Part shown: positions 1 through 64,000 of the stretch, piece after piece
Numbering within the stretch: the stretch's first letter is position 1
How the letters are laid out: every line of letters starts with the position of its first letter
Origin: Elusimicrobia bacterium HGW-Elusimicrobia-3
Lineage (GTDB): Bacteria; Elusimicrobiota; Elusimicrobia; Elusimicrobiales; UBA9959
NCBI GenBank assembly: GCA_002840355.1
Contig: PHAL01000002.1
Coordinates: 39,278-103,277 of the forward strand
DNA length: 64,000 bases
Direction of reading: 5' to 3'
The notes under the pieces: generated by a model
Seen by the model: the letters and a program-made list of their open reading frames with translations, nothing else
Database searches by the model: none
What the model was told of the DNA's origin: nothing
Translations under genes and position numbers: made by a program

Positions 1-1
1 G

Positions 2-217
2 AAGGGCGACGACCTGGACAAGATGAAGAAGGCCAAGGAGAACCTGATCCAGGTTTCCCAGAAGCTCGGCGAGGCCGTCTACAAGGCCGCGCAGGCCAAG
101 GCCGGTCCCGAGGGCGCCGCTCCCGGCGCCGGTCCCGCCCCGGAGGGCGCCAAGGCGCACGCCGGCGGCAAGGACGACGTCGTGGACGCCGAAGTGGTCG
201 ACGACAACAAGAAGTAA
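2..217 (+). CDS. dnaK: DnaK (Hsp70) C-terminal fragment; 5' end lies outside the window
   Basis: Frame is open from the window edge. The acidic tail GKDDVVDAEVVDDNKK is typical of DnaK C-termini. dnaJ follows downstream. Confidence 0.8.
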   Translation, partial: KGDDLDKMKKAKENLIQVSQKLGEAVYKAAQAKAGPEGAAPGAGPAPEGAKAHAGGKDDVVDAEVVDDNKK

Positions 218-234
218 GCCGCTGACGGCCGTCT

Positions 235-270
235 GGCGGATAACGGATGGGACCCCCTCCGTTATCCGCC
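235..270 (+). other. 13-bp perfect hairpin between dnaK and dnaJ (possible attenuator or mRNA-processing/stability element)
   Basis: GGCGGATAACGGA (235-247) pairs with TCCGTTATCCGCC (258-270) around a 10-nt loop. No U-run follows, so it is not a classical terminator. Confidence 0.4.
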
Positions 271-322
271 ATCGGCTTATATGCCCGGCCTCCGCTTTTG
301 GTAGAATTCCCTTAACATTAAT

Positions 323-1447
323 ATGGCTTCCAACGATTATTACCGCATACTGGGCGTTGCCCGCAACGCCAGCTCCGACGAGATCAAGAGCGCTTACCGC
401 AAGCTGGCGATGAAACACCACCCGGACCGCAACCAGGGCAATACCGAGTCCGAGTCCGTCTTCAAGGAGATCAACGAGGCGTACGAGGTGCTCTCCGCCC
501 CCGAGAAGCGCCAGGTCTACGACCAGTACGGCGCCGAGGGCCTGAAGGCCGGCGCCGGCGGCCGCGGCGGTTTCGGCGGTTTCCAGGGCGCCGACCTGGG
601 CGACATGTTCGGCGACCTTTTCGAGAACCTTTTCGCGCAGGGCGGGGCGGGCGGCCACGGCCGGCCGCGCTCGCGGCGCGGCTCCGACCTGAAATACGAG
701 GCCGAGATCACGCTGGAGGAGGCTTTCACCGGCGTCAAGATCCCCGTGAATTTCGACCGCACCGAGGTGTGCGGCGAGTGCGACGGCACCGGCGCGCGCG
801 GCCGCACCGGCATAAAGAAATGCCCCACCTGCCGCGGCAGCGGCCGCGTGCAGTACTCACAGGGCTTCTTCGCCTTCAGCCAGGCCTGCCCCGAGTGCGG
901 CGGCCAGGGCGAGATCATCTCCACCCCCTGCAAGGCCTGCGGCGGCGCCGGCCGGCAGAAGAAGAGCGCCTCCATCAACGTCAAGATCCCCTCCGGCGTC
1001 GAGGAGGGGGCGGTGCTGCGCGTTTCCGGCGGCGGCGACGCCGGCCTGAAGGGCGGCGACTCCGGCGACCTCTACATCCAGGTGCGCCTGAAGCACCATT
1101 CCCATTTCGAGCGCCACGGCCGCGACCTGGTCTACGAGTGCCAGGTGCAGGTCTGGCAGGCCGCGCTGGGCGGCGAGACCGACGTGCCGGTGATAGAGGG
1201 CGGCCGCGTGAAGATCAAGATCCCGCCCGGCACGCAGCACGGCAAGGTGTTCCGCGTGCACGAGCAGGGCATGCCCGGGGCGGGCGGCAAGGCCCGGGGC
1301 GACCTGCTGGTCAAGGTGCGGCTGGAAGTGCCGCACGACCTTACCCCCCGGCAGCGGGAGCTGTTCGAGGAGCTGGCGGCGCTGGCCGGCCACGAGGCGC
1401 CCGAGGCCGGAAAGGAAAAAGGCTTCTTCAAGAAGATCCTGGGCTGA
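323..1447 (+). CDS. dnaJ: Chaperone DnaJ (Hsp40)
   Basis: J-domain DYYRILGV...HPDRN, a G/F-rich linker, and four CxxCxGxG zinc motifs ([32 protein letters not shown]). Confidence 0.95.
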
Positions 1448-2157
1448 TGCCGCAATACCTGATCCCCGCCGAGAATATCCGGGACGGCCGCTTCTTCGCG
1501 GGCCCGGAGGAGTCCAACCACATAGCCCGCGCCGCGCGCGCCCGCGCCGGCGACGAGATAGAGATCTTCGACGGGAAGGGCAATCGTTACCGGGCCGTGA
1601 TCGGCTCGGTGGACGGCGCCCGCGTGGAGGGCACGGTGAAGGAAGCCCTGCCGAGCCCGGAGTACGCGGCGCGGCTGACGCTCTGCTTCGCCGTGGTGGC
1701 GCGCCCGGCGCTGGAGAGCATCCTGGAGCATTGTACCGAGGCCGGCGTGAACGCCTTCCAGCCGGTGATGGCCTCGCGCGTGCAGTTCGACCTGTTCAGC
1801 GACTGGGAGCGCCGCCTGCCGCGCCTGGAGCAGATAGTGACCTCGGCGGCCAAGCAGTGCGGCCGCGGCCGCCTGCCCGAAGTGCGCAAGCCGGAGAAGC
1901 TGGACGACCTGCTCGCGGCCGGCGGCAACTGCGTCTTCGCCTCCGCGGACGGGCAGAATCCCGACGAGGCGGCGCGCGCGCTGGACGGCGGGGGGGAGAT
2001 AAAACTTTTTGTGGGACCGGAGGGAGGCTTTACGAGAGGGGAACTGGAGTTCGCCCGTTCCAAGGGCGCTGTCTTCATGAACCTGGGCCTGTACACGCTC
2101 AGGGCCGAGACGGCCTGCCTGGCGGCGGCGTCGGCCCTGCTCACCCGCCTTCGCTGA
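1447..2157 (+). CDS. rsmE: 16S rRNA (uracil1498-N3)-methyltransferase RsmE family
   Basis: Start overlaps the dnaJ stop (TGATG). N-terminus is MPQYLIP...GDEIEIFDGKG and the C-terminal motif FVGPEGGFTRGE is present. The longer tracked ORF (769..) is an out-of-frame extension across dnaJ. Confidence 0.85.
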   Translation: MPQYLIPAENIRDGRFFAGPEESNHIARAARARAGDEIEIFDGKGNRYRAVIGSVDGARVEGTVKEALPSPEYAARLTLCFAVVARPALESILEHCTEAGVNAFQPVMASRVQFDLFSDWERRLPRLEQIVTSAAKQCGRGRLPEVRKPEKLDDLLAAGGNCVFASADGQNPDEAARALDGGGEIKLFVGPEGGFTRGELEFARSKGAVFMNLGLYTLRAETACLAAASALLTRLR

Positions 2158-2161
2158 TCTT

Positions 2162-2584
2162 TTAGTTTTCCAGCCTGGACCTTACCGAACTGCGCAGCAG
2201 CAGCTTCTTCTTATCCGCCTTTTCAAAACTCAGCGCCACGGCCTTTTTCAGGTCGTCTATGCTGACGGGCTTGTTCAGGAACAGCTCGACGCTGTTGCCG
2301 AGGTTGCCGGCTATGCGGGCCTCGTTGCTGCTGTCTCCGGTAAGGATGATGACCGGGATGCACCGGGTGCGCGGATCTTCCTTGATGGCGCGGCAGACTT
2401 CCATGCCGTTGATGTCCGGCAGGCCCAGGTCCACTATGGCCAGGTCCAGCCGCGTTTCCCTGAGCCACTGCAGGGCGGTCTGCCCTTTTCCGGCGGTGAT
2501 CACGAGGTGCCCGTCGTGCTCGAGCACGCGCCTCAGCATCTCCTGGATGGACTCTTCGTCGTCCACTATAAGTATCTTCTTCAT
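2162..2584 (-). CDS. Single-domain response regulator (CheY-like receiver)
   Basis: MKKILIVDDE...DLAIVDLGLPDINGMEV...NKPV receiver motifs. No output domain. Confidence 0.85.
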   Translation of the reverse strand: MKKILIVDDEESIQEMLRRVLEHDGHLVITAGKGQTALQWLRETRLDLAIVDLGLPDINGMEVCRAIKEDPRTRCIPVIILTGDSSNEARIAGNLGNSVELFLNKPVSIDDLKKAVALSFEKADKKKLLLRSSVRSRLEN

Positions 2585-2681
2585 TTGCAGCTTCCCCCCG
2601 ACTCTCGACTAAATATAGCATAAAGTCGGCCCGCTTTTATCCGAATTACGCCAAATGTCACAAAAGTCACATACGGCTTTT

Positions 2682-2772
2682 ATCGAGGCTTCGCCTCGAT
2701 AGCTTCTCGATAGGCGGCGAAGCAACTGAGGCAATGACGAGCGCCTGGCCGCTATCGAGGCGAAGCCTCGAC
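2682..2772. repeat. Inverted repeat pair with three CTCGATAG boxes in a divergent promoter region
   Basis: TCGAGGCTTCGCCTCGATAGC (2683-2703) recurs as its exact reverse complement at 2751-2771. Each arm is itself an 8-bp hairpin (ATCGAGGC/GCCTCGAT). CTCGATAG occurs at 2694, 2705 (+) and 2752 (-). Confidence 0.75.
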
Positions 2773-2793
2773 AGGAATTTGTAGAATATAGGG

Positions 2794-4035
2794 GTGAAAA
2801 TCTATTTTAAGACCGTCGGCTGCAGGGTCAACCAGGTGGAGACGGAAAGCCTGCGCGAGAAGTTCGCGGCGCTGGGCCACTCCGCCGCGGCCTCCCCGGA
2901 GGAGGCCGACCTGGTGGTGGTGAATACCTGCTCGGTAACCGCCAAGGCGGACCGGGACTGCGTCGCTTTCCTGCGCAAGACCGCGGCAGCCAATCCGCGG
3001 GCCTCCATCGCCGTGACCGGCTGCCTGGCCACGCTGGAGCCGCAGAAGATCCTGGCCGCGGCGCCGGGCGCCGCCGTTTTTGCCAACAAGGACAAGGAGA
3101 ATATCCCCGCGCAGCTGTGCGGTACGCCGGCCGACGCGGACTTCTTCTCCGTCGGCAAATTCCACGGCAAGGCCAGAGCTTTCGTGAAGGTGCAGGACGG
3201 CTGCAACCTGAAATGCGCCTACTGCCTGGTCAACATAGCCCGCCCCGAGCTGAAGTCCAAACCGCTGGCGGCGGCCGCGGCGGAAATAGAGAAATTGATA
3301 GCCGCCGGCTTCGCGGAGATAGTGCTGTGCGGCACGCGGCTGGGCATCTACCGCTGCGGCGAGACCGGCGCTCCGCTGGCGCAGCTGATGGAGCGCCTCT
3401 TCTCTTTGCCGGGGGAGTTCCGGCTGCGCTTCTCGTCTATAGAGTCCGGCGAGCTTACGCCGGAACTGCTGAAAGTTCTCCGCGCCGCCGGGCCGAAGTT
3501 CTGCGATTATTTCCACCTGCCGCTGCAGGCCGGGGCCGACCCGGTGCTCAGGGCCATGGGCCGGCCCTACGATACCGCCGCCTACCGGGCGAAAGTGGAG
3601 GAGTTGCGCTCGCTGTTCCCGGGCGTGGGCGTTTACGCCGATATCATCGCCGGCTATCCCACCGAGACCGAAGCCGACTTCGCCGCGGCGCTGGCTTACG
3701 TGCGGGCCCTCGGGCTCTCCGGGCTGCACGTGTTCAGTTTCTCGGCCCGCCCAGGCACGCGCGCCGCGGCGCTCAAACCCCTGCCGCCGGGGGTCGTGGC
3801 CGCCCGTTCGTCCGCGCTGCGCTCGCTCGACGGAGAACTGCGCGCGGCCTACGCGGCCTCCATGCTGGGCCGGGAACTCCTGGCGCTCACCCTGAAGAAC
3901 AAGGACGGGCGCGCGCTGGCGCTGGCCTCCAATTTCCTGAACCTGGAGCTGCCGGCCCCCGTGCCGCCGGGCCGCCTGTTGCGCTGCCGCGTCACGGCGG
4001 CCCGCTCCGGCGCCTGCCTGGCGGAAGCAGCGTGA
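2794..4035 (+). CDS. MiaB/MtaB-like radical-SAM tRNA methylthiotransferase
   Basis: N-terminal UPF0004 cysteines (TVGCRVN, NTCSVT, VTGC), radical-SAM motif CNLKCAYC, and a C-terminal TRAM-like region. GTG start. Confidence 0.85.
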   Translation: MKIYFKTVGCRVNQVETESLREKFAALGHSAAASPEEADLVVVNTCSVTAKADRDCVAFLRKTAAANPRASIAVTGCLATLEPQKILAAAPGAAVFANKDKENIPAQLCGTPADADFFSVGKFHGKARAFVKVQDGCNLKCAYCLVNIARPELKSKPLAAAAAEIEKLIAAGFAEIVLCGTRLGIYRCGETGAPLAQLMERLFSLPGEFRLRFSSIESGELTPELLKVLRAAGPKFCDYFHLPLQAGADPVLRAMGRPYDTAAYRAKVEELRSLFPGVGVYADIIAGYPTETEADFAAALAYVRALGLSGLHVFSFSARPGTRAAALKPLPPGVVAARSSALRSLDGELRAAYAASMLGRELLALTLKNKDGRALALASNFLNLELPAPVPPGRLLRCRVTAARSGACLAEAA

Positions 4036-4961
4036 AGAAATGCCCGGCTTGCGGTTACGTCAACCCGGCCGGGACCGCCTACTGCGCGATCTGCCGCCGC
4101 GACCTCTCCGCCGTGGCGCCGCTGCCGGAACTTGCACGCCCTAAGGAACCCTCCCTGCTGCCGGCCTCGGCCATGGTGCTGCTCGGCTGCGCGGTCCTTT
4201 TCTACGCGCTGCAGAATTTCGCCTGGCAGCCCGCGGCCGCCCCGGACTCCGCCGTTGACGAGCCGCCGGACTACCCGGCTATAGCGGTCTCGATAGAACT
4301 GGCGGGGCGGCAGCGCTATCTGCCCGACGAGGACAAACTGCGCGCGCTGCCGCTGCTCTCCAGTCCGGACCCGGCCGTGGCCCGCGCCGCCATCGGGGCG
4401 GCCGGGGCCTGGCTGCGCGCCGGCGCCGACGGGGGAACGGGCGCGGCCCTGTTCGGGGCGCTGCTCGGCGCCGCAGAAGCGGGGACTGCCGGGGCGCGGC
4501 GCCTGGCGGCTACCGAGGCCGGCTACGCGCTGGCCGCCGGCTTCCCGCTGGGCGCCCAGGCCGCCAGGCTGGGGCGGGCCGCCGCCGCGCTGGCCGCCGA
4601 GGGCGACGCCGAACTGCGCTATGCCGGCTACTTCCTGGCCGCCATGGCCGGGGACAGATCTTACGAGCGGGCCCTGCTCGACGCGCTGAAATACGACCCG
4701 GTGCGCAGGTACAAGTTGTATGCCGCCTGCGCCCTCTCCCGTCTGGGCGCCGCCGAGGGGAACGCCCACCTTGCCGGCGCTATTTCAGGCGCCGACCCGG
4801 AGGAAAAACTGGAGGCCATAGCCTGCCTGACCTATTCTGCCGCCCCGGAGGCCGAAAGCCTTTTGGCCTCTGCCTCGCTGGACCTGTTTTCTCCCGGTTC
4901 GGCCGAGAGCGCCAAAAGGGCCTTAATGTTGCGCAAACAACTTGCTATAATTAAAAAGTAA
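4032..4961 (+). CDS. Zn-ribbon / single-TM / HEAT-like repeat protein
   Basis: GTG at 4032 overlaps the upstream stop (GTGA). It has CPACG...CAIC, then the hydrophobic helix LLPASAMVLLGCAVLFYAL, then Ala-rich repeats of DPxVRxxAAxAL type. The tracked ORF 3117.. is an out-of-frame upstream extension. Confidence 0.6.
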   Translation: MKKCPACGYVNPAGTAYCAICRRDLSAVAPLPELARPKEPSLLPASAMVLLGCAVLFYALQNFAWQPAAAPDSAVDEPPDYPAIAVSIELAGRQRYLPDEDKLRALPLLSSPDPAVARAAIGAAGAWLRAGADGGTGAALFGALLGAAEAGTAGARRLAATEAGYALAAGFPLGAQAARLGRAAAALAAEGDAELRYAGYFLAAMAGDRSYERALLDALKYDPVRRYKLYAACALSRLGAAEGNAHLAGAISGADPEEKLEAIACLTYSAAPEAESLLASASLDLFSPGSAESAKRALMLRKQLAIIKK

Positions 4962-4998
4962 ATCGCGTATATATATAATCGGTCTGGGGGCGGACTTT

Positions 4999-7260
4999 AT
5001 GGAAGGGAAACCGGACAAGAAAAAAGAATCAATAGACGAGATACTCTCCGATCTCAACGGCTTGCTCAACAAGATGCCGTCCATCCTGGACGGTATAAAG
5101 ATGCCCGAGATGCAGCCCCTGGAACTTCCGCGCAAGGAAGAGCCCGCCGCCGAACCCGTAAATCCGGAGCCGGAGGCTTTTCATCCGGAGACTGCCGAGG
5201 CCGCCGCGCCCCAGCCCGAGCCTCAGTCCGCCGCCGAACCTGTAACCCCGGAACCTGCCGTTTTTTTCGAGACTGCCCCGGCCGCCGAGGCCGCCGCGCT
5301 ACAGCCTGAGCCGCAGCCCGCTGCCGAGCCTGTGACTCCGGAGCCCGCTGTCGTTCTTCCCGAGACTCCCGCGGCCGAAGAAGCCGCCACACCCCAGAAC
5401 GAGCTGCCTCAGCAGCCGGAGGCGGAGTCCGCCCCCTCTTTCGACGCAGAGAAAACCGTGATGCTTGAGGCTTTCAACGGTCTCGGTGAAGGCGCCCCGG
5501 CGCCCGAGCCGCTGGCCCCGCAGAGCCTGGGAGATTTTATGTACGGTCCCGGTTCCGAAGAGCAGCAGCCCGCGGCCGCCGCGCCCGCCGAACCTGAACC
5601 GCAGGCCGCGCCCGAGTTTCAGGCCGAGCCCGCGGCCCCCGCTGAAAAGGCCGATGAGCCCTCCGCCGGTCTCCAGCCCGTTCCGGCTTTCGAGCCCGAA
5701 GCGCCCGAGTCCGGGATTTCTTTAGAACCTCAGCCCGAGCCCGCGACAGAAGCCGCGCCCGAGGCGCCGCTGCAGGCGGCCGCAGAACCGGAGCGCGTAG
5801 AGCAGGCGGCGCTGCCGGCCTACGACAATACCCGCGATTTCGGCATCCCCGACATCGACGCGCTGCTTCAGCTGTCGGGTGACGGTTCCATAGAGGAAAA
5901 ACCCGGGCAGCAGCTGCCCGAGGCCGGAGTCCTGCCGGAATCGGTGCAGGCCATAGAGCAGGAGAAACCCGCCGTCTCCATACAGGGACTGGACGCGGCC
6001 GCGCAGCAGCCTGAACAGGCGGGGGGGATGATGGACGAGAAAAAAACCGAAGAGAACGACGGACTGCCGCAGGAGCCCGCGCCCGCGGCTGAGCCCAGCC
6101 CCTTTGACGCTTTCGCTATCGATTCCCCGGCCCCGGAGAGCGGGGCGCAGCCCCAGGGCGGTGAGCTTAACCTCGAGCCGTCGGCCGACGCCGGCCTGAA
6201 CCTCGAACCCTCCGCTGAAACGCCCTTGGCGCAGGAGACTGGCGGCCTGAACCTCGAACCTTCCCCGGAAACGCCCCCGGCGCAGGAAGCCGGCGGCCTG
6301 AACCTCGAGCCTTCCGTTGAAACGCCCGCCGCGCAGGAAGCCGGCGGCCTGAACCTCGAACCCTCCGCGGCCATGCCTGCGGGCCAGGACGGCGGGGAAA
6401 CCCTGCGCCTGGAGCCCGCCGGCGAGACTCCCGCGCAGGGCGGCGAAGAACTTAAATTCGAAAGCTCGGCGGAAGCCGCGGCGGCCCCGGCGCAGGATTC
6501 GCCGTTCGGTACCGAGCCCGCGGCCGAAAACGCCGCAGCGGAGCCAGGGCTGGAACTGGGCGGCCAGCCGCCCGCGGCCGGCGGCTTGGAACTTTCTCCT
6601 TCCCTCGACCTCTCCGGCGCGCAGCCGCAGCCGGAGGGCGCCGACCAGACCATCCCCGGCGGCGTCGGCCTGGAGCTCAGCGTGGGCCAGCCCCCGCAGG
6701 AGCCGGCCGCGGCCATGCCCGGCGGCGGCCTGGAACTTGACGGCGGGACCCCCGGCGGCGAAGAGACGCTGGTGGCGCCTGCCCCCGAGGGGGATTCTGA
6801 AGGCGACAGGACCATGGTCTACCAGGCCGCCCCTTCCAATACTTCCCGCGCGCAGGCCGGCGACCTCGAGGAGCTCGCCGCCAAGCAGGCCCCCGAGGGC
6901 ATACCGGCGGAGCGCCTGCGCACGCTGATGTTCCTCTACGGCCCCGACGACAAGGCCCTCTGCGCCACCGCGCTGGCCGAGCTGGACGCCATCTGCCTCA
7001 AATCCCCCACCAAGCCGATGTTCATCAAGCGGGCCTCCGTTAAGGAGTGCGACCCCGACGTGAACCCGAACTACGTCATCCAGACCGTGACCGATGCCGG
7101 CGCGCAGGGCCTGATCTGCCTGGGCAGCGTGCCCCAGGAGAAGGTCTACGAGATCGAGAACGCCTTCGGCACCTCCGGGGGCTTCTTCCGCTACTACGAC
7201 TCCTCCACGTTCAGCCATTCGGCGGCGCTGGACCTGGTGGCCGACCTGATACTTCGCTGA
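4999..7260 (+). CDS. Acidic Pro/Glu/Ala-rich repeat protein with a small globular C-terminal domain
   Basis: 753-aa ORF. It is low complexity apart from about 40 aa at the N-terminus and about 130 aa at the C-terminus. It contains internal tandem repeats and is co-directional and tightly spaced with its neighbours. Confidence 0.7.
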   Translation: MEGKPDKKKESIDEILSDLNGLLNKMPSILDGIKMPEMQPLELPRKEEPAAEPVNPEPEAFHPETAEAAAPQPEPQSAAEPVTPEPAVFFETAPAAEAAALQPEPQPAAEPVTPEPAVVLPETPAAEEAATPQNELPQQPEAESAPSFDAEKTVMLEAFNGLGEGAPAPEPLAPQSLGDFMYGPGSEEQQPAAAAPAEPEPQAAPEFQAEPAAPAEKADEPSAGLQPVPAFEPEAPESGISLEPQPEPATEAAPEAPLQAAAEPERVEQAALPAYDNTRDFGIPDIDALLQLSGDGSIEEKPGQQLPEAGVLPESVQAIEQEKPAVSIQGLDAAAQQPEQAGGMMDEKKTEENDGLPQEPAPAAEPSPFDAFAIDSPAPESGAQPQGGELNLEPSADAGLNLEPSAETPLAQETGGLNLEPSPETPPAQEAGGLNLEPSVETPAAQEAGGLNLEPSAAMPAGQDGGETLRLEPAGETPAQGGEELKFESSAEAAAAPAQDSPFGTEPAAENAAAEPGLELGGQPPAAGGLELSPSLDLSGAQPQPEGADQTIPGGVGLELSVGQPPQEPAAAMPGGGLELDGGTPGGEETLVAPAPEGDSEGDRTMVYQAAPSNTSRAQAGDLEELAAKQAPEGIPAERLRTLMFLYGPDDKALCATALAELDAICLKSPTKPMFIKRASVKECDPDVNPNYVIQTVTDAGAQGLICLGSVPQEKVYEIENAFGTSGGFFRYYDSSTFSHSAALDLVADLILR
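5146..5400 (+). repeat. In-frame tandem repeat, about 3 copies of 84-90 nt (AAEPVxPEPxxxxxETxxAxxAAxxQPEPQx)
   Basis: Units start at 5146, 5230 and 5320. Read directly from the sequence and its translation. Confidence 0.8.
6157..6470 (+). repeat. In-frame tandem repeat, 51-nt period (GGLNLEPSxETPxAQEx), about 4 good copies plus degenerate flanking copies
   Basis: GGCGGCCTGAACCTCGA(A/G)CC recurs at 6241, 6292 and 6343 (the 6190 copy is a variant, GCCGGCCTG...); degenerate units lie on both sides. Confidence 0.85.
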
Positions 7261-7275
7261 CGCTACACTGAAATT

Positions 7276-9150
7276 ATGCTGAAAAAATGGGACGTGGCCC
7301 CGGCCCCCACGGATAAAAATCCGAGCCGGCACAAACTGCTGATAAAAGGGGAGATGAAGGACATCTTCCTGATCGTCAAGAAGCTCGGCAGCCTTTGCTC
7401 GCGTCCCGAGAAGACCAGCGGCGAATTCGATTTCATCATTTACCTCTCCAAGCTGGAGATGGACACTATGAAGAAGTTGAAGGCCGTGACCGCGGAGCTC
7501 AGCGGCCCGGCCCCGGCCGAAGAAGAGACCTTCGCCGACGAGCCCGCCCCTTTCGACGCGCCTAAGCCCAAACTCAAGACCGAACCTGCTCCGGCGCCGC
7601 AGCCCGCGCCTAAACCGGCCGAGCAGCCGGAGCCCATGGAGCAGCCCAAGCCGGCTCCTGCTCCCGCGCCCGCCCCGGCGCCGCAGCCGGCACCCATGCA
7701 GGCCGCGCCGCCGAAGCCCGTGGAGCAGCCCAAGCCGGCTCCCGTTCCGGCCCCCGCGCCCGCACCGGCCCCGCAGCCCGCCCCGCCTCCGGCCGAGCCG
7801 CCCCGCCCCGCTCAGCCCCCTTCGGGCAGGCCCGGCTCGGGCGTGCCGTCCATTTCCACCAGGACCAGGAAGGAGGAGCCCGCCCCGGCCGAAGCCGGCT
7901 CGCCTTCCGCCGCCGTCCCGGCCGCCGCCGCGCCATCGGCCTCGGCGCGCATCAAGGCCAAGTGGTCCATGGAGCTGCCGCTGATCCCGACCTACAGCTT
8001 CCAGACGCTGATCGCCGGTTCCCACAACCGGTTCGCCCACGCCGCCGCCATGGCCGTAGTGGAGAACCCGGGCGTGATCTACAACCCGCTGCTGGTGTTC
8101 GGCGGCCCCGGCACCGGCAAGACGCATTTCGTCAATTCCATCTCCTACGGCCTCTCGGCCTCCATCGGCCAGAGCAACATCTTCGTCACCGACGGCATAA
8201 AGCTGTCCAAGGGCGTGGAGATGGCCATCAAGGAAGGCGGCATGGAGCGCCTGGAGGGCCTGTTCTCCAAGGTGAAGGTGCTGATCATCGACGACGTGCA
8301 CATGCTGATGGTCTCCGAGTCCAACAAGAAGTACATCTCCAAGTGGCTCAATGACTTCGTGGCGCAGAACAAGCAGATCGTCGTTACCTCCGTCTTCCCG
8401 CCCAAGTCCCTGTCCGGGCTGGAGGAGGCCATCGGGTTCGAGTTCAGCCAGGGCTGGATGGTGGACCTCAAGACGCCGGCCTCGCAGGCCTACAAGGCCA
8501 TACTCAACCAGCTGCTGCAGGGCCGCGACATAAAGCTCTCCGAGGACGAGATGAACACCCTCTTCGCCTCCGCCGGCATGCCCTTCAACGAGGTGGCCAA
8601 GACGCTGGAGTCCGTGAAGAAGCTGGAGAAGTTCGTGGTGAACGCCATGAACAATTCCACGCACGCCCAGCTGCTGGAGACGCTGCTGGGGCAGGCGGAA
8701 ACCCCGATGGCCGGGGCCGTTACCGAGGAGGACGCGCACCACGCCTCCTCGTGGCACCCGTCGCAGATCGACTCGGCCTGGTTCAAGTGGGGCATCTTCT
8801 ACCCCAAGGGCATGAAGCGCGAGGCGGATTTCGCGCTGTTCAGCCTGCACGAGCGGGCCAAGGAACTGGGGCTCAATACCGAGTGGAGCCAGGTCTTCAT
8901 GGAGGAGTACAACTCCGACGAGCTCTACGGCATCCCCTTCAAGATAGGCAATTTCGCCAGCGACAAGAACGTCAACGGCGTCATCGTGCTCGGCCCGCAG
9001 CCCAGCTCGGCGCTAGGGGCGCAGGAGGCCGAGTTCCGCCACATCACGTTCAAGATCCTCGACAGCTTCCTGGTGAAAGGGGCGTGGCTCTACGCCGACA
9101 AGATAAAGTCGAAGGCGGCCTACGCCAAAATTCTGATGGACCTGGTGTAA
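7276..9150 (+). CDS. DnaA-domain-III-like AAA+ ATPase with a Pro/Ala linker and a non-DnaA C-terminal domain; no recognisable domain IV
   Basis: NRFAHAAAMAVVENPGVIYNPLLVFGGPGTGKTHF (Walker A), VLIIDDVHML (Walker B) and QIVVTSVFPPKSLSGLEE (DnaA sensor-I-like block). The C-terminal 160 aa show no DnaA HTH motifs. Confidence 0.75.
   Translation: MLKKWDVAPAPTDKNPSRHKLLIKGEMKDIFLIVKKLGSLCSRPEKTSGEFDFIIYLSKLEMDTMKKLKAVTAELSGPAPAEEETFADEPAPFDAPKPKLKTEPAPAPQPAPKPAEQPEPMEQPKPAPAPAPAPAPQPAPMQAAPPKPVEQPKPAPVPAPAPAPAPQPAPPPAEPPRPAQPPSGRPGSGVPSISTRTRKEEPAPAEAGSPSAAVPAAAAPSASARIKAKWSMELPLIPTYSFQTLIAGSHNRFAHAAAMAVVENPGVIYNPLLVFGGPGTGKTHFVNSISYGLSASIGQSNIFVTDGIKLSKGVEMAIKEGGMERLEGLFSKVKVLIIDDVHMLMVSESNKKYISKWLNDFVAQNKQIVVTSVFPPKSLSGLEEAIGFEFSQGWMVDLKTPASQAYKAILNQLLQGRDIKLSEDEMNTLFASAGMPFNEVAKTLESVKKLEKFVVNAMNNSTHAQLLETLLGQAETPMAGAVTEEDAHHASSWHPSQIDSAWFKWGIFYPKGMKREADFALFSLHERAKELGLNTEWSQVFMEEYNSDELYGIPFKIGNFASDKNVNGVIVLGPQPSSALGAQEAEFRHITFKILDSFLVKGAWLYADKIKSKAAYAKILMDLV
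7560..7810 (+). repeat. Pro/Ala-rich linker with an 84-nt direct repeat ((M/V)EQPKPAPxPAPAPAPQPAP)
   Basis: GGAGCAGCCCAAGCCGGCTCC occurs at 7638 and 7722. Confidence 0.75.
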
Positions 9151-9153
9151 ACG

Positions 9154-11088
9154 ATGCTCAGCGAACTCGTAGGAGCGGGCGTACTGGGGGCCACGGGCGC
9201 TTTCGGCGCTTACTGGTACCTGAAGTTCCGGGACGTGCTGCCCATGGAGAGCGCCCTGCGCGCCTCGCAGCGGTCGCTGCACGATTTCACCGCGTTCACC
9301 CGGGACACGATGGAGCGGGCCTACGCGCCCGAGCAGCCCGAGCATTACGGGGACATCGCCAATTATTACCTGATCAAGCTGCACAAGGTCTTTCCCGACA
9401 GCTGCCTGCTGGTCTTCGAGAAGGGGGACGGGCAGTGGCGCCTGGTCAACTACCTCAAGCATTTCAAGGCCGAGCCCAAGCTGCTCACTTCCTACAAGTG
9501 GAGCGCCTTCGACCGCAGTCTCGCCGACAGCGAGCTGCTGCGCTTCGACGACGCCCGCGCCGGGGACTACCAGGGCGTCGCCGAGCTGTTCTCCATCTTC
9601 GACATCCGCTCGGCGCTGATCTGCCCGTTCCGGCCGGCGGCCGGCGCTCCCGACAGGCTGATCCTGCTCGGCGCCCCGACGCCGGCGGCCTTCGACGCGG
9701 CGCAGCCCTACCTGCGCTTCGTGGCCTCGCAGCTTTCCTCCATCTCCAAGGTCTCCGACCGCGTCTTCGCGCTCAAGAAAGAATCCGACCACCTCAAGCA
9801 GGAGGTGGACGCGATGGTAAAAGAGCTGGACGTGGCCGGCTCGCGCCTGATACAGCGCGCCCGCGAGCGCAAGGCCCTCTACGAGGTGGTCACCAAGGTG
9901 ACCGGCCCCGAAAAGGACGCGCAGGGCGGCTGCGCCGCCATCCTCAACATCGTCGCCAAGATGATGGAGGCCGACGTGGTGGCCACGCTGCTCTTCGACG
10001 AGACCAAGGGCGAGCTGGTGGTCAGCCCCGGCGCCTACGGCATCCCCGACGAGGACCGGATGCTCTACAGCATCCCGCTGGGCAACCAGGCCAGCGCCTC
10101 GGTGCGCACCTTCCTCAGCCGCAAGCCGTTCATCACCGACGACGCCCAGGACGACCCGGACGTGCTGGCGCGCTACGCCAAGCTCTGGGAGATCCACTCG
10201 CTGATGATCGTGCCGATCTCGCTGCACGACCGCATTATCGGCGTGATGCGCGTGGGCAGCCGCCGCAAGGATTTCTTCACCCCCGACCAGCTGGAGTTCC
10301 TGAGCATCATCGCCGACGAGCTGGCGATCATCATAGAGATGTTCACGCTCTACGAGAACCTCTCCAACACCGCGCAGGAGCTGGCCCAGCTCAACAAGAT
10401 GAAGGACGAGTTCCTGGCCACCGTCAGCCACGAGCTCAAGACGCCGCTCACCACCATCAAGGGCTTCGTCTCCGTGATCCTCAGCGGCGAGGTGGGGCCG
10501 CTCAACGAGCAGCAGACCAATTTCCTCAGCGTCACGGACCAGAGCGTCAACCGGCTCAGCAGCCTCATCAACAACCTGCTGGACCTGTCGCGGCTCAACG
10601 GCAAGGTGGAGATGGAGTTCCAGAAGGTGGACCTCGCCGAGATGGTGCGCAACTCCATCTCGATGATGCTGCTCAAGGCCCGCGAGAACAACGTGGAACT
10701 GGTCAACGAGGCCAAGGAGCTGCCGCACGTGAAGGCGGACACGCGCTGGATAGCCCAGGTGATAGACAACCTGGTCATCAACGCCATCAAGTACGCCGGC
10801 CGCGGCGCCCACGTGAAGGTGACCGGCACCGACAAGGGCGAGGCCGTGGTCATCTGCGTAGAGGACAACGGCCCCGGCATCCCGGCCGAGGAGCAGAAGC
10901 TGGTGTTCGACAAGTTTTACCGGGGCAGGACCAGCCTCAACCAGGTGCCCGGCACCGGCCTGGGCCTGGCCATCTCCAAGTCGGTGGTGGAGAAGCACGG
11001 CGGCAAGATCTGGCTGGAATCCAAGCCGGGCAAGGGCTGCCGGTTCTGCTTCGCGCTGCCGGTGGACAAGACCCGCAAAGAAGCCTGA
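9154..11088 (+). CDS. Sensor histidine kinase (TM, GAF, HisKA, HATPase_c)
   Basis: N-terminal hydrophobic helix, a GAF-like region, H-box FLATVSHELKTPL, and N/G boxes (NAIKY, DNGPGIP, GTGLGLAI). Confidence 0.9.
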   Translation: MLSELVGAGVLGATGAFGAYWYLKFRDVLPMESALRASQRSLHDFTAFTRDTMERAYAPEQPEHYGDIANYYLIKLHKVFPDSCLLVFEKGDGQWRLVNYLKHFKAEPKLLTSYKWSAFDRSLADSELLRFDDARAGDYQGVAELFSIFDIRSALICPFRPAAGAPDRLILLGAPTPAAFDAAQPYLRFVASQLSSISKVSDRVFALKKESDHLKQEVDAMVKELDVAGSRLIQRARERKALYEVVTKVTGPEKDAQGGCAAILNIVAKMMEADVVATLLFDETKGELVVSPGAYGIPDEDRMLYSIPLGNQASASVRTFLSRKPFITDDAQDDPDVLARYAKLWEIHSLMIVPISLHDRIIGVMRVGSRRKDFFTPDQLEFLSIIADELAIIIEMFTLYENLSNTAQELAQLNKMKDEFLATVSHELKTPLTTIKGFVSVILSGEVGPLNEQQTNFLSVTDQSVNRLSSLINNLLDLSRLNGKVEMEFQKVDLAEMVRNSISMMLLKARENNVELVNEAKELPHVKADTRWIAQVIDNLVINAIKYAGRGAHVKVTGTDKGEAVVICVEDNGPGIPAEEQKLVFDKFYRGRTSLNQVPGTGLGLAISKSVVEKHGGKIWLESKPGKGCRFCFALPVDKTRKEA

Positions 11089-11101
11089 GCAGGGGGAATT
11101 T

Positions 11102-12199
11102 ATGAAGACTCTCGGCAGAATACTACCGCTCGTCATGCTGCTGTCGGCCTGCGCCACCCCGCCGGCCCCCGGCACTTTCCGCGCCGCGCCCGAGCCGCTG
11201 CTCAGCGAGGGCTCCGCGCCGTTCGACCCGCGCAATATCGGCGCCTCCGGCGAGGCCGCCGCGCTGGACGCCGAGCGCGCCGCGCTGCGCCGCGTGGCCG
11301 AACTCTTCATGGACGAGACGGCCCTCGCCGAGGGCTACGCCGCCCTGGAAGCCGGCCTGCTCAAGACCCCCCAGTTCTACGTGGCCAAGCGCAAGGTGCT
11401 CTCCGAGGGTCAGGACGGGGCCATGTACCGCGCCTCGGTGCGCGTGTGGCTGTACCACGACCGGATAGCCTCGGCGCTGCGCGGCCTCAACCTCGCCGGT
11501 CCCGGCGCCTCCGCCCCGGCGGCGGCTTTCGTGCAGCGCGGTACTGCCGACAAGGTCTTCGGCGCCGCTTTCCGCGAGGCTTTCTCCCGCCGCTCCAAGG
11601 TGGCTTTTAAAGAATATTCATTCACTTCCGACGCGGCCCTGCTCTCCGGGCCCGACGCCCCGCTGGCCGAAGCCGCCGCCGGCGCCGGCGCCGGCCTGCT
11701 CTTCGCCGCCTCCGCCTCGGTCGCGGCCGCGGGCGGCGGCCTGGACACCGGCTTCCACCCTTCGCGGGCCGACGCCTCGCTTAAGATCTACGACGCCCGC
11801 ACCGGCGCCGAGCTGCTGGCCCTGTCCGGCCAGGCCAGCGCGGTAGAGTCCTCCGAAGCCGCCTCCTTCTCCAAGGCCCTGGCCGCGGCCGGCGAACTGC
11901 TGGCCCAGGACGCCGCCTCCAGGTTCGACCGCCTCTTTAAAACGGACGCGCCGCTGCGCATCAGCGTCTCCGGCCTCGACGGCCTGGAACTGCTCGAGCG
12001 GCTCAAGGCGCAGCTGCAGCGCGGCGACTTCTCCGGCCTGCGCCTGGAAAGCTATGCCTCCGGCAGGGCGGTCTTTACCGCCGTTCCGCTGCGCTCCGAC
12101 ACGCAGGAACTAGCCAGCACGGTGCTGCGCAGCGACTCGATAGGTCTGGAACTGGACGCGGTGGGCCCCGGGGAGATGGCCTTCTCGCTGGCGCGCTGA
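11102..12199 (+). CDS. Lipoprotein of unknown function, first of a three-lipoprotein cluster
   Basis: Signal peptide with lipobox LLSAC. Ala-rich. Its stop overlaps the next start (TGATG). Confidence 0.65.
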   Translation: MKTLGRILPLVMLLSACATPPAPGTFRAAPEPLLSEGSAPFDPRNIGASGEAAALDAERAALRRVAELFMDETALAEGYAALEAGLLKTPQFYVAKRKVLSEGQDGAMYRASVRVWLYHDRIASALRGLNLAGPGASAPAAAFVQRGTADKVFGAAFREAFSRRSKVAFKEYSFTSDAALLSGPDAPLAEAAAGAGAGLLFAASASVAAAGGGLDTGFHPSRADASLKIYDARTGAELLALSGQASAVESSEAASFSKALAAAGELLAQDAASRFDRLFKTDAPLRISVSGLDGLELLERLKAQLQRGDFSGLRLESYASGRAVFTAVPLRSDTQELASTVLRSDSIGLELDAVGPGEMAFSLAR

Positions 12200-12816
12200 T
12201 GGCCAAGGCCGCGCCCCTGCTCTGCGCGGGCCTGCTGGCCCTGGCCTGCGGCTGCGCCGGCAAATCGGTGACGCTCGTTTCTCCGGCGCTGCGAGAGCTC
12301 GCCGACCCCAGGGTGGCGGTGCTGCCCTTCGACAACCAGAGCACCGACTTCAGCGCGGCCGACGTGCTGCGCCGGCTGGCCGCGGAGGGCTTTCAGAAGC
12401 GGGGTTACGCCACGCTGCCCTTCGAACAGGTGGACGCCGCGCTGACGGGGCTCGGGATCTCCGAGGGCGGGCAACTGCCGGCCGTTAAGCCGGAGGAGAT
12501 CGGCCGCGCGCTCGGAACGGACCTGCTGTGCTACGGGGACGTGCGGGATTTCACTTTTCAGAACCTCGGTTTCATCGTGCGCAAGAACGTGGCGCTGGAC
12601 GTGAAGGTGCTGTCCGCGGCCAGCGGCGAGACGCTCTACGAGGCGTCCGGGACCGGCCGGGACCTGAAGATCTACACCGACAAGGATGAGGCCAAGGCCG
12701 CCTTTGTCGGGCAGCTGGCGGTCAAGCTGGCGCAGAACCTGCTGAAGACGCCGCTGAAGAAAGAGGCGGAAGCCGCGGCCTGGAACGCGCTGAACGGCCT
12801 GCCTCGCAGGCAGTAG
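12199..12816 (+). CDS. Lipoprotein, DUF799/LpoB-like
   Basis: Lipobox LALAC. The motif VAVLPFDNQS...DLLCYGDVRDF resembles the small lipoproteins that accompany CsgG-like genes. Confidence 0.6.
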   Translation: MAKAAPLLCAGLLALACGCAGKSVTLVSPALRELADPRVAVLPFDNQSTDFSAADVLRRLAAEGFQKRGYATLPFEQVDAALTGLGISEGGQLPAVKPEEIGRALGTDLLCYGDVRDFTFQNLGFIVRKNVALDVKVLSAASGETLYEASGTGRDLKIYTDKDEAKAAFVGQLAVKLAQNLLKTPLKKEAEAAAWNALNGLPRRQ

Positions 12817-12834
12817 AAAAACAGGGAGGGGAAT

Positions 12835-13770
12835 ATGAAGAGAACCGCATTTATTATAGTGGCCATGATAGTCGCGGCGGGCTGCGCGCCCTCGCGCTCC
12901 GTCAAGCAGCAGCAGGCCATCAGCGTGAACGTCACCGAAAAGGTGCAGTCCTCGCTGACCGGTCCGAAGCGCCGCATCGGCGTCGTGGAATTTGAGAATA
13001 AGTCGGCCTACGGCCAGGGGCGCCTCGGCGGCGCGGCCTCCGACATCCTCGTCACCGAGCTGGTGAAGTCCGGCAAATTCATAGTGGTGGAGCGCGACCG
13101 CCTGAACAAGGTGATGGAGGAACAGAAGTTCCAGTCGCAGGGCATGACCGACCCGGCTACCGTGGCCCGGCTCGGCCAGGTGATGGGACTAGAGGCCATC
13201 GTGGTCGGCTCGGTCTCGCAGTTCGGCGTCAAGAAGGAAGGGTCCGACTACCTGCTCACCCAGTCCAAGCGCCAGCTCGCCGAAGTGACCGTGGACCTGC
13301 GCCTGATAGACGTGCAGAGCGGCCAGGTGATCATGGCCGACTCCGGCAAGGGCCGGGCCAAGAGCACCAAGGCCTCCTTCCTGGGCATGGGCACCAAGGG
13401 CGGCTACGACGAGACGCTGGAGGGCGAGGCGCTGCGCGCCGCGCTGGTGCAGTTCGTCACCAATATCGCCAGCCAGCTCAACAAGAAGGCCTGGAGCTGC
13501 GTGATCGCCGACGCCTACGGCGAAGAACTTTACCTTAACGCCGGGCAGGACTCGGGCCTGGAGACCGGGGCCAAACTGGACTGCTACCGCCAGGGCGCCG
13601 AGATCCGCGACCCGCGCTCCAACCTGGTCATAGGCCACCGCGAGGAATATATCGGCCGGGCCGAGGTGCAGCGCTACTGCGGCGAAGGCGGCGACTGCGC
13701 CGTGGCCCGCATCGTAAAGTCCGCCGGCGCCGCGGCCAGGGCCAAGGACGTCTGCCGCTTGGCTAAATAA
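12835..13770 (+). CDS. CsgG-family outer-membrane lipoprotein channel with an extra C-terminal beta-rich domain
   Basis: Lipobox VAAGC. RIGVVEFENKS...ILVTELVKSGKFIVVERDRLNKVMEEQKFQSQG is the CsgG family signature. Confidence 0.8.
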   Translation: MKRTAFIIVAMIVAAGCAPSRSVKQQQAISVNVTEKVQSSLTGPKRRIGVVEFENKSAYGQGRLGGAASDILVTELVKSGKFIVVERDRLNKVMEEQKFQSQGMTDPATVARLGQVMGLEAIVVGSVSQFGVKKEGSDYLLTQSKRQLAEVTVDLRLIDVQSGQVIMADSGKGRAKSTKASFLGMGTKGGYDETLEGEALRAALVQFVTNIASQLNKKAWSCVIADAYGEELYLNAGQDSGLETGAKLDCYRQGAEIRDPRSNLVIGHREEYIGRAEVQRYCGEGGDCAVARIVKSAGAAARAKDVCRLAK

Positions 13771-13822
13771 GGAGCCATCAACCCGACAGACCGTTGTCGG
13801 GTTGGCCTGCTATACTTAAATC

Positions 13823-15355
13823 ATGCTGTCGACACTGCGCACACTGTGCCTCAAGGGCATAGACGGTAAAGAGGTCAGCGCGGAGGTATATATCGCCTCC
13901 GGCCTGCCCGCTTACACCGTGGTAGGCCTGCCCGACGCCGGGGTCAAGGAGGCCAGGGACCGCGTAGTGGCGGCCGTGCGCAATTCCGGCTACGATTTCC
14001 CGGCCAAGCGCATCACGGTCAACCTGGCCCCCGCCGAGATCCGCAAGGCCGGCACGCATTTCGACCTGCCCATAGCGCTGGGTGTCATAGCCGCCACGGG
14101 CCGGCTGGGCAAGGAACCCCCGGCCCGCCTCAAGGAAACTTTCTTTATAGGCGAGCTGGCGCTGGACGGCAGGCTGCGCCCGGTGGCCGGCGTGCTGCCC
14201 ATGCTGCTGGCCCTTAAAGGGCGCGGCGCGGCGGCCGTGGTACCGGAGGGCAACGCCGCCGAAGCCGCTGTTTCGGGCGTGGACTGCCTGGCGGCGGCCA
14301 GCCTGAAGGAAGCCGCCGCCTGGGTGCGCGGTGAATGCGAACTGCGTCCCTGCGCCCCGGCCGCCGCCCCGCAGGGCGCCACGGTCTCCTACCCGGATTT
14401 TTCCGAAGTAAAGGGGCAGGCCTTCGCCAAGCGCGCCATGGAGATAGCCGCGGCCGGTTCGCACAATATCATCCTGGTCGGCCCGCCCGGCGCCGGCAAG
14501 AGCATGCTGGCGCGCCGTTTCGGCGCGCTGCTGCCGCCGATGACGCCGGACGAGTCGCTGGAGACCACCAAGCTTTATTCGGTCAGCGGCCTGGCCAGGG
14601 CCGGCGCCCTGTTGGCCAACCGCCCCTTCAGGGACCCGCACCATACCATTTCGGACGCCGCGCTGATAGGCGGCGGCTCCAGCCCGCGGCCCGGAGAGGT
14701 ATCGCTGGCCCATAACGGGGTGCTGTTCCTAGACGAATTCCCCGAATTCTCCCGCCAGGCCATAGAAGCCCTGCGAGAGCCGCTGGAGGCCTGCACGGTC
14801 ACCGTGGCGCGCGTCAGGGAGAGCGTGTGCTACCCGGCCCGCTTCCTGCTGGTGGCGGCCATGAATCCCTGCCCCTGCGGTTACCTCGGCCACCAGGCCA
14901 GGGAGTGCAACTGCACCCCGGTGCAGGTGCAGCGCTACCGCGCCAAGGTTTCGGGCCCCATACTTGACCGCATCGACCTGCAGGTGCAGCTCTCGGCCGT
15001 GAAATACGCCGACTGGGCCGGCCTGCCTTCCGGCGAGAGCAGCGCCGTCATCGCCGGCAGGGTGCTGGCGGCCAGGCAACGGCAGCGCGTCCGCTTCGGC
15101 CGGGAGCAGGCCAACGCTTTCATGGCCGGGGCCGAGTTGCGCAGGCATTGCGCCCTGCCGCAGGGCGCCTCGGCGGTGCTGGAAACGGCCATGAACAGGC
15201 TGGGGTTCTCCGCCCGTTCGCTGGACAAGATACTCAGGATCTCCCGCACCATCGCGGACCTGGAAGGTTCGCGCGACATTAGGAAAGAGGATATAGTAGA
15301 GGCGGTGCAGTACCGGATGCTCGATAAGGCGGCCGTGCCGGCCGTCGCCATTTAA
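13823..15355 (+). CDS. YifB/ComM family Mg-chelatase-like ATPase
   Basis: Lon-protease-like N-domain (ITVNLAPAEIRKAGTHFDLPIALG), Walker A GPPGAGKS, Walker B LFLDEFPEF. Confidence 0.9.
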   Translation: MLSTLRTLCLKGIDGKEVSAEVYIASGLPAYTVVGLPDAGVKEARDRVVAAVRNSGYDFPAKRITVNLAPAEIRKAGTHFDLPIALGVIAATGRLGKEPPARLKETFFIGELALDGRLRPVAGVLPMLLALKGRGAAAVVPEGNAAEAAVSGVDCLAAASLKEAAAWVRGECELRPCAPAAAPQGATVSYPDFSEVKGQAFAKRAMEIAAAGSHNIILVGPPGAGKSMLARRFGALLPPMTPDESLETTKLYSVSGLARAGALLANRPFRDPHHTISDAALIGGGSSPRPGEVSLAHNGVLFLDEFPEFSRQAIEALREPLEACTVTVARVRESVCYPARFLLVAAMNPCPCGYLGHQARECNCTPVQVQRYRAKVSGPILDRIDLQVQLSAVKYADWAGLPSGESSAVIAGRVLAARQRQRVRFGREQANAFMAGAELRRHCALPQGASAVLETAMNRLGFSARSLDKILRISRTIADLEGSRDIRKEDIVEAVQYRMLDKAAVPAVAI

Positions 15356-15365
15356 CTGGAGGCAT

Positions 15366-16373
15366 ATGAAAAAGATAGTCTTTGCGGCGTTATTCTGCCT
15401 TGTTCCTGCCGGGCTAGCCGCCCAGCAGCCCCTGTTGGACATTAAGACCCCCGCCGAACCGGAGGTCAAGACCGCTACACCGTCCGTAGCGGCGGCAGCG
15501 CCCGCCACTCCTACTGAAGCGGCTGAAATAATACCGGCGATAGCCCCCGGCGCTGCAAAGCCGGCGCCAAAATGGAAGCGCCAGCCCGCGGCCCCGGCTA
15601 AAGCCGCCCCCGCCCCGAAGCCCGCCGCCCCGGTCAAGGCGGTGGCCGCCCCCGCTCCCGCCGGGCTGCAGGCCGGGAAAACCCATACAGTTTCAGGCGG
15701 CGACACGCTCTGGGACCTTTCCGAAAAATACTACCAGGACCCCTATAAATGGGGGAAGATCTACAACGCCAACCTGCAGACCGTGGAGGACCCTGACCGC
15801 ATCTATCCCAGGGAGGAACTGGTGATCCCCGATATCACCGAAGAGGTCAGGCCGGTCAGGAAGCCCGCCGCGGTCTCCGGGTCCGATACTTTCAGGGAGC
15901 CCGGCGTCTCGGTTTCAGAAGTGCGGCAGCCCGCCGCGGCCGCGCCCCGGCCCGCCCCGGCCCGGCCCGGGGACGCGTTCATAGACGCCTACGACCAGCT
16001 CTCCGAGGAGATGCCGGAGCATCATAAGGAATGGGGCACAGGCGTAAAGATAGTGCCTGAAGGCTGGCGCGAGGACGGCGTGATAACGGCCAAACTCAAG
16101 AACGACGACGATTTTCTGAACGAGGCCATGGCCGTCTCCGGCGAGATGCTGCAGATAGCCATGAACGATTCCGGCCAGGTAAAGCCTGGAGATTATCTGG
16201 CCATCTACCTGAAGGGCTCCATGGCTTACGACAAGGCCGGCAAGGAACTGGGGCGGGAAGTGCAGCCGGCCGGCCTGGCCGAGGTTATAAGCGTGGACGG
16301 CTCGGAAGTAAAAGCCCGCATCGTGGAGGCCGTGACGGCCATTACCAAGGGTTTTATAGTCAAGAAGAGGTAA
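15366..16373 (+). CDS. Secreted LysM-domain protein
   Basis: Signal peptide, a Pro/Ala linker, LysM (HTVSGGDTLWDLSEKYY...IYPREELVIP), and an unknown C-terminal domain. Confidence 0.8.
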   Translation: MKKIVFAALFCLVPAGLAAQQPLLDIKTPAEPEVKTATPSVAAAAPATPTEAAEIIPAIAPGAAKPAPKWKRQPAAPAKAAPAPKPAAPVKAVAAPAPAGLQAGKTHTVSGGDTLWDLSEKYYQDPYKWGKIYNANLQTVEDPDRIYPREELVIPDITEEVRPVRKPAAVSGSDTFREPGVSVSEVRQPAAAAPRPAPARPGDAFIDAYDQLSEEMPEHHKEWGTGVKIVPEGWREDGVITAKLKNDDDFLNEAMAVSGEMLQIAMNDSGQVKPGDYLAIYLKGSMAYDKAGKELGREVQPAGLAEVISVDGSEVKARIVEAVTAITKGFIVKKR

Positions 16374-16408
16374 ACCGACCCGGCTGGCCGGGCGGGGGGG
16401 GGCGGAGG

Positions 16409-17536
16409 ATGGGGACCTCTGACGCTGAGGAAAGGCTCGCTAGGGTCAGGCTGAATTTTTTCGCCTGCCACCGCAGCGACTGGCTGCTGCGCCTGCTGGA
16501 GCTGTACGGCGGCGCGGCTGAGCTGTTGCGGCGCCCTGCCCCGGAGCTGGCCGCCGCGGGCGGTCTGCTCCTTGAGACGGCCGAGCGCCTGCGCGCGCAG
16601 ACCGCGGCGGCCGACCCTGAAGCCGAACTGCTGTCCGCCGAAAAAGCCGGCGTCGCGGTATACACCGCCCTCGACGAGGGCTATCCGGAACTTCTCAAAA
16701 AGATCTACGACCCGCCGCTCGTGCTCTACGCGCGCGGCGGCCTGCGGCCCCTGCCGGCGGCCGCCATAGTGGGCACGCGCAAGGCCACGGCTTACGGCCT
16801 GCGTACCGCGGCCCGGCTGGCGCGGGAACTGGCGCAGGCCGGGGCGGCCGTGGTCAGCGGCCTGGCCCGCGGCATAGACACCGCGGCGCACCGCGCGGCG
16901 GTGGAGGCGGGCGGCGTAACCTGGGCGGCGCTGGGCACCGGGCTGAACTGCGTGTACCCCGAGGAGAACGCACGGCTGGCCGCCGAAATTGTGGAAAGCG
17001 GGGGCGCCCTTGTCTCCGAATTCCCGCTGGACAAGGGGCCGCTGCCGGCGAATTTTCCCCGTCGCAACAGGATCATCTCCGGGCTGTCGCTGGCTACCGT
17101 GGTGGTGGAGGGGGGCTTCGAGTCCGGGGCGCTGATCACCGCGCGCTTCGCCACGGAGCAGGGCCGCGAGGTGCTGGCCGTGCCCGGGCCGGTGGATTCC
17201 CCGGTCAGCCGCGGGCCTAATTTCTATATCAAGAACGGGGCTTACCCGGCCGAGAACGCGGAGGATATCATCGCCTGCTTCCCGCCGGACCAGCTATTCG
17301 GCCTGAAGCGGCGCCGGGCCGGAGCGCAGAGCCCGGCCGGGGCGGCCCTGCTGGAACTCTCTCCGGACGCGCTGGCGGCTTTCAACGCCATAGCCGGCCG
17401 CGAGGAAGGGCTGAACGCGGACGAGGTGACGGCGGCGCTGGGGTGGCAGGTGCAGCGGGCGGCCGCCGCGCTGTTCGAGCTAGAGGTGTCCTCCCTGCTG
17501 CTGTCGCGCAATGGCCGCTACTGCCGCGCGGTCTGA
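16409..17536 (+). CDS. dprA: DNA-processing protein DprA (Smf)
   Basis: IVGTRKATAYG...VVSGLARGIDTAAH...FPRRNRIISGLS...SGALITA motifs. Confidence 0.9.
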   Translation: MGTSDAEERLARVRLNFFACHRSDWLLRLLELYGGAAELLRRPAPELAAAGGLLLETAERLRAQTAAADPEAELLSAEKAGVAVYTALDEGYPELLKKIYDPPLVLYARGGLRPLPAAAIVGTRKATAYGLRTAARLARELAQAGAAVVSGLARGIDTAAHRAAVEAGGVTWAALGTGLNCVYPEENARLAAEIVESGGALVSEFPLDKGPLPANFPRRNRIISGLSLATVVVEGGFESGALITARFATEQGREVLAVPGPVDSPVSRGPNFYIKNGAYPAENAEDIIACFPPDQLFGLKRRRAGAQSPAGAALLELSPDALAAFNAIAGREEGLNADEVTAALGWQVQRAAAALFELEVSSLLLSRNGRYCRAV

Positions 17537-17548
17537 AACCACCGGGAC

Positions 17549-17665
17549 CGAGTGGGAACTGGCCCCGCGCTCATGGAAGAGGGAACCGTTGCGCGGTTCC
17601 CCCCGCCTGGGGTAATTATGGCGGGGCCCCCTTCCCCAAAATCGCGCGGAACCAGTCCCCACTCG
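17549..17665 (+). ncRNA. Candidate structured RNA (long closing helix plus two-hairpin tip); alternatively the dprA 3' UTR
   Basis: 17549-17570 pairs with 17644-17665 (19 of 22 positions). GGAAG (17575-79) pairs with CTTCC (17631-35). Hairpins are GGGAACCG/CGGTTCCC (17581-17601) and CCCGCC/GGCGGG (17602-17625). Confidence 0.35.
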
Positions 17666-17685
17666 ATCGTAGCTGCAAAGCGGCC

Positions 17686-17727
17686 GGGCCCCCGTATCGA
17701 GGGGGGAAACGGCGGGGGCTTTTGCTT
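17686..17727 (+). terminator. Intrinsic terminator candidate
   Basis: GCCCCCG (17688-94) pairs with CGGGGGC (17713-19), followed by TTTTGCTT. Confidence 0.5.
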
Positions 17728-17750
17728 ATATGGAATAAATATAATATTAT
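17722..17750 (+). promoter_or_regulatory. Putative sigma70-type promoter of topA
   Basis: TTGCTT, 17-nt spacer, TATTAT within an AT-rich island. The ATG lies 15 nt after the -10 element with no obvious SD. Confidence 0.4.
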
Positions 17751-17764
17751 AGATATCTAAATTT

Positions 17765-19936
17765 ATGGCTGAAAAAATTGAAAAACCCGTTAAACCTTCA
17801 AAGACCGCCAAGCGGCATCTCGTCATAGTGGAGTCTCCCACCAAGGAGAAGACCATAGGCCGCTTCCTGGACGCCAGTTACGTGGTGCGCAGCTCCTTCG
17901 GCCACGTGCGCGACCTGCCCAAGGACGAACTGGGCGTGGACGTGAAAGACAAATTCACCCCCAAGTACGTGCTGGTGGAGCGCGCCAAGAAGATCATCTC
18001 CGAGCTCAATACCATCGCCAAGAACGCCGACGTCATCTACCTGGCCACCGACCCCGACCGCGAGGGCGAGGCCATCAGCTGGCATTTGCGCGAGGCCATC
18101 AAGGCGGACGTGCCTTTCAAGCGCATCAGCTTCCACGAGATCACCAAGAGCGCCATAGAGGAATCCCTCAAGAGCCCCCGCGACCTGGACATGGCGCTGG
18201 TCAACGCCCAGCAGAGCCGCCGCATCATAGACCGCATCGTGGGCTACAAACTTTCGCCGCTGCTGTGGAGCAAGATCAAGAGCGGCCTGAGCGCCGGGCG
18301 CGTGCAGAGCGTCACCGTGCGCCTGATCGCCGAGCGCGCCAAGGAAATAGCCGCCTTCAAGGAAGAGGACTATTACACCCTTTACACCCGCCTCGCCAAG
18401 GAGATGCCCGAGGGCGACAAGAGCGGCTACAAGGATTTCGACTCCAAGCTGGTGCGCTGGGAAGGCGCCGCCGTGGAGCAGACGATACTGCTCAAGCTCT
18501 TCGCCGAGGATTACCGCTACAAGACCTCCGTCTTCAAGAAGCTCGAAGACACGGTGGAGGCGGGCACGCACCTGCGCAATTCGAAACTGACGGTGTCCAA
18601 GGTGGACGCCAAGGCGGTGCGCCAGAAGCCCAAGCCGCCGTTCATCACCAGCACGCTGCAGCAGGACGCCTACAACAAGCTGGGCTTCTCTTCGGACCGC
18701 ACGATGAAGGTGGCGCAGAGCCTCTACGAAGGCGTGGAGATGGACGGGGACCGCTCCGGTCTGATCACCTACATGCGTACCGACTCGTTCAACGTGTCTG
18801 GCGAGATGCAGAAAGAGGCCGCCAAGTTCATCAACGAGATCTACGGCAAGGATTTCTGCCCGGCCAAGCCGCCCACGTACCTGAAGAAGGTGAAGGGCGC
18901 GCAGGAAGCCCACGAGGCTATCCACCCCACCTCGGCCTATAAGCGGCCCGAGGAGGTCGCCAAGTTCCTCAATCCCGACCAGACCAAGCTCTACGACCTC
19001 ATCTGGCGCCGCTTCATGGCCAGCCAGATGGAAGAGGCGATCTTCGACTCGCTCTCCGTGGAATTCTCCGACGAAAAAGGCCGCTCCGTGCTGCGCACCA
19101 GCGGGCGCACCATCAAGTTCGAAGGCTACCTGAAGATCTACATGGAGGAGAAGGAAGAGGAGGTGGCAGGCGAGGACGAGGAAGGCTCGATGGCGCTGCC
19201 CCCGCTCAAGGAGGGCGACGTCGTCATCCTCAAGGACGTCTCCACCAAGTCGCACAAGACCAGCCCGCCGCCCAACTACAACGAGGCCAGCATCATCAAG
19301 ACGCTGGAAAAGCACGGCATCGGCCGCCCCTCCACGTACGCCGTCATCATCAAGAACATCATAGACCGCGGCTACATCAACCGCGAGAAGGACCGCAAGC
19401 TGCTGATCACGGACCTGGGCGCGCTGGTGACCGAGAAGCTCAAGGATTTCTTCAAGGACATCATGGAGATCTCCTACACGGCCTCCATCGAGGACAAGCT
19501 GGACGATATCGCCGACGGCAACATGGACTGGGTGAAGTTCATGCAGGATTTCTACGCCCCGTTCGCCGAGGAGCTGGCGACGGCCGAGAAGGACATGACC
19601 AAGTCCCGCCCGAACGTCATCAAGACCTCGGAGAAATGCCCGCTGTGCCTGAGCCCCATGGTGCAGCGCGAGAGCCGCTTCGGGAAGTACCTCTCCTGCT
19701 CGCGCTTTCCCAAGTGCAAGGGCAAGATCCCGCTCGACAAGGAAGGCAACAAGCAGGAGTACTTCGCGCCGATCAAGACCGGCAAGACCTGCTCCAAGTG
19801 CGGCAAGAACGAGATGCTGCTGCGCAAGAGCGCGCGCGGCTACTTCCTGGCCTGTTCCGGCTTCCCGAAATGCCGCAACATCGAGCAGCCCACCCCAGAG
19901 GAACTCGAGAGGCTGACCGGCCAGAAGCCGGCCTGA
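17765..19936 (+). CDS. topA: DNA topoisomerase I
   Basis: TOPRIM start (LVIVESPTKEKTI), DPDREGEAISWH, active-site region GLITYMRTDS, and C-terminal CxxC zinc ribbons. Confidence 0.95.
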   Translation: MAEKIEKPVKPSKTAKRHLVIVESPTKEKTIGRFLDASYVVRSSFGHVRDLPKDELGVDVKDKFTPKYVLVERAKKIISELNTIAKNADVIYLATDPDREGEAISWHLREAIKADVPFKRISFHEITKSAIEESLKSPRDLDMALVNAQQSRRIIDRIVGYKLSPLLWSKIKSGLSAGRVQSVTVRLIAERAKEIAAFKEEDYYTLYTRLAKEMPEGDKSGYKDFDSKLVRWEGAAVEQTILLKLFAEDYRYKTSVFKKLEDTVEAGTHLRNSKLTVSKVDAKAVRQKPKPPFITSTLQQDAYNKLGFSSDRTMKVAQSLYEGVEMDGDRSGLITYMRTDSFNVSGEMQKEAAKFINEIYGKDFCPAKPPTYLKKVKGAQEAHEAIHPTSAYKRPEEVAKFLNPDQTKLYDLIWRRFMASQMEEAIFDSLSVEFSDEKGRSVLRTSGRTIKFEGYLKIYMEEKEEEVAGEDEEGSMALPPLKEGDVVILKDVSTKSHKTSPPPNYNEASIIKTLEKHGIGRPSTYAVIIKNIIDRGYINREKDRKLLITDLGALVTEKLKDFFKDIMEISYTASIEDKLDDIADGNMDWVKFMQDFYAPFAEELATAEKDMTKSRPNVIKTSEKCPLCLSPMVQRESRFGKYLSCSRFPKCKGKIPLDKEGNKQEYFAPIKTGKTCSKCGKNEMLLRKSARGYFLACSGFPKCRNIEQPTPEELERLTGQKPA

Positions 19937-19954
19937 CCTCCGGCGGATGAAAAA

Positions 19955-19978
19955 GCCCGGGGCAGCCCGGGCTTTTTT
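19955..19978 (+). terminator. Intrinsic terminator after topA
   Basis: AAAAAGCCCGGG-GCAG-CCCGGGCTTTTTT. Confidence 0.75.
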
Positions 19979-20008
19979 ATTGATAGAATATCGGCAGGGG
20001 CGGAGTTT

Positions 20009-20749
20009 ATGCGAGCAAAAATACTTTTCGTGGACGACAATAAGGACCTCAGGGAGGATTTTCCCCTGTGGTTCCGCGAGTACGACGTGACCTGCGCCGC
20101 CAGCGGCGAAGAGGCCCTCGACCGCCTGCGCAAGCCCAACTCTTTCGCCCTCGTGCTGCTGGACGTCTACCTGCCCGGTATGGACGGCATCGCCGCCCTG
20201 GAAAAGATCAAGGCGCTGGCCCCCGAGAAGCCCGTGATCATCATGACCGGCTTCAGCAGCAAGGACATAGCCATACACGCGCTGACGGCAAAAGCCGACA
20301 ATTACATAGAGAAGCCTTTCTCCATAGCCGCCGCGCGCGCCGTCATTGAAAAGGAACTGGCGCGCTCCGGCGGCGAGGCCGCCCCCGGCGAGATGAGCAT
20401 GGCCGCCAAGATGGAGCATGTGCGCGGCTTCATCGAGGGCAACTGCTTCAAGAAGATAACTCTGAAAGACGCCGCCGAGGCCGTCTACCTCACTCCCAAG
20501 TATCTCAGCCGCGTCTTCCGCCAGTGGACGGGCATGGGCTTCAGCGATTATAAGCTGAAGGTCAAGATGGAGCAGGCGAGAAAACTGCTGCAGACTTCCG
20601 GCCTCACCGTCAAACAGATCTCGGCCAAGCTGGGCTACGCCAACGCCGAGTCCTTCATCCGGCAGTTCGAGAAGATACAGAAAATCGCCCCGTCGCGCTA
20701 CCGCGCGGCCAGTAACGGCAAGCGCCACCGGCGCCGCGCCTCGCTCTAA
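20009..20749 (+). CDS. Response regulator with AraC-type HTH output
   Basis: Receiver (ILFVDDN...LVLLDVYLPGMDG...EKPF) plus a C-terminal AraC HTH (GYANAESFIRQFEK). Confidence 0.9.
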   Translation: MRAKILFVDDNKDLREDFPLWFREYDVTCAASGEEALDRLRKPNSFALVLLDVYLPGMDGIAALEKIKALAPEKPVIIMTGFSSKDIAIHALTAKADNYIEKPFSIAAARAVIEKELARSGGEAAPGEMSMAAKMEHVRGFIEGNCFKKITLKDAAEAVYLTPKYLSRVFRQWTGMGFSDYKLKVKMEQARKLLQTSGLTVKQISAKLGYANAESFIRQFEKIQKIAPSRYRAASNGKRHRRRASL

Positions 20750-20878
20750 ACCCCACCAAGCGGAAAAAAGTCAATACAATGCGGAAACCGGCCATGGTAA
20801 GCCGGGCCGCCGCGGCGTATACTATGCCTAGCGGGGTTTTGTGCGGTGGGGGTAGCGTAGAAAGGGCGGTGATACGCT

Positions 20879-23008
20879 ATGGAAAATCTGGACGCTGAGA
20901 ATTTCGGCGCGCAATTGGACGCGTTGTTCGGGGGGAACTCTCCCCGGGCAGCGGTCGCGCCCAGGCCCGCGCAGGTCCCCGCGCCCCAGGCGCCGGCGCC
21001 CGCGGCCCCGGCCAGGGCGGCACTTCCGCCCGTCCCCGTCCCTAAACCTAAAGTATATACCGTGATCGTGGTGGACGATAATAAGGACTACCGCGACCTG
21101 GTCAGGCATTTGCTGAGCGTACACCACTTCAACGTGCTCGAGGCGGTGAACGGGGAAGAGGCGCTGCAGATGATCAACGCCAGCGTGCCGGACCTGGCGC
21201 TGGTGGATTTCAACATGCCCAAGATGAACGGCTACGAGCTGATACAGGAGGTGCGCAGCAATTACGAGCTCAAGAACATGCGCATCATCATGTTCACCGG
21301 CGCAGCCAACCGCCAGCACCTGAAGACGCTCAACATGAACATCTCCGACTTCCTGGACAAGCCGGTGCCCAACGCCAAGCTGCTGGAGAGCGTGAACCGT
21401 GCGCTGGGCATAGGCCAGAAGCCCGCGGCCCCGCCGCGCCGTCCCGCGGCGCCGGCCCCGGCCGCCGAGACGGTGGAGCCGCCGCCGCCAGGGGAGACGG
21501 GGCTGCAGATAGAGCGCTTCGGCCTGCCCGAGGAAGGTGAGGAACCGGCGGCCCCGCATTTCGAGCCGCCGCCCAGGCCGGTTTCGGTCGAGCTGCCGCC
21601 CGAGTCTGTCAGGCGGCCCGCGCCCGCGCCGGTCCCGGCCCCGGTGCAACTGCCGGAACCAGAGCCGGAGACGGCGGCCGAGCCGGAGGCTGAAGCGGTG
21701 CCCGAGCCGCAGGAACCGGAGGAAGTGGTGCCGGAGATGAACGAGGTCTTTACCCAGGAGGACGCGCAGGAGCTGGAGCTGATAGACGCCGACGCGGAGA
21801 AGAAGGAAGAGGCGACGGAAGTGGCGGGCATAGAGGCCCTGGAAAAGGATTCCCCGCTGATACAGATGGTCAACAAGATCCTCGTGCGGGCGGTGGAAAT
21901 GCGCGCCTCGGACATACACATGGAGCCGCAGGAGGACACGGTGGCCGTGCGCGTGCGCGTGGACGGCGTCCTGCGCCAGCTGACCACCCTGCCCATAACC
22001 ATACATCCCCGCGTGACCGCGCGCGTAAAGATCATGAGCAATTTGGTGATCACGGAGCGGCGCATACCGCAGGACGGCCAGTTCCGCGTCAACATCAAGG
22101 GCAACAAGATAGAGTTCCGCGTCAGCACGCTGCCCTGCATAAAGGGCGAGAAGATAGTGATGCGCGTGCTGGGCCAGAGCAAGCTGAATTCCGACCTGAG
22201 CAGCCTGGCACTGACGGAGCGCGAGCACCGCTGCGTGGAGGGGGCGCTGAAGAGCCCCCACGGGCTGATCCTCGTGACCGGCCCCACCGGCAGCGGCAAG
22301 ACCACCACGCTCTACACCATGATCAACGTGCTCAACAAGCCCGACGTGAATATCATGACGGCCGAGGACCCTGTGGAGTACGAGGTGCCCCACGTCAACC
22401 AGGTGAAGATCGTCCCCGCGGTGGGCCTTACGTTCGAGTCCACGCTGCGCGCCTTCCTGCGCCAGGACCCCGACATCATGCTGGTGGGCGAGATCCGCGA
22501 CCTGGAAACGGCGGAGATCTCCATCAAGGCCTCCATCACCGGCCACCTGGTCTTCTCCACGCTGCATACCAACAGCGCGCCGGCCACCGTGGTGCGCCTG
22601 ACGCATATGGGCGTGGCGCCTTTCCTGGTGGCGGCCAGCGTGAAGATGGTGATAGCCCAGCGGCTGGTGCGCACGCTGTGCCCGCATTGCAAGCGCCCTG
22701 GCCGGCTTTCCGAGGAGGACGCGCGCTTTCTGACCGACTCCGAAAAAGAAATGCTGAAAAAGGTCTGGCACGCCCCCGGCTGCCACCACTGCGGCCAGAG
22801 CGGTTACTCCGGCCGCAAAGCCCTGTTCGAGGTGATGCCGGTCGAGAGCTCGGCGATGCGCCAGCTCATCACCTCCAATTTCAACGTGGACATGCTCAGC
22901 GAACTCGCGGTAAAAGAGGGAATGACCACGCTGCGGCAGTCGGCCCTAACGGCGGTGGCGAACGGCAGCACCTCGATGGCGGAGGCGCTGAAGATAATGA
23001 TGGGGTAG
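20879..23008 (+). CDS. Receiver-domain-fused GspE/PilB-type secretion/pilus ATPase
   Basis: N-terminal REC (VIVVDDNKD...ALVDFNMPKMNG...DKPV), a Pro/Glu linker, then the GspE core: ASDIHMEP, Walker A GPTGSGKTT, Asp/His boxes, and the tetracysteine CPHC...CHHC. Confidence 0.9.
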   Translation: MENLDAENFGAQLDALFGGNSPRAAVAPRPAQVPAPQAPAPAAPARAALPPVPVPKPKVYTVIVVDDNKDYRDLVRHLLSVHHFNVLEAVNGEEALQMINASVPDLALVDFNMPKMNGYELIQEVRSNYELKNMRIIMFTGAANRQHLKTLNMNISDFLDKPVPNAKLLESVNRALGIGQKPAAPPRRPAAPAPAAETVEPPPPGETGLQIERFGLPEEGEEPAAPHFEPPPRPVSVELPPESVRRPAPAPVPAPVQLPEPEPETAAEPEAEAVPEPQEPEEVVPEMNEVFTQEDAQELELIDADAEKKEEATEVAGIEALEKDSPLIQMVNKILVRAVEMRASDIHMEPQEDTVAVRVRVDGVLRQLTTLPITIHPRVTARVKIMSNLVITERRIPQDGQFRVNIKGNKIEFRVSTLPCIKGEKIVMRVLGQSKLNSDLSSLALTEREHRCVEGALKSPHGLILVTGPTGSGKTTTLYTMINVLNKPDVNIMTAEDPVEYEVPHVNQVKIVPAVGLTFESTLRAFLRQDPDIMLVGEIRDLETAEISIKASITGHLVFSTLHTNSAPATVVRLTHMGVAPFLVAASVKMVIAQRLVRTLCPHCKRPGRLSEEDARFLTDSEKEMLKKVWHAPGCHHCGQSGYSGRKALFEVMPVESSAMRQLITSNFNVDMLSELAVKEGMTTLRQSALTAVANGSTSMAEALKIMMG

Positions 23009-23012
23009 AGTT

Positions 23013-25220
23013 ATGAACCCTATAGACCAGGATTATACGGGCGCTCAAAGGGACCTCGGGCAGGAGAGGTACGGGATCCCTTATGAAGAGCTTTGCGCCG
23101 AATTCCTGGCCGCGGCCTCCAGGGCGGCCAAGAGCGCGGCCCTGTATTCCCTCAGCCACCCGGTAGTGATGGAATCTCTGGGCCGGGCCTACGCCTCGCT
23201 GGCGGAGGTGCTGGAAGCCAGCGGCGGCGGAGAACTGTCCGTTTCCTTCTCCAACGACGCCTGGATGTTCAACGGGCGCGCCGTACCGGTGGCCGGGGGA
23301 GACCCGCACGGCCTTGACGGCATGCTCAAGGCCCACGGAGTGCGCGGCTTGATCTTCGACCCGGGGGTCAGGCCCTCGGAGGTGGCGGCCCTCTGCGAAT
23401 TCCTCGGCGTCTCGCCCAGGGGTCAGACGGCCGGTACTTTCATGGCTTTCATGTCGGGCAGGGGAGTTGCCCATATACGCTCGGAGGAAGTGCGCTATGT
23501 GAAAGAGAGCGGCTACGCGGGCGGCATGGGGGCGCCCCAGGCGGCAGCCGCGCAAACCCCCGCAGTAAAGCCCCGGCCGGCGGTACTCGATCCCGCCCCC
23601 AAGGTGAGTCCCCGGCCGGCGGCTCAATTTCCGGATATAGCGCCAGCCCCGGCGGTAAGGCCGGCCAGGGCGCCGCTACCCGCGGCACCGCCCCCGCAGG
23701 TGCCCTCGCCCGGCGGCGGCCCCGGTGACCCGGCGGGCCGCGGCGGTACCGGGCGTGGTCCCGGGGAAGGGCCTGGCTCCGGCGGCGGCCAGGGCAAAGG
23801 GCAGGGCGCCGGCCAAGGAGGAGGGCGCGGAGCCGGCCAGGGCGCGGGACAAGGCGGCGGCCGCGGTGAAGGCCGTGGAGAGGGGCGCGGTGAAGGCCAG
23901 GGGAGTGGCCAGGGCGCGGGGCAAGGCGGCGGCCGGGGAGAAGGCCAGGGGAGTGGCCAGGGCAACGGCCAGGGCGGAGGCGCCGAGGGCGGGGCCGCTG
24001 GAGCCAGCCTGGGCGCGCTGCTGACCACGCTGGTGGAATCAGCGGTGAAGGACCCCCGCGAGCGCGTGAAGATGTACGAGGACACGCTCAAGATGCTGCG
24101 CGAGGGCATGGACCGGCAGATAGATCAGGCCACAAAGGTGATGGCGGCTGAGAAGGAGGAGATACTCAATACCCGCAACCGCACCGAGACCGTGCTGTCG
24201 CACGTGGCCGAGGGCAAGGTGATAGTGGACAAGGACGGCAGGATACTGATGATGAACCCCGCCGCCGAGCAGATCTCCGGCCACAGGCTTTCCGAAGTGG
24301 TGGGCAGGCACGTCAGCGAACACTTGAACCCGGCCGAACACATGCTGACCATCTCCAGGGACATGGACCTCTCCGCCGGAAATCCCATTACCGGCGAGGT
24401 GAGCGTGGCCGGCGACGAGATGGTGAGCGGCGCGCTGCGGCGCTCCATGGCCCTGCTGGAGGACGACCAGGGCCGCGTGGTAGGCGCCTACGCGACGCTG
24501 CCCGACATGACCAAGTTCAAGGAAGCCCAGCGCCTGCAGGACGAGTTCCTCTCGCGCGTCACGCACGACCTGCAGTCCCCGCTCTCCTCCATCAGCGCGG
24601 CGCTGGAGATCCTCACCGAGAGCGCCGCCGCCAAGCTCAGTTCCGACGAGTCCAACTTCCTCACTATAAGCCTGCGCAACAGCCGCCGCCTGACGGAGAT
24701 GATACGCGGCATACTGGATTTCTCCAAGCTCAAGGCCGGCAAGATGCCGGTGCACCCGGAGCCTATGCCGCTGAGCCCTATCCTCAACGAGGCGGTGGAC
24801 AGCCTGCTGCCCTGGGCCAAGACCAAGGGCGTGACGCTGACGCTGCGCGTCTGCAAGCCCGACGTCACGGTGCTGGCCGATCACGGCCGCATAGTGCAGG
24901 TGGTGACCAATCTGGTTTCCAACGCCATCAAGTCCACGCCCCCCGGCGGCGAGGTGATAGTGGCCGCCGCGCGGGCGCTCACTCCGGAGCACAGCGCGCT
25001 GGTGGGCGTGCGCGACACCGGCCCCGGCATCAGCAAGGAGAACATGGCCAAGATCTTCGAGCGCTTCGTGCAGCTCGAGGAGAGCGGCCCCCGCGAAGGC
25101 GTGGGCCTGGGCCTTTCCATCGTTAAAGAATTCGTGGCGCAGCATAAAGGGCGCGTCTGGGCCGAGAGCCCGGAGGGACAGGGCGCCACTTTCTATTTCA
25201 CGCTGCCCATGGCCGCCTAG
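23013..25220 (+). CDS. Soluble sensor histidine kinase (N-domain, Gly/Gln/Arg repeat, PAS, HisKA, HATPase_c)
   Basis: H-box FLSRVTHDLQSPL, N/G boxes (NAIKST, DTGPGIS, GVGLGLSI), and a PAS-like region (VIVDKDGRILMMNPAAEQISG). No TM segment seen. Confidence 0.9.
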   Translation: MNPIDQDYTGAQRDLGQERYGIPYEELCAEFLAAASRAAKSAALYSLSHPVVMESLGRAYASLAEVLEASGGGELSVSFSNDAWMFNGRAVPVAGGDPHGLDGMLKAHGVRGLIFDPGVRPSEVAALCEFLGVSPRGQTAGTFMAFMSGRGVAHIRSEEVRYVKESGYAGGMGAPQAAAAQTPAVKPRPAVLDPAPKVSPRPAAQFPDIAPAPAVRPARAPLPAAPPPQVPSPGGGPGDPAGRGGTGRGPGEGPGSGGGQGKGQGAGQGGGRGAGQGAGQGGGRGEGRGEGRGEGQGSGQGAGQGGGRGEGQGSGQGNGQGGGAEGGAAGASLGALLTTLVESAVKDPRERVKMYEDTLKMLREGMDRQIDQATKVMAAEKEEILNTRNRTETVLSHVAEGKVIVDKDGRILMMNPAAEQISGHRLSEVVGRHVSEHLNPAEHMLTISRDMDLSAGNPITGEVSVAGDEMVSGALRRSMALLEDDQGRVVGAYATLPDMTKFKEAQRLQDEFLSRVTHDLQSPLSSISAALEILTESAAAKLSSDESNFLTISLRNSRRLTEMIRGILDFSKLKAGKMPVHPEPMPLSPILNEAVDSLLPWAKTKGVTLTLRVCKPDVTVLADHGRIVQVVTNLVSNAIKSTPPGGEVIVAAARALTPEHSALVGVRDTGPGISKENMAKIFERFVQLEESGPREGVGLGLSIVKEFVAQHKGRVWAESPEGQGATFYFTLPMAA
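23740..23990 (+). repeat. Coding low-complexity Gly/Gln/Arg/Glu repeat with a 48-nt period near its end
   Basis: GAAGGCCAGGGGAGTGGCCAGGGC occurs twice, 48 nt apart. The translation is GQGKGQGAGQGGGRGAGQGAGQGGGRGEGRGEGRGEGQGSGQGAGQGGGRGEGQGSGQGNGQGGG. Confidence 0.8.
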
Positions 25221-25247
25221 CCTGCCGGCAAATGCTAAAATTTAGCC

Positions 25248-26156
25248 ATGAAACTCCTGGCGGACCAGTTCCTGCTGCACCTGCGCGCGCAGCGGAACTT
25301 CGCGCGCAATACCATCAAGGCCTACCAGTTCGACCTGGGCGAGTTCCTCGCCTACGCGGCCGCCTCCAGGGCCGTGGAACCCAAGGCGCTGGACCGCCTG
25401 CTGATGCGCGGCTATATCGCCCATATCAGCGAACGGAAAGTTTCCCGCAATACGCTGCTGCGCAAGATCTCGGCGGTGCGCTCTTTCCTGCGCTACCTGC
25501 AGGAGACCGGGCAACTGGAGACCGACCCCTTCGACCTGATCACCATCCCCAAGAAGGAGAAACGGCTGCCGCGTTTTCTCACCGAGGGGGAGGTGGGCAA
25601 GCTGCAGGACCTCAACAGGCCCGAAGAGGTTAACGCCAGGGAGAAGGGCTACTATTTCGCCCTGCGCGACTTCGCCCTGTTCGAGCTGGTCTACTCCAGC
25701 GGCCTGCGCCGCTCCGAGGCGGCCGGCCTCAACATCGGCGACGTGGACTTTTTTTCCGGCTTCGCCCGCGTGATGGGCAAAGGCTCCAAGGAACGCCTGG
25801 TGCCGGTGGGGGACAGGGCGCTGGAAGCGCTCAAGGCCTACCTGGAGACCCGCCCGCGCCCGCTGGCCCACGGCCTGCCGCTCTTCCTCAATCACAAGCA
25901 GACCCGCCTGAGCGGGGCTGGCATAGCCCTGATCTTCAAAAAGATGGCCAAGCGCGCCAGGTTCGCCAGGCCGATGAACCCGCATTCGGTGCGCCACTCT
26001 TTCGCCACCCACCTGCTCGACCGCGGCTGCGACCTGAAGTCGGTGCAGGAGATGCTTGGGCACAAGAACCTGCAGACCACCGAGATCTATACCCACGTTT
26101 CACTGGAGCGCCTCAAAGAGGTGTACGAGAAGGCGCACCCGAGGTCCAAGAAATAA
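25248..26156 (+). CDS. Tyrosine recombinase XerC/XerD family
   Basis: SAM-like N-domain, catalytic residues in GLRRSE, HSVRHSFATHLL and TTEIYTHVS. Confidence 0.9.
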   Translation: MKLLADQFLLHLRAQRNFARNTIKAYQFDLGEFLAYAAASRAVEPKALDRLLMRGYIAHISERKVSRNTLLRKISAVRSFLRYLQETGQLETDPFDLITIPKKEKRLPRFLTEGEVGKLQDLNRPEEVNAREKGYYFALRDFALFELVYSSGLRRSEAAGLNIGDVDFFSGFARVMGKGSKERLVPVGDRALEALKAYLETRPRPLAHGLPLFLNHKQTRLSGAGIALIFKKMAKRARFARPMNPHSVRHSFATHLLDRGCDLKSVQEMLGHKNLQTTEIYTHVSLERLKEVYEKAHPRSKK

Positions 26157-27070
26157 TGGCCTACGACCCCGCGCTCGACATGGCCCCCGAACTGCTGGCC
26201 CGGGCCGCCCGCGCAGCCGGCGCCGGCCCCGATCTGGCGCAGGGCGGCGGCGGCAATGTCTCGGTCAAGACCGGCGCCGAGCGCATGCTGGTCAAAGCCT
26301 CCGGCTCGCGGCTGGGCGACCTGACCCCGGCCCGCGGCTGGGCGCTGGTAAACTACGGCAACATTAAGCGGCGCATAGCCGCCGGGCCCGGCGGCGACGC
26401 CGAATTTTCCGATTACATCGTCTCACAGGCGCTGCCGGTGAAAGGGATGCCGCCGGCCCGGCCCTCCATAGAGACCGGCTTTCATTCCCTGCTCAATACC
26501 GTGGTCATCCACACCCATTCGGTATACGCCAATGTTCTGAACATGAGCGAGGAGGGACACAAACTCGGCAGGGAGCTGTTCCCCAACGCTGAATTTATCC
26601 CGTACAAGGCGCCCGGCGCGCAGCTGTGCGCCGCCATAAGCGAACGGGCCCTGCCCGCCGGGCCGCAGGTGTTCTTCCTGGCCAACCATGGCCTGGTAGC
26701 GGCCCACGCCGGGGTAGAAGGCGCCCTGGAACTCAACGCCGGGGTGAACGAGAAGATCAAATCCGGGCTGGGGCTGCCGCCCTTCCGGCCGGCCGGGGGG
26801 GATTCCGGCCTATCGCCGGCCAACGCGGCGCTGCTGGCCAGGTACGGCAAAGCCTTCCTGCTGTCCAAGGTGCTTTCCCCGGACCAGGCCCTGTATTGCG
26901 GCCCGGAGGCCCTGGACGGGCGCTGCGGCGAGGCAGAGAACGAAGTGCTGGCAGCCCTGTTCTACATACTGGGCTGCATAGAGGGGCTGGGCCTTACCCC
27001 CAGGTTCCTGACCGGCCAGGAAACCGCCTATTTCGAATCCATGAAGGGCGGCCGCTATAGCCGGAAATAG
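26156..27070 (+). CDS. Class II aldolase/adducin-like domain protein
   Basis: GGGGNVSVK...MLVKASGS...HTHS pattern. The start overlaps the xer stop by 1 nt. Confidence 0.55.
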   Translation: MAYDPALDMAPELLARAARAAGAGPDLAQGGGGNVSVKTGAERMLVKASGSRLGDLTPARGWALVNYGNIKRRIAAGPGGDAEFSDYIVSQALPVKGMPPARPSIETGFHSLLNTVVIHTHSVYANVLNMSEEGHKLGRELFPNAEFIPYKAPGAQLCAAISERALPAGPQVFFLANHGLVAAHAGVEGALELNAGVNEKIKSGLGLPPFRPAGGDSGLSPANAALLARYGKAFLLSKVLSPDQALYCGPEALDGRCGEAENEVLAALFYILGCIEGLGLTPRFLTGQETAYFESMKGGRYSRK

Positions 27071-27108
27071 GCCGCTCTGACCCGCTCCCGAATGTATACA
27101 ACAGCACC

Positions 27109-27137
27109 TTGCGCAATCGGGTTCCGTCTGCTATAAC
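27109..27137 (+). promoter_or_regulatory. Putative sigma70 promoter
   Basis: TTGCGC, 17-nt spacer, TATAAC, preceded by TCTGC. The same TCTGCTAWAA context appears at 54606 and 48869. Confidence 0.45.
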
Positions 27138-27143
27138 ATACTA

Positions 27144-27310
27144 ACGATAATAGCAAACCCGGACCTGAAGGCCGGGGGCGCAAAGCCGCGGGGCAAAGGG
27201 ACGAGGGTCCACACGCCGGACGGGCTGCCGAAAGTGAGAGCGTGTATTTTGCCGGCCAGGCTACCGAATGAGGAAGTCCATTAATGGGCTGTTCCTGTTC
27301 GGTTTTTTTT
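27144..27310 (+). promoter_or_regulatory. Structured 5' leader ending in an intrinsic terminator (riboswitch/attenuator candidate)
   Basis: Hairpin CCCGGACC-TGAA-GGCCGGG (27158-76) followed by GGCGCAAAGCC. Nested stems GGCAAA/TTTGCC (27192-97/27248-53) and ACACGC/GCGTGT (27211-16/27240-45). A terminator follows. Confidence 0.5.
27264..27310 (+). terminator. Intrinsic terminator located inside the leader, 20 nt before the start codon
   Basis: CCGAA..AGGAAGTCCA-TTAA-TGGGC..TTCCT.TTCGG hairpin (27264-27302) followed by T8 (27303-27310). Confidence 0.6.
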
Positions 27311-27330
27311 ACTTTCAGCGAGGAGGCATT

Positions 27331-29502
27331 ATGTACGCAGCGGGTAAGGCGATAATGGCGACGGCGGCAATGATGCTGCTGCCGTTCTGCGCCTTCGCCC
27401 AGTTCGAGCCCGCGGCTTCCCTGCCGCAGCCCCTGCTGTCGCATACGGCCGTCATCATGGGCGGCCGTATTTACGTTTCCGGCGGCGTCAGCGACCGGGG
27501 CAGCGTGACCGGCGCCGGATACATAAATAACGTCTACTACTGCGCCACGATGAACGAAGACGGCACGCTGGGGGCCTGGCAGCCCGCCAGCGCTATGCCG
27601 GAGCTGCTCGGCCTTGGCCTGCACGCTTCGACGGTGCACAACGAGCGCGTCTACATCCTGGGCGGCATCAACTACTCCGGCCAGCGCAACCTCGTCTACT
27701 ATTCCGGGGCCAAAGCCGACGGCACGCTGAGCGGCTGGATGCGCGGCACCACGCTGCCGCAGCGCCTCTCCGCCCATTCCGCGGCCGTCTACAATAACAG
27801 GATTTACGTGACCGGCGGCATAGCCCGCAACATCGGCCCCGTGAACCTGGTCTACTCCGCGCCCATCAACGCGGACGGTTCCATGGGGGCCTGGCGCGAC
27901 GAAACAGCGCTGCCCTCCACGCTGTTCGGCCACCGCACCTTCGCCAAGGCCGGCAAACTCTACTCCCTCGGCGGTTTTACCGACGCCGGGCTGTACGGGC
28001 CCGGCGGCCTGCCGCCCGCCGGGGTGTCCCGCGGGGTCTACGCGGCGGCCATCAACGCCGACGGTACCCTGGGCGCCTGGACGGCCCAGCCGCAGCTGCC
28101 CTCCAGCCTGGCCTTCTACGGCATGGTGGCCACCGACAAGAGCGTCTACGTGCTGGGCGGTTTCGACGGCGGCGTTACCAACGCGGTCTACTTCTCGCCA
28201 ATCGCCGCCGACGGCGCGCTGGGCGCCTGGCAGGCGCTGCACGCGCTGCCGCAGAACCTGGTGTCGCTGGCGGCCGTGTCCACCCAGGACTACCTGTACT
28301 CCATCGGCGGCGGCCTTTCCTATATAGACGACCCGGTGGACGCCATCTATTTCTCCAGGCTGCGCTCCGAGCCCAAGGCTTTCGTGAAGATGACCCCTTC
28401 CTCCATCAATAAGGACGCCAACGGCAAGTGGGTTACCGTCGTCATCGGCCTGCCCGAGGCCGACGCGGCCGACGTGCTGGCCGAAACCGTCAGGATCTCC
28501 GCCGTGAACGGCGAGCCCGTGACCCCGATCGCGCCCGATCCCAAGTTCGTCGCCAAGGTGCAGAGCGGCGACACCGCCGACTTCGACGGCCTGGCCGGCG
28601 TGACCTACCTGATGCTCAAGTTCATGCGCGCCGACGTGGCGGCTATCATTCCCGACGGCGAGTTCTCGCTGAAGCTGACCGGCCAGCTGGCCGACGGCCG
28701 GAATTTCTCCGGAGAGAGCATGAACCGGGCCCTCTCCAGCAAAAAGACCTTTACCGCCCTGCTCGCCAAGCGCGCGGGCGAGCGCCGCGGCGCCGGCGGC
28801 CTCAAGGTGGACATCCCCGCCGGAGCCTTCAAGGGCAACCCCGAGCTGCTGCTCACCGCCGCTCCCGAGGAAGCCGAAGAGGTGGGCGAGGAGGAGAAAG
28901 GCAAGCGCGCCAAAGGGCTCAAGAATCGCTCGCTGGCGGCCGTTTCCGAAGCTTTCGAATTCGGCCCCCACGGCTCGGTCTTCGAGAAGCCGGTAACCAT
29001 CTCTCTGCCGTACCGCCCCGAGCTGCTGCCCCCGGGCGCCGACGAGAACGCCCTGCAGGTGGCCTACTGGAACGCGGCGGCCGGCGACTGGGAGATACTC
29101 CCCTCGGCAGTCTCCAAAGCCGACAAGTCCGTCAGCGCCCAGACCGGGCACTTCTCTACCTACCAGGTAATGGCCGGCGCCGCCCCCGCGGCAGCCCCCG
29201 CCGCCCCGGCCCCCGTCGCGGCGCTGGGCGAGGTCTATGTTTTCCCGAATCCCGCCAAGGGCGGTGCGGTGCCGGTGCTGCGCGTGGAAGCAGCGGCCGG
29301 CGAGCGGCTGCAGGTAAAGGTGTTCTCCGCCTCGGGCCGTCTGGCCTATGAGGGGGCGGTGAGCGGGGCCCCTGCCGCCGGCGGCGCTTATGAGCTGGAA
29401 CTGCGCGGCTCTTTCCCCAGCGGCGTGTACTATTACCAGGCGGAGGTGCAGAGCGGCGGCGGCAAGCTCAAGCGCTCGGGAAAGTTCGCGGTGGTACGGT
29501 AA
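27331..29502 (+). CDS. Secreted Kelch/beta-propeller repeat protein with a T9SS-type C-terminal sorting domain
   Basis: GGAGG lies 7 nt upstream of the ATG at 27331. Signal peptide is MYAAGKAIMATAAMMLLPFCAFA. There are repeated RIYV(S/T)GG...DGTLGAW units. The C-terminus VYVFPNPAKGG...GVYYYQAEV...GKFAVVR resembles a T9SS CTD. Confidence 0.8.
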   Translation: MYAAGKAIMATAAMMLLPFCAFAQFEPAASLPQPLLSHTAVIMGGRIYVSGGVSDRGSVTGAGYINNVYYCATMNEDGTLGAWQPASAMPELLGLGLHASTVHNERVYILGGINYSGQRNLVYYSGAKADGTLSGWMRGTTLPQRLSAHSAAVYNNRIYVTGGIARNIGPVNLVYSAPINADGSMGAWRDETALPSTLFGHRTFAKAGKLYSLGGFTDAGLYGPGGLPPAGVSRGVYAAAINADGTLGAWTAQPQLPSSLAFYGMVATDKSVYVLGGFDGGVTNAVYFSPIAADGALGAWQALHALPQNLVSLAAVSTQDYLYSIGGGLSYIDDPVDAIYFSRLRSEPKAFVKMTPSSINKDANGKWVTVVIGLPEADAADVLAETVRISAVNGEPVTPIAPDPKFVAKVQSGDTADFDGLAGVTYLMLKFMRADVAAIIPDGEFSLKLTGQLADGRNFSGESMNRALSSKKTFTALLAKRAGERRGAGGLKVDIPAGAFKGNPELLLTAAPEEAEEVGEEEKGKRAKGLKNRSLAAVSEAFEFGPHGSVFEKPVTISLPYRPELLPPGADENALQVAYWNAAAGDWEILPSAVSKADKSVSAQTGHFSTYQVMAGAAPAAAPAAPAPVAALGEVYVFPNPAKGGAVPVLRVEAAAGERLQVKVFSASGRLAYEGAVSGAPAAGGAYELELRGSFPSGVYYYQAEVQSGGGKLKRSGKFAVVR

Positions 29503-29506
29503 GATT

Positions 29507-30454
29507 ATGAAATCCCTGGACGGCGGGACAAAAAAGGACTTCGCGAACGGCCTGATCTACTGGCTGTCGCGGCCCTATGCGCTGGCGCTGGCGGCCGCTT
29601 TCCTGCTCGTGCCCTCGGTGCAGCTCTCGCGGGCGCTGGAGAGCGGCGCGGACTTCCTGAATATCGGCGCGGGCGCGCGCGCCTCGGCCATGGGCTCGGC
29701 CTATACCGCGCTGGCCGACGACAGCAACGCCATCTATTACAATCCCGGCGGCCTGGCCTACGCCCGCCGCGAGTTCTCCGTGATGCACTCGGCCTGGGCG
29801 CTGGGCGGCAGCTACGATTTCGCCTCGGCGGCCTTCCCCGCCGGCAAGTTCAAGGCGGCGGTCTCGGTGACCCGCCTGGACCACGGCGGGCTGGAAGGGC
29901 GCGGCGCGGGCGGCGAGCGCTCGGGCGGCTTCTCGGCCTCCGACAAGGCGCTGGGCCTGGCCCTGGCGCGCGGCATGGGTTCTTACAGCGTGGGCGTCGG
30001 CGCCAAGCTGCTGTCGAGCAGCATAGCCGGCTACCAGGCTTCGGCCGTGGCTTTCGATCTGGGCGCGATGAAGAAGATGAGCGGGGCCCCGGTGACCCTG
30101 GGCCTGGCGGTGCGCAATCTCGGCTCAGGCCTGAAGTTCGTGGACCGCCGCGAGAACCTGCCGCTGAGCCTCAACGCCGGCGCCTCCTACGCGGTGCTGC
30201 CCTCGGTGAACCTCTCGGCGGAGGTTGGCAGGCTGGTGCACGACCGCCGGACCACCTTCTCGGTGGGCACCGAGTACGGCCTGGGCGGCATGCTGGCCCT
30301 GCGCGGCGGCTACGCCGCGGCCTCGGGCGAGGGCCTGGGCGCGATGACCGGCGGCGTGGGCTTCAACGCCGGCTCGTTCCGCATGGATTATTCTTTCGCG
30401 CCGTTCGGCGGGTTCGACACCACCCGCCGGTTCAGCCTGTCGATGGGCTTCTAG
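29507..30454 (+). CDS. PorV/PorQ-like outer-membrane beta-barrel
   Basis: GAGARASAMGSAYTALADDSNAIYYNPGGLAY is the N-terminal signature I associate with PorV/PorQ-type barrels. It ends in an aromatic residue (SLSMGF). Confidence 0.55.
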   Translation: MKSLDGGTKKDFANGLIYWLSRPYALALAAAFLLVPSVQLSRALESGADFLNIGAGARASAMGSAYTALADDSNAIYYNPGGLAYARREFSVMHSAWALGGSYDFASAAFPAGKFKAAVSVTRLDHGGLEGRGAGGERSGGFSASDKALGLALARGMGSYSVGVGAKLLSSSIAGYQASAVAFDLGAMKKMSGAPVTLGLAVRNLGSGLKFVDRRENLPLSLNAGASYAVLPSVNLSAEVGRLVHDRRTTFSVGTEYGLGGMLALRGGYAAASGEGLGAMTGGVGFNAGSFRMDYSFAPFGGFDTTRRFSLSMGF

Positions 30455-31371
30455 AATTCCAGGTTCGGGCGAAGCACGAACTGGAAACTGTTGGGGGTTT
30501 TGGTTCCGGCCGCGCTGTTGGAAAGCGGGCCGGAATATTTTTTGTCCGCAGTCCAGACGAAGCCCAGCCCCAGCGTGAAGGCCGCGCGCGACTTCTTCAT
30601 CGGGAATTTCTTGTCCAGTATCAGCAGGTGCCGGATCGGCTCCAGCTTCTCCTGCGAGAAGTCCGAGACGTATTCGAAGCCGCTGTTATGCAGCCAGAAG
30701 CTGGTGGCGCCGCTGCCGGCGAAATCGGTGCGGCTGCGCCTGAAGCCGACGAAGAAAGAGTCGGCTATGTGCTTGTCGCCGTGGAACTTCATGCCGCCGC
30801 GGAAGCTCCAGCGCAGGCTGCGGTCGGCCAGGATCTGCTCGCCTTTCAGCTTGCCCTCCAGCTGCACCCAGCGGTCCCGTATCAGCACATTGTCCTTGAT
30901 ATGGTGCGTGCCCATGTCCACCAGCAGGCCGGAGTAGCCGTTGCGCTTGCCCTGCAGGGACTTCTTGATGGTGTCGAAAGAAACGACGTTGCCGAGGAAG
31001 ACCGACAGCGCCCAGGGCTCCTCGAAGCCGGCCGTGGCCGCCTGCACGGCGTTGAAGTTGCTGGCCAGCTGCATGTCCTCGTAGAAGCCGGGCTGGTGGC
31101 GCTTTATCAGCGTGCCGGCGTAAGGCAGGGGGTTGAGGCTGGCCTCAACTATCAGCGTGCGGGGGCGGTAGAAATTCTTTATCAGCTCCCTGTAGATCTC
31201 CAGTTCGTTGCGGACTTCAAGGTGCGGAATGGGCTTGCCGGTAAGACTGTTATAGACGCCGATGGCCGAGTAGTAGGGGTCCAGCTCTATTTCCACCGTG
31301 GTCTTTTTGTCCGCCACCTGGGCGGCGGCGGAGGAGGCGAGGAGGAGAAGCAGGGAGAGCAATATTTTCAT
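30451..31371 (-). CDS. Hypothetical outer-membrane protein
   Basis: Signal peptide MKILLSLLLLLASSAAAQ, beta-rich sequence, and terminal LRPNLEF (C-terminal Phe). Its stop overlaps the convergent gene's stop at CTAG (30451-30454). Confidence 0.55.
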   Translation of the reverse strand: MKILLSLLLLLASSAAAQVADKKTTVEIELDPYYSAIGVYNSLTGKPIPHLEVRNELEIYRELIKNFYRPRTLIVEASLNPLPYAGTLIKRHQPGFYEDMQLASNFNAVQAATAGFEEPWALSVFLGNVVSFDTIKKSLQGKRNGYSGLLVDMGTHHIKDNVLIRDRWVQLEGKLKGEQILADRSLRWSFRGGMKFHGDKHIADSFFVGFRRSRTDFAGSGATSFWLHNSGFEYVSDFSQEKLEPIRHLLILDKKFPMKKSRAAFTLGLGFVWTADKKYSGPLSNSAAGTKTPNSFQFVLRPNLEF

Positions 31372-31391
31372 CAGGCTTAATTTATCATTTT

Positions 31392-32834
31392 TTGTATACT
31401 TTCCCCATGAAAATACTAGTCCTTTCGGCGCTGCTGCTGTCGGCGCCTTGCGCCCACTCGGCCGGCGTGGACGGCGCCATAAAGCGCCTGGCCGCCGCGC
31501 CGGGCGTGGCCAACGCCTCGTGGGGCCTGAGCGTGAAGGACCTGGCCGGCCGGACCGTGGCGCAGCGCAACCCCCGCCTGAACCTGACGCCGGCGAGCAT
31601 ACTCAAGGTCTTCGTCACCGCGGCCGCCCTGGAGAAGTTCGGCCCCGAGAAAACTTTCATGACCGGCCTCTATTACGACGGCAAGATCTCCAACGGCTTC
31701 CTGAACGGCAACCTGTACATTCGCGGCGGCGGGGACCCTTCGCTGGGCTCTCAGCTGATAAAGGCCGCCAGGCCGCTGGAGGAGGTTTTTGCCGACTGGA
31801 CCGCCGCGCTGAAGGCCGCCGGCATCAGGGTAATAAACGGCGCGGTGGCCGGCGACGACAGCGCTTTCGAGAGCGCGCAGCCGGGCTCCTGGGCCTGGGA
31901 GGATATCGGCAACTACTATGCCGCCCAGCCTTCCGCCCTCACGGTCAACGACGGCGCTTACCGCATAGTCTTCAAGCCCTCGGAGCAGGTCGGAGGGGAA
32001 GCCGCGCTGCTGCGCGCCGAGCCGGCCGTAGAAGGCCTGGAATTCGAGAACTATATGCGCACCGGCCCGAAGGGCTCGGGCGACAACGGCTATGTCTACG
32101 CTTTTCCCGGCCAGCGCCGCGCCGTGCTGCGCGGCAGCATACCGCAGGGGCAGCCGGAGTTCGCCATCAAGGCCGCCCTGCCGGACCCCGCCCTGTTCGC
32201 GGCCCAGAGTTTCGGCGCTTACCTGACCCGGGCCGGCATAAACGCCAATAAGAAGCCTTTCGGTGGTTCTCCGGCGAAAGATGCGGATCTTACTCTCGTG
32301 ACGGAGACGGAATCGAGACCGCTCAAGGACGCGGTGCGCGTTACCAATAAGCGCAGTTTCAACCTCTACTCCGAGCTGCTGCTGCGGCACCTGGGCGGCG
32401 GCTCTCCCAGAGAGGGGGCTAACGCGGTTAAAATGTTCCTCGCCGCCGCCGGCGCGGAAGTCTCGGAACTGAAACTGGCCGACGCCTGCGGCCTGTCCTG
32501 GCGCAATATGACCAAGGCGGAGACCTTCACCGACCTGCTCCGCTACGTCCACGGCCGGAAATATTTCCCCGAGTTCTACGATTCGCTGGTCTACCCCGGA
32601 GACCCCGACGCCACCGGCCACGTGCGTAACCTGGGCAAGGGCACGCCGCTGGAACGGAACCTGCGCCTTAAATCGGGCTCCCTCAACGGCGTGCGCTCCT
32701 ATACCGGCTACCTCAAAACGAAAAAGGGGAAGACCCTCGTCTTCACCTCCATCATCAACAACTACTCCATGCCCGGCTCCGCCGCCGACAAGATGCACGA
32801 GGACCTCCTCCTCGCGCTGTACAATGGTTATTAG
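31392..32834 (+). CDS. dacB: D-alanyl-D-alanine carboxypeptidase/endopeptidase (PBP4, S13 family)
   Basis: Signal peptide, SxxK motif in TPASILKV, overall PBP4 layout, and KSGSLNGV (KTG-like) near the C-terminus. Confidence 0.85.
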   Translation: MYTFPMKILVLSALLLSAPCAHSAGVDGAIKRLAAAPGVANASWGLSVKDLAGRTVAQRNPRLNLTPASILKVFVTAAALEKFGPEKTFMTGLYYDGKISNGFLNGNLYIRGGGDPSLGSQLIKAARPLEEVFADWTAALKAAGIRVINGAVAGDDSAFESAQPGSWAWEDIGNYYAAQPSALTVNDGAYRIVFKPSEQVGGEAALLRAEPAVEGLEFENYMRTGPKGSGDNGYVYAFPGQRRAVLRGSIPQGQPEFAIKAALPDPALFAAQSFGAYLTRAGINANKKPFGGSPAKDADLTLVTETESRPLKDAVRVTNKRSFNLYSELLLRHLGGGSPREGANAVKMFLAAAGAEVSELKLADACGLSWRNMTKAETFTDLLRYVHGRKYFPEFYDSLVYPGDPDATGHVRNLGKGTPLERNLRLKSGSLNGVRSYTGYLKTKKGKTLVFTSIINNYSMPGSAADKMHEDLLLALYNGY

Positions 32835-32848
32835 TGCCTGGTTCTGTG

Positions 32849-32980
32849 CCTAAGCCAAGGGGACAGGGTTAGCAAAACCCTGTCGGAGGCCCGAGCTTGC
32901 ATAGCGCGAGGGCCGAGACGGGGAGTGGCGAGCACGGTGTGCGAGACCACGTTTTTGCGTTCCTGGCCCCTTGGATTAGG
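32849..32980 (+). repeat. Structured intergenic repeat, copy A (between convergent dacB and macB)
   Basis: Core 32866-32963 is homologous to the reverse complement of 45262-45355. Outer stem CCTAAGCCAAGGGG (32849-62) pairs with CCCCTTGGATTAGG (32967-80) with one mismatch. Inner stem is GCAAAAC/GTTTT(T)GC. Confidence 0.75.
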
Positions 32981-32988
32981 CGTACGGG

Positions 32989-34947
32989 TTATTCATAGCG
33001 GAGGGCTTCGATGGGGTCCAGCATGGCGGCGCGCATGGCCGGCCAGAAGCCGAAGCCCACGCCGATGAGGGTGGAGAAACCGAAAGCGAAAGATATGGTG
33101 CCGGCGCCCAAGGCCGGTTTGACCTTGGTAAAGAAGAAGGCCGCCCAGCCCAGGCCGAAGCCCAGGCCCACGCCCAGCACCCCGCCTATCAGGCACAGCA
33201 CCACCGCCTCTATCAGGAACTGGCTCAGGATATCGGAATTGCGCGCGCCCAGCGCTTTGCGCAGGCCGATCTCGCGCGTGCGCTCGGTGACGGAAACGAG
33301 CATGATGTTCATGATGCCGATGCCGCCCACCAGGAGCGAGATGCCGGCTATGCCGTAGACCACCAGCGAGAGCTTGCCCATGGTGCTCTTGAACATCTCT
33401 ATCTGCGTCTCGAAGGTGCGCACCTCGAAATCCTCTTCCGCGTCCTCGCGCAGGCCGCGCTCATTGCGCAGCACGCCTATGATCTGGCGCCGCACTTCCT
33501 GGGCGTCGTCGGGCGTGGGGGCGGCGACTTCCACGTAGTCCAGCTTGGTCGCGCCGAACACGCGCTTGCCCGCCGTGCTCAGCGGGATATAGGCCGAGGG
33601 CTGGCCGCCGAAGATGTCCTCGGCCTTGTGGTTCTCGGCCACGCCGACCACGGTAAAGGTGATGCCCTTGATGCGGATCTCGGCGTTCACGGCGTTCTCG
33701 GAGCCGAAGAGTTTCTTGGCCAGCGCCTGGTTGATAACGGCCGTCCTGGCGCGCCCCAGGTTCTCCGCCCTGGTGAAGAAGCGCCCGGTCACCTTGCGGT
33801 TCTCGAAATAGTCGGGCCGCGCGGCCTGCTCGGCCGGGGCGAAACCCTCGCGGCTCTGTACGTTGGCCTCGGTGCGCTTGTCGCCCGCCGATACTTCCAG
33901 GCCGTTGCGCGTCAGCGACGGCGTCACTTTCTCGGCCAGCGGCACGCGCGTACGGATGGCCTCTACCTCGCCCATCGTGAACTTGCGGCGGGGCTTGCCG
34001 TGCTGCCAGCGCGGCGTCACCCACACCTTCTTGGCGTCCTCCTCGCTCGATCCTGAGAGCAGGCTCTTCATGAAGCCCTCGCTGATGGTCATCAGCGAGA
34101 TGATGGCGCCCACGCCTATGAAGATGCCCAGCACCGTCAGGGCGCTGCGCATCTTGTGGCTCCAGATGGCCTTGAAGGCCACCTTGAGCTGCTCGGCGAA
34201 TTCGGAGGGGGAAAAGCTCAGGCGGGCCGGCGGCAGGGCGGCGGCGGCGGCCTTGCCCGGCGCGCGGACGCGGCGCACTTCGTCCGAGACTATGCGGCCG
34301 TCCTTCAGGCGCACGGTGCGGTCGGTCATCGCGGCCACTTCGTCGTCGTGCGTGACGATGATGATGGTCTGGCCCTTCTCGCTCAGGTCCCGGATGACCT
34401 GCATCACTTCCTGGCGGCTGACGGCGTCCAGATTGCCGGTGGGCTCGTCGGCCATGATCACCAGCGGGTCGTTGACGAGCGCGCGGGCTATGGCCACCCG
34501 CTGGCACTGGCCGCCGGAGAGCTCGTTGGATTTGTGCTTTACGCGGTCGGCCAGGCCCACCAGGCGCAGGCAGTCCAGCGCCTTGGCGGCGTCCGAGCCC
34601 AGGCCGGTATAGACCATGGGCAGCATCACGTTGTCGCGCGCCGTGGTGCGCTTTAAAAGGTGGAAAGACTGGAAGATGAAGCCGACCATGCGGCTGCGTA
34701 TGGCCGACAGCCTGCTTTCGGGCAGCCGGGCCGTCGGGTGGCCCGCGAAATAATACTCGCCCTCGTCGGGCCGGTCCAGGAAGCCCATGATGTGCAGCAG
34801 CGTGCTCTTGCCCGAACCAGAAGGTCCGACCAGCGCCACCAGTTCCCCGGCCTGGATGGAGAGCGAGACGGCCTTGAGGGCCTCCACGCGGAAGTCCCCG
34901 GTAGTGTAGGTCTTGGAGACCTCTTTGATCTCTATCAGCGGTCGCAT
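32989..34947 (-). CDS. macB: MacB-type ABC transporter, fused ATPase and permease
   Basis: Walker [10 protein letters not shown], signature LSGGQCQR, Walker B VIMADEPT, then an FtsX-like 4-TM domain with a large periplasmic loop. Confidence 0.9.
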
Positions 34948-35918
34948 CAGAAGCCTACGTTGAAGCCGGACCGCTCCTTGGCCACGCCGGTGGAATAGTA
35001 GACCGTGTCGGTCTCGGCCAGGCCTTCGGTTACCTCTATGCGGGCCTCGTCGGAGGCCCCTACTTTAATTTTCTTGTCCTCGAGTTTGGCCGCGGCGGAA
35101 GCCTTCATGGAGACCGTGGCTTCGCCGTCGCGGTATTTCACGGCCTTCTTGGGCAGCGTCAGCACGTTCTTCTTGCTGCCGGTCACTATCAGCACGTCGG
35201 CGGTCATGCCCGAGCGCAGGGCGGCGAGGCCGCCGGCGGGCAGCACCTTTACCTCGTAGACCACCACGCCGTCCCTGAGCGTGGACTCGTGCGAGATGGC
35301 CAGCACGCGGCCCGTGCGCTTTTCCTTGGCGAAAGCGTCCAGGTAGAACTCGGCGCGCTGCCCTTCCCGGACGGCGCCGATGTCGGTCTCGTCGACGAAA
35401 GTCTTGACTATCAGGCGGTCGGAGACTACGGCCAGTTCTTTGGCGGGGCTGACCGACTGGCCCGGTTCCACCGCGCGTTTTACCACCATGCCGGTGATGG
35501 GGGCCACTACGGGGGTGAGGTTATAGGCCTCCTCCACCATGCGCTTCTCCTCCGGCGTGGACTCTTTTAGCTTCAGCGAATCCATCAGCGCGGTGCGCTC
35601 GCTGGAACTGACCCAGGCCAGCACCTGGCCCTTGGTCACCTGCTGGCCCTCGGTAAAAAGTACTTCCTCCGCCCGGCCGGCCACCGAGGGGGTGACCAGC
35701 ACGCGGTTCTCGGGCTCCACGCTGGCTATGGCCTGAGTCTTGGTGACGAGGGTGCCGCGTTCCGGTTTGACCGCGGCGAGTTCAGCTACGCGCTTGGCCT
35801 CGGCCTTCGCCCGCTTGTTTTTCAGCGCGGCGCAGCTGCCGCCGAACACCAGCAGCAGCGCCAGGCCGAAGATGAATTTCTTTGTCTTGTAAAAAGTTAT
35901 TTTCACTTTATTCTCCAA
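34947..35918 (-). CDS. macA: Periplasmic adaptor (HlyD/MacA family)
   Basis: N-terminal TM, typical membrane-fusion-protein layout, and translational coupling to macB and tolC. Confidence 0.8.
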   Translation of the reverse strand: MENKVKITFYKTKKFIFGLALLLVFGGSCAALKNKRAKAEAKRVAELAAVKPERGTLVTKTQAIASVEPENRVLVTPSVAGRAEEVLFTEGQQVTKGQVLAWVSSSERTALMDSLKLKESTPEEKRMVEEAYNLTPVVAPITGMVVKRAVEPGQSVSPAKELAVVSDRLIVKTFVDETDIGAVREGQRAEFYLDAFAKEKRTGRVLAISHESTLRDGVVVYEVKVLPAGGLAALRSGMTADVLIVTGSKKNVLTLPKKAVKYRDGEATVSMKASAAAKLEDKKIKVGASDEARIEVTEGLAETDTVYYSTGVAKERSGFNVGF

Positions 35919-37137
35919 TTGCCCGCGAGAAGGCGGCGCGGCTGACCGCCAGCCCCCGCCCCGCCGAAAGGTACTGGTTCTGCTCGCTGATCAGCTGCTC
36001 TTCCACGTTGCGCCATTCGAAATAGGAGGCCTGGCCCGCCAGGTACTGCTTGCGCACCAGCCAGGCCCTGGCCTCGGCGGCCGCCAGCGAACTGCCTGCC
36101 ACGTCCAGATAGGCCCTGGCCTCGCGCCAGGAGAGAAAAGCGTCCTCGGCGTTCAGGTAGACTTCTTCGCTGGCGTCGCGCAGCGCCTCGCCGGCCGAGA
36201 GCAGCCTGGTCCTGGCCGCGGCCAGGTCGGCGGCCAGCCGGCCGCCTGCGAAAAGCGGTACTCTGACGCTGGCGCCCAGCGACCAGCCGTTGGTATTGTC
36301 GGGCCAGTCGGTACCACTCCAGCGGTAGCTGGCGTCGGCGGAGGCTTCGGGCAGGCGGGCGCCGGCGGCAGTGTCGGCCGAGGCCCGGGCTATGTCCTCG
36401 GCGGCGCGGGCGGAGCGCAGCGAGTAATGGTTCTCTAGCGCCGCGGAGAAAGACGAGAGGTCGGCGGGCGGCTCCTCCTGCGGCGGCAGGCTAAGCTCCG
36501 GCGCCGCGGCCGCGGCGCTGCGGCCCAGCAGGCGGTTAAGCTTTCGCTCGAGCAGCCGCAGGTTCTTGCCGTAGCGCTCGTGCTGCCACTGCGCGGTCTT
36601 GAGGGCGGCTTCGGTCTCGAGCAGCGCGGCCTTGTTCTCGCGGCCGGCCTGGTACTTGAGTCGTATCAGTTCCAGGTTCTCCGCGCGCCGCTTGAGCGTC
36701 TCGCCCGACAGCTTTATGGCTTCCCTGGCGTTGACGGTGTCGGCGAAGGCCGAGGTCAGTTCAAAGTTCAGGCGCGAGGCCGTCCTGTCGTAGGCCGCGG
36801 CGGCCGACCGGTGCGAGGCGGCGGCGGAGCGCACCCCTGCGGGCAGCGAGGTGGAGAACAGCGGCTGCGTGCCGTTGAGGCCGTAGGAGTATGAATCGCC
36901 GTGCGGCAGGCCCTGCGAGCCGGCGCGCGCGTAGGAGGCCGAAGCCGAGAGCGAGGGATAGAGCCCGGCGCGGGCGGCCGATAGCCGGGACGCCGCGGCT
37001 TCCAGGTCCAGCGCGGCGGCCCGGGCCTGCGGGCTGGCTTTGAGCATTTCGGCGCGGGCCGCGGCCAGGGTGAGCGTTTCGGCGGCGCAGGGGGCGGCGA
37101 GGGAGAAGAGCAGGGCGAAGCAGGCGGTAGCGCGCAT
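35908..37137 (-). CDS. TolC-family outer-membrane efflux protein
   Basis: Signal peptide and two repeated halves rich in LxxA/coiled-coil segments, typical of outer-membrane factor proteins. First gene of the macAB operon. Confidence 0.8.
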   Translation of the reverse strand: MRATACFALLFSLAAPCAAETLTLAAARAEMLKASPQARAAALDLEAAASRLSAARAGLYPSLSASASYARAGSQGLPHGDSYSYGLNGTQPLFSTSLPAGVRSAAASHRSAAAAYDRTASRLNFELTSAFADTVNAREAIKLSGETLKRRAENLELIRLKYQAGRENKAALLETEAALKTAQWQHERYGKNLRLLERKLNRLLGRSAAAAAPELSLPPQEEPPADLSSFSAALENHYSLRSARAAEDIARASADTAAGARLPEASADASYRWSGTDWPDNTNGWSLGASVRVPLFAGGRLAADLAAARTRLLSAGEALRDASEEVYLNAEDAFLSWREARAYLDVAGSSLAAAEARAWLVRKQYLAGQASYFEWRNVEEQLISEQNQYLSAGRGLAVSRAAFSRAIGE

Positions 37138-37212
37138 AGTCTGATTTTACAATATTGCCGGCGGGGGCCGGCCTCCTCTTCTATAATACGCGGAGTCCGC
37201 CCCGGCGGTTGC

Positions 37213-37245
37213 AAAAAGAAAAGCCCGCGCGGGGCGCGGGCTTTT
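37213..37245 (-). terminator. Intrinsic terminator after nrfA (symmetrical; could act in both directions)
   Basis: On the + strand: AAAAAGAAAA-GCCCGCGC-GGG-GCGCGGGC-TTTT. Confidence 0.65.
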
Positions 37246-37262
37246 CACCGGGCGGCCTGGCC

Positions 37263-38705
37263 TTAGAACTTTTCCTGGTTGCCGAACGGGTCCTTGAACT
37301 CCACCGTACGGTCGAAGTTCAGGCCGCGCTTGCCGCGGTTGTTGAGGTACTTGCCCAGCTCCAGGTCCACGCGGCCGGGGGCCGGGGAGCCGGCCTCGGC
37401 CAGCAGCTGCCGCACCAGCGCCTCGGACTTGCCGGCGAAGTAGGCGGCGTCGCCCAGCACGCGCAGCGTCTCGGGCGGATTGTGGAAGCCCATCGAGTTC
37501 TCGGCGCCTATGAACGTGACGCGGTAGAAAGCCTCCTCGTAATATTCCCTGGCCTTGGCATAGAGGCCCTCGTCGAGCCGTTTGCCGGCCTTGCGGGCGG
37601 CGTTGGCGCGCTCGAAGAGCTTGGCGGCGGTGGCGGTGGCGTAGCCGGCCCGCAGCTGCAGCGAGGCTGTCCTGTCCTGTATGGACTTCACGCGCTGCAT
37701 CAGCCATTCCTTGCCCTCGGTGTGGCACTGTATGCAGGCCTTCATGTCGTTCTTGAGCGGGCTCATCACGCGGTGGTCGGAGATCTTCTTGGAGCCGGCG
37801 CGCGTGTAGGGCATGTGGCAGTCGGCGCAGGCCAGGCCGGCCTTCCAGTGCGTGCTGTCGTTGGAGAGCAGTTCGAACTCGGGGTGGCGCAGGAAGCCCA
37901 GCTTGAAGCCGGTCACGGCCTGCGTCCACTCGAGGTGGGCGGGGTCGCTCTTTATCCTCTTGATAATATCCTCGATGGAAATCTTTCCATACTTGGAGTT
38001 CTGCCAGGGGAAGAAGACGGAGTCGGACTTCATGTCACGGTCCTTCCTGACCACGTAGGTGACGTGGCACTGCGCGCAGACCAGCGAGCGCATGTCCTGG
38101 TTGGAAAGCTTCGCCTCGTCCACGCCCATGTCCTTGAGGGCGCGGCCCAGCGTGAACTGGTTGAGGATGCGCAGTGAGGCGTCGGACTCGTTGTGGCAGG
38201 TTATGCAGGCCGCGCCCAGCTTCTGGTGGTTCTTGGGGATCAGCGCGTGGACCTCGTCGAAAGGTTTGGAGAAGTAGTCCTTGCCGTGCTTGGCCTGCAG
38301 CTCCTGCGCGTAGGGCGTCTTGCAGGTCAGGCAGGCGCCGCCGGATTTGCGGCGCGAGGGGTCCACTTCCAGCACGTCGGAAAGCATGTGCATGTGACCG
38401 CGCGGCTCGTTGTACTCTATGCCGAAGCCCCAGCCGCTGAACAGCAGCGGCATGTACGGGAACTCGGAGAGCTTGTCGTAGATCTTGCCGTCGGCGTCCC
38501 AGCCCCGCTTGTAGTAGCTCTTGCCGGCCGGGGTGGGGTTGGCGGTAGCCTCCCAGCCCTCGTGTTCCAGCGGCCAGTTCTTGGCCCATTCTTTGGGCTC
38601 GTACTCGCCGGCCTTGATCTCCGAGATCAGTATGGGTTCGGCTTTCTTGGTGCAGGCCGAGACGGCGAGCAGCAGCAGCGGGGCCAGGAATATCAGTTTC
38701 TTCAT
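37263..38705 (-). CDS. nrfA: Pentaheme cytochrome c nitrite reductase (ammonia-forming) NrfA
   Basis: One CxxCK (CLTCK) plus four CxxCH (CITCH, CAQCH, CADCH, CIQCH). Lipoprotein-like signal. Confidence 0.95.
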   Translation of the reverse strand: MKKLIFLAPLLLLAVSACTKKAEPILISEIKAGEYEPKEWAKNWPLEHEGWEATANPTPAGKSYYKRGWDADGKIYDKLSEFPYMPLLFSGWGFGIEYNEPRGHMHMLSDVLEVDPSRRKSGGACLTCKTPYAQELQAKHGKDYFSKPFDEVHALIPKNHQKLGAACITCHNESDASLRILNQFTLGRALKDMGVDEAKLSNQDMRSLVCAQCHVTYVVRKDRDMKSDSVFFPWQNSKYGKISIEDIIKRIKSDPAHLEWTQAVTGFKLGFLRHPEFELLSNDSTHWKAGLACADCHMPYTRAGSKKISDHRVMSPLKNDMKACIQCHTEGKEWLMQRVKSIQDRTASLQLRAGYATATAAKLFERANAARKAGKRLDEGLYAKAREYYEEAFYRVTFIGAENSMGFHNPPETLRVLGDAAYFAGKSEALVRQLLAEAGSPAPGRVDLELGKYLNNRGKRGLNFDRTVEFKDPFGNQEKF

Positions 38706-38706
38706 T

Positions 38707-39210
38707 TTAGTCCTCTCTGACGCGGGTCATGCCCTGTCTTTTATGTCCGGCGGTGCGGTGGCAGTCTATGCACGCGCGCTTATTGTCGATATGCGCCACG
38801 GTACTCTCGTGGCAGCGTATGCAGTTGGCCTGCAGCACCTTGTGGCCGTGGGCCGAAAGCTTTATCTCGTCGTGCTCGCGCAGGCCGGAGAATTCGTAGA
38901 AGACGTCCTTGTTGCCGTCTATGGTCTTCCAGACATAGTGGTTGACGACGTTGTCGTTGGGCAGGTGGCAGTCTATGCAGCGCGCCGAGCGGTGGGCCGA
39001 GTGGGCCCAGGCCTCGTGCTGCGGCTTCATCGAGTGGCAGAGCCCGCAGAACTTGGGCGTCTCGGTGGCCTCTATTAAATGCGGCGGCCCGAAGAACAGG
39101 AACAGCGCGGCGGCGCCGGCCGCGCCGGCGTAAATGCCGGCCTTGAGCAGCAGGTCCTGCCGCCGCAGGGCTTGTTCTTTAAGCTTTAGTATCAGTTCTT
39201 TCAGATCCAT
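38707..39210 (-). CDS. nrfH: Tetraheme NapC/NirT-family quinol dehydrogenase NrfH
   Basis: N-terminal TM and four CxxCH (CGLCH, CIDCH, CIRCH, CIDCH). It sits immediately upstream of nrfA. Confidence 0.9.
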   Translation of the reverse strand: MDLKELILKLKEQALRRQDLLLKAGIYAGAAGAAALFLFFGPPHLIEATETPKFCGLCHSMKPQHEAWAHSAHRSARCIDCHLPNDNVVNHYVWKTIDGNKDVFYEFSGLREHDEIKLSAHGHKVLQANCIRCHESTVAHIDNKRACIDCHRTAGHKRQGMTRVRED

Positions 39211-39237
39211 TCTTTAAACCGGCCGCCGGGCCCCGCT

Positions 39238-40011
39238 TCAGGCGTAGCTGTGCATGCCGCTGAGCAGGAAATTCACGCCGAAATAGGTGAACAGCACCAG
39301 CGCGAAACAGGCCATCAGCATTATCGCAAATTTGTGCGCGCGCCAGCCCTGCCGGCGCAGGTGCAGCGCGGCGGCGTAAGCCAGCCAGGTCAGCAGTGAC
39401 CAGGTCTCCTTGGGGTCCCAGCTCCACCAGGCGCCCCAGGCGCTGTTGGCCCAGACGGAACCGCTGGCTATGCCCAGCGTCAGCGCGGCGAAGCCGGCCT
39501 TGGTCAGGCGCAGCAGCAGTTCTTCGTCCTCGGCGCTGCGCCGGCGGGCCAGGGCGGCGGCGCCGGCCACGGCGGCCAGCGCGAAGGCCGCGTACGCGGC
39601 CATGGAGGCCAGCACGTGGAGGATCAGCCAGTCGGAGCGCAGCGCAGGCATCAGCGGGCGCGCGGTGCGGTCGAGCAGGCTGGCCACGCCCAGGATGACG
39701 GGCGAGGCGAAAGCGGCGGGCCACAGGGCCTCGGGCACGGGGAAGCGGCGGTAGTAATAGAGCGAGAGCGGGAAGAGGAACCAGAGCATGGTCAGCAGCG
39801 ACTCGTACTGGTTCGACAGCGGCGGGCGGCCCAGCCGGGCCCAGAGCAGCGCCAGCGCCGCGGAGAGCGCCAGCCAGGCCGCGCCCAGCAGGCCGGGCAG
39901 CAGCCGGCGCGGCATCCGTTCCCTGAACAGGTAGACGGCGGCGGCGGCGCCCAGCGCGGCCAGCGAGAGGGCGAAAGAGAGGTTGATGAGCAGGTTTACT
40001 TTTTCAGCCAT
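39238..40011 (-). CDS. ccsA: Cytochrome c biogenesis system II protein CcsA/ResC
   Basis: Polytopic membrane protein with the Trp-rich WWD motif WGAWWSWDPKETW. The ATG at 40011 is preferred over the longer tracked ORF. Confidence 0.85.
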   Translation of the reverse strand: MAEKVNLLINLSFALSLAALGAAAAVYLFRERMPRRLLPGLLGAAWLALSAALALLWARLGRPPLSNQYESLLTMLWFLFPLSLYYYRRFPVPEALWPAAFASPVILGVASLLDRTARPLMPALRSDWLILHVLASMAAYAAFALAAVAGAAALARRRSAEDEELLLRLTKAGFAALTLGIASGSVWANSAWGAWWSWDPKETWSLLTWLAYAAALHLRRQGWRAHKFAIMLMACFALVLFTYFGVNFLLSGMHSYA

Positions 40012-40919
40012 AAAAGGACTCCGGCGAGCAGCGCGGCGAAACCCGCGTAGACCACCCAAATGCCCCTGTCGCGCGTCACGGTCAGCAGGGTGTAGGCGGC
40101 CTCGGCCGGGTCGTAGCTGGTCTGGTAAAGCGTGTAGCCCAGGTACCTGAGCGGTGAGTTGACGGAGATCTCGGCGGCGAAGGCCGGGCCCTCGGCGGGC
40201 CTCACCAGCACCGCGCTGGTGAAGTTCCTGATCTCGGCGTTCTCCAGCCGGTAGAACAGGTGGTAGGGCAGTTCTTCCCGGTGCATGCCGGGGAAATTGG
40301 CGAAGAACCAGAGCCGCTTCTTCTTGCCGCCGCCGGAGATCTCCAGCTCGGCGGCCGGGTTATGCCAGTACGGCGACTTGTCGCTGACCTGGCGCCGGGC
40401 GTCCAGGCCGAAGTCCCGCACCAGGCGCAGCACCTTTATCCGGACGCCGCGCTCGGGCAGCCGTATCTCCTCCCCCGCCACCGCCGGGAAATCCCTGCCG
40501 CCCGCGCCGTCCATCACGGTGACCACGCCGCGCGGCTCGCCGTAATAGTCCAGCCGGAAGCTCTCCAGCCGCACCGCGAACGGCAGTCGGTAGACGGCGT
40601 TGCCGGAGTGCACCTTGTCGGTTTCCGTCCCGGCCCGCAGCGGCAGCTCCGCCTCGAAGCGCAGGAACCGGCTGGCGAAGGAGCCCAGGATGATCAGGAC
40701 TATGCCGGCGTGTATCAGCAGGAAGGAGGGTGAGGCGGTCCTGAATCGCCCGGCGGAGCAGGCGGCTATGTTGGCGGCGAGCAGGGCGCCCAGCGTCATG
40801 AACCACCCCGAGCCGTAAACGGAGGGCCCGGTGTTGAAGACGGTCTGCCAGACAAAAACTCCGCCCAGCGCCAGGCAGAGAGCGAAGAAGAGGCGCAGCG
40901 AGGAAAATAGCTTGATCAA
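39996..40919 (-). CDS. ccsB: Cytochrome c biogenesis system II protein CcsB/ResB (short form)
   Basis: N-terminal TM helices, a periplasmic domain, a C-terminal TM, and a position directly upstream of ccsA. Sequence-level support is weaker. Confidence 0.65.
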   Translation of the reverse strand: MIKLFSSLRLFFALCLALGGVFVWQTVFNTGPSVYGSGWFMTLGALLAANIAACSAGRFRTASPSFLLIHAGIVLIILGSFASRFLRFEAELPLRAGTETDKVHSGNAVYRLPFAVRLESFRLDYYGEPRGVVTVMDGAGGRDFPAVAGEEIRLPERGVRIKVLRLVRDFGLDARRQVSDKSPYWHNPAAELEISGGGKKKRLWFFANFPGMHREELPYHLFYRLENAEIRNFTSAVLVRPAEGPAFAAEISVNSPLRYLGYTLYQTSYDPAEAAYTLLTVTRDRGIWVVYAGFAALLAGVLLWLKK

Positions 40920-40924
40920 TTTTT

Positions 40925-41830
40925 TTACCCCAGTATGTTCTTCAGAAAACCCCGGGCTTTCTTGATGCGCGCCGCGGCCAGTTCCCGGGAGACCCCGAGG
41001 CGCGCCATCACGATGGCGGTCTTGACGTCGTTGCCGGTCAGGTCCAGCAGCCGGCGGGCTTCCGCCTGGTCCACGCCGCCCACGGTGGCGGTGATGCGCT
41101 CGGCGCGCAGCACCAGTTTTCTGGAGGTGGTCTTCACGTCCACCATCCAGTTGCGGTAGACCTTGCCCGAGATGATCATCGACGCGGTGGAGAGCATGTT
41201 GAGGGCGAGCTTGGTGGCGGTGCCGGACTTCATCCGGGTGGAGCCGGAGACCGGCTCGGGGCCGACGTCGATGGCCACGCGGACAGCGGCTTCCTTCGCC
41301 CGCTCGCGCGGGTTGCAGGTGACCAGTACGGTTACGGCGCCGGCTTTTTTACCGGCGGCCAGGCCGCCCTGCACATAAGGGGTGATGCCGCTGGCGGCTA
41401 TGCCTACCACGGTGTCGCCGCGGCGGGCCAGCGCCGCTATCTCCTTGCGGCCGTTCTCCAGGACGTCCTCGGCCCCTTCCTTGGAATGGAAGACCGCCAT
41501 CTGGCCGCCGGCCATCAGGGCGGTGAAGACATCCGGCGCCACGCCGTAGGTGGGGGGGATCTCGGCGGCTTCCAGCACGCCCAGGCGGCCGCTGGTGCCG
41601 GCGCCGATGAAATAGATCTTTTTGCCGGCGAGGTAGGACTTGGAGATCGCGCGGGCGGCCCGCTCTATCTGGGGTATGGCCTTGGCCACGGCCCGGTGCA
41701 CGAGGGCGTCCTCGTAGTTCAGCTTCTCCAGCACGCGGCGCAGCGGCAGGCGGTCCAGGTCGCGGGTGCGCGGGTTGTTCTGCTCGGTGGGAAGTTTGGA
41801 ATACCTGGTGAAAGCGTCGGTGTTTTTCAT
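40925..41830 (-). CDS. murQ: N-acetylmuramic acid 6-phosphate etherase
   Basis: TEQNNPRTRDLD N-terminus and a SIS domain (GAGTSGRLG...AASGITPYV). Confidence 0.9.
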   Translation of the reverse strand: MKNTDAFTRYSKLPTEQNNPRTRDLDRLPLRRVLEKLNYEDALVHRAVAKAIPQIERAARAISKSYLAGKKIYFIGAGTSGRLGVLEAAEIPPTYGVAPDVFTALMAGGQMAVFHSKEGAEDVLENGRKEIAALARRGDTVVGIAASGITPYVQGGLAAGKKAGAVTVLVTCNPRERAKEAAVRVAIDVGPEPVSGSTRMKSGTATKLALNMLSTASMIISGKVYRNWMVDVKTTSRKLVLRAERITATVGGVDQAEARRLLDLTGNDVKTAIVMARLGVSRELAAARIKKARGFLKNILG

Positions 41831-41831
41831 G

Positions 41832-42707
41832 TTAGTCTCTCTCTTCTTGCTGTTCCTGCTCTTCCCCGGCCGGCTCGTCCCCGGGCGTTCCCGCTCCGGC
41901 CTCGAATTCCAGCCCCGCCAAGGCGGCCGAGGAGTAGGCCACCACCTCGGGCAGGCGCGGGCTCTTTATCCACTCCAGCACCCGCCGCACGTTGTATTTA
42001 TTGACCAGGCCGGGGCCGAACCCCCTGGCCTCCACTATCAGCGAGGCGTTGCCCTGTCCGCAGGTTATCCTGGCGGTGCTGTAGAGGATTTGCAATTCGG
42101 TGTACTGCCGCGCCCTGTCCGCCCCGCCGATGAAGAGTATCGGCCGGCGGCCGTAGGCCCGCAGCGGGTTGACGGAAAGGACGTCGTGGACGTTGAGCAC
42201 CGGCGAGATGGCGACGACCATGGCTACTTCCGGGTGCAGGGCGGCGGCCTTGATGGCCAGGTTGGCGCCCAGCACCGAGCCGGCCAGCGCTATCCTGTCC
42301 CCGGTGACGGCATTGGTGGAGAGGTAGGCCAGCGCGGCCTCCACGTCGCGCAGCATGCGGTTGTACTCGTTGTCGGAGCCGCCCATGCTGAAGGCGCGCC
42401 AGCTGGTGGTGGAACCGGACGGGGCGACGAAGCTGTTGCCGTGGCCGCGCAGGTCCAGCGCCAGATAGCCGAAACCGTAGCGCTTCAGGGCCGGGAACCA
42501 GGGGGTCCATTCGTTGAGGTCGCTCTTCTGCGTATGCACCAGCACCACGGTGGGGGCGCCTTCGGCGGCCTTCAGGTAGCGGGCAGACAGGTTCCAGCCG
42601 TCCTCGGTGGTCAGGGTTACGCGCTCCTCCTCGCGCCCCTGCGCGGCGGCGGGGGAGGGGAGGAAGGCGGCGGCTAACGCCAGCAGCGCGGCGGCGAGCA
42701 GCCTCAT
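41832..42707 (-). CDS. Secreted alpha/beta-hydrolase (dienelactone hydrolase-like)
   Basis: Signal peptide and nucleophile-elbow-like GSVLG. Fold assignment is by pattern only. Confidence 0.6.
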   Translation of the reverse strand: MRLLAAALLALAAAFLPSPAAAQGREEERVTLTTEDGWNLSARYLKAAEGAPTVVLVHTQKSDLNEWTPWFPALKRYGFGYLALDLRGHGNSFVAPSGSTTSWRAFSMGGSDNEYNRMLRDVEAALAYLSTNAVTGDRIALAGSVLGANLAIKAAALHPEVAMVVAISPVLNVHDVLSVNPLRAYGRRPILFIGGADRARQYTELQILYSTARITCGQGNASLIVEARGFGPGLVNKYNVRRVLEWIKSPRLPEVVAYSSAALAGLEFEAGAGTPGDEPAGEEQEQQEERD

Positions 42708-42708
42708 G

Positions 42709-43188
42709 TCAGGCTATCGTCTCACCTGGCTTGAACCAGATGGCGATCTCGCGCTCGGCTTCCTCGTTGTTGCCGGAAGCGTGCACCACGTTCTCGAAAT
42801 AGCCGTGCTTGTGGCAGATACGGCCGAAGGCGCCGCGTATGGTATCGGGAGAGGCGTCCTCGGGATTGGTGGCCCCGACGGCCGCGCGGATGTTCTGCAC
42901 GGCGTTTTCGCCCTGGTAGACGAGCGCCAGCACGCGGTGCTTGGGGTCGCCGTGGTATTCGCCTTTTATGAAATTGATCAGGTGTTCGAAGAGCTGCTTG
43001 TTGACGAACGGGCCCTTGCCCTCCAGCAGCGCGTAATGCTCGCGGGCGAGCTTGTCGGTGACCACGGCGATCTTGGCGCCGATGAGCTCCATGTGGGTGT
43101 TCTCCAGGCGGTCTATGGCCAGGCCGGCCAGGTGCCGCTGCATGCCGTCGGGTTTCACAAGTACGAGGGTTTTTTCGATAGCCATCAT
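42709..43188 (-). CDS. ndk: Nucleoside diphosphate kinase
   Basis: MAIEKTLVLVKPDG start with GGAGG upstream. NVVHASG contains the active-site His. The tracked ORF start at 43296 is an upstream extension. Confidence 0.85.
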   Translation of the reverse strand: MMAIEKTLVLVKPDGMQRHLAGLAIDRLENTHMELIGAKIAVVTDKLAREHYALLEGKGPFVNKQLFEHLINFIKGEYHGDPKHRVLALVYQGENAVQNIRAAVGATNPEDASPDTIRGAFGRICHKHGYFENVVHASGNNEEAEREIAIWFKPGETIA

Positions 43189-43347
43189 GCCTCCTTGCGC
43201 GGTAGTGAACAGAGTTATTCTACATATTTGGGGCCTGCGCTGAAAGGAAGGCAATTCCTCTCTTGTTTTACCGGCTTCCTTTCTTGTAAAATACAATATC
43301 TTTAATAAAGCCTGAGACGGTCTTAAGGCCGTGGCAACGGGAGACTT

Positions 43348-43727
<380 letters not shown>

Positions 43728-43731
<4 letters not shown>

Positions 43732-45227
43732 ACGAAACCCCTACCCCTAATTCAGGCATCAACGAAATAGTCGCCAACAACTACGCCAAGATCAAGGCCA
43801 TACGCGAGAAAGGCATAGACCCGTTCCCGCACCGCTTCAAGCCCAGCCACACCATCGCCGAGGCCGCGGCCCTGCAGCCCGAGGCGCAGGTGACCATCGC
43901 CGGCCGCATGATGCTGATGCGCGTGATGGGCAAGGCCACCTTCGCGCACCTCAAGGACGGCACCGGCCGGCTGCAGATCTACGTCAAGCGCGACTCGGTG
44001 GGCGAGGAAGCCTACGAGATCTTCAAGAAGCAGATGCACGTGGGCGACTTCCTCGGCGTGGAAGGCAAGCTCTTCCTGACCAAGACCGGCGAGCTGACCG
44101 TGGACGCCGCCAAGATCACCGTGCTCTCCAAGAGCGTCCGCCCGCTGCCCGAGAAGTTCCACGGCCTGACCGATTCCGAGACCCGCTACCGCGACCGCTA
44201 CCTGGACCTGCTCACCAACGACGACGTGCGCGCCCTGTTCGTGAAACGCTCGCAGATCGTGGCCGCGCTGCGCGAGGTGCTTAACGGCGAGGGCATGCTG
44301 GAGGTGGAGACCCCGGTGCTCTGCTCGCAGGCCGGCGGCGCCTCCGCCCGCCCGTTCATCACTTTCCACAACGCCTACAAGAACGAGCTGTACATGCGCA
44401 TCGCCCTCGAGCTGCCGCTCAAGAAGCTGCTGATCGGCGGTTTCCAGGGCGCCTACGAGATAGGCCGCGTGTTCCGCAACGAGGGCGTGGATACCCGCCA
44501 CAACCCGGAGTTCACCATGGTGGAGGCCTACAAGGCCTACTCCGACTACCACGGCATGGCCGAGCTGGTGGAGAAGCTGTTCGAGCGCTTCATCCAGGTC
44601 ATAGGCTCCGAGACCGTGGACTACAACGGCGTGAAGATCAACCTCAAGCCCCCGTTCAAGCGCCTGAGCCTGCCCGACGAGTGGCTGGCCAAGACCGGCG
44701 AGGATATACACAATATCCTCGACGGCAAACGCTTCAACCGCCCGAACCTGGTGACGCTGGCGAAAAAGCTGCACATCGAGTGCGGCCCCGACACCACCTC
44801 GGCCAAGATCTTCGACCGCATCATGGACGAGAAGATCCTGGCGGACCTGCAGCAGCCGACTTTCGTCTTCGACCACCCGACCGCGATCACCCCGCTGGCC
44901 AAGTGCAAGCCCGGGGACGAGTGCCTGGTGGAGCGCTTCGAGTTCTTCGCGGGCACCGAGGAGATCGCCAACGCCTACACCGAGCTCAACGATCCCGAGG
45001 ACCAGAAGAGCCGCCTGGTGGAGCAGCTCCGCCAGCAGCAGGAGGAGAACAACGGCGAGGCCGACATCCTCGACAAGGATTTCATCGTGGCGATGGAGTA
45101 CGGCATGCCCCCGATGGGCGGCATAGGCATAGGCATAGACCGCGTCACCATGCTGCTGACCGGCAAGCCGTCCATCCGCGAAGTGGTGCTGTTCCCGCTG
45201 CTCCGCCCCGACCAGGCCAACGGCTAA
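43728..45227 (+). CDS. lysS: Lysine--tRNA ligase (class II)
   Basis: OB-fold anticodon-binding N-domain and class II motifs (YMRIALELPLKKL, FRNEG, GGIGIGIDRV). Confidence 0.95.
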
Positions 45228-45249
45228 AGGGCCCGGCCCGGGCAGGGGT

Positions 45250-45367
45250 TCTGCCGGGGCCGGAACGCAAAACGCGCTCGCGCACACCGTGCGCTCGCTC
45301 ATCAATCGGGCTCGGCGCTACGCAAGCCTCGCCCTCATGAAGGTTTTGCTAACCCGACCCCGGCAGA
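45250..45367 (-). repeat. Structured intergenic repeat, copy B (inverted relative to copy A; between lysS and lolC/E)
   Basis: Core 45262-45355 is the reverse complement of a homolog of 32866-32963. Shared blocks are GGGTTAGCAAAACC, GCTTGC(A/G)TAGCGC, CACGGTGTGCG and GTTTTGCGTTCC. The outer stem here is TCTGCCGGGG (45250-59) with CCCCGGCAGA (45358-67). Confidence 0.75.
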
Positions 45368-45386
45368 GCCCGGATAGTCTTTAAAC

Positions 45387-46616
45387 ATGTCCACCGAATT
45401 CTTTATAGCGCGACGGTATCTGCTCGCCAAGAGGAAGGGCCTCTTCGCGATGATCACCACCTTTATCGGCGTGGCCGGCGTCGCCCTCGGCGTGGCCGCG
45501 CTGATAGTCACGCTGGCCATCATGGACGGCTTCCAGACCGACATCAAGGGCAAGATCATAGACGCGCAGGCGCATATCACCATCTACGGCCGCATGCAGC
45601 CCCGCGACCTCGAGACCGTGCGCGCCGTGCTCGAGCGCGACGGTCGCCTGGCCGCCGAGTCGCCCTTCGTGCTCGGCCAGGGCATCCTCACTTTCGACGG
45701 CCGCTCCGTGGGGGCCGTGGTGAAGGGCTTCGAACCCGCCGCCGAGGCCGGCGTGAACAACCTCTCCAAGTCGCTCGTGCGCGGCTCCTGGGCCGAACTC
45801 TCCAACCCCGCCCCCGGCGCCCCGCCGGCCCTGGTGCTGGGCGAGGAGCTGGCCAAGAGCCTGGGCGCCTGGCCCGGCGACGAGATAGTGCTGGTGTCCC
45901 CGCAGGGCGCCGCCACCGCCGGGGCCGGCCTGCTGCCCAAGATGAAGAAGTTCCGCGTCGTGGGCCTGGTGCGCACCGGCTATTTCGAATTCGACAATAC
46001 CATGGCCTATTGCTCGCGCGCCGCGGCCGGGAACTTTTTCGGTTTTCCCGGCGGGGCCAACGGCGTGGGCGTGCGCTTGAAGGACATCGACGACGCCCCC
46101 GCGGCGGCCGCCGGCCTGCGCAAGACGCTGGGTTTCGCTTTCAACATCAAGACCTACGCCGACATGAACCAGACCCTCTTCGCCGCGCTGAAGCTGGAGA
46201 AGTTCGTGATGTCGCTGGTGCTGGCCCTGATCATCCTGGTCGCCACGTTCAACATCGCCTCCAATTTGCTCATGATGAGCGTCGAGAAACTGCGCGACAT
46301 CGGCATCCTGCGCGCCATGGGCGCCGGGCCCGCCTTCATCCGCCGCGTCTTCTTCTGGGAGGGCAACCTGATCGCCCTGACCGGCATCACCATCGGCGTG
46401 CTGCTGGGCGTCGGCATCTCCGTCTTCCTCGCCGTCTACCCCGTGCTGGAGCTGCCCTCGGACATCTACTACATCACCAAGGTCCCGGTGGACCTCAAGC
46501 TTTCCAACATCCTGGCCACCGCCGCCGTCAGCTACCTCTTGTGCATGCTCAGCGCCGTCTACCCCGCCTTGAGGGCCTCCCGGGTCAGTCCCGTGGACGC
46601 GATACGCTATGGATAA
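45387..46616 (+). CDS. Lipoprotein-release permease LolC/LolE family
   Basis: MacB/FtsX-type 4-TM layout with a periplasmic domain. Start FIARRYL and ending PVDAIRYG. lolD follows. Confidence 0.85.
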   Translation: MSTEFFIARRYLLAKRKGLFAMITTFIGVAGVALGVAALIVTLAIMDGFQTDIKGKIIDAQAHITIYGRMQPRDLETVRAVLERDGRLAAESPFVLGQGILTFDGRSVGAVVKGFEPAAEAGVNNLSKSLVRGSWAELSNPAPGAPPALVLGEELAKSLGAWPGDEIVLVSPQGAATAGAGLLPKMKKFRVVGLVRTGYFEFDNTMAYCSRAAAGNFFGFPGGANGVGVRLKDIDDAPAAAAGLRKTLGFAFNIKTYADMNQTLFAALKLEKFVMSLVLALIILVATFNIASNLLMMSVEKLRDIGILRAMGAGPAFIRRVFFWEGNLIALTGITIGVLLGVGISVFLAVYPVLELPSDIYYITKVPVDLKLSNILATAAVSYLLCMLSAVYPALRASRVSPVDAIRYG

Positions 46617-47274
46617 GGTCGTAGAGATCAGCGCGCTGACCAAGGCCTATACCTCCGGGCACGAGCAGATCCTCGTGCTCGAAGGGCTGGATTTCCACAT
46701 CAACAAGGGCGAGTTCGTCTCCATCGTGGGCCCGTCCGGCTCCGGCAAGTCCACCTTCCTCAATATCGTCGGCCTGCTGGACGACGTGTACAGCGGCGAG
46801 GTGCGGCTCTTCGGCCGCAAGCTCGAGGACCTCGACGAGGCCCAGAAGGCGGTGCTGCGCCTGCGCAACATCGGTTTCGTCTTCCAGTTCGACTCGCTGC
46901 TGCCCGAATTCACCGTGCTCGAGAACATAGAGATGCCGGCCCGAGTGCTGGGCGAGGATGGCCCCGGCAAGGGCCTGGAACTGCTGGCGCGCTTCGGCCT
47001 CGAGGAGATCGCTCACAAGTTCCCGATGGAGATCTCCGGCGGCGAAAAACAGCGCTCCGCCATGCTGCGCGCGCTGCGCAACGGCCCCGCCCTGCTCATC
47101 GCCGACGAGCCCACCGGCAACCTGGACCGCCACAATTCCGGCGTGATCCTCGACGACCTGCGGCGCGCCGCCGGCCTGGGCTCGGCCGTGCTGATGGTCA
47201 CGCACAACGAGGAAGCCGCCCGCCGCGCCGACCGGGTGCTGCACATGCAGGGGGGGAAGCTGAATGCTGTGTGA
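46609..47274 (+). CDS. lolD: Lipoprotein-release ATPase LolD
   Basis: Walker [10 protein letters not shown], signature ISGGEKQR, Walker B LLIADEPT. Confidence 0.9.
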   Translation: MDKVVEISALTKAYTSGHEQILVLEGLDFHINKGEFVSIVGPSGSGKSTFLNIVGLLDDVYSGEVRLFGRKLEDLDEAQKAVLRLRNIGFVFQFDSLLPEFTVLENIEMPARVLGEDGPGKGLELLARFGLEEIAHKFPMEISGGEKQRSAMLRALRNGPALLIADEPTGNLDRHNSGVILDDLRRAAGLGSAVLMVTHNEEAARRADRVLHMQGGKLNAV

Positions 47275-47779
47275 GGAATGCCGCAAGCAGAACGCCGCCG
47301 TCTTCCTGAAGCTGGCCGTCAACAACAAGGTCAAGGAGCTGCACCTGTGCCCGGCCTGCGCCGCCAAGAAGGGCATGAGCTTCGGCCTGGAGTCGGGCGC
47401 GTTCAATATCTCCGACATCGTCGGCAATATGAGCGGTTATTTCAAGGATTTCCTGCCGCCCGAGCGCAAGACGCTGCGCTGCGGCGCCTGCGGCCTGAAG
47501 TACTCGGAGTTCAAGGAATCGGGCCGGCTGGGCTGCCCCGACTGCTACGCCGGCTTCGAGCCGCAGCTGACCGAGCTGATGGCCCGCATCCACGGCTCGG
47601 CGCTGCATACCGGCCGCGCCTACGCCGACGCCCCCGAGCTGAAGCTTTCCAAGGCGGAGACCGCCCGCCGCCTGGCCGAGCTGCGCGCCGAGCTCAGGGA
47701 CGCCGTGACCCGCGAGGATTTCGAGGGCGCGGCCAGGCTGCGCGACGCGCTCAAGCGGCTGGAGGGGCGCCGTGGCTGA
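47264..47779 (+). CDS. mcsA: McsA-like protein (CxxC zinc fingers plus UVR motif)
   Basis: CEEC..CPAC and CGAC..CPDC pairs, and a C-terminal UVR-like REDFEGAARLRDAL. It overlaps the mcsB start. Confidence 0.8.
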   Translation: MLCEECRKQNAAVFLKLAVNNKVKELHLCPACAAKKGMSFGLESGAFNISDIVGNMSGYFKDFLPPERKTLRCGACGLKYSEFKESGRLGCPDCYAGFEPQLTELMARIHGSALHTGRAYADAPELKLSKAETARRLAELRAELRDAVTREDFEGAARLRDALKRLEGRRG

Positions 47780-48824
47780 GATGATAAAGTCCTTCCGCCC
47801 CTACGTCACCTGGGCCAACGCCCGCGGCGCCTGGCCGGACATGATCTTCTCCACGCGCGTGCGTTTCGCCCGCAACCTGGTCGGTTTTCCTTTCCCCAAC
47901 CGCGCCGAGCCGCGCCAGCTCGCCGAGATCCGCCGCCAGGCCATGGCCGCCGCGCGCGACAGCGGCCTCTTTGCCCGAGGCCATTTCCTGAAGCTGGAGG
48001 CGCTCGGGCCGCTGGACAAGCGCTTCCTGGTGGAGCGCCACCACGTCTCGCACGCCCTGGCCGCCACCGTGCTGGCCGCCGGCGCCGCAGTCTCCAACGA
48101 CGAGGACCTCTCGGTGATGGTCAACGAGGAGGACCACCTGCGGCTGCAGTGCCTGCACTCCGGCTTCGCCATCGAGGGGGCTTTTAAAGCCGCGCTGAAG
48201 CTCGACGAGGCGCTCGGGCGGGCCCTGCCTTTCGCCTACGGCTCACGCTTCGGTTTCCTGACCGCCTGCCCCACCAATACCGGCACCGGCATGCGCGTCT
48301 CCTGCCTGGCCCATTTGCCCGCGCTCACGCGCCTGGGCCAGATGCCGCAGGTGCTCGAAAGCCTCTCGCACCTGGGCGTAACGGCCCGCGGCATCTACGG
48401 CGAGGGCACCATGGTGCTGGGCGACTTCTACCAGATCTCCAACGCCACCTGCCTGGGCCGTACCGAAGAGGAATTCTGCCAGAACATAGACCGCGTGATC
48501 CGCAACCTCATCCGCCAGGAGATAGCCGCCCGCGAGGCGCTGCTCAAGAGCCCGCTGAAGCTGCGCACCGAGGACGCGGTGTACCGCGCGCTCGGCCTGC
48601 TCAGGCACGCCCGCACCCTGTCCTACGAGGAGTTCATGCAGAACGTCTCGCTCGTGCGCATGGGGGCCGCGATGGGCTGGAACATGGGCCACGATTTCAG
48701 CACGTTCAACCAGGTCACCCTGCTCATGCAGCCCGCCCATATACAGGCCGCCGCCGGGCGCGAACTGGACCCGGCGGAGCGCGACGCTTTCCGGGCCGAA
48801 CTCCTGCGCAAGAAACTCGCCTAG
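47772..48824 (+). CDS. mcsB: Protein-arginine kinase McsB (ATP:guanidino phosphotransferase)
   Basis: NEEDHLR and CPTNTGTGMR motifs of guanidino kinases. Confidence 0.9.
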   Translation: MAEMIKSFRPYVTWANARGAWPDMIFSTRVRFARNLVGFPFPNRAEPRQLAEIRRQAMAAARDSGLFARGHFLKLEALGPLDKRFLVERHHVSHALAATVLAAGAAVSNDEDLSVMVNEEDHLRLQCLHSGFAIEGAFKAALKLDEALGRALPFAYGSRFGFLTACPTNTGTGMRVSCLAHLPALTRLGQMPQVLESLSHLGVTARGIYGEGTMVLGDFYQISNATCLGRTEEEFCQNIDRVIRNLIRQEIAAREALLKSPLKLRTEDAVYRALGLLRHARTLSYEEFMQNVSLVRMGAAMGWNMGHDFSTFNQVTLLMQPAHIQAAAGRELDPAERDAFRAELLRKKLA

Positions 48825-48851
48825 GCCCGGCCGGTCCGCCCCGTTGGGCCC

Positions 48852-48879
48852 TTGACAGGGCCCATTAATCTGCTAAAAA
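48852..48879 (+). promoter_or_regulatory. Putative promoter immediately upstream of the amylase GTG start
   Basis: TTGACA (48852-57), 16-nt spacer, TAAAAA with TG at -15/-14 (TCTGCTAAAAA). The GTG start is at 48886. Confidence 0.4.
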
Positions 48880-48885
48880 ATAAGT

Positions 48886-50136
48886 GTGCGAAAGATAGCC
48901 TTCGCGGCCGTACTCTTTTTGTCCGTCCTGCCCACGCGGCCGGAGGGGCTCCTTTTTGCCGCCCCCGCCGGGGACGCTACCGTCATGATGCAGGGCTTTC
49001 ACTGGACTTCCTGGAAAAAGTCCCCCTGGTGGGGGGAAATCAAATACCGCGCCGGGGAACTGTCGGCGGCGGGCATAGACCTGGTGTGGCTGCCGCCGCC
49101 TTCCGATTCGCTGGCCCCCGAGGGCTACATGCCCCGGCGGCTGGAAGTGCTGGACTCCGGCTACGGCACCGCCGCGCAGCTCTCGGCCGCCGTGCGGGCG
49201 CTGCACGGCGCCGGCATACGGGTGATAGCAGATATCGTGGTCAATCACCGCGTGGGCGTGGAGGACTGGGCGGATTTCGCGGCCCCGGCCTGGGGACCGG
49301 ACTCGGTCTGTTCCGACGACGAATGGGGCCAGGGCCAGGGCGCGCGGGACACGGGCAAGGGCTTTCACGCCGCCCGCGACATCGACCATACCAAGGCTTA
49401 CGTGCGCGATTCCGTGACCAGGTGGCTGACCTCCCTGCGCGATAACCCCGGCTTCGACGGCTGGCGCTACGATTACGCCCGCGGCTTCTCGCCGGCCTAC
49501 ATGCTGGCCTATAACCGGGCCAGCGGCGCCGCCTTCTCGGTGGCCGAGATCTGGGACGACTTCGACCCGGCCCGCCCCGACGCGCACCGCCAGGCTTCCT
49601 GCGACTGGATGGACGCCGTCAACGGCGAGATCAAGGTGTTCGATTTTACCACGAAGGGCCTGCTGCAGCAGGCCATGCTGTCCGGCGAGTACTGGCGCCT
49701 GGCCGACACCGCCGGGCGGCCCGCCGGCCTGCTGGGCTGGTGGCCCGCCAACGCCGTCACTTTCATAGACAACCACGATACCGGCCCCAGCCCCGGCGGC
49801 AAAATCCAGGAGAAGGGCTGGCCCTTCCCGTCCGACCGCGTGCTGGCCGGCTACGCCTATATCCTCACCCATCCCGGCATTCCCTGCGTCTACTGGCCGC
49901 ACTTCTTCGACTGGGGGCTGAAAGCGCAGATCACCGGGCTGATAAAAATCCGCTCCGCCGCGGGCGTGACGGCCTCCAGCTCCGTGAATATAGTACGGGC
50001 CGAGCGCGGGCTGTACGCCGCCTACGTGGACGGCGCGCTGGCGGTCAAACTGGGGGAGAACCCGTGGAGCCCGGGCCCGGGCTGGACCAAGGCCGCCGAA
50101 GGCGCCGGCTACGCGGTCTGGACGCGGCAAAAGTAG
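48886..50136 (+). CDS. Secreted alpha-amylase (GH13)
   Basis: Signal peptide. GH13 regions DIVVNH, GWRYDYARG, AEIWD and FIDNHD. Confidence 0.85.
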   Translation: MRKIAFAAVLFLSVLPTRPEGLLFAAPAGDATVMMQGFHWTSWKKSPWWGEIKYRAGELSAAGIDLVWLPPPSDSLAPEGYMPRRLEVLDSGYGTAAQLSAAVRALHGAGIRVIADIVVNHRVGVEDWADFAAPAWGPDSVCSDDEWGQGQGARDTGKGFHAARDIDHTKAYVRDSVTRWLTSLRDNPGFDGWRYDYARGFSPAYMLAYNRASGAAFSVAEIWDDFDPARPDAHRQASCDWMDAVNGEIKVFDFTTKGLLQQAMLSGEYWRLADTAGRPAGLLGWWPANAVTFIDNHDTGPSPGGKIQEKGWPFPSDRVLAGYAYILTHPGIPCVYWPHFFDWGLKAQITGLIKIRSAAGVTASSSVNIVRAERGLYAAYVDGALAVKLGENPWSPGPGWTKAAEGAGYAVWTRQK

Positions 50137-50168
50137 GCGGGCGGAACGGAGGGCGAGAGCAGGCAGCG

Positions 50169-50195
50169 GGCCGCGGCAGCGCGGCCTTTTTCTTT
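50169..50195 (+). terminator. Intrinsic terminator after the amylase gene
   Basis: GGCCGCG-GCAG-CGCGGCC followed by TTTTTCTTTT. Confidence 0.7.
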
Positions 50196-50251
50196 TAGCA
50201 GCCCGCCCCCGCTTTCTTGCTTTCCCCCGCTATATATAATTAAATATCACC

Positions 50252-51049
50252 ATGTACCAGAAGCACTGGAACCTGAAAAAACTTCCTTTCGAAAATACCC
50301 CCGACACCGAATTCTTCTTCGAGTCGGAGGCGCATGAAGAGGCGTTCTCCAGGCTCGCTTACGTCATAGAGGAGCGCAAGGCCTGCGGCGTCATCACCGG
50401 CGCCTATGGCACCGGCAAGACGCTCATCCTCAAGGCCCTGGAGCGGGAGTTCAAGAAGAAGGGCGTGGTGTTCTCGTCGGTGCAGAACCCGCGCCTGGAC
50501 GACCTCGGCCTGCTCAAGATCATCCTTCACAATTTCACCGGCTATAACGTGCCCAAGGCCAAGGAAGACGTGCTGATGGGCATAGAGCGCTTCCTGCGCG
50601 ACACCATGCAGGACGGCAAGCACGTGGTCATCGCCGTGGACGAGGCCCAGCTGATAAACGACGAGAGCGTCTTCGAGGAGCTGCGCCTGCTGCTCAATTT
50701 TCAGACCGAAACGCGCTTCCTGCTGACGCTGCTGCTCAGCGGCCAGCCCGAGCTCAGGGAGAAACTGGATTCCAACAAGCAGTTCAGCCAGCGCATCACG
50801 CTGAGCTACCACCTCAAGCCCCTGGATTTCGAAGAGACGCGCAACTACGTGCTGCACCGGCTGGAAGTGGCCGGCCTGACCGAGAATATTTTCGACGAGA
50901 AGGCCCTGGAGCTGCTCTACGAGCGCTCGGGCGGCATACCGCGCTGGATCAACAATATCGCCAACATGAGCATGCTGGCGGCCTACTCCTCCGGCGCGCG
51001 GCGCATCACCGCCGAGCTGGTGGTCGAAGGCGCGGAGAGCGGCCGCTAG
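50252..51049 (+). CDS. ExeA/GspA-like AAA ATPase
   Basis: PFENTPDTEFFF N-terminus, Walker A GAYGTGKT, Walker B VIAVDEAQ. Confidence 0.75.
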   Translation: MYQKHWNLKKLPFENTPDTEFFFESEAHEEAFSRLAYVIEERKACGVITGAYGTGKTLILKALEREFKKKGVVFSSVQNPRLDDLGLLKIILHNFTGYNVPKAKEDVLMGIERFLRDTMQDGKHVVIAVDEAQLINDESVFEELRLLLNFQTETRFLLTLLLSGQPELREKLDSNKQFSQRITLSYHLKPLDFEETRNYVLHRLEVAGLTENIFDEKALELLYERSGGIPRWINNIANMSMLAAYSSGARRITAELVVEGAESGR

Positions 51050-51059
51050 CCGCGTACAT

Positions 51060-51686
51060 ATGAAAATACTGGGCATAGGACCGCACCCCGACGACCTGGA
51101 ATTCGGCTGCGGCGGCGCTTTTCTGAAAATGGCCGCCGAGGGCCACGAGATCAGCCTGCTCGTGATGACCAAGGGCTCCGTGGGCGGGGATCCCCGCGTG
51201 CGGCTGGCCGAGCAGGAGCGGTCCGCCGCCATGCTGAAGGCGAAACTTTACTGGGGCGGCTTCGAGGACACCGGCGTGACGTTGACGCGGGAGCTGATCC
51301 GCGCCGCGGAGAAGGCCATCGAGGCGGTGAAGCCGGACCTCGTTTTCGTGAATTACGGGGCGGACACCCACCAGGACCACCGCAGCGTCTCGCAGGCGGT
51401 GGAGACCGCCGCCCGCTACGTCAAGAACCTCGTCTTCTACGAGGTGCCCACCACCATGGATTTCAACCCCGGCGTCTTCGTGGACATCGGCGGGGTGATC
51501 AGCCGCAAGGTGGCGCTGCTCAAGTGCCACCGCTCGCAGGTGTTCAAGACCAGGGTAAAGAACCTCTCCATCGTGGAGAGCGCCAAGGCCGCCGCCATGT
51601 TCCGCGGCTACCAGGACAGGGTGAAGTACGCCGAGGGCTTTATCCCGCGGCGCCTGCTGCTGGATTACCTGATCGGCCGCAAATGA
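51060..51686 (+). CDS. PIG-L/LmbE-family deacetylase
   Basis: ILGIGPHPDDLEFGCGG and HQDH motifs. Confidence 0.8.
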   Translation: MKILGIGPHPDDLEFGCGGAFLKMAAEGHEISLLVMTKGSVGGDPRVRLAEQERSAAMLKAKLYWGGFEDTGVTLTRELIRAAEKAIEAVKPDLVFVNYGADTHQDHRSVSQAVETAARYVKNLVFYEVPTTMDFNPGVFVDIGGVISRKVALLKCHRSQVFKTRVKNLSIVESAKAAAMFRGYQDRVKYAEGFIPRRLLLDYLIGRK

Positions 51687-51720
51687 GCCTCACGGTCATG
51701 GTAAAGAAGGAGCTGCCCTC

Positions 51721-52863
51721 GTGACGATAAATCGCCAGGGCGGCTTCTTCTCTTTGGCCGTGCTGGTGGCGCTGCTGGCGCTGCTGCCGCCCGGCGGCTT
51801 CTCGGCCTGGACCTGGACCGAGGGACTGCGCTGGTCCTATCTTTTCCTGATCTCGATGTCGGCCGTCTTCCTGCTGGCCCCGGCCAGCGCCTGGCTGGCC
51901 GCGCGCATAGGCGCCATCGATTACCCTTCGGAGCGCAAGGTGCACGCCGAGCCGGTGCCCCGCATAGGCGGCCTGGCGGTGTACCTGGCCTTCATGGCCG
52001 CGCTGCTGCGCAACCAGCAGTTCTCCCGCGAGATCTACGGGATAATGATAGGCGGCACCATCATCTTCGTCCTCGGCTTCTTGGACGACTGGAAGGGATT
52101 GTCCGCCCGCACCCGCCTGTTCTGGCAGACGGTGGCCGCCCTGACGGTGACCTTCTTCGGGCTGCACCTGAGCTTCACGCTGAAGATGCCGCTGGGGCAG
52201 GCGCTCTCCGCCGCGCTCTCCGTGATCTGGCTGGTGGGGATCGTCAACGCTTTCAATTTCATGGACGGCATAGACGGCCTCGCCTCGGCCATGGGCGCCG
52301 TCTGCGCGCTGCTCTTCCTGGGCATAGGGTGGAACTCCAGCCAGTACCCGCTGGCCTTCGTCTCGGCCGCGCTGGCCGGGGCCTGCGCCGGCTTCCTGCG
52401 CATGAACTGGCAGCCGGCCCGGATCTTCCTGGGCGACTCCGGCTCCACTTTCATCGGCTTCATCCTGGGCTGCCTGGCGCTGTACGGCAGCTGGGCCACC
52501 GACAACCCCGCGGTGGCCTTCTCTACGCCGCTGCTGGTGCTGGGCATACCGATCTTCGACATCATCTACACCACCGTGTCGCGCATCCGCAACGGCAGCG
52601 TGCGCAGCGTGCACGAGTGGCTGGAGTACGCTGGCAAGGACCATTTCCACCACCGGCTGATGAAGCTGGGGCTCGGCGTGCCGCAGACCGTCGGGTTCAT
52701 AGTGCTGCTCAATATCTGCCTGGGCCTGGGGGCCTGGACGATACGGCATACCGCCTCCACGGCGGGCACCTGGCTGCTGCTGGCGCAGAGCGTGCTGATC
52801 TTTTTGATAGTCGTCGTGCTGATGCTGCTGGGCAGGGAGATCACCACCGGGGAGAGCTCATGA
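51721..52863 (+). CDS. Polyprenyl-phosphate sugar-1-phosphate transferase (MraY/WecA family, GT4)
   Basis: Polytopic membrane protein with NAFNFMDGIDGL and DSGSTFIGF motifs. GTG start. Confidence 0.85.
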   Translation: MTINRQGGFFSLAVLVALLALLPPGGFSAWTWTEGLRWSYLFLISMSAVFLLAPASAWLAARIGAIDYPSERKVHAEPVPRIGGLAVYLAFMAALLRNQQFSREIYGIMIGGTIIFVLGFLDDWKGLSARTRLFWQTVAALTVTFFGLHLSFTLKMPLGQALSAALSVIWLVGIVNAFNFMDGIDGLASAMGAVCALLFLGIGWNSSQYPLAFVSAALAGACAGFLRMNWQPARIFLGDSGSTFIGFILGCLALYGSWATDNPAVAFSTPLLVLGIPIFDIIYTTVSRIRNGSVRSVHEWLEYAGKDHFHHRLMKLGLGVPQTVGFIVLLNICLGLGAWTIRHTASTAGTWLLLAQSVLIFLIVVVLMLLGREITTGESS

Positions 52864-53936
52864 AAAACTCGCTGATAAAGAAATATTCCGTCAGAAAGCT
52901 GGACGCGGAGCTGTTCACGCCGTTCACCATCTCCAGCGGCAGCCACAAGAGCATGACCAACGTACTGTTCACGCTGGAGGCCGCCGGCGGGGTCAAGGGC
53001 TACGGGGAGGCGGCCATCGCCACGCATATCACAGGCGAGACCCGTGAGCGCACTATGCGCAGCCTGGAGAAGGCGGGGGAGCTGCTGTCTGGGCTGGACG
53101 CCGCCGATTATCTCGGCGCCCTGTGCCGCCTGGAGCGCCTGCTGGAGGGCAACCGGGCCGCGCTGGCCGCGGCCGAAATGGCCGTGCTGGACCTCGCCAC
53201 CCGCCTGCAGGGCCTGTCGCTGTGGAAGTTCTTCGGCGGGCGGGTGCCGGCCGTAAAGACCGACGTGACCGTGGTGATCGGGGGCGCGGACGCGGCTTAC
53301 GGCTTCACTAAAAAAATGCGGGCCCGGGGCTTCCGCATCTTCAAGATCAAGACCGGCGTGGACATGGACGAGGACTACCGGCGCCTCGAGGCCGTGCGCC
53401 GGGCCGCGCCGGGCTGCGCCGTCTACCTGGACGCCAACTGCGCCTACTCCGCCGGGGAAGCCGAAAAGTTCATCAGGGGGCTGATGCGGCGGGGGATAAC
53501 GCCCGAGGTGGTGGAGCAGCCGGTGAAGCGGGACGACATCGACGGGCTGGCCTACCTCTCCCGGCGGCTGCCGATGCCGGTCTGCGCGGACGAGTCCGCC
53601 TATTCCCTCGACGACGTGTTCGAGCTGATCCGCCGCGGCGCGGTCACGGCCGTCAACATCAAGCTGACCAAGCTCGGCTTCCTGCGCGCCCGCGAGGTGT
53701 GGGCCCTGGCCCGCGCCAAGGGTATAAAGCTGATGATGGGTGAAATGCTGGAGAGCGAGCTGGCCTCCAGCGCGGCGGCCCAGTTCGCCGCCGGCCTGGG
53801 CGGCTTCGATTTCATAGACCTCGACACGCCTTTCTTTATCAAGGGCAGCGGCCTGCGCCGGCCCGCTTTCCTTTCCCGCGACGGGGTTTACTCGCTGGAC
53901 CGCGTGCGGGCGGGTATCGGCGTGGAGCCCCGCTGA
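52860..53936 (+). CDS. Enolase-superfamily dipeptide epimerase (L-Ala-D/L-Glu epimerase-like)
   Basis: FKIKTG, YLDANCAY, VEQPV and ADES motifs. The ATG overlaps the upstream stop (ATGA). The tracked ORF 52329.. is an out-of-frame extension. Confidence 0.8.
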   Translation: MKNSLIKKYSVRKLDAELFTPFTISSGSHKSMTNVLFTLEAAGGVKGYGEAAIATHITGETRERTMRSLEKAGELLSGLDAADYLGALCRLERLLEGNRAALAAAEMAVLDLATRLQGLSLWKFFGGRVPAVKTDVTVVIGGADAAYGFTKKMRARGFRIFKIKTGVDMDEDYRRLEAVRRAAPGCAVYLDANCAYSAGEAEKFIRGLMRRGITPEVVEQPVKRDDIDGLAYLSRRLPMPVCADESAYSLDDVFELIRRGAVTAVNIKLTKLGFLRAREVWALARAKGIKLMMGEMLESELASSAAAQFAAGLGGFDFIDLDTPFFIKGSGLRRPAFLSRDGVYSLDRVRAGIGVEPR

Positions 53937-54592
53937 TGCGGCTGGCCGCCGCGCTTCTGCTGCTGGCCTGCCTGGCCCTGCCCGCGCGAGCGCAGGTGCT
54001 GCCCGACCTGCCGGACCTGGGCGACCTGCCCGAGCCGACGCGCTACCTGGCCGGCTACCTGTCGGCCGGCACCGGCTGGAGCAGGCCCGTGGGCGGGCAC
54101 TGGGGCGACGGCGACGCCGGTTTCAAGACTTCCCGCACGCTGGTGGTCGCGGCCTCCCGGCGGGTCGACGAGTTCCTGAGCTACGGGGCCGAGGCCGCCT
54201 ATGCCGGCGGCTACGCCAGCAACTCCTCCGAAGGCCTCAAGCTGAAAGTCTTCTCGCTGACGCCTTTCGTGCGGGCCTCCTACCCGGAGGGGAACAAGGT
54301 CTTTTACGGCATACTGGGCGCCGGCGTCTACCAGTGGAACAGCCCCGCCTACACTTCGGGAGGGGTGCGTTACGCTTCTGATTCCGGCTCCAGCGGCGGG
54401 TTGAACTTCGGCGGGGGCATGGGCTTCCCCTTCTGGTTCGGCACCACGGCCGGCCTGGACCTGCGCTGGCACAAGATCTTCAACATGAACGGCGCCAGCC
54501 TGGACCTGGGTTCGGCTGACAGCGTGAATTTCACCTTGACGCTGCAGTACGGGGTCTGGAGGGATAAAAAGACTCCCTTGCCGGCACCTTGA
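53936..54592 (+). CDS. Small outer-membrane beta-barrel protein
   Basis: Signal peptide LLLLACLALPARAQ with alternating-hydrophobic, Gly/Tyr-rich strands. Confidence 0.55.
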   Translation: MRLAAALLLLACLALPARAQVLPDLPDLGDLPEPTRYLAGYLSAGTGWSRPVGGHWGDGDAGFKTSRTLVVAASRRVDEFLSYGAEAAYAGGYASNSSEGLKLKVFSLTPFVRASYPEGNKVFYGILGAGVYQWNSPAYTSGGVRYASDSGSSGGLNFGGGMGFPFWFGTTAGLDLRWHKIFNMNGASLDLGSADSVNFTLTLQYGVWRDKKTPLPAP

Positions 54593-54616
54593 CAAGTCAA
54601 TACCATCTGCTATAAT
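54589..54616 (+). promoter_or_regulatory. Near-consensus sigma70 promoter
   Basis: TTGACA (54589-94, overlapping the upstream TGA), 16-nt spacer, TATAAT (54611-16) with TG at -15/-14 (TCTGCTATAAT). Confidence 0.55.
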
Positions 54617-54620
54617 ATGT

Positions 54621-54705
54621 GTGGACGCCGTATATCGGCCTCCACCTGTGAACTCCCCGAAACAAGGGAGAGCGATAACCCCCCAAAAGGGGGTTATCGC
54701 TTTTT
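54621..54705 (+). ncRNA. Candidate ~85-nt sRNA (promoter, two hairpins, strong terminator); alternatively a 3' UTR or terminator of the upstream operon
   Basis: Hairpin GTGGACGCCG/CGGCCTCCAC (54621-45), hairpin CTCCC/GGGAG (54654-70), and the terminator 54672-54705. Confidence 0.4.
54672..54705 (+). terminator. Strong intrinsic terminator
   Basis: GCGATAACCCCC (54672-83) pairs with GGGGGTTATCGC (54689-54700), followed by TTTTT. Confidence 0.8.
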
Positions 54706-54792
54706 CCGGCCTTTTCAGTCGTCCGGCATAATTTGTATGATATATATAATAATAAGGCGGGAATCCGCCATTGCGACTTTTACGGAGGCTTT

Positions 54793-56283
54793 ATGGGTAA
54801 ATTCGTGGAATGCGTTCCTAATTTCAGCGAAGGCCGCGACCTCTCCAAGATCAACGCGATAGTGGACGCCGCCAGGGCGGTGCCGGGCGTGCTCATCCTC
54901 GACGTGGAAAAAGACGCCGACCACAACCGCACCGTGCTCACCTTCATGGCCCCCGTGGAGACCGCCGCGGACGCCATGTTCGCCGTCACCAAAAAAGCCG
55001 CCCAGCTCATAGACCTCAACCACCACAAGGGGGAACATCCCCGCATGGGCGCCACCGACGTGGCCCCGTTCATCCCGATCATGGATTCCACCATAGAGGA
55101 CTGCGTGGCCCTGGCCGTGAAGGCCGGCGAGCGCATTGGCCGCGAGCTGAACATCCCGGTCTACCTCTACGACCGCGCCGCCAAATTCGAACACCGCCGC
55201 GACCTGGCCAAGGTGCGCAAGGGCCAGTTCGAAGGCCTGAAAGAAGTCATCGGCAAGGACCCCGAGCGCGTGCCGGATTTCGGCCCCAACCATATCCACC
55301 CCACCGCCGGCGCCATGGCCGTGGGCGCCCGCAACCAGATCGTCAATTTCAACGTCAACCTGAACACCACCGACATGGAGTTCGCCAAGGGCCTCGCCAA
55401 GAAGATCCGCACCTCCGGCGGCGGGCTGCCGGCCCTGCGCGCCAAGGAGATATTTCTGGAGAGCAAGGGCCAGGTGCAGATGTCCACGGTGCTGACCGAT
55501 TACAAGACCACCTCCATCAAGCGCGTGATGGACGAGATGCAGAAGGACCTCGGGCCCAAGGGCATTGCCGTCACCGGCACCGAGCTCATCGGCCTCACCA
55601 CCCAGGACGCCCTGACCGACTACGCGGTGGAGAACCTGCAGGTGAAGGATTTCAAGAAGGAAGAGCAGGTGCTCGAGACCAAGCTGCTCAAGCTGCTCTC
55701 CTCCTGGCAGGCGGGCGCCAACCTCTTCGTGGACGCGCTGGCCAACACCGATCCCACCCCGGGCGGCGGTTCGGCGGCCGGCGTGAGCGGCGCGGCCGGC
55801 TGCGCGCTGGGCCAGATGGCCCTCGGCATCACGCTGCGGAGCAAGAAGCTCGAAGAGGCCAAGCGGCCGGCCCTGCGCGAGCTGCACGAGCGCCTGGGCG
55901 GTCACAAAGCGGCGCTGCAGGCCTGCGTAAGCGAGGATTCCGCCTCGTTCGACGTTTTCATGGAAGCCATGAAGCTGCCCAAGGACAACCCCGAGCGCAA
56001 GGCGAAGATGCAGGCGGCCCTGAAGCACGCCGCCGAGGTGCCGCTCAAAACCGCCCGCCTGGCCGCCGAGGCCATGGCCGGCCTGACGGTCTGCCAGGGC
56101 TCCGTCTCCTCCCACGTGATGAGCGACTACCGCAGCGCCCGCTACCTGCTGGAAGCGGCCATCCGCTGCGCGGCCGAGAACGTTTTCATCAACGCCGAGG
56201 GCCTGGAGGACAAGGCCTTTGCGGAGAAGATAACCGCCGAGGTGAAGGGCTACCTGGCCTCCTGTGAAGCGGTGAAGGCTTAA
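54793..56283 (+). CDS. Fused glutamate formimidoyltransferase / formimidoyl-THF cyclodeaminase
   Basis: GGAGG lies before the ATG at 54793. It has the FVECVPNFSEGRD N-terminus and a C-terminal cyclodeaminase-like helical domain containing TPGGGS. Confidence 0.88.
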   Translation: MGKFVECVPNFSEGRDLSKINAIVDAARAVPGVLILDVEKDADHNRTVLTFMAPVETAADAMFAVTKKAAQLIDLNHHKGEHPRMGATDVAPFIPIMDSTIEDCVALAVKAGERIGRELNIPVYLYDRAAKFEHRRDLAKVRKGQFEGLKEVIGKDPERVPDFGPNHIHPTAGAMAVGARNQIVNFNVNLNTTDMEFAKGLAKKIRTSGGGLPALRAKEIFLESKGQVQMSTVLTDYKTTSIKRVMDEMQKDLGPKGIAVTGTELIGLTTQDALTDYAVENLQVKDFKKEEQVLETKLLKLLSSWQAGANLFVDALANTDPTPGGGSAAGVSGAAGCALGQMALGITLRSKKLEEAKRPALRELHERLGGHKAALQACVSEDSASFDVFMEAMKLPKDNPERKAKMQAALKHAAEVPLKTARLAAEAMAGLTVCQGSVSSHVMSDYRSARYLLEAAIRCAAENVFINAEGLEDKAFAEKITAEVKGYLASCEAVKA

Positions 56284-56308
56284 GTTTTTCAACTACAAGG
56301 AGTTTTGA

Positions 56309-57949
56309 ATGGCAAGCATGGACGCGATCTCACGCAACTTGATGCTGGACAGTCTCAAGGAGTACGCCAAGCGGCGCATTCCCTACGACCTGATCCGCGA
56401 GCTCGACGAGAAGAACGAATTCCCGGCGGAGATACTCAAAGAGATGTATCAGCACGACGTGCTGGGCCTGCATCTGCTGATGGTGCCGGTCGAGTACGGC
56501 GGCGTCTCTGGCGGCACGTTCGATATCTACCGCGTCTGCGAGCTGCTCGCCCGCATAGACCTGGGTATAGCCACCGGGGTGTTCGCCACCTTCCTCGGCA
56601 CCGACCCGCTCAACGTGGGCGGCACCGAGGAGCAGAAGGAGAAGTGGCTCAAGCGCATCGCCAGCGAGAACCTGCTGGTGGCCTACGGCGCTACCGAGGC
56701 CGACGCGGGCAGCGACCTGGTGAACCTGCGCACCCGCGCCGAGCACGTGGTGAAGAACGGCAAGATCGTCGGGTACAACCTTACCGGCAACAAGCAGTGG
56801 ATCTCCAACGGCGGTGTGGCCGACCTCTACACGATACTCGCGATGGCCCCCGGCGGCCCCTGCTGGTTCCTTGTGGAGCGCGACATGGAGGGGTTCAGCC
56901 CCAATAAGCACGAGGACAAGCACGGCATCCGCCTCTCCAACACCGCCGGCCTGTCGCTAGACAACGTTTATGTGCCCGCCGAGAACCTTATCGGCATGGA
57001 AGAGGGCAAAGGCCTGCTGCAGGCCCAGGCCGTGTTCGGCTATACCCGCGTGATGGTGGCCGCCTTCGGCCTTGGCGCGGGCGAAGAGGCCATCGAGCAG
57101 GCCATCCGCTACAGCCAGCAGCGCATACAGGGCGGCGGGCCGCTGTCCGACAAGCAGGGCTACACGCATAAACTGATCGTGCCCAACTACGTGCGCATGG
57201 AAGGCGCGCGCGCCTACATAGAGTACACCTCGCAGCGCCTGGACTCCGGAGAGCACGGCCTGCAGACCGAGGGCGCCATCGCCAAGTACGGCGCCTCGGA
57301 GTGGGGGAACAAGGCCGCCGACGACGCCATCCAGGCGCTGGGCGGCTACGGCTATACCAAGGACTTCCCCGTAGAGAAGATCAAGCGCGACATCAAGATC
57401 ACCTGCATCTACGAAGGCACCAGCGAAGTGCTCGAGATGACCATCTACCGCGGCCGCTGGCAGGAGCATCTTAAATCCCGCGGCCGGTATTACCTGGACA
57501 TGGCCGACAGGCTGGACCAGGCGCACGCCGAGGAGCCCAAGGCGGGCTGCCACGCCGCCGCGCTGGCGCTGCGCGCGCTCGCGGCCGTGCTGGAAGAGTG
57601 CCGCGCCCAGAAGCTCACCCGCCACCAGCACGTTACCTTCAAGCTGGGCCGGCTGATCTGCGCCGCCGAAACCGCCGCCATTTTCTCCGAGGCCGCCGCC
57701 GCCAGGAAGTACAGCGAGACGGTGCGCTTCGACCGGGAAGGCTGGCAGGCGATGGCCCGGGTATTCGCGCGCGAAGCCGCCCTCAGTACCGCGCTGGAAG
57801 GCCTGGCGCTGGTGCTCGGCGCGGCCGAGCAGGCGGGGAACCTCGCCGACGCGGTCAATGTCGAGGCGGTGCAGGCCGAACAGAAAGGCATGATCGCCGA
57901 CATGGACCTGGTGGCCGCCAAGCTGAAGCAGACTTTTAAGGCGAAATAG
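56309..57949 (+). CDS. Acyl-CoA dehydrogenase with a ~160-aa C-terminal helical extension
   Basis: YGATEADAGSD, KQWISNGG, and the IYEGTSE catalytic-Glu region. etfBA follow. Confidence 0.9.
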   Translation: MASMDAISRNLMLDSLKEYAKRRIPYDLIRELDEKNEFPAEILKEMYQHDVLGLHLLMVPVEYGGVSGGTFDIYRVCELLARIDLGIATGVFATFLGTDPLNVGGTEEQKEKWLKRIASENLLVAYGATEADAGSDLVNLRTRAEHVVKNGKIVGYNLTGNKQWISNGGVADLYTILAMAPGGPCWFLVERDMEGFSPNKHEDKHGIRLSNTAGLSLDNVYVPAENLIGMEEGKGLLQAQAVFGYTRVMVAAFGLGAGEEAIEQAIRYSQQRIQGGGPLSDKQGYTHKLIVPNYVRMEGARAYIEYTSQRLDSGEHGLQTEGAIAKYGASEWGNKAADDAIQALGGYGYTKDFPVEKIKRDIKITCIYEGTSEVLEMTIYRGRWQEHLKSRGRYYLDMADRLDQAHAEEPKAGCHAAALALRALAAVLEECRAQKLTRHQHVTFKLGRLICAAETAAIFSEAAAARKYSETVRFDREGWQAMARVFAREAALSTALEGLALVLGAAEQAGNLADAVNVEAVQAEQKGMIADMDLVAAKLKQTFKAK

Positions 57950-57966
57950 TTTTTGAAGGAGACACA

Positions 57967-58755
57967 ATGAACATAGTCGTACTCGTCAAACAGGTTCCCG
58001 ATTCTACAGAAGTAAAGATAAACCCGGAGACCGGCCACCTTATCCGCGCCGGCGTGCCGAGCATCATAAACCCCTACGACCACTTCGCCCTGCAGGCGGC
58101 GCTGGAACTCAAGGCCAAGCACGATTTCAAGGTGACCCTGGTCTCCATGGGCCCGCCCCAGGCCAAGAGCGTGGTGCAGATGGGCATGGCGCTGGGCGCC
58201 GACGAGGGCATCCTGCTCTCCGACATGGCCTTCGCCGGGTCCGACACCTGGTCCACTTCCTACGCGCTGGCCAAGGCGATAAAGAAGATCGGCAAGGTGG
58301 ACCTGATCCTGGCCGGCATGCAGGCCATAGACGGTGACACCGCGCAGACCGGCCCCGGCGTGGCCCAGCAGCTGGGCATGCCCCAGATAACTTTCTGCGA
58401 GCAGGTGGAGGTGGACGGCCGCCGCATCATAGCGCGCAAGCAGATCGACGGCGGCTACGAGGTGCTGGAAGCCCGCCCTCCCGTGCTGCTGACGATGATC
58501 ATGACCAAGGACTACACGCCGCGCTACCCGTCCTTCCTGGCGGTCAGCGCCTCGGCGAAGAAGCCGTTCCACGTCTGGAGCGCGGCCGACGTCGGCGCCG
58601 AGGCCCATTTCCTGGGCCTCAAGGGCTCGCCCACCCAGGTCAGCAAGATCTACCCGCCCCCGCAGCGGGAGAAGGCGGCCATGTTCTCGGGCTCCGGCCA
58701 GGAAGGCGCGGAGAAGATCCTGGAGATCATGCGGCGCGAGCACTTCTTAGAATAA
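57967..58755 (+). CDS. etfB: Electron transfer flavoprotein beta subunit
   Basis: MNIVVLVKQVPD start and the typical EtfB layout. Confidence 0.9.
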   Translation: MNIVVLVKQVPDSTEVKINPETGHLIRAGVPSIINPYDHFALQAALELKAKHDFKVTLVSMGPPQAKSVVQMGMALGADEGILLSDMAFAGSDTWSTSYALAKAIKKIGKVDLILAGMQAIDGDTAQTGPGVAQQLGMPQITFCEQVEVDGRRIIARKQIDGGYEVLEARPPVLLTMIMTKDYTPRYPSFLAVSASAKKPFHVWSAADVGAEAHFLGLKGSPTQVSKIYPPPQREKAAMFSGSGQEGAEKILEIMRREHFLE

Positions 58756-58781
58756 GCCAATTTTGACTACAGGAGAAGACG

Positions 58782-59978
58782 ATGATAGAAGTTTCCAACA
58801 AATGCATAGGCTGCACCAAGTGCGTACCGGTCTGCCCCTTCGCGGCGATCAACATGATAAGCAAGAAAGCCGTGATGAACGAGGCCTGCACGCTGTGCGG
58901 CGCCTGCGTGCAGGTCTGCCCGGTGCAGGCCATCACGATCACCCGCGAGGAAGCCTCTGCCAAGGACTTTTCCGGCTATAAGGGCGTCTGGGTGTACGTG
59001 GAACTGACCGAGACCGGCGACAAGACGCACCCCAAGAAGATCAAGCCCGTGACGTTCGAGCTGCTCGGCGCGGCGCGCAAGCTGGCCGACGAGCTCAGGG
59101 AAGAGGTCTGCGCGGTGCTGCTGACCGACAAGGACCACAATTACGCCAAGGACCTGGGAGCCTACGGCGCCGACAAGGTGTACATGGTGGAGCACGACGA
59201 GCTGTTCGAGTACAACACCGACGTGTTCTCCACCGTCATCGTGGGCCTGGTGAACCGCCACAAGCCCTCCTCCATGCTCTACGGCGCCACCATACAGGGC
59301 CGCGACCTGGCCCCGCGCGTGGCCTCCACGCTCTACGTCGGCCTCACCGCCGACTGCACGGCGCTGGCCATCAAGGACGGCCTGCTGCTGCAGAGCCGGC
59401 CGGCCTTCGGCGGCAACATCATGGCCGACATCCTGGCCCCCAATTCCCGGCCGCAGATGTCCACCGTGCGCCCGAACGTGATGAAGATGAACGAGCCCGT
59501 GGTGGGCCGCACCGCCGTGGTGGTGCGCGAGAGCGCCAAGCTCGACAAAAGCCTGCGCCGCGTGAAGGTGCTCGAGCGCAAGATAGCGCACGACGCCGCC
59601 GGCGTGAAGATAGAGACCGCCGGCGTGATCGTCTCCGGCGGCCGCGGCATGAAGACCAAGGAGAAGTTCAGGCAGCTCGAGGAGTTGTCCAAGCTGCTCG
59701 GCGGCGTGGTCGGCGCCTCGCGCGCGGCCGTGGACCTGGGCTTCAAGGACAAGGCGCACCAGGTGGGCCAGAGCGGCACCACGGTGTCGCCCAAACTGTA
59801 CCTTTCCTTCGGCATCTCGGGCGCGGTGCAGCATATCGTGGGCATGAAGGCCTCCGACGTGATCGTGGCGGTCAACAAGGACCCGAACGCGCCCATCTTC
59901 AACGTCGCCAAGTACGGCATCGTGGGCGACGCGCACGAGATAGTGCCGAAGCTGATAGAGGCGCTGAAGAAGAAGTGA
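58782..59978 (+). CDS. etfA: Electron transfer flavoprotein alpha subunit with an N-terminal 2x[4Fe-4S] ferredoxin domain
   Basis: CIGCTKCVPVCP and CTLCGACVQVCP motifs, then the EtfA core (IVSGGRG, GASRAAVD, QVGQSG, AVNKDPNAPIF). Confidence 0.9.
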   Translation: MIEVSNKCIGCTKCVPVCPFAAINMISKKAVMNEACTLCGACVQVCPVQAITITREEASAKDFSGYKGVWVYVELTETGDKTHPKKIKPVTFELLGAARKLADELREEVCAVLLTDKDHNYAKDLGAYGADKVYMVEHDELFEYNTDVFSTVIVGLVNRHKPSSMLYGATIQGRDLAPRVASTLYVGLTADCTALAIKDGLLLQSRPAFGGNIMADILAPNSRPQMSTVRPNVMKMNEPVVGRTAVVVRESAKLDKSLRRVKVLERKIAHDAAGVKIETAGVIVSGGRGMKTKEKFRQLEELSKLLGGVVGASRAAVDLGFKDKAHQVGQSGTTVSPKLYLSFGISGAVQHIVGMKASDVIVAVNKDPNAPIFNVAKYGIVGDAHEIVPKLIEALKKK

Positions 59979-60124
59979 GGCAGGCCCGGTCTCCCGGCGG
60001 GTGCCTGGAGCCGGGAAATGCCCGGGCGCGGCTTATGCCGCCGCGACAGAGACGCGGATTTATTAAAGAAAGAACGTGACATTGCTAAACAGGCTGCTGC
60101 TTATCGTGTTCGGGGCGGGGCAGC

Positions 60125-62032
60125 GTGGCCCAGATGGGCTCGCTGATGATGGAGCGCGAGGCCCAGGACCTGTCGCGCCGCTTCGAGCGCATGTGGGACA
60201 CCGACGCTTCCTATGTCAGCCAGGCCGGCCTGGAGCGGGCGCTGAAGAAGAACCCGGAGTTCCTGTTCCTGGCCTTCGCCCGCGCCGACGGCCGCGGGGT
60301 GCTGAGCGGCGGCGTGCCCGAGCTCAAGCGGTATTTCGCGGGCGCGGTGGACCTCTCGCGCGATCCGCAGTTCCTCAATGCCGTCCGTTCCGGCCTGCCG
60401 GCGCTGGGCGGCTTCGAGATGATCTACGACATGCCCATCTGCCGCGCCGTCTACCCCATAGACGGCGGCTATTACGCCTTCGCCGCGGTCAACCTGCGCG
60501 ACCTCTTCGTTAAGCTCCGCACGCAGCGGCTGGGGCGGACCGGCGGCCTGCTGCTGTCGGACGCGGCCGGCAACTCGCTGACCCTCTCGGGCTCCTTCGA
60601 GAAATTCAACGGCGCCGAGGTGCGCGAGATACTCGGGCGCGGGCCGGTGTTCGAGATCTCCGGGCGCGAAGGGGCCTATATCGGCGCGGCCGCGCCGGTG
60701 CGCGGCTTCGACCTGTTCATGGTGGCCCTGGAGAACAAGGCCGAGGCCTTCGCCGGCATCAACCGCATCTCCTGGCTGATGGCCTTCTTCCTGCTCGCGG
60801 TGGTCACCACCTTCTATTTCTCGGCGCTGCTCTTCACCCGCCGCCTGGGCACGCCCGTGGCCGCGCTGATGGACGGCGCGCTGCGCGTGTCCGCCGGCGA
60901 GTTCAAAACCCCCGTCAGCGAAGTTACGGAGTTCGCGGAACTGGGGGCCCTGCTTAAATCCTTCAACTCTATGATGAAGGAAGTGGACCGCTACCACGGC
61001 ATACAGGTGGAGAAGGTTTTCGAAGAGAAGCAGAAGCTGGAGCTGCTCGTCAGCCTGATCCACGACGCCATCCTGCTGACCGACATGCGCGGCGAGCTGC
61101 TGTACGCCAATGCCGCGGCCCGCGAGATCCTGGGCCCGGACGCCGTACCCGGCGAGAACGAGCGGCTGCGCCGCAAGGTCTCCGCCTTGGTGGACAAGAA
61201 GGCCCGCTCCAAGAGCGGCGTGATAGAACTGGAGCTCGACGGCGCGGCGCGCTACTACCGCATGAGCGTGCAGACCCTGTCGGCCAAGACGCAGAACCCC
61301 GCCATCTTCATCGTGCTGCGCGACATCACCCTGGAGCGCAAGATGCAGAAGATGAAAGAGGAGTTCTTCCATTCCGTCGCCCACGACCTGCGCGCCCCGC
61401 TGCTGACGATGCAGGGCTACATCAAGCTGCTGGAGAAGGAATTCGAGCCCGGGGCCAAGCAGGCCGGCTACGTGCGCAACGTCAAGGACTCCAGCGACCG
61501 TCTGTTCAAGCTGCTCGAGAACATCCTGGACATCTCGCGCATGGAGGCCGGCCAGCTGAAGCCGGACCTGAAGCCAGTGGACGCCGGCGCCTTCCTGGAG
61601 TCGGCCGCGGACAGCTACCGCGCCATTTACGACGAGAAGGGCGTGGCCCTGCGCGTGGAACTTCCGGCCGGGCGGGCGGAGTTCTCCGCCGACCGGGAAC
61701 TGCTGCGCCGCGTGCTCGAGAACCTGCTCTCCAACGCCTGGAAGTTCACCCCCAGGGGGGGCAGCGTGACCGCCTCGGCCAGGGGGGAGGGCGGCCAGAT
61801 ACTCTTTTCGGTCAGCGACAGCGGCCCCGGCGTGCCGCCGGACCAGCTGGAAACCGTTTTCGAGAAGTACAAGCGGCTCAAGTCGGGGGAGGGCGAGTCG
61901 GGCTTCGGCCTGGGCCTGGCCATAGCCCGCAAGATAGTGGAGCTGCATGGCGGCCGCATCTGGGCCGAAGCCGCGCCCGGAGGCGGGGCGACTTTCTGCT
62001 TCGTAGTGCCGGCCGCGGCCGGAAAAAGATAG
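60125..62032 (+). CDS. Sensor histidine kinase (periplasmic sensor, TM, HAMP, PAS-like, HisKA, HATPase_c); the N-terminus may be disrupted
   Basis: H-box FFHSVAHDLRAPL, N/G boxes (NAWKFT, DSGPGVP, GFGLGLAI), and TM WLMAFFLLAVVTTFYFSALLF followed by HAMP. The expected TM1 lies upstream in another frame. Confidence 0.8.
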   Translation: MAQMGSLMMEREAQDLSRRFERMWDTDASYVSQAGLERALKKNPEFLFLAFARADGRGVLSGGVPELKRYFAGAVDLSRDPQFLNAVRSGLPALGGFEMIYDMPICRAVYPIDGGYYAFAAVNLRDLFVKLRTQRLGRTGGLLLSDAAGNSLTLSGSFEKFNGAEVREILGRGPVFEISGREGAYIGAAAPVRGFDLFMVALENKAEAFAGINRISWLMAFFLLAVVTTFYFSALLFTRRLGTPVAALMDGALRVSAGEFKTPVSEVTEFAELGALLKSFNSMMKEVDRYHGIQVEKVFEEKQKLELLVSLIHDAILLTDMRGELLYANAAAREILGPDAVPGENERLRRKVSALVDKKARSKSGVIELELDGAARYYRMSVQTLSAKTQNPAIFIVLRDITLERKMQKMKEEFFHSVAHDLRAPLLTMQGYIKLLEKEFEPGAKQAGYVRNVKDSSDRLFKLLENILDISRMEAGQLKPDLKPVDAGAFLESAADSYRAIYDEKGVALRVELPAGRAEFSADRELLRRVLENLLSNAWKFTPRGGSVTASARGEGGQILFSVSDSGPGVPPDQLETVFEKYKRLKSGEGESGFGLGLAIARKIVELHGGRIWAEAAPGGGATFCFVVPAAAGKR

Positions 62033-62050
62033 CGCCAGGGGGAGAACAAT

Positions 62051-64000
62051 ATGCAGAAGAGCGATAAACAGAAGAGCGGAAAGGGCCTTTATATAGCGGC
62101 CGTGGCTTTTTCACTTGTCTGGATCGTCCTCGGCCAGGTCGTGCAGGTGACCCGGTCGTTCGATAACAAGTGGAGCGATATCCGCCTCATTTTCCCGATG
62201 TACCTGTCGGTGCCTTTCACCGCTGACGGCGATTATACTTTCCTTTTCGGCAAGTATGTGAACAAACCTCCGGACGAAAAGATAACGATCACGGCCATAG
62301 ACGAGTACACCGTAAGCAGGTACGGCTTTCCCTTCAAGCGCAAGTATTACGGCCAGGTGATAGACAAGCTCAACGCGCTCGGAGTAAAATCGATCGGTAT
62401 CGACGTCATGTTCTTCGAGTCGGACAAGGACGACCTCGCCAACGACGCCCGGTTCATTTCTTCCGTGGCCAAGTGGGGCAATGTGGTCAATCTTTTCGCC
62501 ATAGACAAGGACAGCCTGAAGATCAAGAAGCCGATCCCGGGCCTGGCGGCGCGCAGCGCCTATATGGCCTATCCTAACTCCGATATCAGCCTGGACAGCG
62601 ACGGTCACGCCAGGCATTTCTTCCTGTTCTACCCCGGGGTCGACGAGGACCTGGACGGCGTGGAGGAGAAGGCAGTGCAGTACAAGACGCTCGGCATGGG
62701 GAAACTGCGCTGCAGCCCCAAGTGCGACGAGGCCCGGGTGGCTTCGCTGGGCATGGCTACCTATGCCGTAGCCACCGGCAAGCCTCTTATCGAGTATGAA
62801 ATGCAGTACGGCAGTTCGGCGATGACGCTGAATTACCGCTACCCGCGTTACAGGAAGGCGCATCCAGGCTGGAAGAAGCCTTCCGGAGAGACGGTGAATT
62901 CCACTTTCCGGCATATTTCCGTCGCGGACATCATAGAGGGCAACCTCTCCAAGGAGGAGAAAGAGGCCCTGAACGGCGGCATGACGCTCATCGGCTCCAC
63001 CGCGCTCGGCACCTACGACCACTTCCCGTCGCCGTTCTCCACCCTGTTCCCCGGGGTTGAGATCCACGCGACGTGCATGGATAACCTGAAGTTCAACGAT
63101 TCCCTGAAGAAATTCAACGAATTCTACCTCACGCTGCTGATACTGCTGCTGCCCTGGCTGGCCCTGTATATCAACAGGTTCTCCCTTAAGACGATGGTCT
63201 TCATGTCGGCGGGGGTCCTGGGCGCGCTGCTGGTCCTGGACTACGTGCTGCTCATCAACCTTTACACCGTCCCGTTCCTGGTCGTCGCGCTGGCTTTCGC
63301 CATACCGGCCATCTACGCGATAGTGAACAAAGGCCTTAACGAGGGCCGCGAGAAGCGATGGATAAAGAGCACCTTCGGCCAGTACCTCTCCCCCAAGGTG
63401 GTGGACCTGATCACCAAGGACCCGTCCAAGCTGTCGCTGGGCGGCGAGAAGCGCGACATGACCGCCTTCTTCCTGGACCTGGCCGGCTTCACGACGATGT
63501 CGGAGAAGCTGTCCCCCGAAGAGCTGACCGCGATGCTGGTGGAGTACCTGTCCGCGTTCACCGACGTCATCCTCAAGCACGACGGCACCGTGGACAAGTA
63601 TATCGGCGACTGCATCATGGCCTTCTGGAACGCCCCGCTGGACCAGGCCGACCACCGCAGGCTCGGCATCCTGGCGGCCATCGACTGCCAGACGGAGATG
63701 GCGCGCCTCAACGAGACCCTGACCCAGTTCGCCATCAAGCCCAAGTGCCGCGTGGGCGTGAATTCCGGCCACATGGTAGTGGGCAACATGGGCTCCAAGT
63801 CCCGCCTTTCCTACACCGTGATGGGAGACACCGTCAACATGGCCTCGCGCATGGAAGGCGCCAACAAGTACTTCCACTCCAAGATCATGACCAGCGAAGC
63901 CACCTTCGGCGACCTGAAGGACGCTTTCGACTACCGCTACCTGGGCAGCATCCGGGTGGTGGGCAAGGCCATCCCGACCAAGGTCTACGAGCCTTTCGCC
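62051..64000 (+). CDS. CHASE2-domain class III adenylate/guanylate cyclase; 3' end lies outside the window
   Basis: This ORF is absent from the track because it has no stop in the window. I translated it by hand from the ATG at 62051 (GGGGGAG upstream). It has a CHASE2-like region (ITAIDEYTVSRYGFPFKRKYY...GIDVMFFE), TM helices, and a cyclase core (TAFFLDLAGFT...DKYIGDCIMAFW...MGDTVNMASRMEG). Confidence 0.85.
   Translation, partial: MQKSDKQKSGKGLYIAAVAFSLVWIVLGQVVQVTRSFDNKWSDIRLIFPMYLSVPFTADGDYTFLFGKYVNKPPDEKITITAIDEYTVSRYGFPFKRKYYGQVIDKLNALGVKSIGIDVMFFESDKDDLANDARFISSVAKWGNVVNLFAIDKDSLKIKKPIPGLAARSAYMAYPNSDISLDSDGHARHFFLFYPGVDEDLDGVEEKAVQYKTLGMGKLRCSPKCDEARVASLGMATYAVATGKPLIEYEMQYGSSAMTLNYRYPRYRKAHPGWKKPSGETVNSTFRHISVADIIEGNLSKEEKEALNGGMTLIGSTALGTYDHFPSPFSTLFPGVEIHATCMDNLKFNDSLKKFNEFYLTLLILLLPWLALYINRFSLKTMVFMSAGVLGALLVLDYVLLINLYTVPFLVVALAFAIPAIYAIVNKGLNEGREKRWIKSTFGQYLSPKVVDLITKDPSKLSLGGEKRDMTAFFLDLAGFTTMSEKLSPEELTAMLVEYLSAFTDVILKHDGTVDKYIGDCIMAFWNAPLDQADHRRLGILAAIDCQTEMARLNETLTQFAIKPKCRVGVNSGHMVVGNMGSKSRLSYTVMGDTVNMASRMEGANKYFHSKIMTSEATFGDLKDAFDYRYLGSIRVVGKAIPTKVYEPFA

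Follow-up and report, generated by a model that had tools for sequence, protein, structure and literature searches.

The window (the entire 64,000-nucleotide stretch of DNA that was analyzed) encodes a 624-amino-acid protein in which a DnaA-type ATPase is combined with an N-terminal domain, a disordered linker and a C-terminal domain. The neighbors of its gene are the dnaK operon and genes for a disordered protein, a histidine kinase, lipoproteins, ComM, DprA and TopA (Table 1). The coordinates given for this gene in the preliminary description are exactly those of the open reading frame, and the identical gene call is present on three public contigs. Eight database entries of 392-393 aa had hinted at a start at the internal M232. 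This start was rejected because there is no Shine-Dalgarno-like sequence and the N-terminal domain is conserved, so that the short entries are most likely gene-calling artefacts linked to the low-complexity linker.

Table 1. Features of the locus of the DnaA-like ATPase, with positions in the window
Feature	Position (nt)	Strand	Residues or size	Evidence and remarks
Sigma-70-like promoter match TTAAAA-17-TATAAT, possible operon start	4951..4979	+		consensus scan, 10/12; consensus match only
Upstream partner gene	4999..7260	+	753 aa	synteny
Partner, conserved N-terminal peptide	5017-5112	+	7-38	found in 67/88 loci
Partner, conserved C-terminal domain	6874-7257	+	626-753
DnaA-like paralog, whole ORF (N-domain, linker, DnaA-type AAA+, C-domain)	7276..9150	+	624 aa	ORF list, public contigs, homologs
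N-terminal domain, beta-beta-alpha-beta-alpha module with invariant CSRPEK loop	7276..7506	+	1-77	family conservation, AF2 pLDDT 82
Pro/Ala-rich disordered linker	7507..7950	+	78-225	low conservation, tandem repeats, motif
DnaA domain III-type AAA+ module including lid	7951..8694	+	226-473	PF00308, TIGR00362, alignments to DnaA structures
Walker A GGPGTGKT, intact	8101..8124	+	K282	residue counts
Position of hydrophobic ISM ssDNA-contact residue (Bs I190, Aquifex V156)	8218..8220	+	E315	alignment mapping
Walker B LIIDD, intact	8281..8295	+	D339, D340	invariant, 102/102
Sensor I, retained	8386..8391	+	T371-S372	T87/S15 and S97/T5 of 102
Box VII equivalent LEEAIGFEFSQGW, no arginine, E389 at arginine-finger position	8419..8457	+	382-394	alignments, residue counts
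Sensor II (box VIII) region PFNEVAKTLES	8581..8613	+	436-446	HMMER profile alignment, MAFFT with 30 DnaAs
C-terminal domain, four-stranded alpha/beta/alpha sandwich	8743..9147	+	490-624 (135 aa)	AF2 pLDDT 87, pTM 0.83
GAF-HisKA-HATPase histidine kinase	9154..11088	+		Pfam; starts 3 nt past ATPase stop
Three predicted lipoprotein genes (365-aa without Pfam match, GNA1162-like, CsgG/LpoB-like)	11102..13770	+		less consistently linked
comM	13823-15355	+		downstream synteny
LysM gene between comM and dprA	within 13823..19936	+
dprA	16409-17536	+		downstream synteny
topA	17765-19936	+		downstream synteny

Gene family and neighborhood

More than 190 homologs of the ATPase were found. Wherever their names bear an organism, it is Elusimicrobia, and the family was seen only in metagenome bins that are labelled Elusimicrobiota or carry no label. 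Scores within the family are at least 242 bits, whereas canonical DnaAs reach at most 99 bits, a distribution that delineates a discrete clade. The architecture, with an N-terminal domain, a disordered linker, a DnaA-type ATPase and a C-terminal domain, is fixed across the family, and the length of the linker ranges from about 20 to 2,100 aa. The members are named 'DnaA/Hda family protein' by NCBI and, in several cases, 'chromosomal replication initiator protein' by the JGI pipeline. Literature searches yielded no description of the family.

The upstream partner gene and the ATPase gene are separated by 15 nt, and the ATPase and kinase genes by 3 nt. The only promoter-like site lies upstream of the partner gene, and no terminator-like sites were found on the + strand between 4999 and 16500. 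The partner, the ATPase and the kinase apparently form a conserved, operonic unit. The two conserved ends of the partner protein are joined by an acidic, Pro-rich, repeat-containing linker. The partner has no match in Pfam or PDB, and the search for homologs of its C-terminal domain returned only five fragments labelled hypothetical. It accompanies the ATPase in almost every locus, as far down as 37-40% ATPase identity, and went undetected in the most divergent loci L080-L083; fusion of its C-terminal domain into the long-linker members of the ATPase family was considered and none was detected. The kinase gene is the most widely retained neighbor. It adjoins the ATPase gene in the majority of loci, also at 26-34% identity, but L073, L074 and L087, the Elusimicrobiaceae loci with long linkers, lack it. 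Thus, neither the kinase nor the partner is universal. Downstream of the ATPase, the order of comM, the LysM gene, dprA and topA is kept family-wide, and the comM-dprA-topA order more widely than either the kinase or the partner, so that a DNA-related role could be envisaged instead.

In the loci examined, dnaN, recF and gyrB do not adjoin the ATPase gene. An origin-proximal position of the locus was rejected because DnaA boxes occur at chance level (3 observed versus 3.1 expected) and no second DnaA-type gene was found in the window or in 86 loci. A defense system was likewise rejected, given that PADLOC detected only generic AAA+ similarity: mad8 was matched only in part (37 bits, about 100 residues of the AAA+ core), and the hits to IetA were confined to the P-loop. 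Among the neighbors, only the kinase gave a PADLOC match, a weak and partial one to PDC-M43B (21.1 bits) over the HATPase domain.

ATPase module and flanking domains

No other family scores nearly as high as DnaA with the 624-aa protein, and the assignment of the ATPase core to DnaA domain III, made by eye in the preliminary description, was confirmed. The Pfam family Bac_DnaA (PF00308) matches residues 238-396 over positions 3-161 of its 162 (E=1e-29; 104.2 bits versus a cutoff of 23), and the match is therefore far above chance. The DnaA profile TIGR00362 scores 143.7 bits versus a cutoff of 343.9 and is aligned over positions 88-341 of 437, that is, over domain III only. The module aligns with the DnaA structures 8bv3, 8btg, 2z4r and 1l8q, and its identity to DnaA domain III is about 30-35%. 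The likeness to DnaA includes the DnaA-specific N-terminal strand/helix signature PL.P.Y.F..[FL]..G..N.[FL]A, a complete set of Walker A (GxxGxGKTH), Walker B ([IV]DD), sensor I and lid, and the overall plan of a small N-terminal domain, a flexible linker, an ATPase and a C-terminal domain; the motifs quoted earlier are all present as written. Of the proposed derivation from DnaA or Hda, the DnaA part holds (143.7 bits), whereas the Hda profile reaches only 32.8 bits and IstB 37.3 bits; these scores support a DnaA-derived protein that is nearer to DnaA proper than to Hda.

Residues were counted in 102 close family members. In Walker A, G276, G279, K282 and H284 are conserved in all 102, as is T/S283, and G281 in 101. 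Like Walker A, Walker B and the [TS]S of sensor I are also kept in the wider superfamily, and by the residues of these three motifs the nucleotide pocket is intact.

Family-specific domains stand in place of DnaA domains I and IV. For the N-terminal domain, Foldseek returned nothing below E=0.03 (best E=0.036), with DnaA domain I absent from the top 50, and DnaA_N (PF11638) gave no match at E<=10 in 22 members. The possibility that this domain is a divergent DnaA domain I is thus unsupported by Pfam, PDB profile search and Foldseek. The linker that follows contains an 84-nt tandem duplication, with tandem repeats at 7560-7762, and carries a short conserved [FV]VPS...R.K motif. The absence of domain IV, claimed earlier, is borne out: Bac_DnaA_C (PF08299) gave no match at E<=1 with the whole protein or at E<=10 with the C-terminal domains of 28 members, and the predicted C-terminal domain is an alpha/beta sandwich, unlike the helix-turn-helix of DnaA. 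Searches of PDB and Pfam with the sequence of this domain gave no match, and the Foldseek matches, with TM of about 0.5, were no more than generic folds of the flavodoxin type (lumazine synthase, Argonaute MID, B12-binding). Among 1.84 billion representatives, it is fused solely to the DnaA-type ATPase of this family. A receiver domain for the adjacent kinase was considered and rejected, as there is no Response_reg signal and the top Foldseek matches are not CheY-like. The C-terminal domains of the ATPase and of the upstream protein also seemed, by eye, plausibly related; BLASTP found nothing and hhalign gave a probability of 1.3% twice. The relation is therefore rejected at the sequence level, and the two domains may share a fold.

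Box VII, sensor II and single-stranded DNA contacts

Gap-free phmmer and hmmsearch alignments with Bacillus subtilis DnaA (8bv3/8btg) place LEDRLRSRF opposite LEEAIGFEF, and the register of box VII is unchanged when 30 canonical DnaAs are aligned to the protein with MAFFT L-INS-i. With both HMMER and MAFFT, no conserved arginine is found at box VII. The three positions of the DnaA box VII arginines correspond to A385, G387 and E389, the last being the position of the arginine finger (Ec R285, Bs R264, Aquifex R230). None of the 102 close family members has an arginine at 385, 387 or 389. The loss of the box VII arginines reported in the preliminary description therefore stands for this protein and all its 102 close relatives but does not extend to the whole family: R or K occupies position 389 in other branches of identical architecture, and the first box VII arginine survives in the most divergent one. 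As judged from these alignments, the loss of the finger is specific to a branch and does not define the family. Because several other branches have R or K at 389, the loss is probably derived and recurrent, and the core function of the family cannot depend on the missing finger. In an unbootstrapped tree, the domain swaps appear to be older than the loss of the finger. In the finger-less branch, the arginine-free face of box VII is nearly invariant (LE[ED]A[VL]GF[QE]FTQGWMVDL), a pattern suggestive of a conserved interaction at this face rather than of simple decay.

At sensor II, both HMMER and MAFFT place N438 (G in most relatives) opposite the DnaA arginine, with low posterior confidence at this position. 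One helical turn further, a conserved K/R442 may stand in for sensor II, in which case hydrolysis in cis may persist. The roles of R264 and I190 in B. subtilis DnaA, the latter as an ssDNA contact of the ISM, have been described (PMC8287927). In contrast to the hydrophobic ISM residue of DnaA, residue 315 is acidic in nearly all of the 102 members (E in 66, D in 34). The basic ssDNA contacts K188 and R190 of Aquifex DnaA are lost as well, aligning to S/T347 and A/T/S349, respectively.

Possible functions of the family

In the branch to which this protein belongs, the elements for the action of DnaA on DNA and for an ATP-driven filament are gone from the sequence, namely domain IV, the ISM contacts, the arginines of box VII with the trans-acting finger among them and, to judge from the two alignments, probably that of sensor II. 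The idea of a repurposed module, put forward earlier, is strengthened by the loss of the ISM residue, the new flanking domains and the conserved gene context outside replication. Because the ATP pocket is kept and the DNA-binding parts and catalytic arginines are lost, the gene product almost certainly has a role other than starting replication. On balance, the protein is probably a DnaA-derived, ATP-binding switch or scaffold and not a chromosomal initiator, an assignment that we hold with modest confidence. Such a protein would bind ATP without arginine-finger-dependent hydrolysis between subunits and would be unable to stretch ssDNA in the manner of DnaA, so that it could serve as a scaffold or as a nucleotide switch that is slow or gated by partners. 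The arginine-free face of box VII (GF[QE]FTQGW), together with the N-terminal and C-terminal domains, would provide contacts with partners, for which the disordered protein encoded alongside and the kinase are the most plausible candidates, and oriC would not be bound. The earlier suggestion of 'a switch rather than a cooperative hydrolysing filament' can reasonably be entertained from the motifs. Non-catalytic AAA+ subunits of ORC or clamp loaders, which bind ATP without turnover and act in hetero-oligomeric rings with catalytic partners, offer a working analogy, in which a pocket without a trans-acting arginine would serve as a structural or switch element; unlike in those complexes, no partner AAA+ protein is encoded beside the ATPase gene.

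The names assigned by JGI to several members, the genuine DnaA domain III and a dnaA gene reported as a pseudogene in one Elusimicrobia endosymbiont (PMC5174739) could all be taken to indicate that this protein serves these bacteria as their functional initiator of chromosome replication. However, the membership tests effectively refute this reading, as the score is 200 bits short of the DnaA equivalog cutoff, and it is exceedingly improbable given a protein that lacks domains I and IV and the box VII arginines, has an acidic residue at the ssDNA contact and is encoded apart from dnaN, recF and gyrB, with no enrichment of DnaA boxes. Furthermore, Elusimicrobium minutum has a reported dnaA-dnaN-recF-gyrB-gyrA replication operon, with dciA within or beside it (PMC5109545), which from the literature lends indirect support to a canonical dnaA in the genomes that carry the family. 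A factor of the Hda type, that is, a clamp-bound domain III protein that inactivates DnaA in RIDA, would share with the family a DnaA-derived ATPase devoid of domain IV, and the NCBI name of the family alludes to Hda. Hda is a protein of about 230-250 aa with an N-terminal beta-clamp-binding motif, and it triggers hydrolysis of DnaA-bound ATP with a functional arginine finger that RIDA requires. The 624-aa protein lacks this finger, is 2.5 times as long as Hda, with two extra domains and the disordered linker, and scores 32.8 bits with TIGR03420 versus a cutoff of 194.8; moreover, the clamp-binding motif (QL[SD]LF or QLxLx[LF]) was found in none of the 102 members when the whole protein was scanned. 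An Hda-like mechanism is therefore hardly credible, and the value of Hda/HdaA is rather as a precedent for paralogs of DnaA that became regulators instead of initiators.

In an unlikely reading that nevertheless fits several of the observations, the protein would regulate initiation through the genuine DnaA in a different manner: its ATP-loaded pocket could accept the arginine finger of DnaA, and it would cap or poison DnaA oligomers as an anti-initiator or titrate DnaA, with the kinase as a link to signaling. The AAA+ core resembles DnaA far more than it does Hda, DnaC or IstB, and domain III, which forms the interface, is complete with its lid. The missing finger, ISM residues and domain IV are also what one would expect of a one-sided cap. 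DnaA-related proteins, Hda/HdaA and HdaB, are indeed known to regulate DnaA (PMC7049699). Against such a role are the identity to DnaA domain III of only about 30-35%, the lack of linkage with dnaA, dnaN or oriC-like clusters of DnaA boxes, the absent clamp-binding motif, and the branches with R or K at 389, which are difficult to reconcile with pure capping. An accessory function in DNA transactions of the comM-dprA-topA genes, for example, as a loader or regulator of the ComM helicase in DNA uptake or recombination in the style of DnaC or IstB, is less probable still. It would account for the most widely retained gene context, which includes loci at 26% identity and persists in the long-linker Elusimicrobiaceae loci without the kinase and the partner. 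It also agrees with the AAA+ group of initiators and loaders that DnaA shares with DnaC, DnaI and IstB, as reflected in the weak DnaC and IstB matches, of which that to IstB_IS21, from Walker A to sensor I, is significant. However, these scores are far under the cutoffs (37.3 bits versus 200 for IstB, NF038214; 16.6 bits versus 357 for DnaC, NF005931), every recognizable DNA-contact element is lost, and the locus lacks the transposase or DnaB context. In addition, an arginine finger is kept in DnaC, DnaI and IstB, whose N-terminal domains for partner binding are unrelated. In most loci, the intervening genes are unrelated and number as many as four (those for the kinase and three lipoproteins), and the linkage to comM-dprA-topA may be historical, considering that dprA-topA-xerC is an old gene order conserved in many bacteria.

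A more specific scenario can be put forward with considerable reservation: a DnaA-derived ATP sensor mounted on long disordered linkers would form, with its disordered partner and the kinase, a phylum-specific hub, or else the protein would be an anti-initiator of a new class that caps DnaA. The hub could be a signaling or organizing one, possibly a condensate-like or polar scaffold, in which nucleotide or replication status would be coupled to the output of a phosphorelay. If true, either variant would represent re-use of the initiator fold in a previously undescribed way.

DnaA is nearly universal in bacteria, and the few paralogs of it known to us, namely Hda/HdaA and HdaB (which resembles domain IV), all regulate replication. 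The family described here would exemplify a different fate of the initiator ATPase, in which the pocket was kept and every recognizable DNA-binding element was discarded, while two domains confined to the family and a disordered tether that varies widely were gained. The naming of its members as chromosomal replication initiator proteins by some pipelines is a recurring annotation error. The natural variants of one AAA+ scaffold with and without the finger could show how a DnaA-type pocket is used without hydrolysis in trans. E. minutum is cultivable and metagenome bins labelled with this species contain a homolog, so that the function should be experimentally accessible. Altogether, it appears that an ATPase of the initiator type became fixed, throughout a little-studied phylum, as part of a conserved unit that also contains a histidine kinase.

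Family membership and domain architecture

The preliminary description placed the ORF of the DnaA-like protein exactly (Table), and the same gene is also called on three independent public contigs. The Pfam DnaA ATPase model PF00308 covers residues 238-396 end to end (E=1e-29). The match to the NCBI DnaA equivalog model TIGR00362 is limited to profile positions 88-341 of 437, that is, domain III, at 143.7 bits (cutoff 343.9); the competing models Hda (32.8 bits), IstB (37.3) and DnaC (16.6) all score far below it. The proposed DnaA domain III core is thus real. Domain IV is absent, as had been claimed: Bac_DnaA_C gave no match at permissive thresholds, and the C-terminal domain is predicted to be alpha/beta, in contrast to the all-helical domain IV, which rules out its identification as such. 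DnaA_N likewise gave no match at permissive thresholds. The protein belongs to the Bac_DnaA domain superfamily; the curated cutoffs and diagnostic motifs of DnaA, Hda and IstB/DnaC exclude it from those families.

The C-domain (residues 474-624; AlphaFold pLDDT 87, pTM 0.83) is confidently modeled with a beta-alpha-beta-alpha-beta-alpha-beta-alpha topology and matches in Foldseek only generic four-stranded alpha/beta/alpha sandwiches, such as lumazine synthase, Argonaute MID and B12-binding domains (TM about 0.5, identity about 8-16%). The N-domain (residues 1-82; pLDDT 82) is a small beta-beta-alpha-beta-alpha module for which Foldseek detected no match below E=0.03, and DnaA domain I is absent from its top 50. 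Profiles of both domains had zero matches among PDB sequences at E<=10. The N-domain is joined to the ATPase by a linker of about 150 aa that is rich in Pro and Ala and contains a tandem duplication of 84 nt. Within this otherwise variable, disordered stretch one short linear motif, [FV]VPS...R.K, is conserved and may serve in docking. Eight public entries, each 392-393 aa long (P0052, P0088, P0090, P0091, P0095, P0097, P0098 and P0105), take the conserved M232 as their start and thereby leave out both N-domain and linker; because no Shine-Dalgarno-like sequence precedes M232, a short isoform is disfavored and these entries are probably gene-calling artefacts of the low-complexity linker.

More than 190 homologs were identified, and all source names that specify an organism, including those of divergent members, are Elusimicrobia or Elusimicrobiota. 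When one genome per species was scanned (80 loci, all from metagenome bins), most loci are labeled Elusimicrobia/Elusimicrobiota, several of these Elusimicrobium, Elusimicrobiaceae or Elusimicrobiales, about ten are labeled 'bacterium' alone, and no label gives another phylum. The family edge is sharp, with at least 242 bits inside and at most 99 bits outside, where the next matches are canonical three-domain DnaAs of many phyla. An exhaustive HMM search of 1.84 billion representative proteins with the C-domain profile yielded 138 matches. All those longer than about 260 aa carry a DnaA-type ATPase immediately N-terminal, save two weak matches that are not C-terminal (P0249 and P0250); hence the order of N-domain, linker, ATPase and C-domain is fixed, and unique to the family. 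The N-domain is also present in 74 of the 138; the others are short fragments or lack a detectable N-domain, some of them probably being truncated gene calls. Linker length varies between about 20 and about 2,100 residues, with huge expansions in the homologs P0226 (2,568 aa) and P0161 (1,556 aa). Annotations vary among 'DnaA/Hda family protein', 'ATP-binding protein', 'hypothetical' and 'chromosomal replication initiator protein', the last being a propagating mis-annotation. JGI/IMG applies it, as '(DnaA)', to several members despite a 200-bit shortfall from the equivalog cutoff and the lack of domain IV. Literature searches found no description of the family.

Catalytic motifs and the history of the arginine finger

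Alignments to solved DnaA structures, both by phmmer and by profile, run through box VII without gaps, with LEDRLRSRF of Bacillus subtilis opposite LEEAIGFEF; MAFFT L-INS-i with 30 canonical DnaAs yields an identical register. The B. subtilis arginine finger R264 and the ssDNA-binding ISM residue I190 (PMC8287927) align to E389 and E315, respectively, the remaining two box VII arginines to A385 and G387, and Aquifex K188 and R190 to S347 and S349. Among 102 full-length close relatives, Walker A K282, Walker B D339-D340 and H284 never vary and sensor I reads [TS]S, whereas arginine occurs at none of positions 385, 387 and 389; the motif that stands there instead, LE[ED]A[VL]GF[QE]FTQGWMVDL, is nearly invariant. 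The reported lack of box VII arginines accordingly holds for this protein and its close relatives. For sensor II, the reported absence of the arginine stands at the aligned position, which is N438 both by HMMER profile (with low posterior confidence) and by MAFFT, and G in most relatives; however, K/R442, one helical turn further and kept in most of the superfamily, might substitute for it. Overall, the nucleotide pocket is intact. Domain IV, the ISM contacts to ssDNA, both arginines of box VII and the sensor II arginine at its aligned position have been lost, and new conserved domains have been gained.

Extending the loss of the finger to the whole family is not tenable, as several other branches carry R/K at 389. 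Long-linker Elusimicrobiaceae branches have LEELIKFKLDSGW or FEELVRFRLDQGW in box VII, with K/R at both positions, a further clade has LEEALKISLAKGW, and the most divergent branch (LAQRLKISF) retains the first box VII arginine. In a rough neighbor-joining tree, rooted on canonical DnaA and without bootstraps, the H/Q/E389 clade that includes this protein is nested among R/K389 lineages; the family ancestor therefore probably had the finger, which would since have disappeared on more than one occasion. In the same tree the domain swaps are common to all branches and thus probably preceded finger loss.

Genomic neighborhood

Synteny is kept from 97% down to about 40% identity, in the order hrcA-grpE-dnaK-dnaJ-rsmE-radical SAM, 750-aa protein, DnaA-like gene, GAF-HisKA-HATPase kinase, 365-aa lipoprotein, GNA1162-like, CsgG/LpoB-like, comM, LysM gene, dprA, topA. 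Gaps of 15 and 3 nt flank the ATPase gene, the sole strong promoter-like site on the + strand (by consensus match) lies just 5' of the 750-aa gene, and a consensus scan found no + strand terminator-like sites through 16.5 kb. A disordered partner, the ATPase and a kinase together make up a conserved, operon-like unit. The kinase adjoins the ATPase even at 26-34% identity. Long-linker Elusimicrobiaceae loci lack it; their gene order is ATPase, 367-aa lipoprotein homolog, comM, dprA, topA.

The upstream partner has zero Pfam or PDB matches. Its N-terminal peptide, KKKESIDEILSDLNGLLNKMPSILDGIKMPE, is strongly conserved and was found in 67 of 88 loci; a long, acidic, repeat-rich Pro/Ala/Glu linker leads from there to a C-terminal domain, also conserved, of about 120 aa. 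Partner and ATPase share one plan, conserved modules on a variable tether. Locus L087, which encodes P0161 (889-5559), has neither partner nor kinase, so that the expanded linker possibly stands in for the partner; a homolog of the 365-aa lipoprotein follows directly (5569-6672).

Features around the DnaA-like gene
Feature	Position	Strand	Remarks
309-aa ORF	4032-4961	+	between radical-SAM and partner genes; zinc-ribbon-like N-terminus (CPACGYVNPAGTAYCAICRRDL); no match in Pfam or PADLOC; in a subset of related loci only
Upstream partner	4999-7260	+	753 aa; syntenic with DnaA-like gene in most loci
Partner 30-aa repeat	5194-5388		90-nt x2, tandem
Partner 17-aa repeat	6192-6370		51-nt x3.5, tandem
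DnaA-like ORF	7276..9150	+	624 aa
[FV]VPS...R.K motif	7840-7872	+	residues about 189-199, about 40 residues N-terminal of ATPase core
M232 codon	7969
Predicted lipoprotein-gene trio	11102-13770	+	365-aa protein without Pfam match, GNA1162-like, CsgG/LpoB-like; 3' of kinase
Signaling trio	20009-25220	+	REC-AraC regulator; receiver-domain-fused PilB/T2SSE-type secretion ATPase (709 aa); PAS histidine kinase; between topA and recombinase gene
XerC/D-type recombinase gene	25248-26156
c-di-GMP-I riboswitch	27142-27232	+	Rfam RF01051, 50.9 bits (gathering score 35)
Kelch-repeat protein gene	27268-29502		744 aa; immediately 3' of riboswitch

Possible function

A role as a true replication initiator, or as an Hda-type RIDA factor, fails on all defining features tested. 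DnaA boxes occur at chance level. No second DnaA-type gene was found in the window or in the 86 loci examined; in E. minutum, dciA is reported to lie in or beside the canonical dnaA-dnaN-recF-gyrB-gyrA operon (PMC5109545), which suggests that a normal initiator may exist elsewhere. In the Elusimicrobia endosymbiont 'Ca. Endomicrobium trichonymphae', dnaA is reported as a pseudogene (PMC5174739). The protein could alternatively cap or titrate genuine DnaA oligomers, or serve as an accessory factor for the products of the comM-dprA-topA DNA-processing genes.

Repurposing of AAA+ modules is common. Judged from its sequence, this protein is probably a phylum-restricted DnaA paralog with a private architecture, and we infer its function on the same basis. 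It would bind ATP but would be incapable of the finger-dependent inter-subunit hydrolysis or ssDNA engagement of DnaA, and would therefore work either as a nucleotide switch, slow or gated by a partner, or as a scaffold. Contacts would be made through the nearly invariant arginine-free face of box VII and the private N- and C-domains, most plausibly with the co-encoded proteins.

What the first reader, a model, noticed from the sequence alone, without database searches (positions are those of the whole stretch)
27109..27330. Promoter, structured leader and intrinsic terminator directly upstream of a secreted cargo gene: riboswitch/attenuator candidate with a GEMM-I-like 5' half
The promoter TTGCGC-17-TATAAC (27109-37) would give a ~185-nt leader. 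The leader ends in a long hairpin (27264-27302) followed by T8. The GGAGG RBS and the ATG at 27331 lie only 11-20 nt beyond it. No room is left for another promoter, so the gene can only be expressed by read-through of this terminator. That is the classic architecture of conditional termination. The upstream part contains AGCAAA-CCCGGACC-TGAA-GGCCGGG-GGCGCAAAGCC. As I recall it, this parallels the 5' half of the c-di-GMP-I (GEMM-I) core (GGCAAA-stem-GNRA-stem-GACGCAAAGCC). Nested stems GGCAAA/TTTGCC and ACACGC/GCGTGT follow. I could not align the 3' half to GEMM-I, so it may be a variant or an unrelated aptamer. GEMM-I elements are known to precede secreted or adhesion genes, which fits the Kelch-repeat cargo downstream.
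Basis: partly seen in the sequence, partly recalled or inferred. Interest (0 to 1): 0.6.

Follow-up and report, generated by a model that had tools for sequence, protein, structure and literature searches.

The report
Cyclic-dinucleotide (GEMM-I) riboswitch, A20 variant
The flagged leader is a complete, conserved member of the well-known GEMM-I cyclic-dinucleotide riboswitch class in an Elusimicrobia genome, carrying the single-base change (A instead of G at position 20) that in Geobacter retunes the sensor from c-di-GMP to cGAMP, and it controls a terminator in front of a two-gene secretion-related operon.

Summary
Rfam aligns the whole c-di-GMP-I (GEMM-I) model to 27142-27232 (50.9 bits, gathering score 35), so the 3' half fits as well.

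The promoter, aptamer, terminator, U-run and ribosome-binding site are conserved upstream of orthologs down to 43% protein identity, all in Elusimicrobia MAGs or unnamed metagenome contigs. The downstream operon is a secreted Kelch beta-propeller plus a PorV/PorQ-like outer-membrane protein.

Two details go beyond routine annotation:
- **Position 20:** the ligand-specificity base is A (27152). This is the GEMM-Ib signature for 3',3'-cGAMP or dual binding. It holds throughout an inner clade of orthologous leaders, while outer lineages and one nested lineage have G.
- **Second copy:** the aptamer's P2 3' strand plus CCGAA (27215-32) is repeated at 27251-68. This copy can displace the original by strand exchange and runs directly into the terminator.

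With the aptamer enforced the terminator still folds, so ligand most likely promotes termination (OFF). That polarity is inferred: in the window's own clade the alternative helix only abuts the terminator stem.

Verdict: new member of a known kind. The ligand (cGAMP or c-di-GMP) and the polarity need experiments.

The parts
27109..27114 (+). -35-like hexamer TTGCGC
   Evidence: Sequence. TTGnnn is conserved at the same distance in all orthologous leaders (TTGAAA, TTGCCG, TTGACA).
27129..27137 (+). Extended -10: TGC + TATAAC. The predicted transcription start is about 27143-27145 (inferred).
   Evidence: TGcTATAAC/TATACC/TATACT is nearly invariant across leaders whose flanks diverge. The consensus scan missed it because of the final C.
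27142..27232 (+). GEMM-I (c-di-GMP-I class) aptamer, full length
   Evidence: Rfam RF01051, 50.9 bits against a gathering score of 35, model positions 1-87 of 87. Own covariance model 99.7 bits. 92% of cells paired and 16 of 22 pairs with changes on both sides across 42 distinct sequences.
27152..27152 (+). Position-20 nucleotide (Vc2 numbering; A14 of Gs1761). It is A here and G in canonical c-di-GMP sensors.
   Evidence: Model position 11 in the cmscan alignment. Role of G20/A20: PMC6140456. A in the inner clade; G in L007, L008, L009, L022, L023 and L068.
27158..27176 (+). First hairpin (CCCGG..C-UGAA-G.CCGGG), closed by G27153-C27154 pairing with G27180-C27181
   Evidence: cmscan structure line. 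Covariation in helices 1 and 2. The loop is UGAA here and GAAA in most relatives.
27182..27182 (+). First A of CGC-AAA-GCC, equivalent to the intercalating A47 of Vc2 (A41 of Gs1761)
   Evidence: Invariant CGCAAAGC in all alignments. Assignment from Vc2 numbering recalled from memory and the J2/3 description in PMC6274999.
27184..27194 (+). 'P' strand: 5' strand of the second helix (AGCC-G-CGG-GGC). It pairs either with the A-copy (aptamer) or with the T-copy (alternative fold).
   Evidence: cmscan, constrained folds, register test.
27195..27214 (+). Internal loop AAAG (27195-98, tetraloop-receptor half and proposed toehold), distal hairpin GGAC-GAGG-GUCC (27199-27210), then ACAC
   Evidence: cmscan. 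AAAG pairs with UUUU 27247-50 in the alternative fold.
27215..27232 (+). 'A-copy': aptamer 3' strand GCCGGACGGGCU + G + CCGAA. C27228 is the equivalent of ligand-pairing C92/C75.
   Evidence: cmscan. Pattern GCCGGNCNGGCTRCCGAA occurs only here and at 27251-68 in 64 kb, against 0.04 expected.
27233..27250 (+). Linker. GCGUGU 27241-46 pairs with ACACGC 27211-16, and UUUU 27247-50 pairs with AAAG 27195-98, in the alternative fold.
   Evidence: MFE of transcripts of 125 nt or longer.
27251..27268 (+). 'T-copy': near-duplicate of the aptamer 3' strand (GCCGGCCAGGCU + A + CCGAA). Its 5' 12 nt can replace the A-copy on the P strand. Its ACCGAA is the base of the terminator.
   Evidence: Present in all 10 protein-derived leaders. 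P:T pairs at 9.7 of 10 positions in 38 distinct leaders. The covariance model chose the T-copy as the 3' strand in at least 6 loci.
27263..27310 (+). Intrinsic terminator: stem-loop 27263/4-27302/3 (ACCGAAUGAGGAAGUCC-AUUA-AUGGGCUGUUCCUGUUCGGU) and U8 at 27303-27310
   Evidence: Folds (-17.6 kcal/mol). A terminator plus U-run is found in all 10 protein-derived leaders. The closing pair R:Y covaries, G-C in 6 and A-U in 5.
27322..27333 (+). Shine-Dalgarno GGAGG (27322-26) and start codon ATG (27331-33)
   Evidence: Sequence. The signal peptide starts here. Ortholog N-termini align.
27331..29502 (+). Regulated gene 1: secreted Kelch beta-propeller protein (723 aa) with a weak T9SS type-A sorting-domain-like C-terminus
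   Evidence: Pfam Kelch families. TIGR04183 18.3 bits, below its cutoff of 23. An ortholog is named 'T9SS type A sorting domain-containing protein' by NCBI.
29504..30454 (+). Regulated gene 2: PorV/PorQ-family outer-membrane protein (316 aa). Its start codon follows 1 nt after the stop codon of gene 1.
   Evidence: NF033709 143.5 bits against a cutoff of 90. A ~315-aa gene follows the Kelch gene in L004-L009.

Best explanation
A sigma-70-type promoter (27109-27137) starts a ~185-nt leader at about 27144. Its first ~90 nt fold into a GEMM-I class cyclic-dinucleotide aptamer (27142-27232).

The pocket keeps the intercalating A (27182) and the C that pairs with a ligand guanine (27228). It has A rather than G at position 20 (27152). 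The expected ligand is therefore a cyclic dinucleotide with at least one G. 3',3'-cGAMP is the best structural fit, and c-di-GMP probably also binds.

Downstream lies a near-copy (27251-68) of the aptamer's 3' strand, followed directly by a strong intrinsic terminator (27263-27310), then the RBS and the start of a two-gene operon.

Proposed logic (inferred):
1. The aptamer forms first.
2. Without ligand, the linker UUUU (27247-50) seizes the unpaired AAAG loop (27195-98) as a toehold. The copy then displaces the original 3' strand from the P strand (27184-94). This destroys the aptamer and ties up the RNA immediately 5' of, or in relatives inside, the terminator stem, which favours read-through.
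3. With ligand, the aptamer is locked, the copy stays free, the terminator forms unhindered and transcription stops. This is an OFF switch.

Sub-confidences:
- GEMM-I riboswitch with promoter and terminator: about 0.95.
- Binds cGAMP in vitro: about 0.7.
- cGAMP is the physiological signal: about 0.35.
- OFF polarity: about 0.55.
For: Class membership:
- Rfam full-length hit above the gathering score in the window and in all 9 orthologous loci.
- Covariation: 92% of cells paired, 16 of 22 pairs changed on both sides, 0 of 500 shuffles reach the score, and slid controls are far lower.

Promoter: conserved -35, 17-nt spacer and extended -10.

A20:
- cmscan alignment.
- The J1/2 string G-A-U-A-A-U-A and J1/3 G-C match the Gs1761 layout G8, A9, A11, A12, A14 and G74-C75.
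- G20A is the cGAMP determinant, and such RNAs often bind both ligands.

Platform:
- The second copy is beyond chance and present in every orthologous leader.
- P:T pairs at 97% of positions in 38 leaders, against 92% when partners are swapped between leaders. The six positions my search pattern did not fix covary.
- P:T is the MFE once transcribed: -44.6 against -40.7 for the aptamer and -39.4 for A:T.
- With the aptamer enforced the terminator still forms in all six leaders tested.
- In relatives the terminator stem overlaps the copy by 3-15 nt, so the P:T helix and the terminator are mutually exclusive there.
- Strand exchange with a toehold is the standard riboswitch mechanism (PMC10907184).
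Against: - In the window's own clade the P:T helix ends exactly where the terminator stem begins (0-1 nt overlap). Forbidding the terminator base reveals no competing pairing, at a cost of 10-17 kcal/mol. At secondary-structure level the terminator is therefore unopposed in both states, and the OFF call rests on homology with overlapping relatives plus an unproven steric or junction argument.
- All characterised GEMM-Ib (A20) riboswitches are ON switches.
- The covariation signal for P:T is modest because the strands are highly conserved and quasi-palindromic, so A:T can also form.
- The direct-path barrier estimate for aptamer-to-P:T refolding is high, 13-15 kcal/mol. This figure is heuristic and inflated by unrelated helices.
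- No cGAMP synthase is in evidence. The window has no GGDEF gene. Sister lineages regulate the same operon with G20 aptamers, which fits plain c-di-GMP signalling with A20 acting only as an affinity-tuning change.
Confidence: 0.85

Rival explanations
1. Same aptamer, but the physiological ligand is c-di-GMP. A20 is an affinity-tuning or near-neutral substitution, and the lineage has no cGAMP signalling.
For: - A20 RNAs (Vc2 G20A, Gs1761, Cbe 1-2) bind c-di-GMP through a protonated adenine.
- Orthologous leaders in outer lineages and one nested lineage use G20 for the same operon.
- A GGDEF protein is encoded next to the operon in L006.
- The window has no Hypr-GGDEF or CD-NTase.
Against: - A20 is fixed across a deep clade, from 51% to 100% protein identity. 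That argues for selection rather than drift.
- The J1/2 layout matches the cGAMP-selective Gs1761.
- In Geobacter, A20 gives up to ~1200-fold preference for cGAMP.
Confidence: 0.5
2. ON switch: ligand binding increases read-through, as in Geobacter pilM and Gs1761. For example, the freed aptamer 3' strand would help build the terminating structure in the absence of ligand.
For: - All studied A20 riboswitches are ON.
- The terminator 3' strand can also pair with the aptamer 3' strand: RNAduplex -21.8 against -16.2 kcal/mol for the canonical partner in the window, and similar in L006 and L003.
Against: - The terminator hairpin 27263-27303 does not involve the aptamer and forms with the aptamer enforced, so ligand cannot prevent it by the pilM mechanism.
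- A:H complementarity is weak in L004, L005 and L008.
- In relatives with overlap the logic is unambiguously OFF.
Confidence: 0.2
3. In the window's clade the terminator has become uncoupled from the aptamer and terminates constitutively or leakily. The aptamer/anti-aptamer exchange would act on something else, such as RNA stability or translation.
For: The alternative helix and the terminator do not overlap in this clade. A 6-nt complement of the P1 3' strand (ACUUUC, 27311-16) lies between the U-run and the RBS.
Against: ACUUUC is conserved only in relatives above 90% identity. The full architecture, including RCCGAA at the terminator base, is conserved across the clade. An unregulated -17.6 kcal/mol hairpin plus U8 directly before the RBS would nearly silence the operon.
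Confidence: 0.15

Closest known systems
c-di-GMP-I (GEMM-I) riboswitch, Rfam RF01051, e.g. V. cholerae Vc2
   Same: Full-length match to the family model. Same two-hairpin, three-way-junction architecture, invariant CGCAAAGC junction, C92-equivalent, and 5'-UTR location before surface or secretion genes.
   Different: Position 20 is A, not G. In the window's lineage the tetraloop is UGAA and the receptor half is GGC-AAAG rather than GAAA and CUAAG.
GEMM-Ib 3',3'-cGAMP riboswitches of Geobacter (Gs1761, Gm0970, pilM)
   Same: A at position 20, with the same J1/2 and J1/3 layout. Transcriptional control through an intrinsic terminator.
   Different: - Phylum is Elusimicrobia, not Desulfuromonadota.
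- The terminator is separate from the aptamer. In pilM it overlaps and sequesters C75, so the predicted polarity here is the opposite (OFF).
- Selectivity is untested, and no cognate synthase has been identified.
C. difficile Cd1 c-di-GMP-I OFF switch
   Same: Aptamer and terminator can coexist. Ligand-free RNA adopts a competing fold that destroys the pocket. A long expression platform gives a time window for binding.
   Different: In Cd1 the antiterminator pairs the aptamer's 3' strand with the switching strand (A:T). Here the favoured competitor pairs the aptamer's 5' P2 strand with a mimic of the 3' strand (P:T). A:T is possible but about 5 kcal/mol worse.
Bispecific A20 GEMM-I variants (e.g. 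Clostridium beijerinckii Cbe 1-2)
   Same: Natural A20 outside Geobacter that binds both cGAMP and c-di-GMP. This is the most conservative expectation for the present RNA.
   Different: Different phylum and gene context. Binding is not measured here.

Membership tests
c-di-GMP-I / GEMM-I (RF01051) | Covariance-model score at or above the curated gathering score, full length | tested here: met
   50.9 bits against 35, model positions 1-87 of 87. Orthologs score 39-61 bits.
c-di-GMP-I / GEMM-I (RF01051) | Two hairpins joined at a junction, supported by compensatory changes | tested here: met
   92.1% of cells paired, 16 of 22 pairs with changes on both sides, covariation 0.364 against 0.155 in shuffles and at most 0.13 when slid. 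The alignment was fitted to the model, which biases these numbers upward.
c-di-GMP-I / GEMM-I (RF01051) | Pocket nucleotides A47 and C92 (Vc2 numbering) | tested here: met
   A27182 lies in the invariant CGCAAAGC and C27228 in the invariant GCUGCCGAA.
c-di-GMP-I / GEMM-I (RF01051) | G at position 20, which recognises the second guanine of c-di-GMP | tested here: not met
   A27152. This defines the GEMM-Ib subclass, not exclusion from the structural family.
c-di-GMP-I / GEMM-I (RF01051) | GNRA tetraloop docking into a receptor in the other hairpin | tested here: inconclusive
   The window has UGAA and GGC-AAAG...ACACG. Close relatives have GAAA with CUAAAG...UAUACG. Docking cannot be tested in silico here.
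c-di-GMP-I / GEMM-I (RF01051) | Binds a cyclic dinucleotide | not testable with these tools
   Needs in-line probing, ITC or gel shift.
GEMM-Ib (3',3'-cGAMP subclass) | A at position 20 with C92 retained | tested here: met
   A27152 and C27228. Determinant per PMC6140456.
GEMM-Ib (3',3'-cGAMP subclass) | J1/2 contact residues as in Gs1761 (G8, A9, A11, A12, A14) | tested here: met
   G27146, A27147, U, A27149, A27150, U, A27152 compared with the residue list in PMC6274999.
GEMM-Ib (3',3'-cGAMP subclass) | Selectivity for cGAMP over c-di-GMP | not testable with these tools
   A20 alone gives anything from bispecific to ~1200-fold selective.
GEMM-Ib (3',3'-cGAMP subclass) | Cognate cGAMP synthase (Hypr GGDEF or DncV-like) in the same genome | tested here: inconclusive
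   No GGDEF motif in the 64-kb window. The GGDEF neighbouring L006 is atypical (THR for NRR) and its position-348 equivalent is not Ser.
pilM-type ON platform | Terminator stem uses the aptamer's 3' strand, so the aptamer and the terminator are mutually exclusive | tested here: not met
   The terminator (27263-27303) lies 30 nt beyond the aptamer and forms with the aptamer enforced.
Cd1-type OFF platform | Aptamer and terminator compatible, with a ligand-free competitor fold that disrupts the pocket | tested here: met
   The competitor differs: P:T is favoured over the Cd1-like A:T.

The most novel reading that the evidence does not exclude
A clade of Elusimicrobia switched an ancestral c-di-GMP riboswitch to 3',3'-cGAMP sensing by G20A, with one lineage switching back. 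It would then use cGAMP as a housekeeping second messenger to repress, through an OFF-type strand-exchange platform, a T9SS-like cargo plus PorV/PorQ operon. This would extend riboswitch-based cGAMP signalling beyond Geobacter and its relatives, with the opposite regulatory polarity.
Probability: 0.25. Interest if true: 0.6.

Novelty: new member of a known kind. Interest (0 to 1): 0.35.

Why it matters
The element itself is textbook and would be picked up by any Rfam-based annotation. Three things add value.

1. It is an A20 (GEMM-Ib-type) aptamer in Elusimicrobia, a largely uncultured phylum. I found no paper combining Elusimicrobia, riboswitch and c-di-GMP in the searchable library.
2. Orthologous leaders in front of the same operon carry either G20 or A20. 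This is a natural series for asking whether the single base really switches the ligand, and a pointer to look for a cGAMP synthase in these genomes.
3. The platform, in which a downstream mimic of the aptamer's 3' strand competes for its 5' partner, recurs in unrelated GEMM-I leaders from many metagenomes. It is wired differently from the two GEMM-I platforms studied in detail (Cd1 and pilM).

The regulated genes, a Kelch cargo with a T9SS-like tail and a PorV/PorQ homolog, tie cyclic-dinucleotide signalling to surface-protein export in this phylum.

Tried and rejected
- **Geobacter origin:** my first guess from the A20 signature. Rejected, because every ortholog that carries a name is from Elusimicrobia.
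- **Consensus promoter scan:** found nothing. This was overruled by phylogenetic conservation.
- **A GCAAA-less variant in L009-type leaders:** suspected, then withdrawn. The covariance model places G20-GC-ACA further upstream, with a large insertion in the first hairpin.
- **A conventional antiterminator overlapping the window's terminator:** I searched with constrained folds, by forbidding the terminator base, and with RNAduplex of all upstream RNA against both terminator strands. None was found.
- **ACUUUC (27311-16) pairing with the P1 3' strand as a translational element:** not conserved beyond relatives above 90% identity.
- **RNAalifold on full leaders:** failed to recover the aptamer and returned A:T pairing instead, which exposed the quasi-palindromic nature of the strands.
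- **Plain MFE paths for non-orthologous leaders:** mostly noisy, with only L089 clean.
- **Findpath barrier:** 13-15 kcal/mol and uninformative, because unrelated helices must be broken first.
- **GGDEF/EAL motif scan of the window:** no credible cyclase.
- **Kellenberger 2015, Nelson 2015 and Ren 2015:** not held in the library, so statements about them come through later papers that cite them.
- **Metagenome pattern hits:** about half were Ala/Glu/Lys-rich coding repeats and were discarded.

Full report
**1. Observation**

- TTGCGC 27109-14, a 17-nt spacer, TATAAC 27132-37.
- The string AGCAAA-CCCGGACC-TGAA-GGCCGGG-GGCGCAAAGCC at 27152-87.
- A hairpin at 27264-27302 followed by T8 at 27303-10.
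- GGAGG 27322-26 and ATG 27331.
- An in-frame ATG at 27268 inside the hairpin.

The hairpin is the dominant local structure, about -17.6 kcal/mol. The generic promoter scan reported nothing, but only because its rule requires T at the last -10 position.

**2. What it is**

A scan of the whole window against all 4227 Rfam families gives one match above a gathering score. It is RF01051 (c-di-GMP-I, GEMM-I) at 27142-27232, 50.9 bits against 35, covering model positions 1-87 of 87.

The downstream ORF starts at 27331. That start gives a signal peptide. The 27268 ATG is not conserved, since L001 has AATAAG there.

The protein is a Kelch beta-propeller with a weak T9SS type-A sorting-domain-like tail. 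One nucleotide after its stop codon begins a PorV/PorQ-family outer-membrane protein (143.5 bits, cutoff 90). The next gene is on the other strand, so the riboswitch precedes a two-gene unit.

**3. Conservation**

Orthologs of the Kelch protein were found only in Elusimicrobia MAGs and unnamed metagenome contigs. I fetched nine orthologous loci, 92% to 43% identical at protein level. All carry an RF01051 hit of 39-61 bits, 100-250 nt upstream of the start. All also have an intrinsic terminator with a U-run between the aptamer and the start codon.

A covariance model built from the Rfam-derived structure recovered the aptamer in 48 leaders. On that alignment:
- 92.1% of cells form standard pairs.
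- 16 of 22 pairs show changes on both sides.
- No shuffle out of 500 reaches the observed covariation score.
- Slid controls are far lower.

The alignment is fitted to the model, so these numbers lean upward.

The promoter is also conserved: cTTGnnn, 17 nt, TGcTATAAC/TATACC/TATACT, sitting 8-9 nt before CGATAA, with divergent flanks. That is a -35 plus an extended -10, and it places the likely start at about 27143-27145. The RNA would then begin essentially at the aptamer.

**4. The specificity position**

In the cmscan alignment the unpaired base immediately 5' of the first pair is A27152. This is model position 11, G20 of Vc2 and A14 of Gs1761.

The literature held here states three relevant points:
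- G20 recognises one guanine of c-di-GMP.
- In cGAMP-binding GEMM-Ib riboswitches it is replaced by A.
- The Vc2 G20A mutant and several natural A20 RNAs bind both ligands, using a protonated adenine for c-di-GMP (PMC6140456). Some Geobacter examples are about 1200-fold selective (PMC6456294).

The window's junction string G-A-U-A-A-U-A and its G-C before P1 match the Gs1761 contact residues G8, A9, A11, A12, A14 and G74-C75 (PMC6274999). C92 and A47 equivalents are retained.

Structurally this is therefore an A20 (GEMM-Ib-type) aptamer. It should bind 3',3'-cGAMP, but selectivity cannot be derived from sequence.

**5. Evolution of position 20**

Mapped on a rough neighbour-joining tree of the downstream proteins (no bootstrap), the states are:
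- Outer lineages (L007, L008, L009, L023): G20.
- The whole inner clade, 51-100% identical to the window's protein: A20.
- One nested pair (L022, L068): G20 again, with a 1-nt insertion.

Every unrelated GEMM-I leader from the metagenome scan that could be read at this position has G20. The simplest history is G to A once, with one reversion.

This fits either a ligand switch or affinity tuning of a c-di-GMP sensor. The window has no GGDEF gene. The GGDEF next to the operon in L006 is atypical and not Hypr-like. Whole genomes were out of reach, so the physiological ligand stays open.

**6. Expression platform**

The aptamer's 3' strand plus CCGAA (GCCGGACGGGCUGCCGAA, 27215-32) is repeated 19 nt downstream as GCCGGCCAGGCUACCGAA (27251-68). 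The pattern occurs only at these two places in 64 kb, against 0.04 expected. All ten protein-derived leaders have such a second copy.

A metagenome scan for aptamer core, 3' strand and second copy returned about 40 genuine GEMM-I leaders besides coding-repeat false positives. Many were upstream of unrelated genes.

Evidence that the copy pairs with the 5' strand of the second helix (P, 27184-94):
- In 38 distinct leaders it pairs in register at 9.7 of 10 positions, against 9.2 when partners are swapped between leaders.
- The six positions not fixed by my pattern covary, for example P GUC with GAU/GAC and P AGC with GCU.
- The covariance model itself chose the copy as the 3' strand in several loci.

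Folding growing transcripts gives a consistent order. The aptamer is the MFE until the copy is made. Then the P:copy helix takes over by 3-6 kcal/mol, extended by the linker pairing with the receptor loop (UUUU 27247-50 with AAAG 27195-98). In the window the values are -44.6 against -40.7 kcal/mol.

Because the strands are quasi-palindromic, the two copies can also pair with each other, as in the Cd1 antiterminator. That fold is about 5 kcal/mol worse.

**7. Polarity**

With the Rfam pairs enforced, the terminator forms unhindered in all six leaders tested. Ligand therefore cannot act as in the Geobacter pilM ON switch, whose terminator consumes the aptamer's 3' strand (PMC9262584).

In many relatives the terminator stem is built from the second copy itself, with 6-15 nt of overlap, and 3 nt in L003, L007, L023 and L097. 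There the P:copy helix and the terminator are mutually exclusive, and the logic is a classical strand-exchange OFF switch (L089 path; general scheme in PMC10907184).

In the window's own clade the two helices only abut, with 0-1 nt of overlap. The R of RCCGAA closes the terminator and covaries with its partner. No other competitor for the terminator exists at secondary-structure level.

I therefore infer OFF at about 0.55 for three reasons:
- Homology with the overlapping relatives.
- The ligand-bound state is clearly terminator-competent.
- The strict conservation of RCCGAA in the copy suggests that the alternative fold rebuilds the junction and engages those bases.

The last step is not shown.

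**8. Comparison and verdict**

This is a member of the GEMM-I structural family. It fails only the G20 criterion and meets the sequence criteria of the GEMM-Ib subclass. Selectivity and a cognate synthase are untested.

Its platform resembles Cd1, in that the aptamer and terminator are compatible and a competing fold exists. It uses a different competitor (P with a mimic of A, rather than A with T), and it differs from pilM.

Novelty is a new member of a known kind, with modest extra interest from three points: the A20/G20 polymorphism among orthologous leaders in Elusimicrobia, the recurrent 'second copy' platform, and the link to a T9SS-like cargo plus PorV/PorQ operon.

Noticed in passing
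window 27331-30454: The regulated unit is a conserved gene pair. The first gene is a secreted Kelch beta-propeller with a sub-threshold T9SS type-A sorting domain. The second is a PorV/PorQ-family outer-membrane protein whose start codon follows 1 nt after the first gene's stop codon. The pair recurs in L004-L009.
   Followed up: partly
window 27166-27169 and 27192-27198 (also L001, L002, L044, L077, L101, L109): In the window's closest lineage the hairpin tetraloop is UGAA instead of GAAA, and the receptor half reads GGC-AAAG instead of GGCUAAAG. Both partners of the tetraloop-receptor contact changed together.
   Followed up: no
window 20879-27070: Upstream on the same strand lie a PilB/T2SSE-type ATPase fused to a receiver domain, a PAS histidine kinase, a XerC/D-like tyrosine recombinase and a class II aldolase. 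The kinase, recombinase and aldolase recur in the same order in L004; the ATPase position falls outside that locus.
   Followed up: no
L006 1-954 (- strand): A GAF-GGDEF protein two genes upstream of the riboswitch operon has LTGLYTHRAF where canonical cyclases have LTGLxNRRxF. It may be degenerate or have altered specificity.
   Followed up: partly
L007 2776-2894, L023, L051; L009 2703-2837, L017, L026, L029, L070, L091, L102: These GEMM-I aptamers carry large insertions (41 nt, or branched) in the first hairpin. Rfam scores drop to 39-42 bits, but position 20 and the core are intact.
   Followed up: partly
L030, L047, L082; L050, L053, L063, L106, L107; L089; L056; L065; L020: The same platform, a second copy of the P2 3' strand serving as the terminator 5' strand, occurs in unrelated G20 GEMM-I leaders. 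These sit upstream of ~540-aa proteins (L030, L047, L082), ~490-aa secreted proteins, a prepilin-like protein and others. It is a widespread GEMM-I design, not an Elusimicrobia peculiarity.
   Followed up: partly
window 27184-27194, 27215-27226, 27251-27262: The three interacting strands are all quasi-palindromic variants of GCCGGnCnGGC, so P:A, P:T and A:T helices are all possible. RNAalifold prefers A:T, while single-sequence MFE prefers P:T.
   Followed up: yes
window 27286-27302 versus 27213-27229: The terminator 3' strand is also strongly complementary to the aptamer's own 3' strand: RNAduplex -21.8 kcal/mol against -16.2 for its hairpin partner. L006 and L003 are similar, while L004, L005 and L008 are weak. 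Significance unknown.
   Followed up: partly
L006 7051-7402 (-); L007 6467-6538; L009 6706-6777: A tmRNA gene and two tRNA genes lie a few kb downstream of the operon in different orthologous loci.
   Followed up: no
L012, L024, L034, L037-L043 and others: The DNA pattern used for the metagenome scan also matches Ala/Glu/Lys-rich coding repeats (AEAERKAAEEA...). About half of the 100 hits were such false positives.
   Followed up: yes

Follow-up and report, generated by a model that had tools for sequence, protein, structure and literature searches.

Two inverted copies of one structured sequence

In the 64-kb stretch of Elusimicrobia DNA analysed here (the window), two convergent genes are separated by a 154-nt gap that contains a single structure, a long hairpin with an elaborate apex. 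What kind of element is this, and why does a relative with a different outer stem recur, inverted, elsewhere in the window? The flanking genes are a dacB-like gene (Peptidase_S13 domain; 31392-32834, + strand), whose stop codon lies 14 nt before the element, and a macB-like ABC transporter gene (ABC_tran, MacB_PCD and FtsX domains; 32989-34947, - strand), whose stop codon lies 8 nt after it. These Pfam domains agree with the initial annotation, which had placed the first copy (copy A, 32849-32980, + strand) between convergent dacB and macB. The second copy (copy B, 45250-45367, - strand) is antisense to both of its neighbours as identified from Pfam, a class II lysyl-tRNA synthetase (LysRS)-like gene upstream (43728-45227, + strand) and a lolC/E-like permease gene downstream (45387-46616, + strand).

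The homology of the two copies had been proposed from a handful of shared blocks, and pairwise alignment shows these blocks at the expected places. GGGTTAGCAAAACC has two exact matches in the window, at 32866-32879 (+) and 45342-45355 (-), against 0.16 expected by chance. GCACGGTGTGCG is found exactly at 32932 (+) and 45281 (-), and GTTTTGCGTTCC, exact in copy B, reads TTTTTGCGTTCC in copy A, with one additional T. There is no third copy in the 64-kb window: with the covariance model described below, run with its filters off, the next match on the real strands scores 17 bits, compared to 137 bits for the core of copy A and 108 bits for that of copy B.

Both copies are predicted to fold in the same way, the outer stem leading to the GCAAAAC/GTTTT(T)GC pairing already suspected in each of them and from there to two inner hairpins. 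In copy A, the 5′ arm of the outer stem (CCTAAGCCAAGGGGACA, 32849-32865) pairs with the 3′ arm (TGGCCCCTTGGATTAGG, 32964-32980) around a conserved 98-nt three-way-junction core (32866-32963), delimited from the model score, covariation, fold and block matches. The core comprises a GG and an internal loop, GUUA/GUU; the P3 stem (GCAAAAC at 32872-32878 with UUUUGC at 32953-32958); the P4 hairpin (32878-32923), with the conserved apical loop UUGCAUAGC at 32897-32905; and the P5 hairpin (32925-32950), with GCACGGUGUGC at 32932-32942 and tandem G.A pairs. Copy B has, on the - strand, the 5′ arm TCTGCCGGGGTC (45356-45367), a 94-nt core (45262-45355, from the model score, alignment, fold and blocks) and the 3′ arm GGCCCCGGCAGA (45250-45261). 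Its core belongs to another subfamily than that of copy A, the lower stems of P4 and P5 being shorter. The outer stem announced around each core is indeed predicted in both: CCTAAGCCAAGGGG/CCCCTTGGATTAGG in copy A, with a single G.A mismatch and up to 17 bp when extended, and TCTGCCGGGG/CCCCGGCAGA in copy B, with no mismatch and up to 12 bp. Folding energies are -72.9 kcal/mol for copy A and -68.8 kcal/mol for copy B (z-scores relative to shuffles, -6.8 and -5.3, respectively).

An abundant repeat family in Elusimicrobiales

The idea that the two copies represent a structured repeat family was borne out on a larger scale. A scan for a pattern of two core blocks, with one genome per species, returned more than 113 further loci; among the matches listed, all are from metagenome-assembled genomes (MAGs) of Elusimicrobia/Elusimicrobiales, in 32 assemblies. 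A covariance model (R1), built from 110 of 118 extracted copies with a hand-drawn structure, was combined with the pattern scan on 1.4 Mb of fetched DNA and yielded 157 copies in 121 loci. The two search blocks are invariant partly by ascertainment, and R1 also detects variants of them, e.g., GGATAAGAAAAAC and GGCCACGGTGTGGCC. All 118 extracted copies differ in sequence. The window has two copies per 64 kb, and genomes of uncultivated Elusimicrobiales contain tens of copies each.

Each unit measures 130-170 nt and consists of a 5′ arm, a three-way-junction core of 92-99 nt and a complementary 3′ arm, the arms forming an outer stem of 12-20 bp. A subfamily of about 20 copies has a GGAGGG head at the 5′ end, with a sharp start, and a conserved unpaired 3′ tail, CCGACTGGGCATCTCGCGG. 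At least eight copies carry a mini-hairpin insert of 20-30 nt on the 3′ side of P5, and a few reach 200-260 nt, with several mini-hairpin modules each.

Rfam 15 gives no match to positions 32780-33050 at E ≤ 10; at the gathering score it identifies only a c-di-GMP-I riboswitch elsewhere in the window and nothing in 15 related loci. Two pattern scans of viral contigs found no family member, and a literature search found neither the core sequence nor any description of Elusimicrobia repeats. We take the family to be a previously undescribed interspersed structured repeat specific to Elusimicrobiales. To our knowledge, this clade of the Elusimicrobia has no cultured representatives, and almost no non-coding elements have been described from the phylum. 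An abundant and very strongly supported family of structured nucleic acids, with 44 covarying pairs (see below), is thereby added to it. By-eye resemblances to the hammerhead, to C/D-box RNAs and to group II intron domain V (UGAUGA, AGC) were set aside, as they vary across subfamilies.

Covariation and strand asymmetry of the fold

In the model-based alignment, the proportion of paired cells is 92.3%; it drops to 70.3% in shuffles and to about 43% if the 3′ partners are slid out of register. Compensatory changes, with both sides of the pair altered, occur in 44 of the 49 base pairs, and none of 500 shuffles attains the observed values. An absence of compensatory changes across copies, which would have spoken against a functional hairpin, is thus the reverse of what is seen.

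The fold also tells the two strands apart. On the + strand of the element, G.U pairs outnumber A.C or C.A combinations by 160 to 59 (2.7 to 1) after removal of two conserved wobble positions, and one G.U pair is kept in 104 of 135 alignment rows. The mean minimum free energy is -82.4 kcal/mol for the + strand and -72.5 kcal/mol for the - strand; the + strand is better by 9.9 kcal/mol on average and is the more stable one in 112 of 117 copies (p = 6e-20). Three segments are conserved and apparently unpaired: the internal loop GUUA/GUU, the 9-10-nt apical loop UUGCRUA(A)GC, and a GGU triloop closed by GCAC/GUGC. Tandem G.A mismatches recur in P4, in P5 and in the arms. A pseudoknot between UUGC of the apical loop and GCAA was considered and dismissed, since loop variants with UUAC occur without matching changes in GCAA.

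A double-stranded DNA site, either a cruciform or the target of a dimeric protein in chromosome organisation, would agree with the REP-like distribution of the units and with apical motifs that are near-palindromic as duplex (GCTTRCGYAAGC and GCAC-GGT-GTGC), but neither a symmetric duplex nor a cruciform would be under selection for a difference in pairing between the strands, and we consider such a site extremely unlikely. As the asymmetry is not what a symmetric duplex or cruciform would produce, the functional form of the element is a single strand, of RNA or DNA.

The outer stems as part of the element

The initial annotation had described the outer stems as unrelated in sequence and had suggested that they might be locus-specific flanks of a mobile core. 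By eye the stems of copies A and B are indeed unrelated; family-wide this does not hold, as the arms have a degenerate consensus. The consensus is polar: the 5′ arm has a G-run and the 3′ arm a C-run, followed by GAC opposite GGC, with an A.G mismatch in this motif in 45 of 129 copies. GACG or GGTAG occurs in the arms at a fixed distance from the core, within the stem and mostly paired; many copies, including both copies of the window, do not have it. Moreover, non-orthologous copies have arm families in common, such as GGAGACCGCAGGGG.../...CCCCTGCGGTAGGCC and GGNNGGACGNGGGGACC; in two non-orthologous copies of one genome (L067 and L108) the arms match at 17/17 and 15/17 positions. The arms are nonetheless the least conserved part of the unit, being only about 50-59% identical even where the cores are at least 97% identical.

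Could the core alone be mobile, inserting into the loops of pre-existing locus-specific hairpins as IS1397 does in REPs, so that the outer stems are target DNA? Identical cores with unrelated arms in one genome (L023, L058 and L083) would fit this model, and so would several orthologous loci in which the distal arm is kept and the core subfamily differs. In one locus (L037), the flank sequence shared with another (L079) takes in the distal 8 nt of the 3′ arm, as if the arm had been copied from the flank, but this hint is not borne out at the dacB/macB site. However, the window and loci L001-L113 contain 142 perfect hairpins of 9 bp or more, none of which resembles an empty outer stem; the simple ones are ordinary A-run/T-run terminators. 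At orthologous sites without the unit (L114, L119, L124, L125, L129, L092 and L104/L093), both arms are absent together with the core. The polarity of the arm consensus (the G-run is always 5′) and its fixed distance from the core also speak against the model, and the core boundary shows no target duplication. Core-only mobility is thus very unlikely, and the view of the outer stems as flanks is contradicted by the arm consensus, the shared arm families and the loss of arms from empty sites. By these comparisons the outer stems belong to the element, appearing and vanishing together with the core.

The proposed search for target-site duplications was carried out as well: no direct repeats flank the sharply bounded units of the head/tail subfamily, and none is seen when filled and empty dacB/macB sites are compared. 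Derivation of the arms from the immediate flank, as an inverted target duplication, was also considered; the arms are unrelated to the flanks at filled and empty dacB/macB sites.

Turnover of whole units at orthologous sites

Sixty-five orthologous dacB loci were fetched with the dacB protein. Three loci (L118, L121 and L050) have the window's unit at the dacB/macB junction, with a core 99-100% identical to that of copy A in flanking DNA of about 79% identity; copy A is thus conserved in relatives. Its 5′ arm is identical in all three, and the 3′ arm has drifted (TGGCCACTTGGATTAGG, TGTTCCCTTGGCTTAGG). Two other genomes (L117 and L122) have different long units at this junction, and five (L114, L119, L124, L125 and L129) have none, the stop codons being separated by 0-25 nt with no arm remnant. 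Overall, at least three unrelated units, or none, are found at the dacB/macB junction of related genomes. The nearest relative by dacB (L114, 88% amino acid identity) is empty and remoter relatives share the window's unit, showing that units are lost as well as gained. In two more genomes (L115 and L116) an insertion sequence (IS) is present at the junction.

Other sites behave similarly. The site of copy B is filled in four other genomes by units that differ from it in core subfamily and in arms and that occur in both orientations. Four further loci, one of them the pheS/pheT junction, keep the distal arm, while each genome has its own core subfamily there, sometimes flipped; in all, the unit flips at five orthologous loci. 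In the two genomes of loci L037 and L079 the flanks are 95% identical, but the units between them are wholly different and oppositely oriented.

Within a genome, 8.3% of the core pairs are at least 97% identical; between genomes the figure is 0.9%, a nine-fold difference, and the arms of such pairs are only 59% identical. This indicates either that gene conversion homogenises the cores of a genome or that the units spread in lineage-specific bursts, after which the arms diverged fast. No identical whole units were seen at different loci among the copies compared, hence there is no evidence of very recent transposition. In orthologous arms, 21 compensatory double changes and 14 wobble single changes stand against 22 changes that break a pair. 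Compensatory evolution of the arms, together with a copy A core 99% identical in flanks 79% identical, suggests selection at individual loci, i.e., a function for the host beside selfish spread.

Genomic context and the search for a partner

All copies are intergenic, usually 20-50 nt from a stop codon. Their orientation relative to genes is random: among 98 copies, those between co-directional genes are sense in 27 cases and antisense in 35, 22 lie between convergent genes, and divergent gaps are the rarest (14). This distribution is what would be expected of an RNA element acting in cis in 3′ untranslated regions, which the host would keep downstream of genes to terminate transcription in both directions and/or to block 3′ exonucleases, and copy A, the sole structure in the dacB/macB gap, would be well placed for such a role. 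The hairpin is very stable in both orientations and is followed by a U-run in both senses (P5, then GUUUU(U)G, in the + sense; the complement of P4, then GUUUUG, in the - sense), the T-runs being conserved in more than 90% of the copies; a terminator scan flags 45285-45272 (- strand), inside copy B. A terminator, however, would need neither conserved loops nor a three-way junction, and a role that does not depend on orientation is hard to square with selection on one strand. Many copies would be redundant, as a canonical A-run/hairpin/T-run terminator adjoins them, and related genomes do without any structure at the dacB/macB junction. A 3′ UTR element as the whole explanation is unlikely.

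Neighbouring copies are arranged in a peculiar way. In all 23 pairs separated by no more than 1300 nt (17 of them within 100 nt), the two units are inverted with their 5′ ends facing, never in tandem, and the partners mostly belong to different subfamilies or to a sister family. The spacers are often AT-rich; several are only 13-23 nt long or GC-rich. The A+T content of the 5′ flank is also higher than that of the 3′ flank (0.57 vs 0.47). The facing 5′ ends recall divergent transcription from a common spacer, and the A+T-richer 5′ flank would fit it too, as if the units were multi-copy genes for a structured non-coding RNA, each transcribed independently, with a long terminal stem, a protein-binding core and, in some, a 3′ tail, their turnover being secondary. 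Such genes would also account for selection on one strand (the G.U bias and conserved G.U pairs, the tandem G.A mismatches, the 10 kcal/mol advantage of the + strand), for the compensatory evolution of orthologous arms through G.U intermediates, and for the conserved core of copy A in diverged flanks. A terminator follows the units of the head/tail subfamily and the long L076 variant. Against this, in most copies the 3′ arm is not immediately followed by a terminator, and no promoter motif recurs in the flanks at a set distance from the 5′ end; a promoter scan found no sigma-70-like site adjoining copy A or copy B. The short or GC-rich spacers could not hold promoters. Tens of copies per genome, gained, lost and replaced at hot spots, would moreover be unusual for genes of trans-acting RNAs. 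We regard independent RNA genes as possible but rather doubtful.

A protein acting on the units did not emerge from their neighbourhoods. ORFs of at least 120 amino acids from 113 loci were clustered, and only common families, with no recurrent neighbour protein, were obtained, the largest cluster being PAS/GAF sensor proteins. A tblastn search of the 1.4 Mb of fetched DNA gave no RAYT-like ORF, a weak test given that the query was an approximate E. coli RAYT sequence. No long version of the element with an ORF-sized gap between the 5′ and 3′ core ends was found in 0.9 Mb. The left flanks have no common motif. The GC skew on the strand of the element is positive for 68 copies and negative for 74, and orientation is thus unrelated to it.

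Comparison with known repeats

The closest described elements are the superfamilies of tagged REPs (PMC3733652). GTAG- and CGTC-tagged REPs are palindromes of 20-40 bp, the stem measuring 6-13 bp and the loop 2-27 nt (Di Nocera et al. 2013, PMC3733652), and their dimers are inverted, not tandem (PMC3733652). The present family resembles REP, BIME and REPIN sequences in consisting of high-copy, extragenic, GC-rich palindromic units, found mostly after genes, between co-directional or convergent ORFs. As in REPs, the stems contain G.T pairs, subfamilies differ by complementary stem changes, and neighbouring units are inverted (here in 23 of 23 pairs); some REP families also have complex loops. 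Here, however, the "loop" is a three-way junction of 92-99 nt and the most conserved part of a 130-170-nt unit, the 12-20-bp stems are the least conserved part, and no RAYT gene, which for REPs encodes a Y1 HUH transposase and has the repeats on its flanks, was found (1.4 Mb tblastn, approximate query). The GACG (CGTC on the other strand) and GGTAG motifs of the arms provide a lead only, as they are mostly paired and do not form an unpaired terminal tag.

In architecture alone, the unit is also reminiscent of a second kind of repeat. ERIC sequences, or IRUs, of Enterobacteria and Vibrio are imperfect palindromes of about 127 bp, intergenic, present in both orientations and conserved across species. 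Longer ERIC variants result from insertions at fixed internal sites, and the element is thought to form an RNA hairpin. Size, intergenic location and the use of both orientations are common to the two families, and the mini-hairpin on the 3′ side of P5 may be compared to the ERIC inserts. In contrast to our units, ERIC is conserved throughout, ends included, and it belongs to a different phylum; we know of no sequence similarity between the two.

MITEs have conserved terminal inverted repeats, generate target-site duplications and derive from recognisable IS. Like Correia/NEMIS, RUP and Nezha, the present units are small, non-coding and intergenic, number tens per genome, are polymorphic for presence or absence, and fold into hairpins. 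Unlike them, they have variable termini and no duplication, and no parent IS was found in 0.9 Mb or among the neighbour ORFs of the 113 loci. Since both the size and architecture that define REPs and the features that define MITEs are lacking, the family is not assignable to any named family.

Palindrome elements derived from IS200/IS605 and other HUH systems share with the family the lack of terminal inverted repeats and target-site duplications and a strand-specific hairpin with G.T pairs; the conserved single-stranded tail on the 3′ side of the hairpin in one subfamily resembles a nic region. Yet no TnpA or TnpB was found, the left end has no conserved target tetranucleotide, and orientation is independent of local GC skew, which argues against lagging-strand insertion of the IS200/IS605 type. 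Intrinsic bidirectional terminators are similar in their location after stop codons and in the succession of A-tract, hairpin(s) and T-tract (GCAAAAC ... GUUUUGC). They differ from the unit, which has two inner hairpins with conserved loops, an additional long outer stem and short U-runs, and which canonical terminators often adjoin. Finally, the attC sites of integrons have R''/R' core sites (RYYYAAC ... GTTRRRY) and a variable centre and form cassette arrays beside an integrase. This assignment was rejected: the consensus does not accommodate GCAAAAC/GTTTTGC or GTTAGCA, the conserved part of the present family is its centre, and its copies are dispersed.

A repeat proposed to be recognised through one folded strand

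Because the whole unit, arms included, is multiplied, lost, replaced and flipped, it behaves as a non-autonomous mobile or recombining element. The best explanation, which we hold with moderate confidence, is that of an interspersed structured repeat akin to REP and ERIC, with turnover of the entire unit and recognition by way of its folded + strand. The architecture is the reverse of that usual in bacterial repeats, with a conserved apex and termini that may vary provided that they pair, which points to recognition of a folded single strand and not of terminal sequences. What is conserved is one strand's fold together with the core sequence, and not the termini. A trans-acting protein would recognise the folded + strand as single-stranded DNA or RNA, a single-strand enzyme of the HUH/RAYT type being our best guess. 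The arms would only need to pair and could diverge by compensatory change, and the cores would be kept uniform within a genome through gene conversion or recent spread. Transcription in either orientation would yield a highly stable hairpin in which a U-run follows an inner hairpin, and the unit probably also serves as a 3′-end structure for neighbouring genes. The repeat interpretation is compatible with both the RNA-gene and the 3′ UTR interpretations, which locus-level conservation and compensatory changes keep alive.

The family offers a natural system for the study of concerted evolution, in which cores are homogenised within genomes and orthologous arms change in a compensatory manner. 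Intergenic turnover and inversions concentrate at the units, which can mislead metagenome assembly and could be used as lineage markers for Elusimicrobiales. Should a partner protein or a discrete RNA be found, the family might prove to be a new system of RNA and protein or of single-strand transposition.

A bolder and decidedly unlikely interpretation is that the units encode, or are mobile copies of, a structured RNA of a new class, whose core would recruit a dedicated protein and whose fast-evolving stem (with the 3′ tail in one subfamily) would provide specificity. These units would spread via the folded single strand, either through an RNA intermediate, as a bacterial SINE-like retroelement, or by means of a new single-stranded DNA enzyme. 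If so, inverted pairs with their 5′ ends inward could bracket and move small foreign genes. The ORFs between the wider inverted pairs are mutually unrelated, and three low-GC ORFs are bracketed in this manner in one MAG.

A sister repeat family and variant units

Searching the loci fetched from related Elusimicrobia genomes (numbered L001 onward) revealed a second family of repeats, sister to the structured unit. Members were found in L076 (about 2330-2470, minus strand), in L001 (5650-5900) and in L014, L066 and L103. Other members occur as left partners of pairs in L028, L030, L044 and L099; members of this family are often found as the left partner in head-to-head pairs, i.e., neighbouring inverted units with facing 5′ ends. 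One form of the sister family has both conserved loops (GCTTGCGTAAGC and CACGGTGTG) in common with the unit on a different scaffold; in another, the resemblance is confined to the GGAGGGG head and CCCCGACTGGGCATCTCGCGG tail, which surround a different core. The fact that the sister forms keep the loops or the head and tail separately suggests that both families share one chassis, in which the apical modules can be swapped.

Units vary in further ways. A mini-hairpin module of 20-30 nt recurs as an insertion 3′ of the P5 hairpin, one of the two hairpins of the core. Its sequence consists of GTGG, either AGCGAAGCGA or CCGAAACGG, and CAC, followed by TTTCTTG or CGCAGTG. The module is carried by L037, L038, L043, L044, L061, L064, L067, L098, L117 and L118, being present three times in L117. 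Partial tandem duplications adjoin a full unit in L002 (about 940-1000) and L031 (about 1290-1330), the duplicated part comprising an arm joined to the opening 12 nt of the core (or to its final block).

In copy A, the unit between the convergent dacB-like and macB-like genes, the segments GACAGGGTT and AACCCTGTC (window 32862-32884) could pair around AGCAA. The predicted 9-bp local hairpin can form as a competitor of the three-way-junction fold. GGTT/AACC pairing is possible in nearly all copies of the repeat.

Small ORFs bracketed by inverted units

Three small ORFs of MAG SKS1.bin123 (L067, 5752-6340; L108, 6826-7546; L110, 1694-2211) each sit between two inverted units whose 5′ ends point inward. 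The ORFs, 136-196 aa long and mutually unrelated, apparently encode membrane proteins. Their GC content is 38-40%, as opposed to about 60% for the SKS1.bin123 genome.

The dacB/macB junction in relatives

In L115 and L116 (about 5440-5720), an insertion lies directly 3′ of dacB, at the position of the relatives' repeat. It contains the start of an ORF (MSVNNNRRNWTIQQKLEIVEARLKGL) whose product presumably resembles an IS3-family transposase OrfA. The junction in L120 (2422-2560) is odd: between the 5′ and 3′ arms of the dacB/macB unit, the core is missing, and its place is taken by a diverged second copy of the final 29 nt of dacB together with spacer. Either the assembly is chimeric across the inverted arms, or the rearrangement is real. 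Finally, L091 (63-565; MAG NC_groundwater_1704) corresponds to window 32319-32821 and 40929 onward. The dacB end thus adjoins the region found at 40.9 kb in the window, and the macB segment of roughly 8 kb is therefore either absent from this genome or moved.

A riboswitch and terminators in the window

A c-di-GMP-I riboswitch aptamer at 27142-27232 (plus strand; 50.9 bits, gathering score 35) was the only match in an Rfam scan of the window. At 19950-19977, 37218-37246 and 54671-54701, a GC hairpin between an A-run and a T-run forms a canonical bidirectional terminator, showing that ordinary intrinsic terminators are in use elsewhere in this organism.
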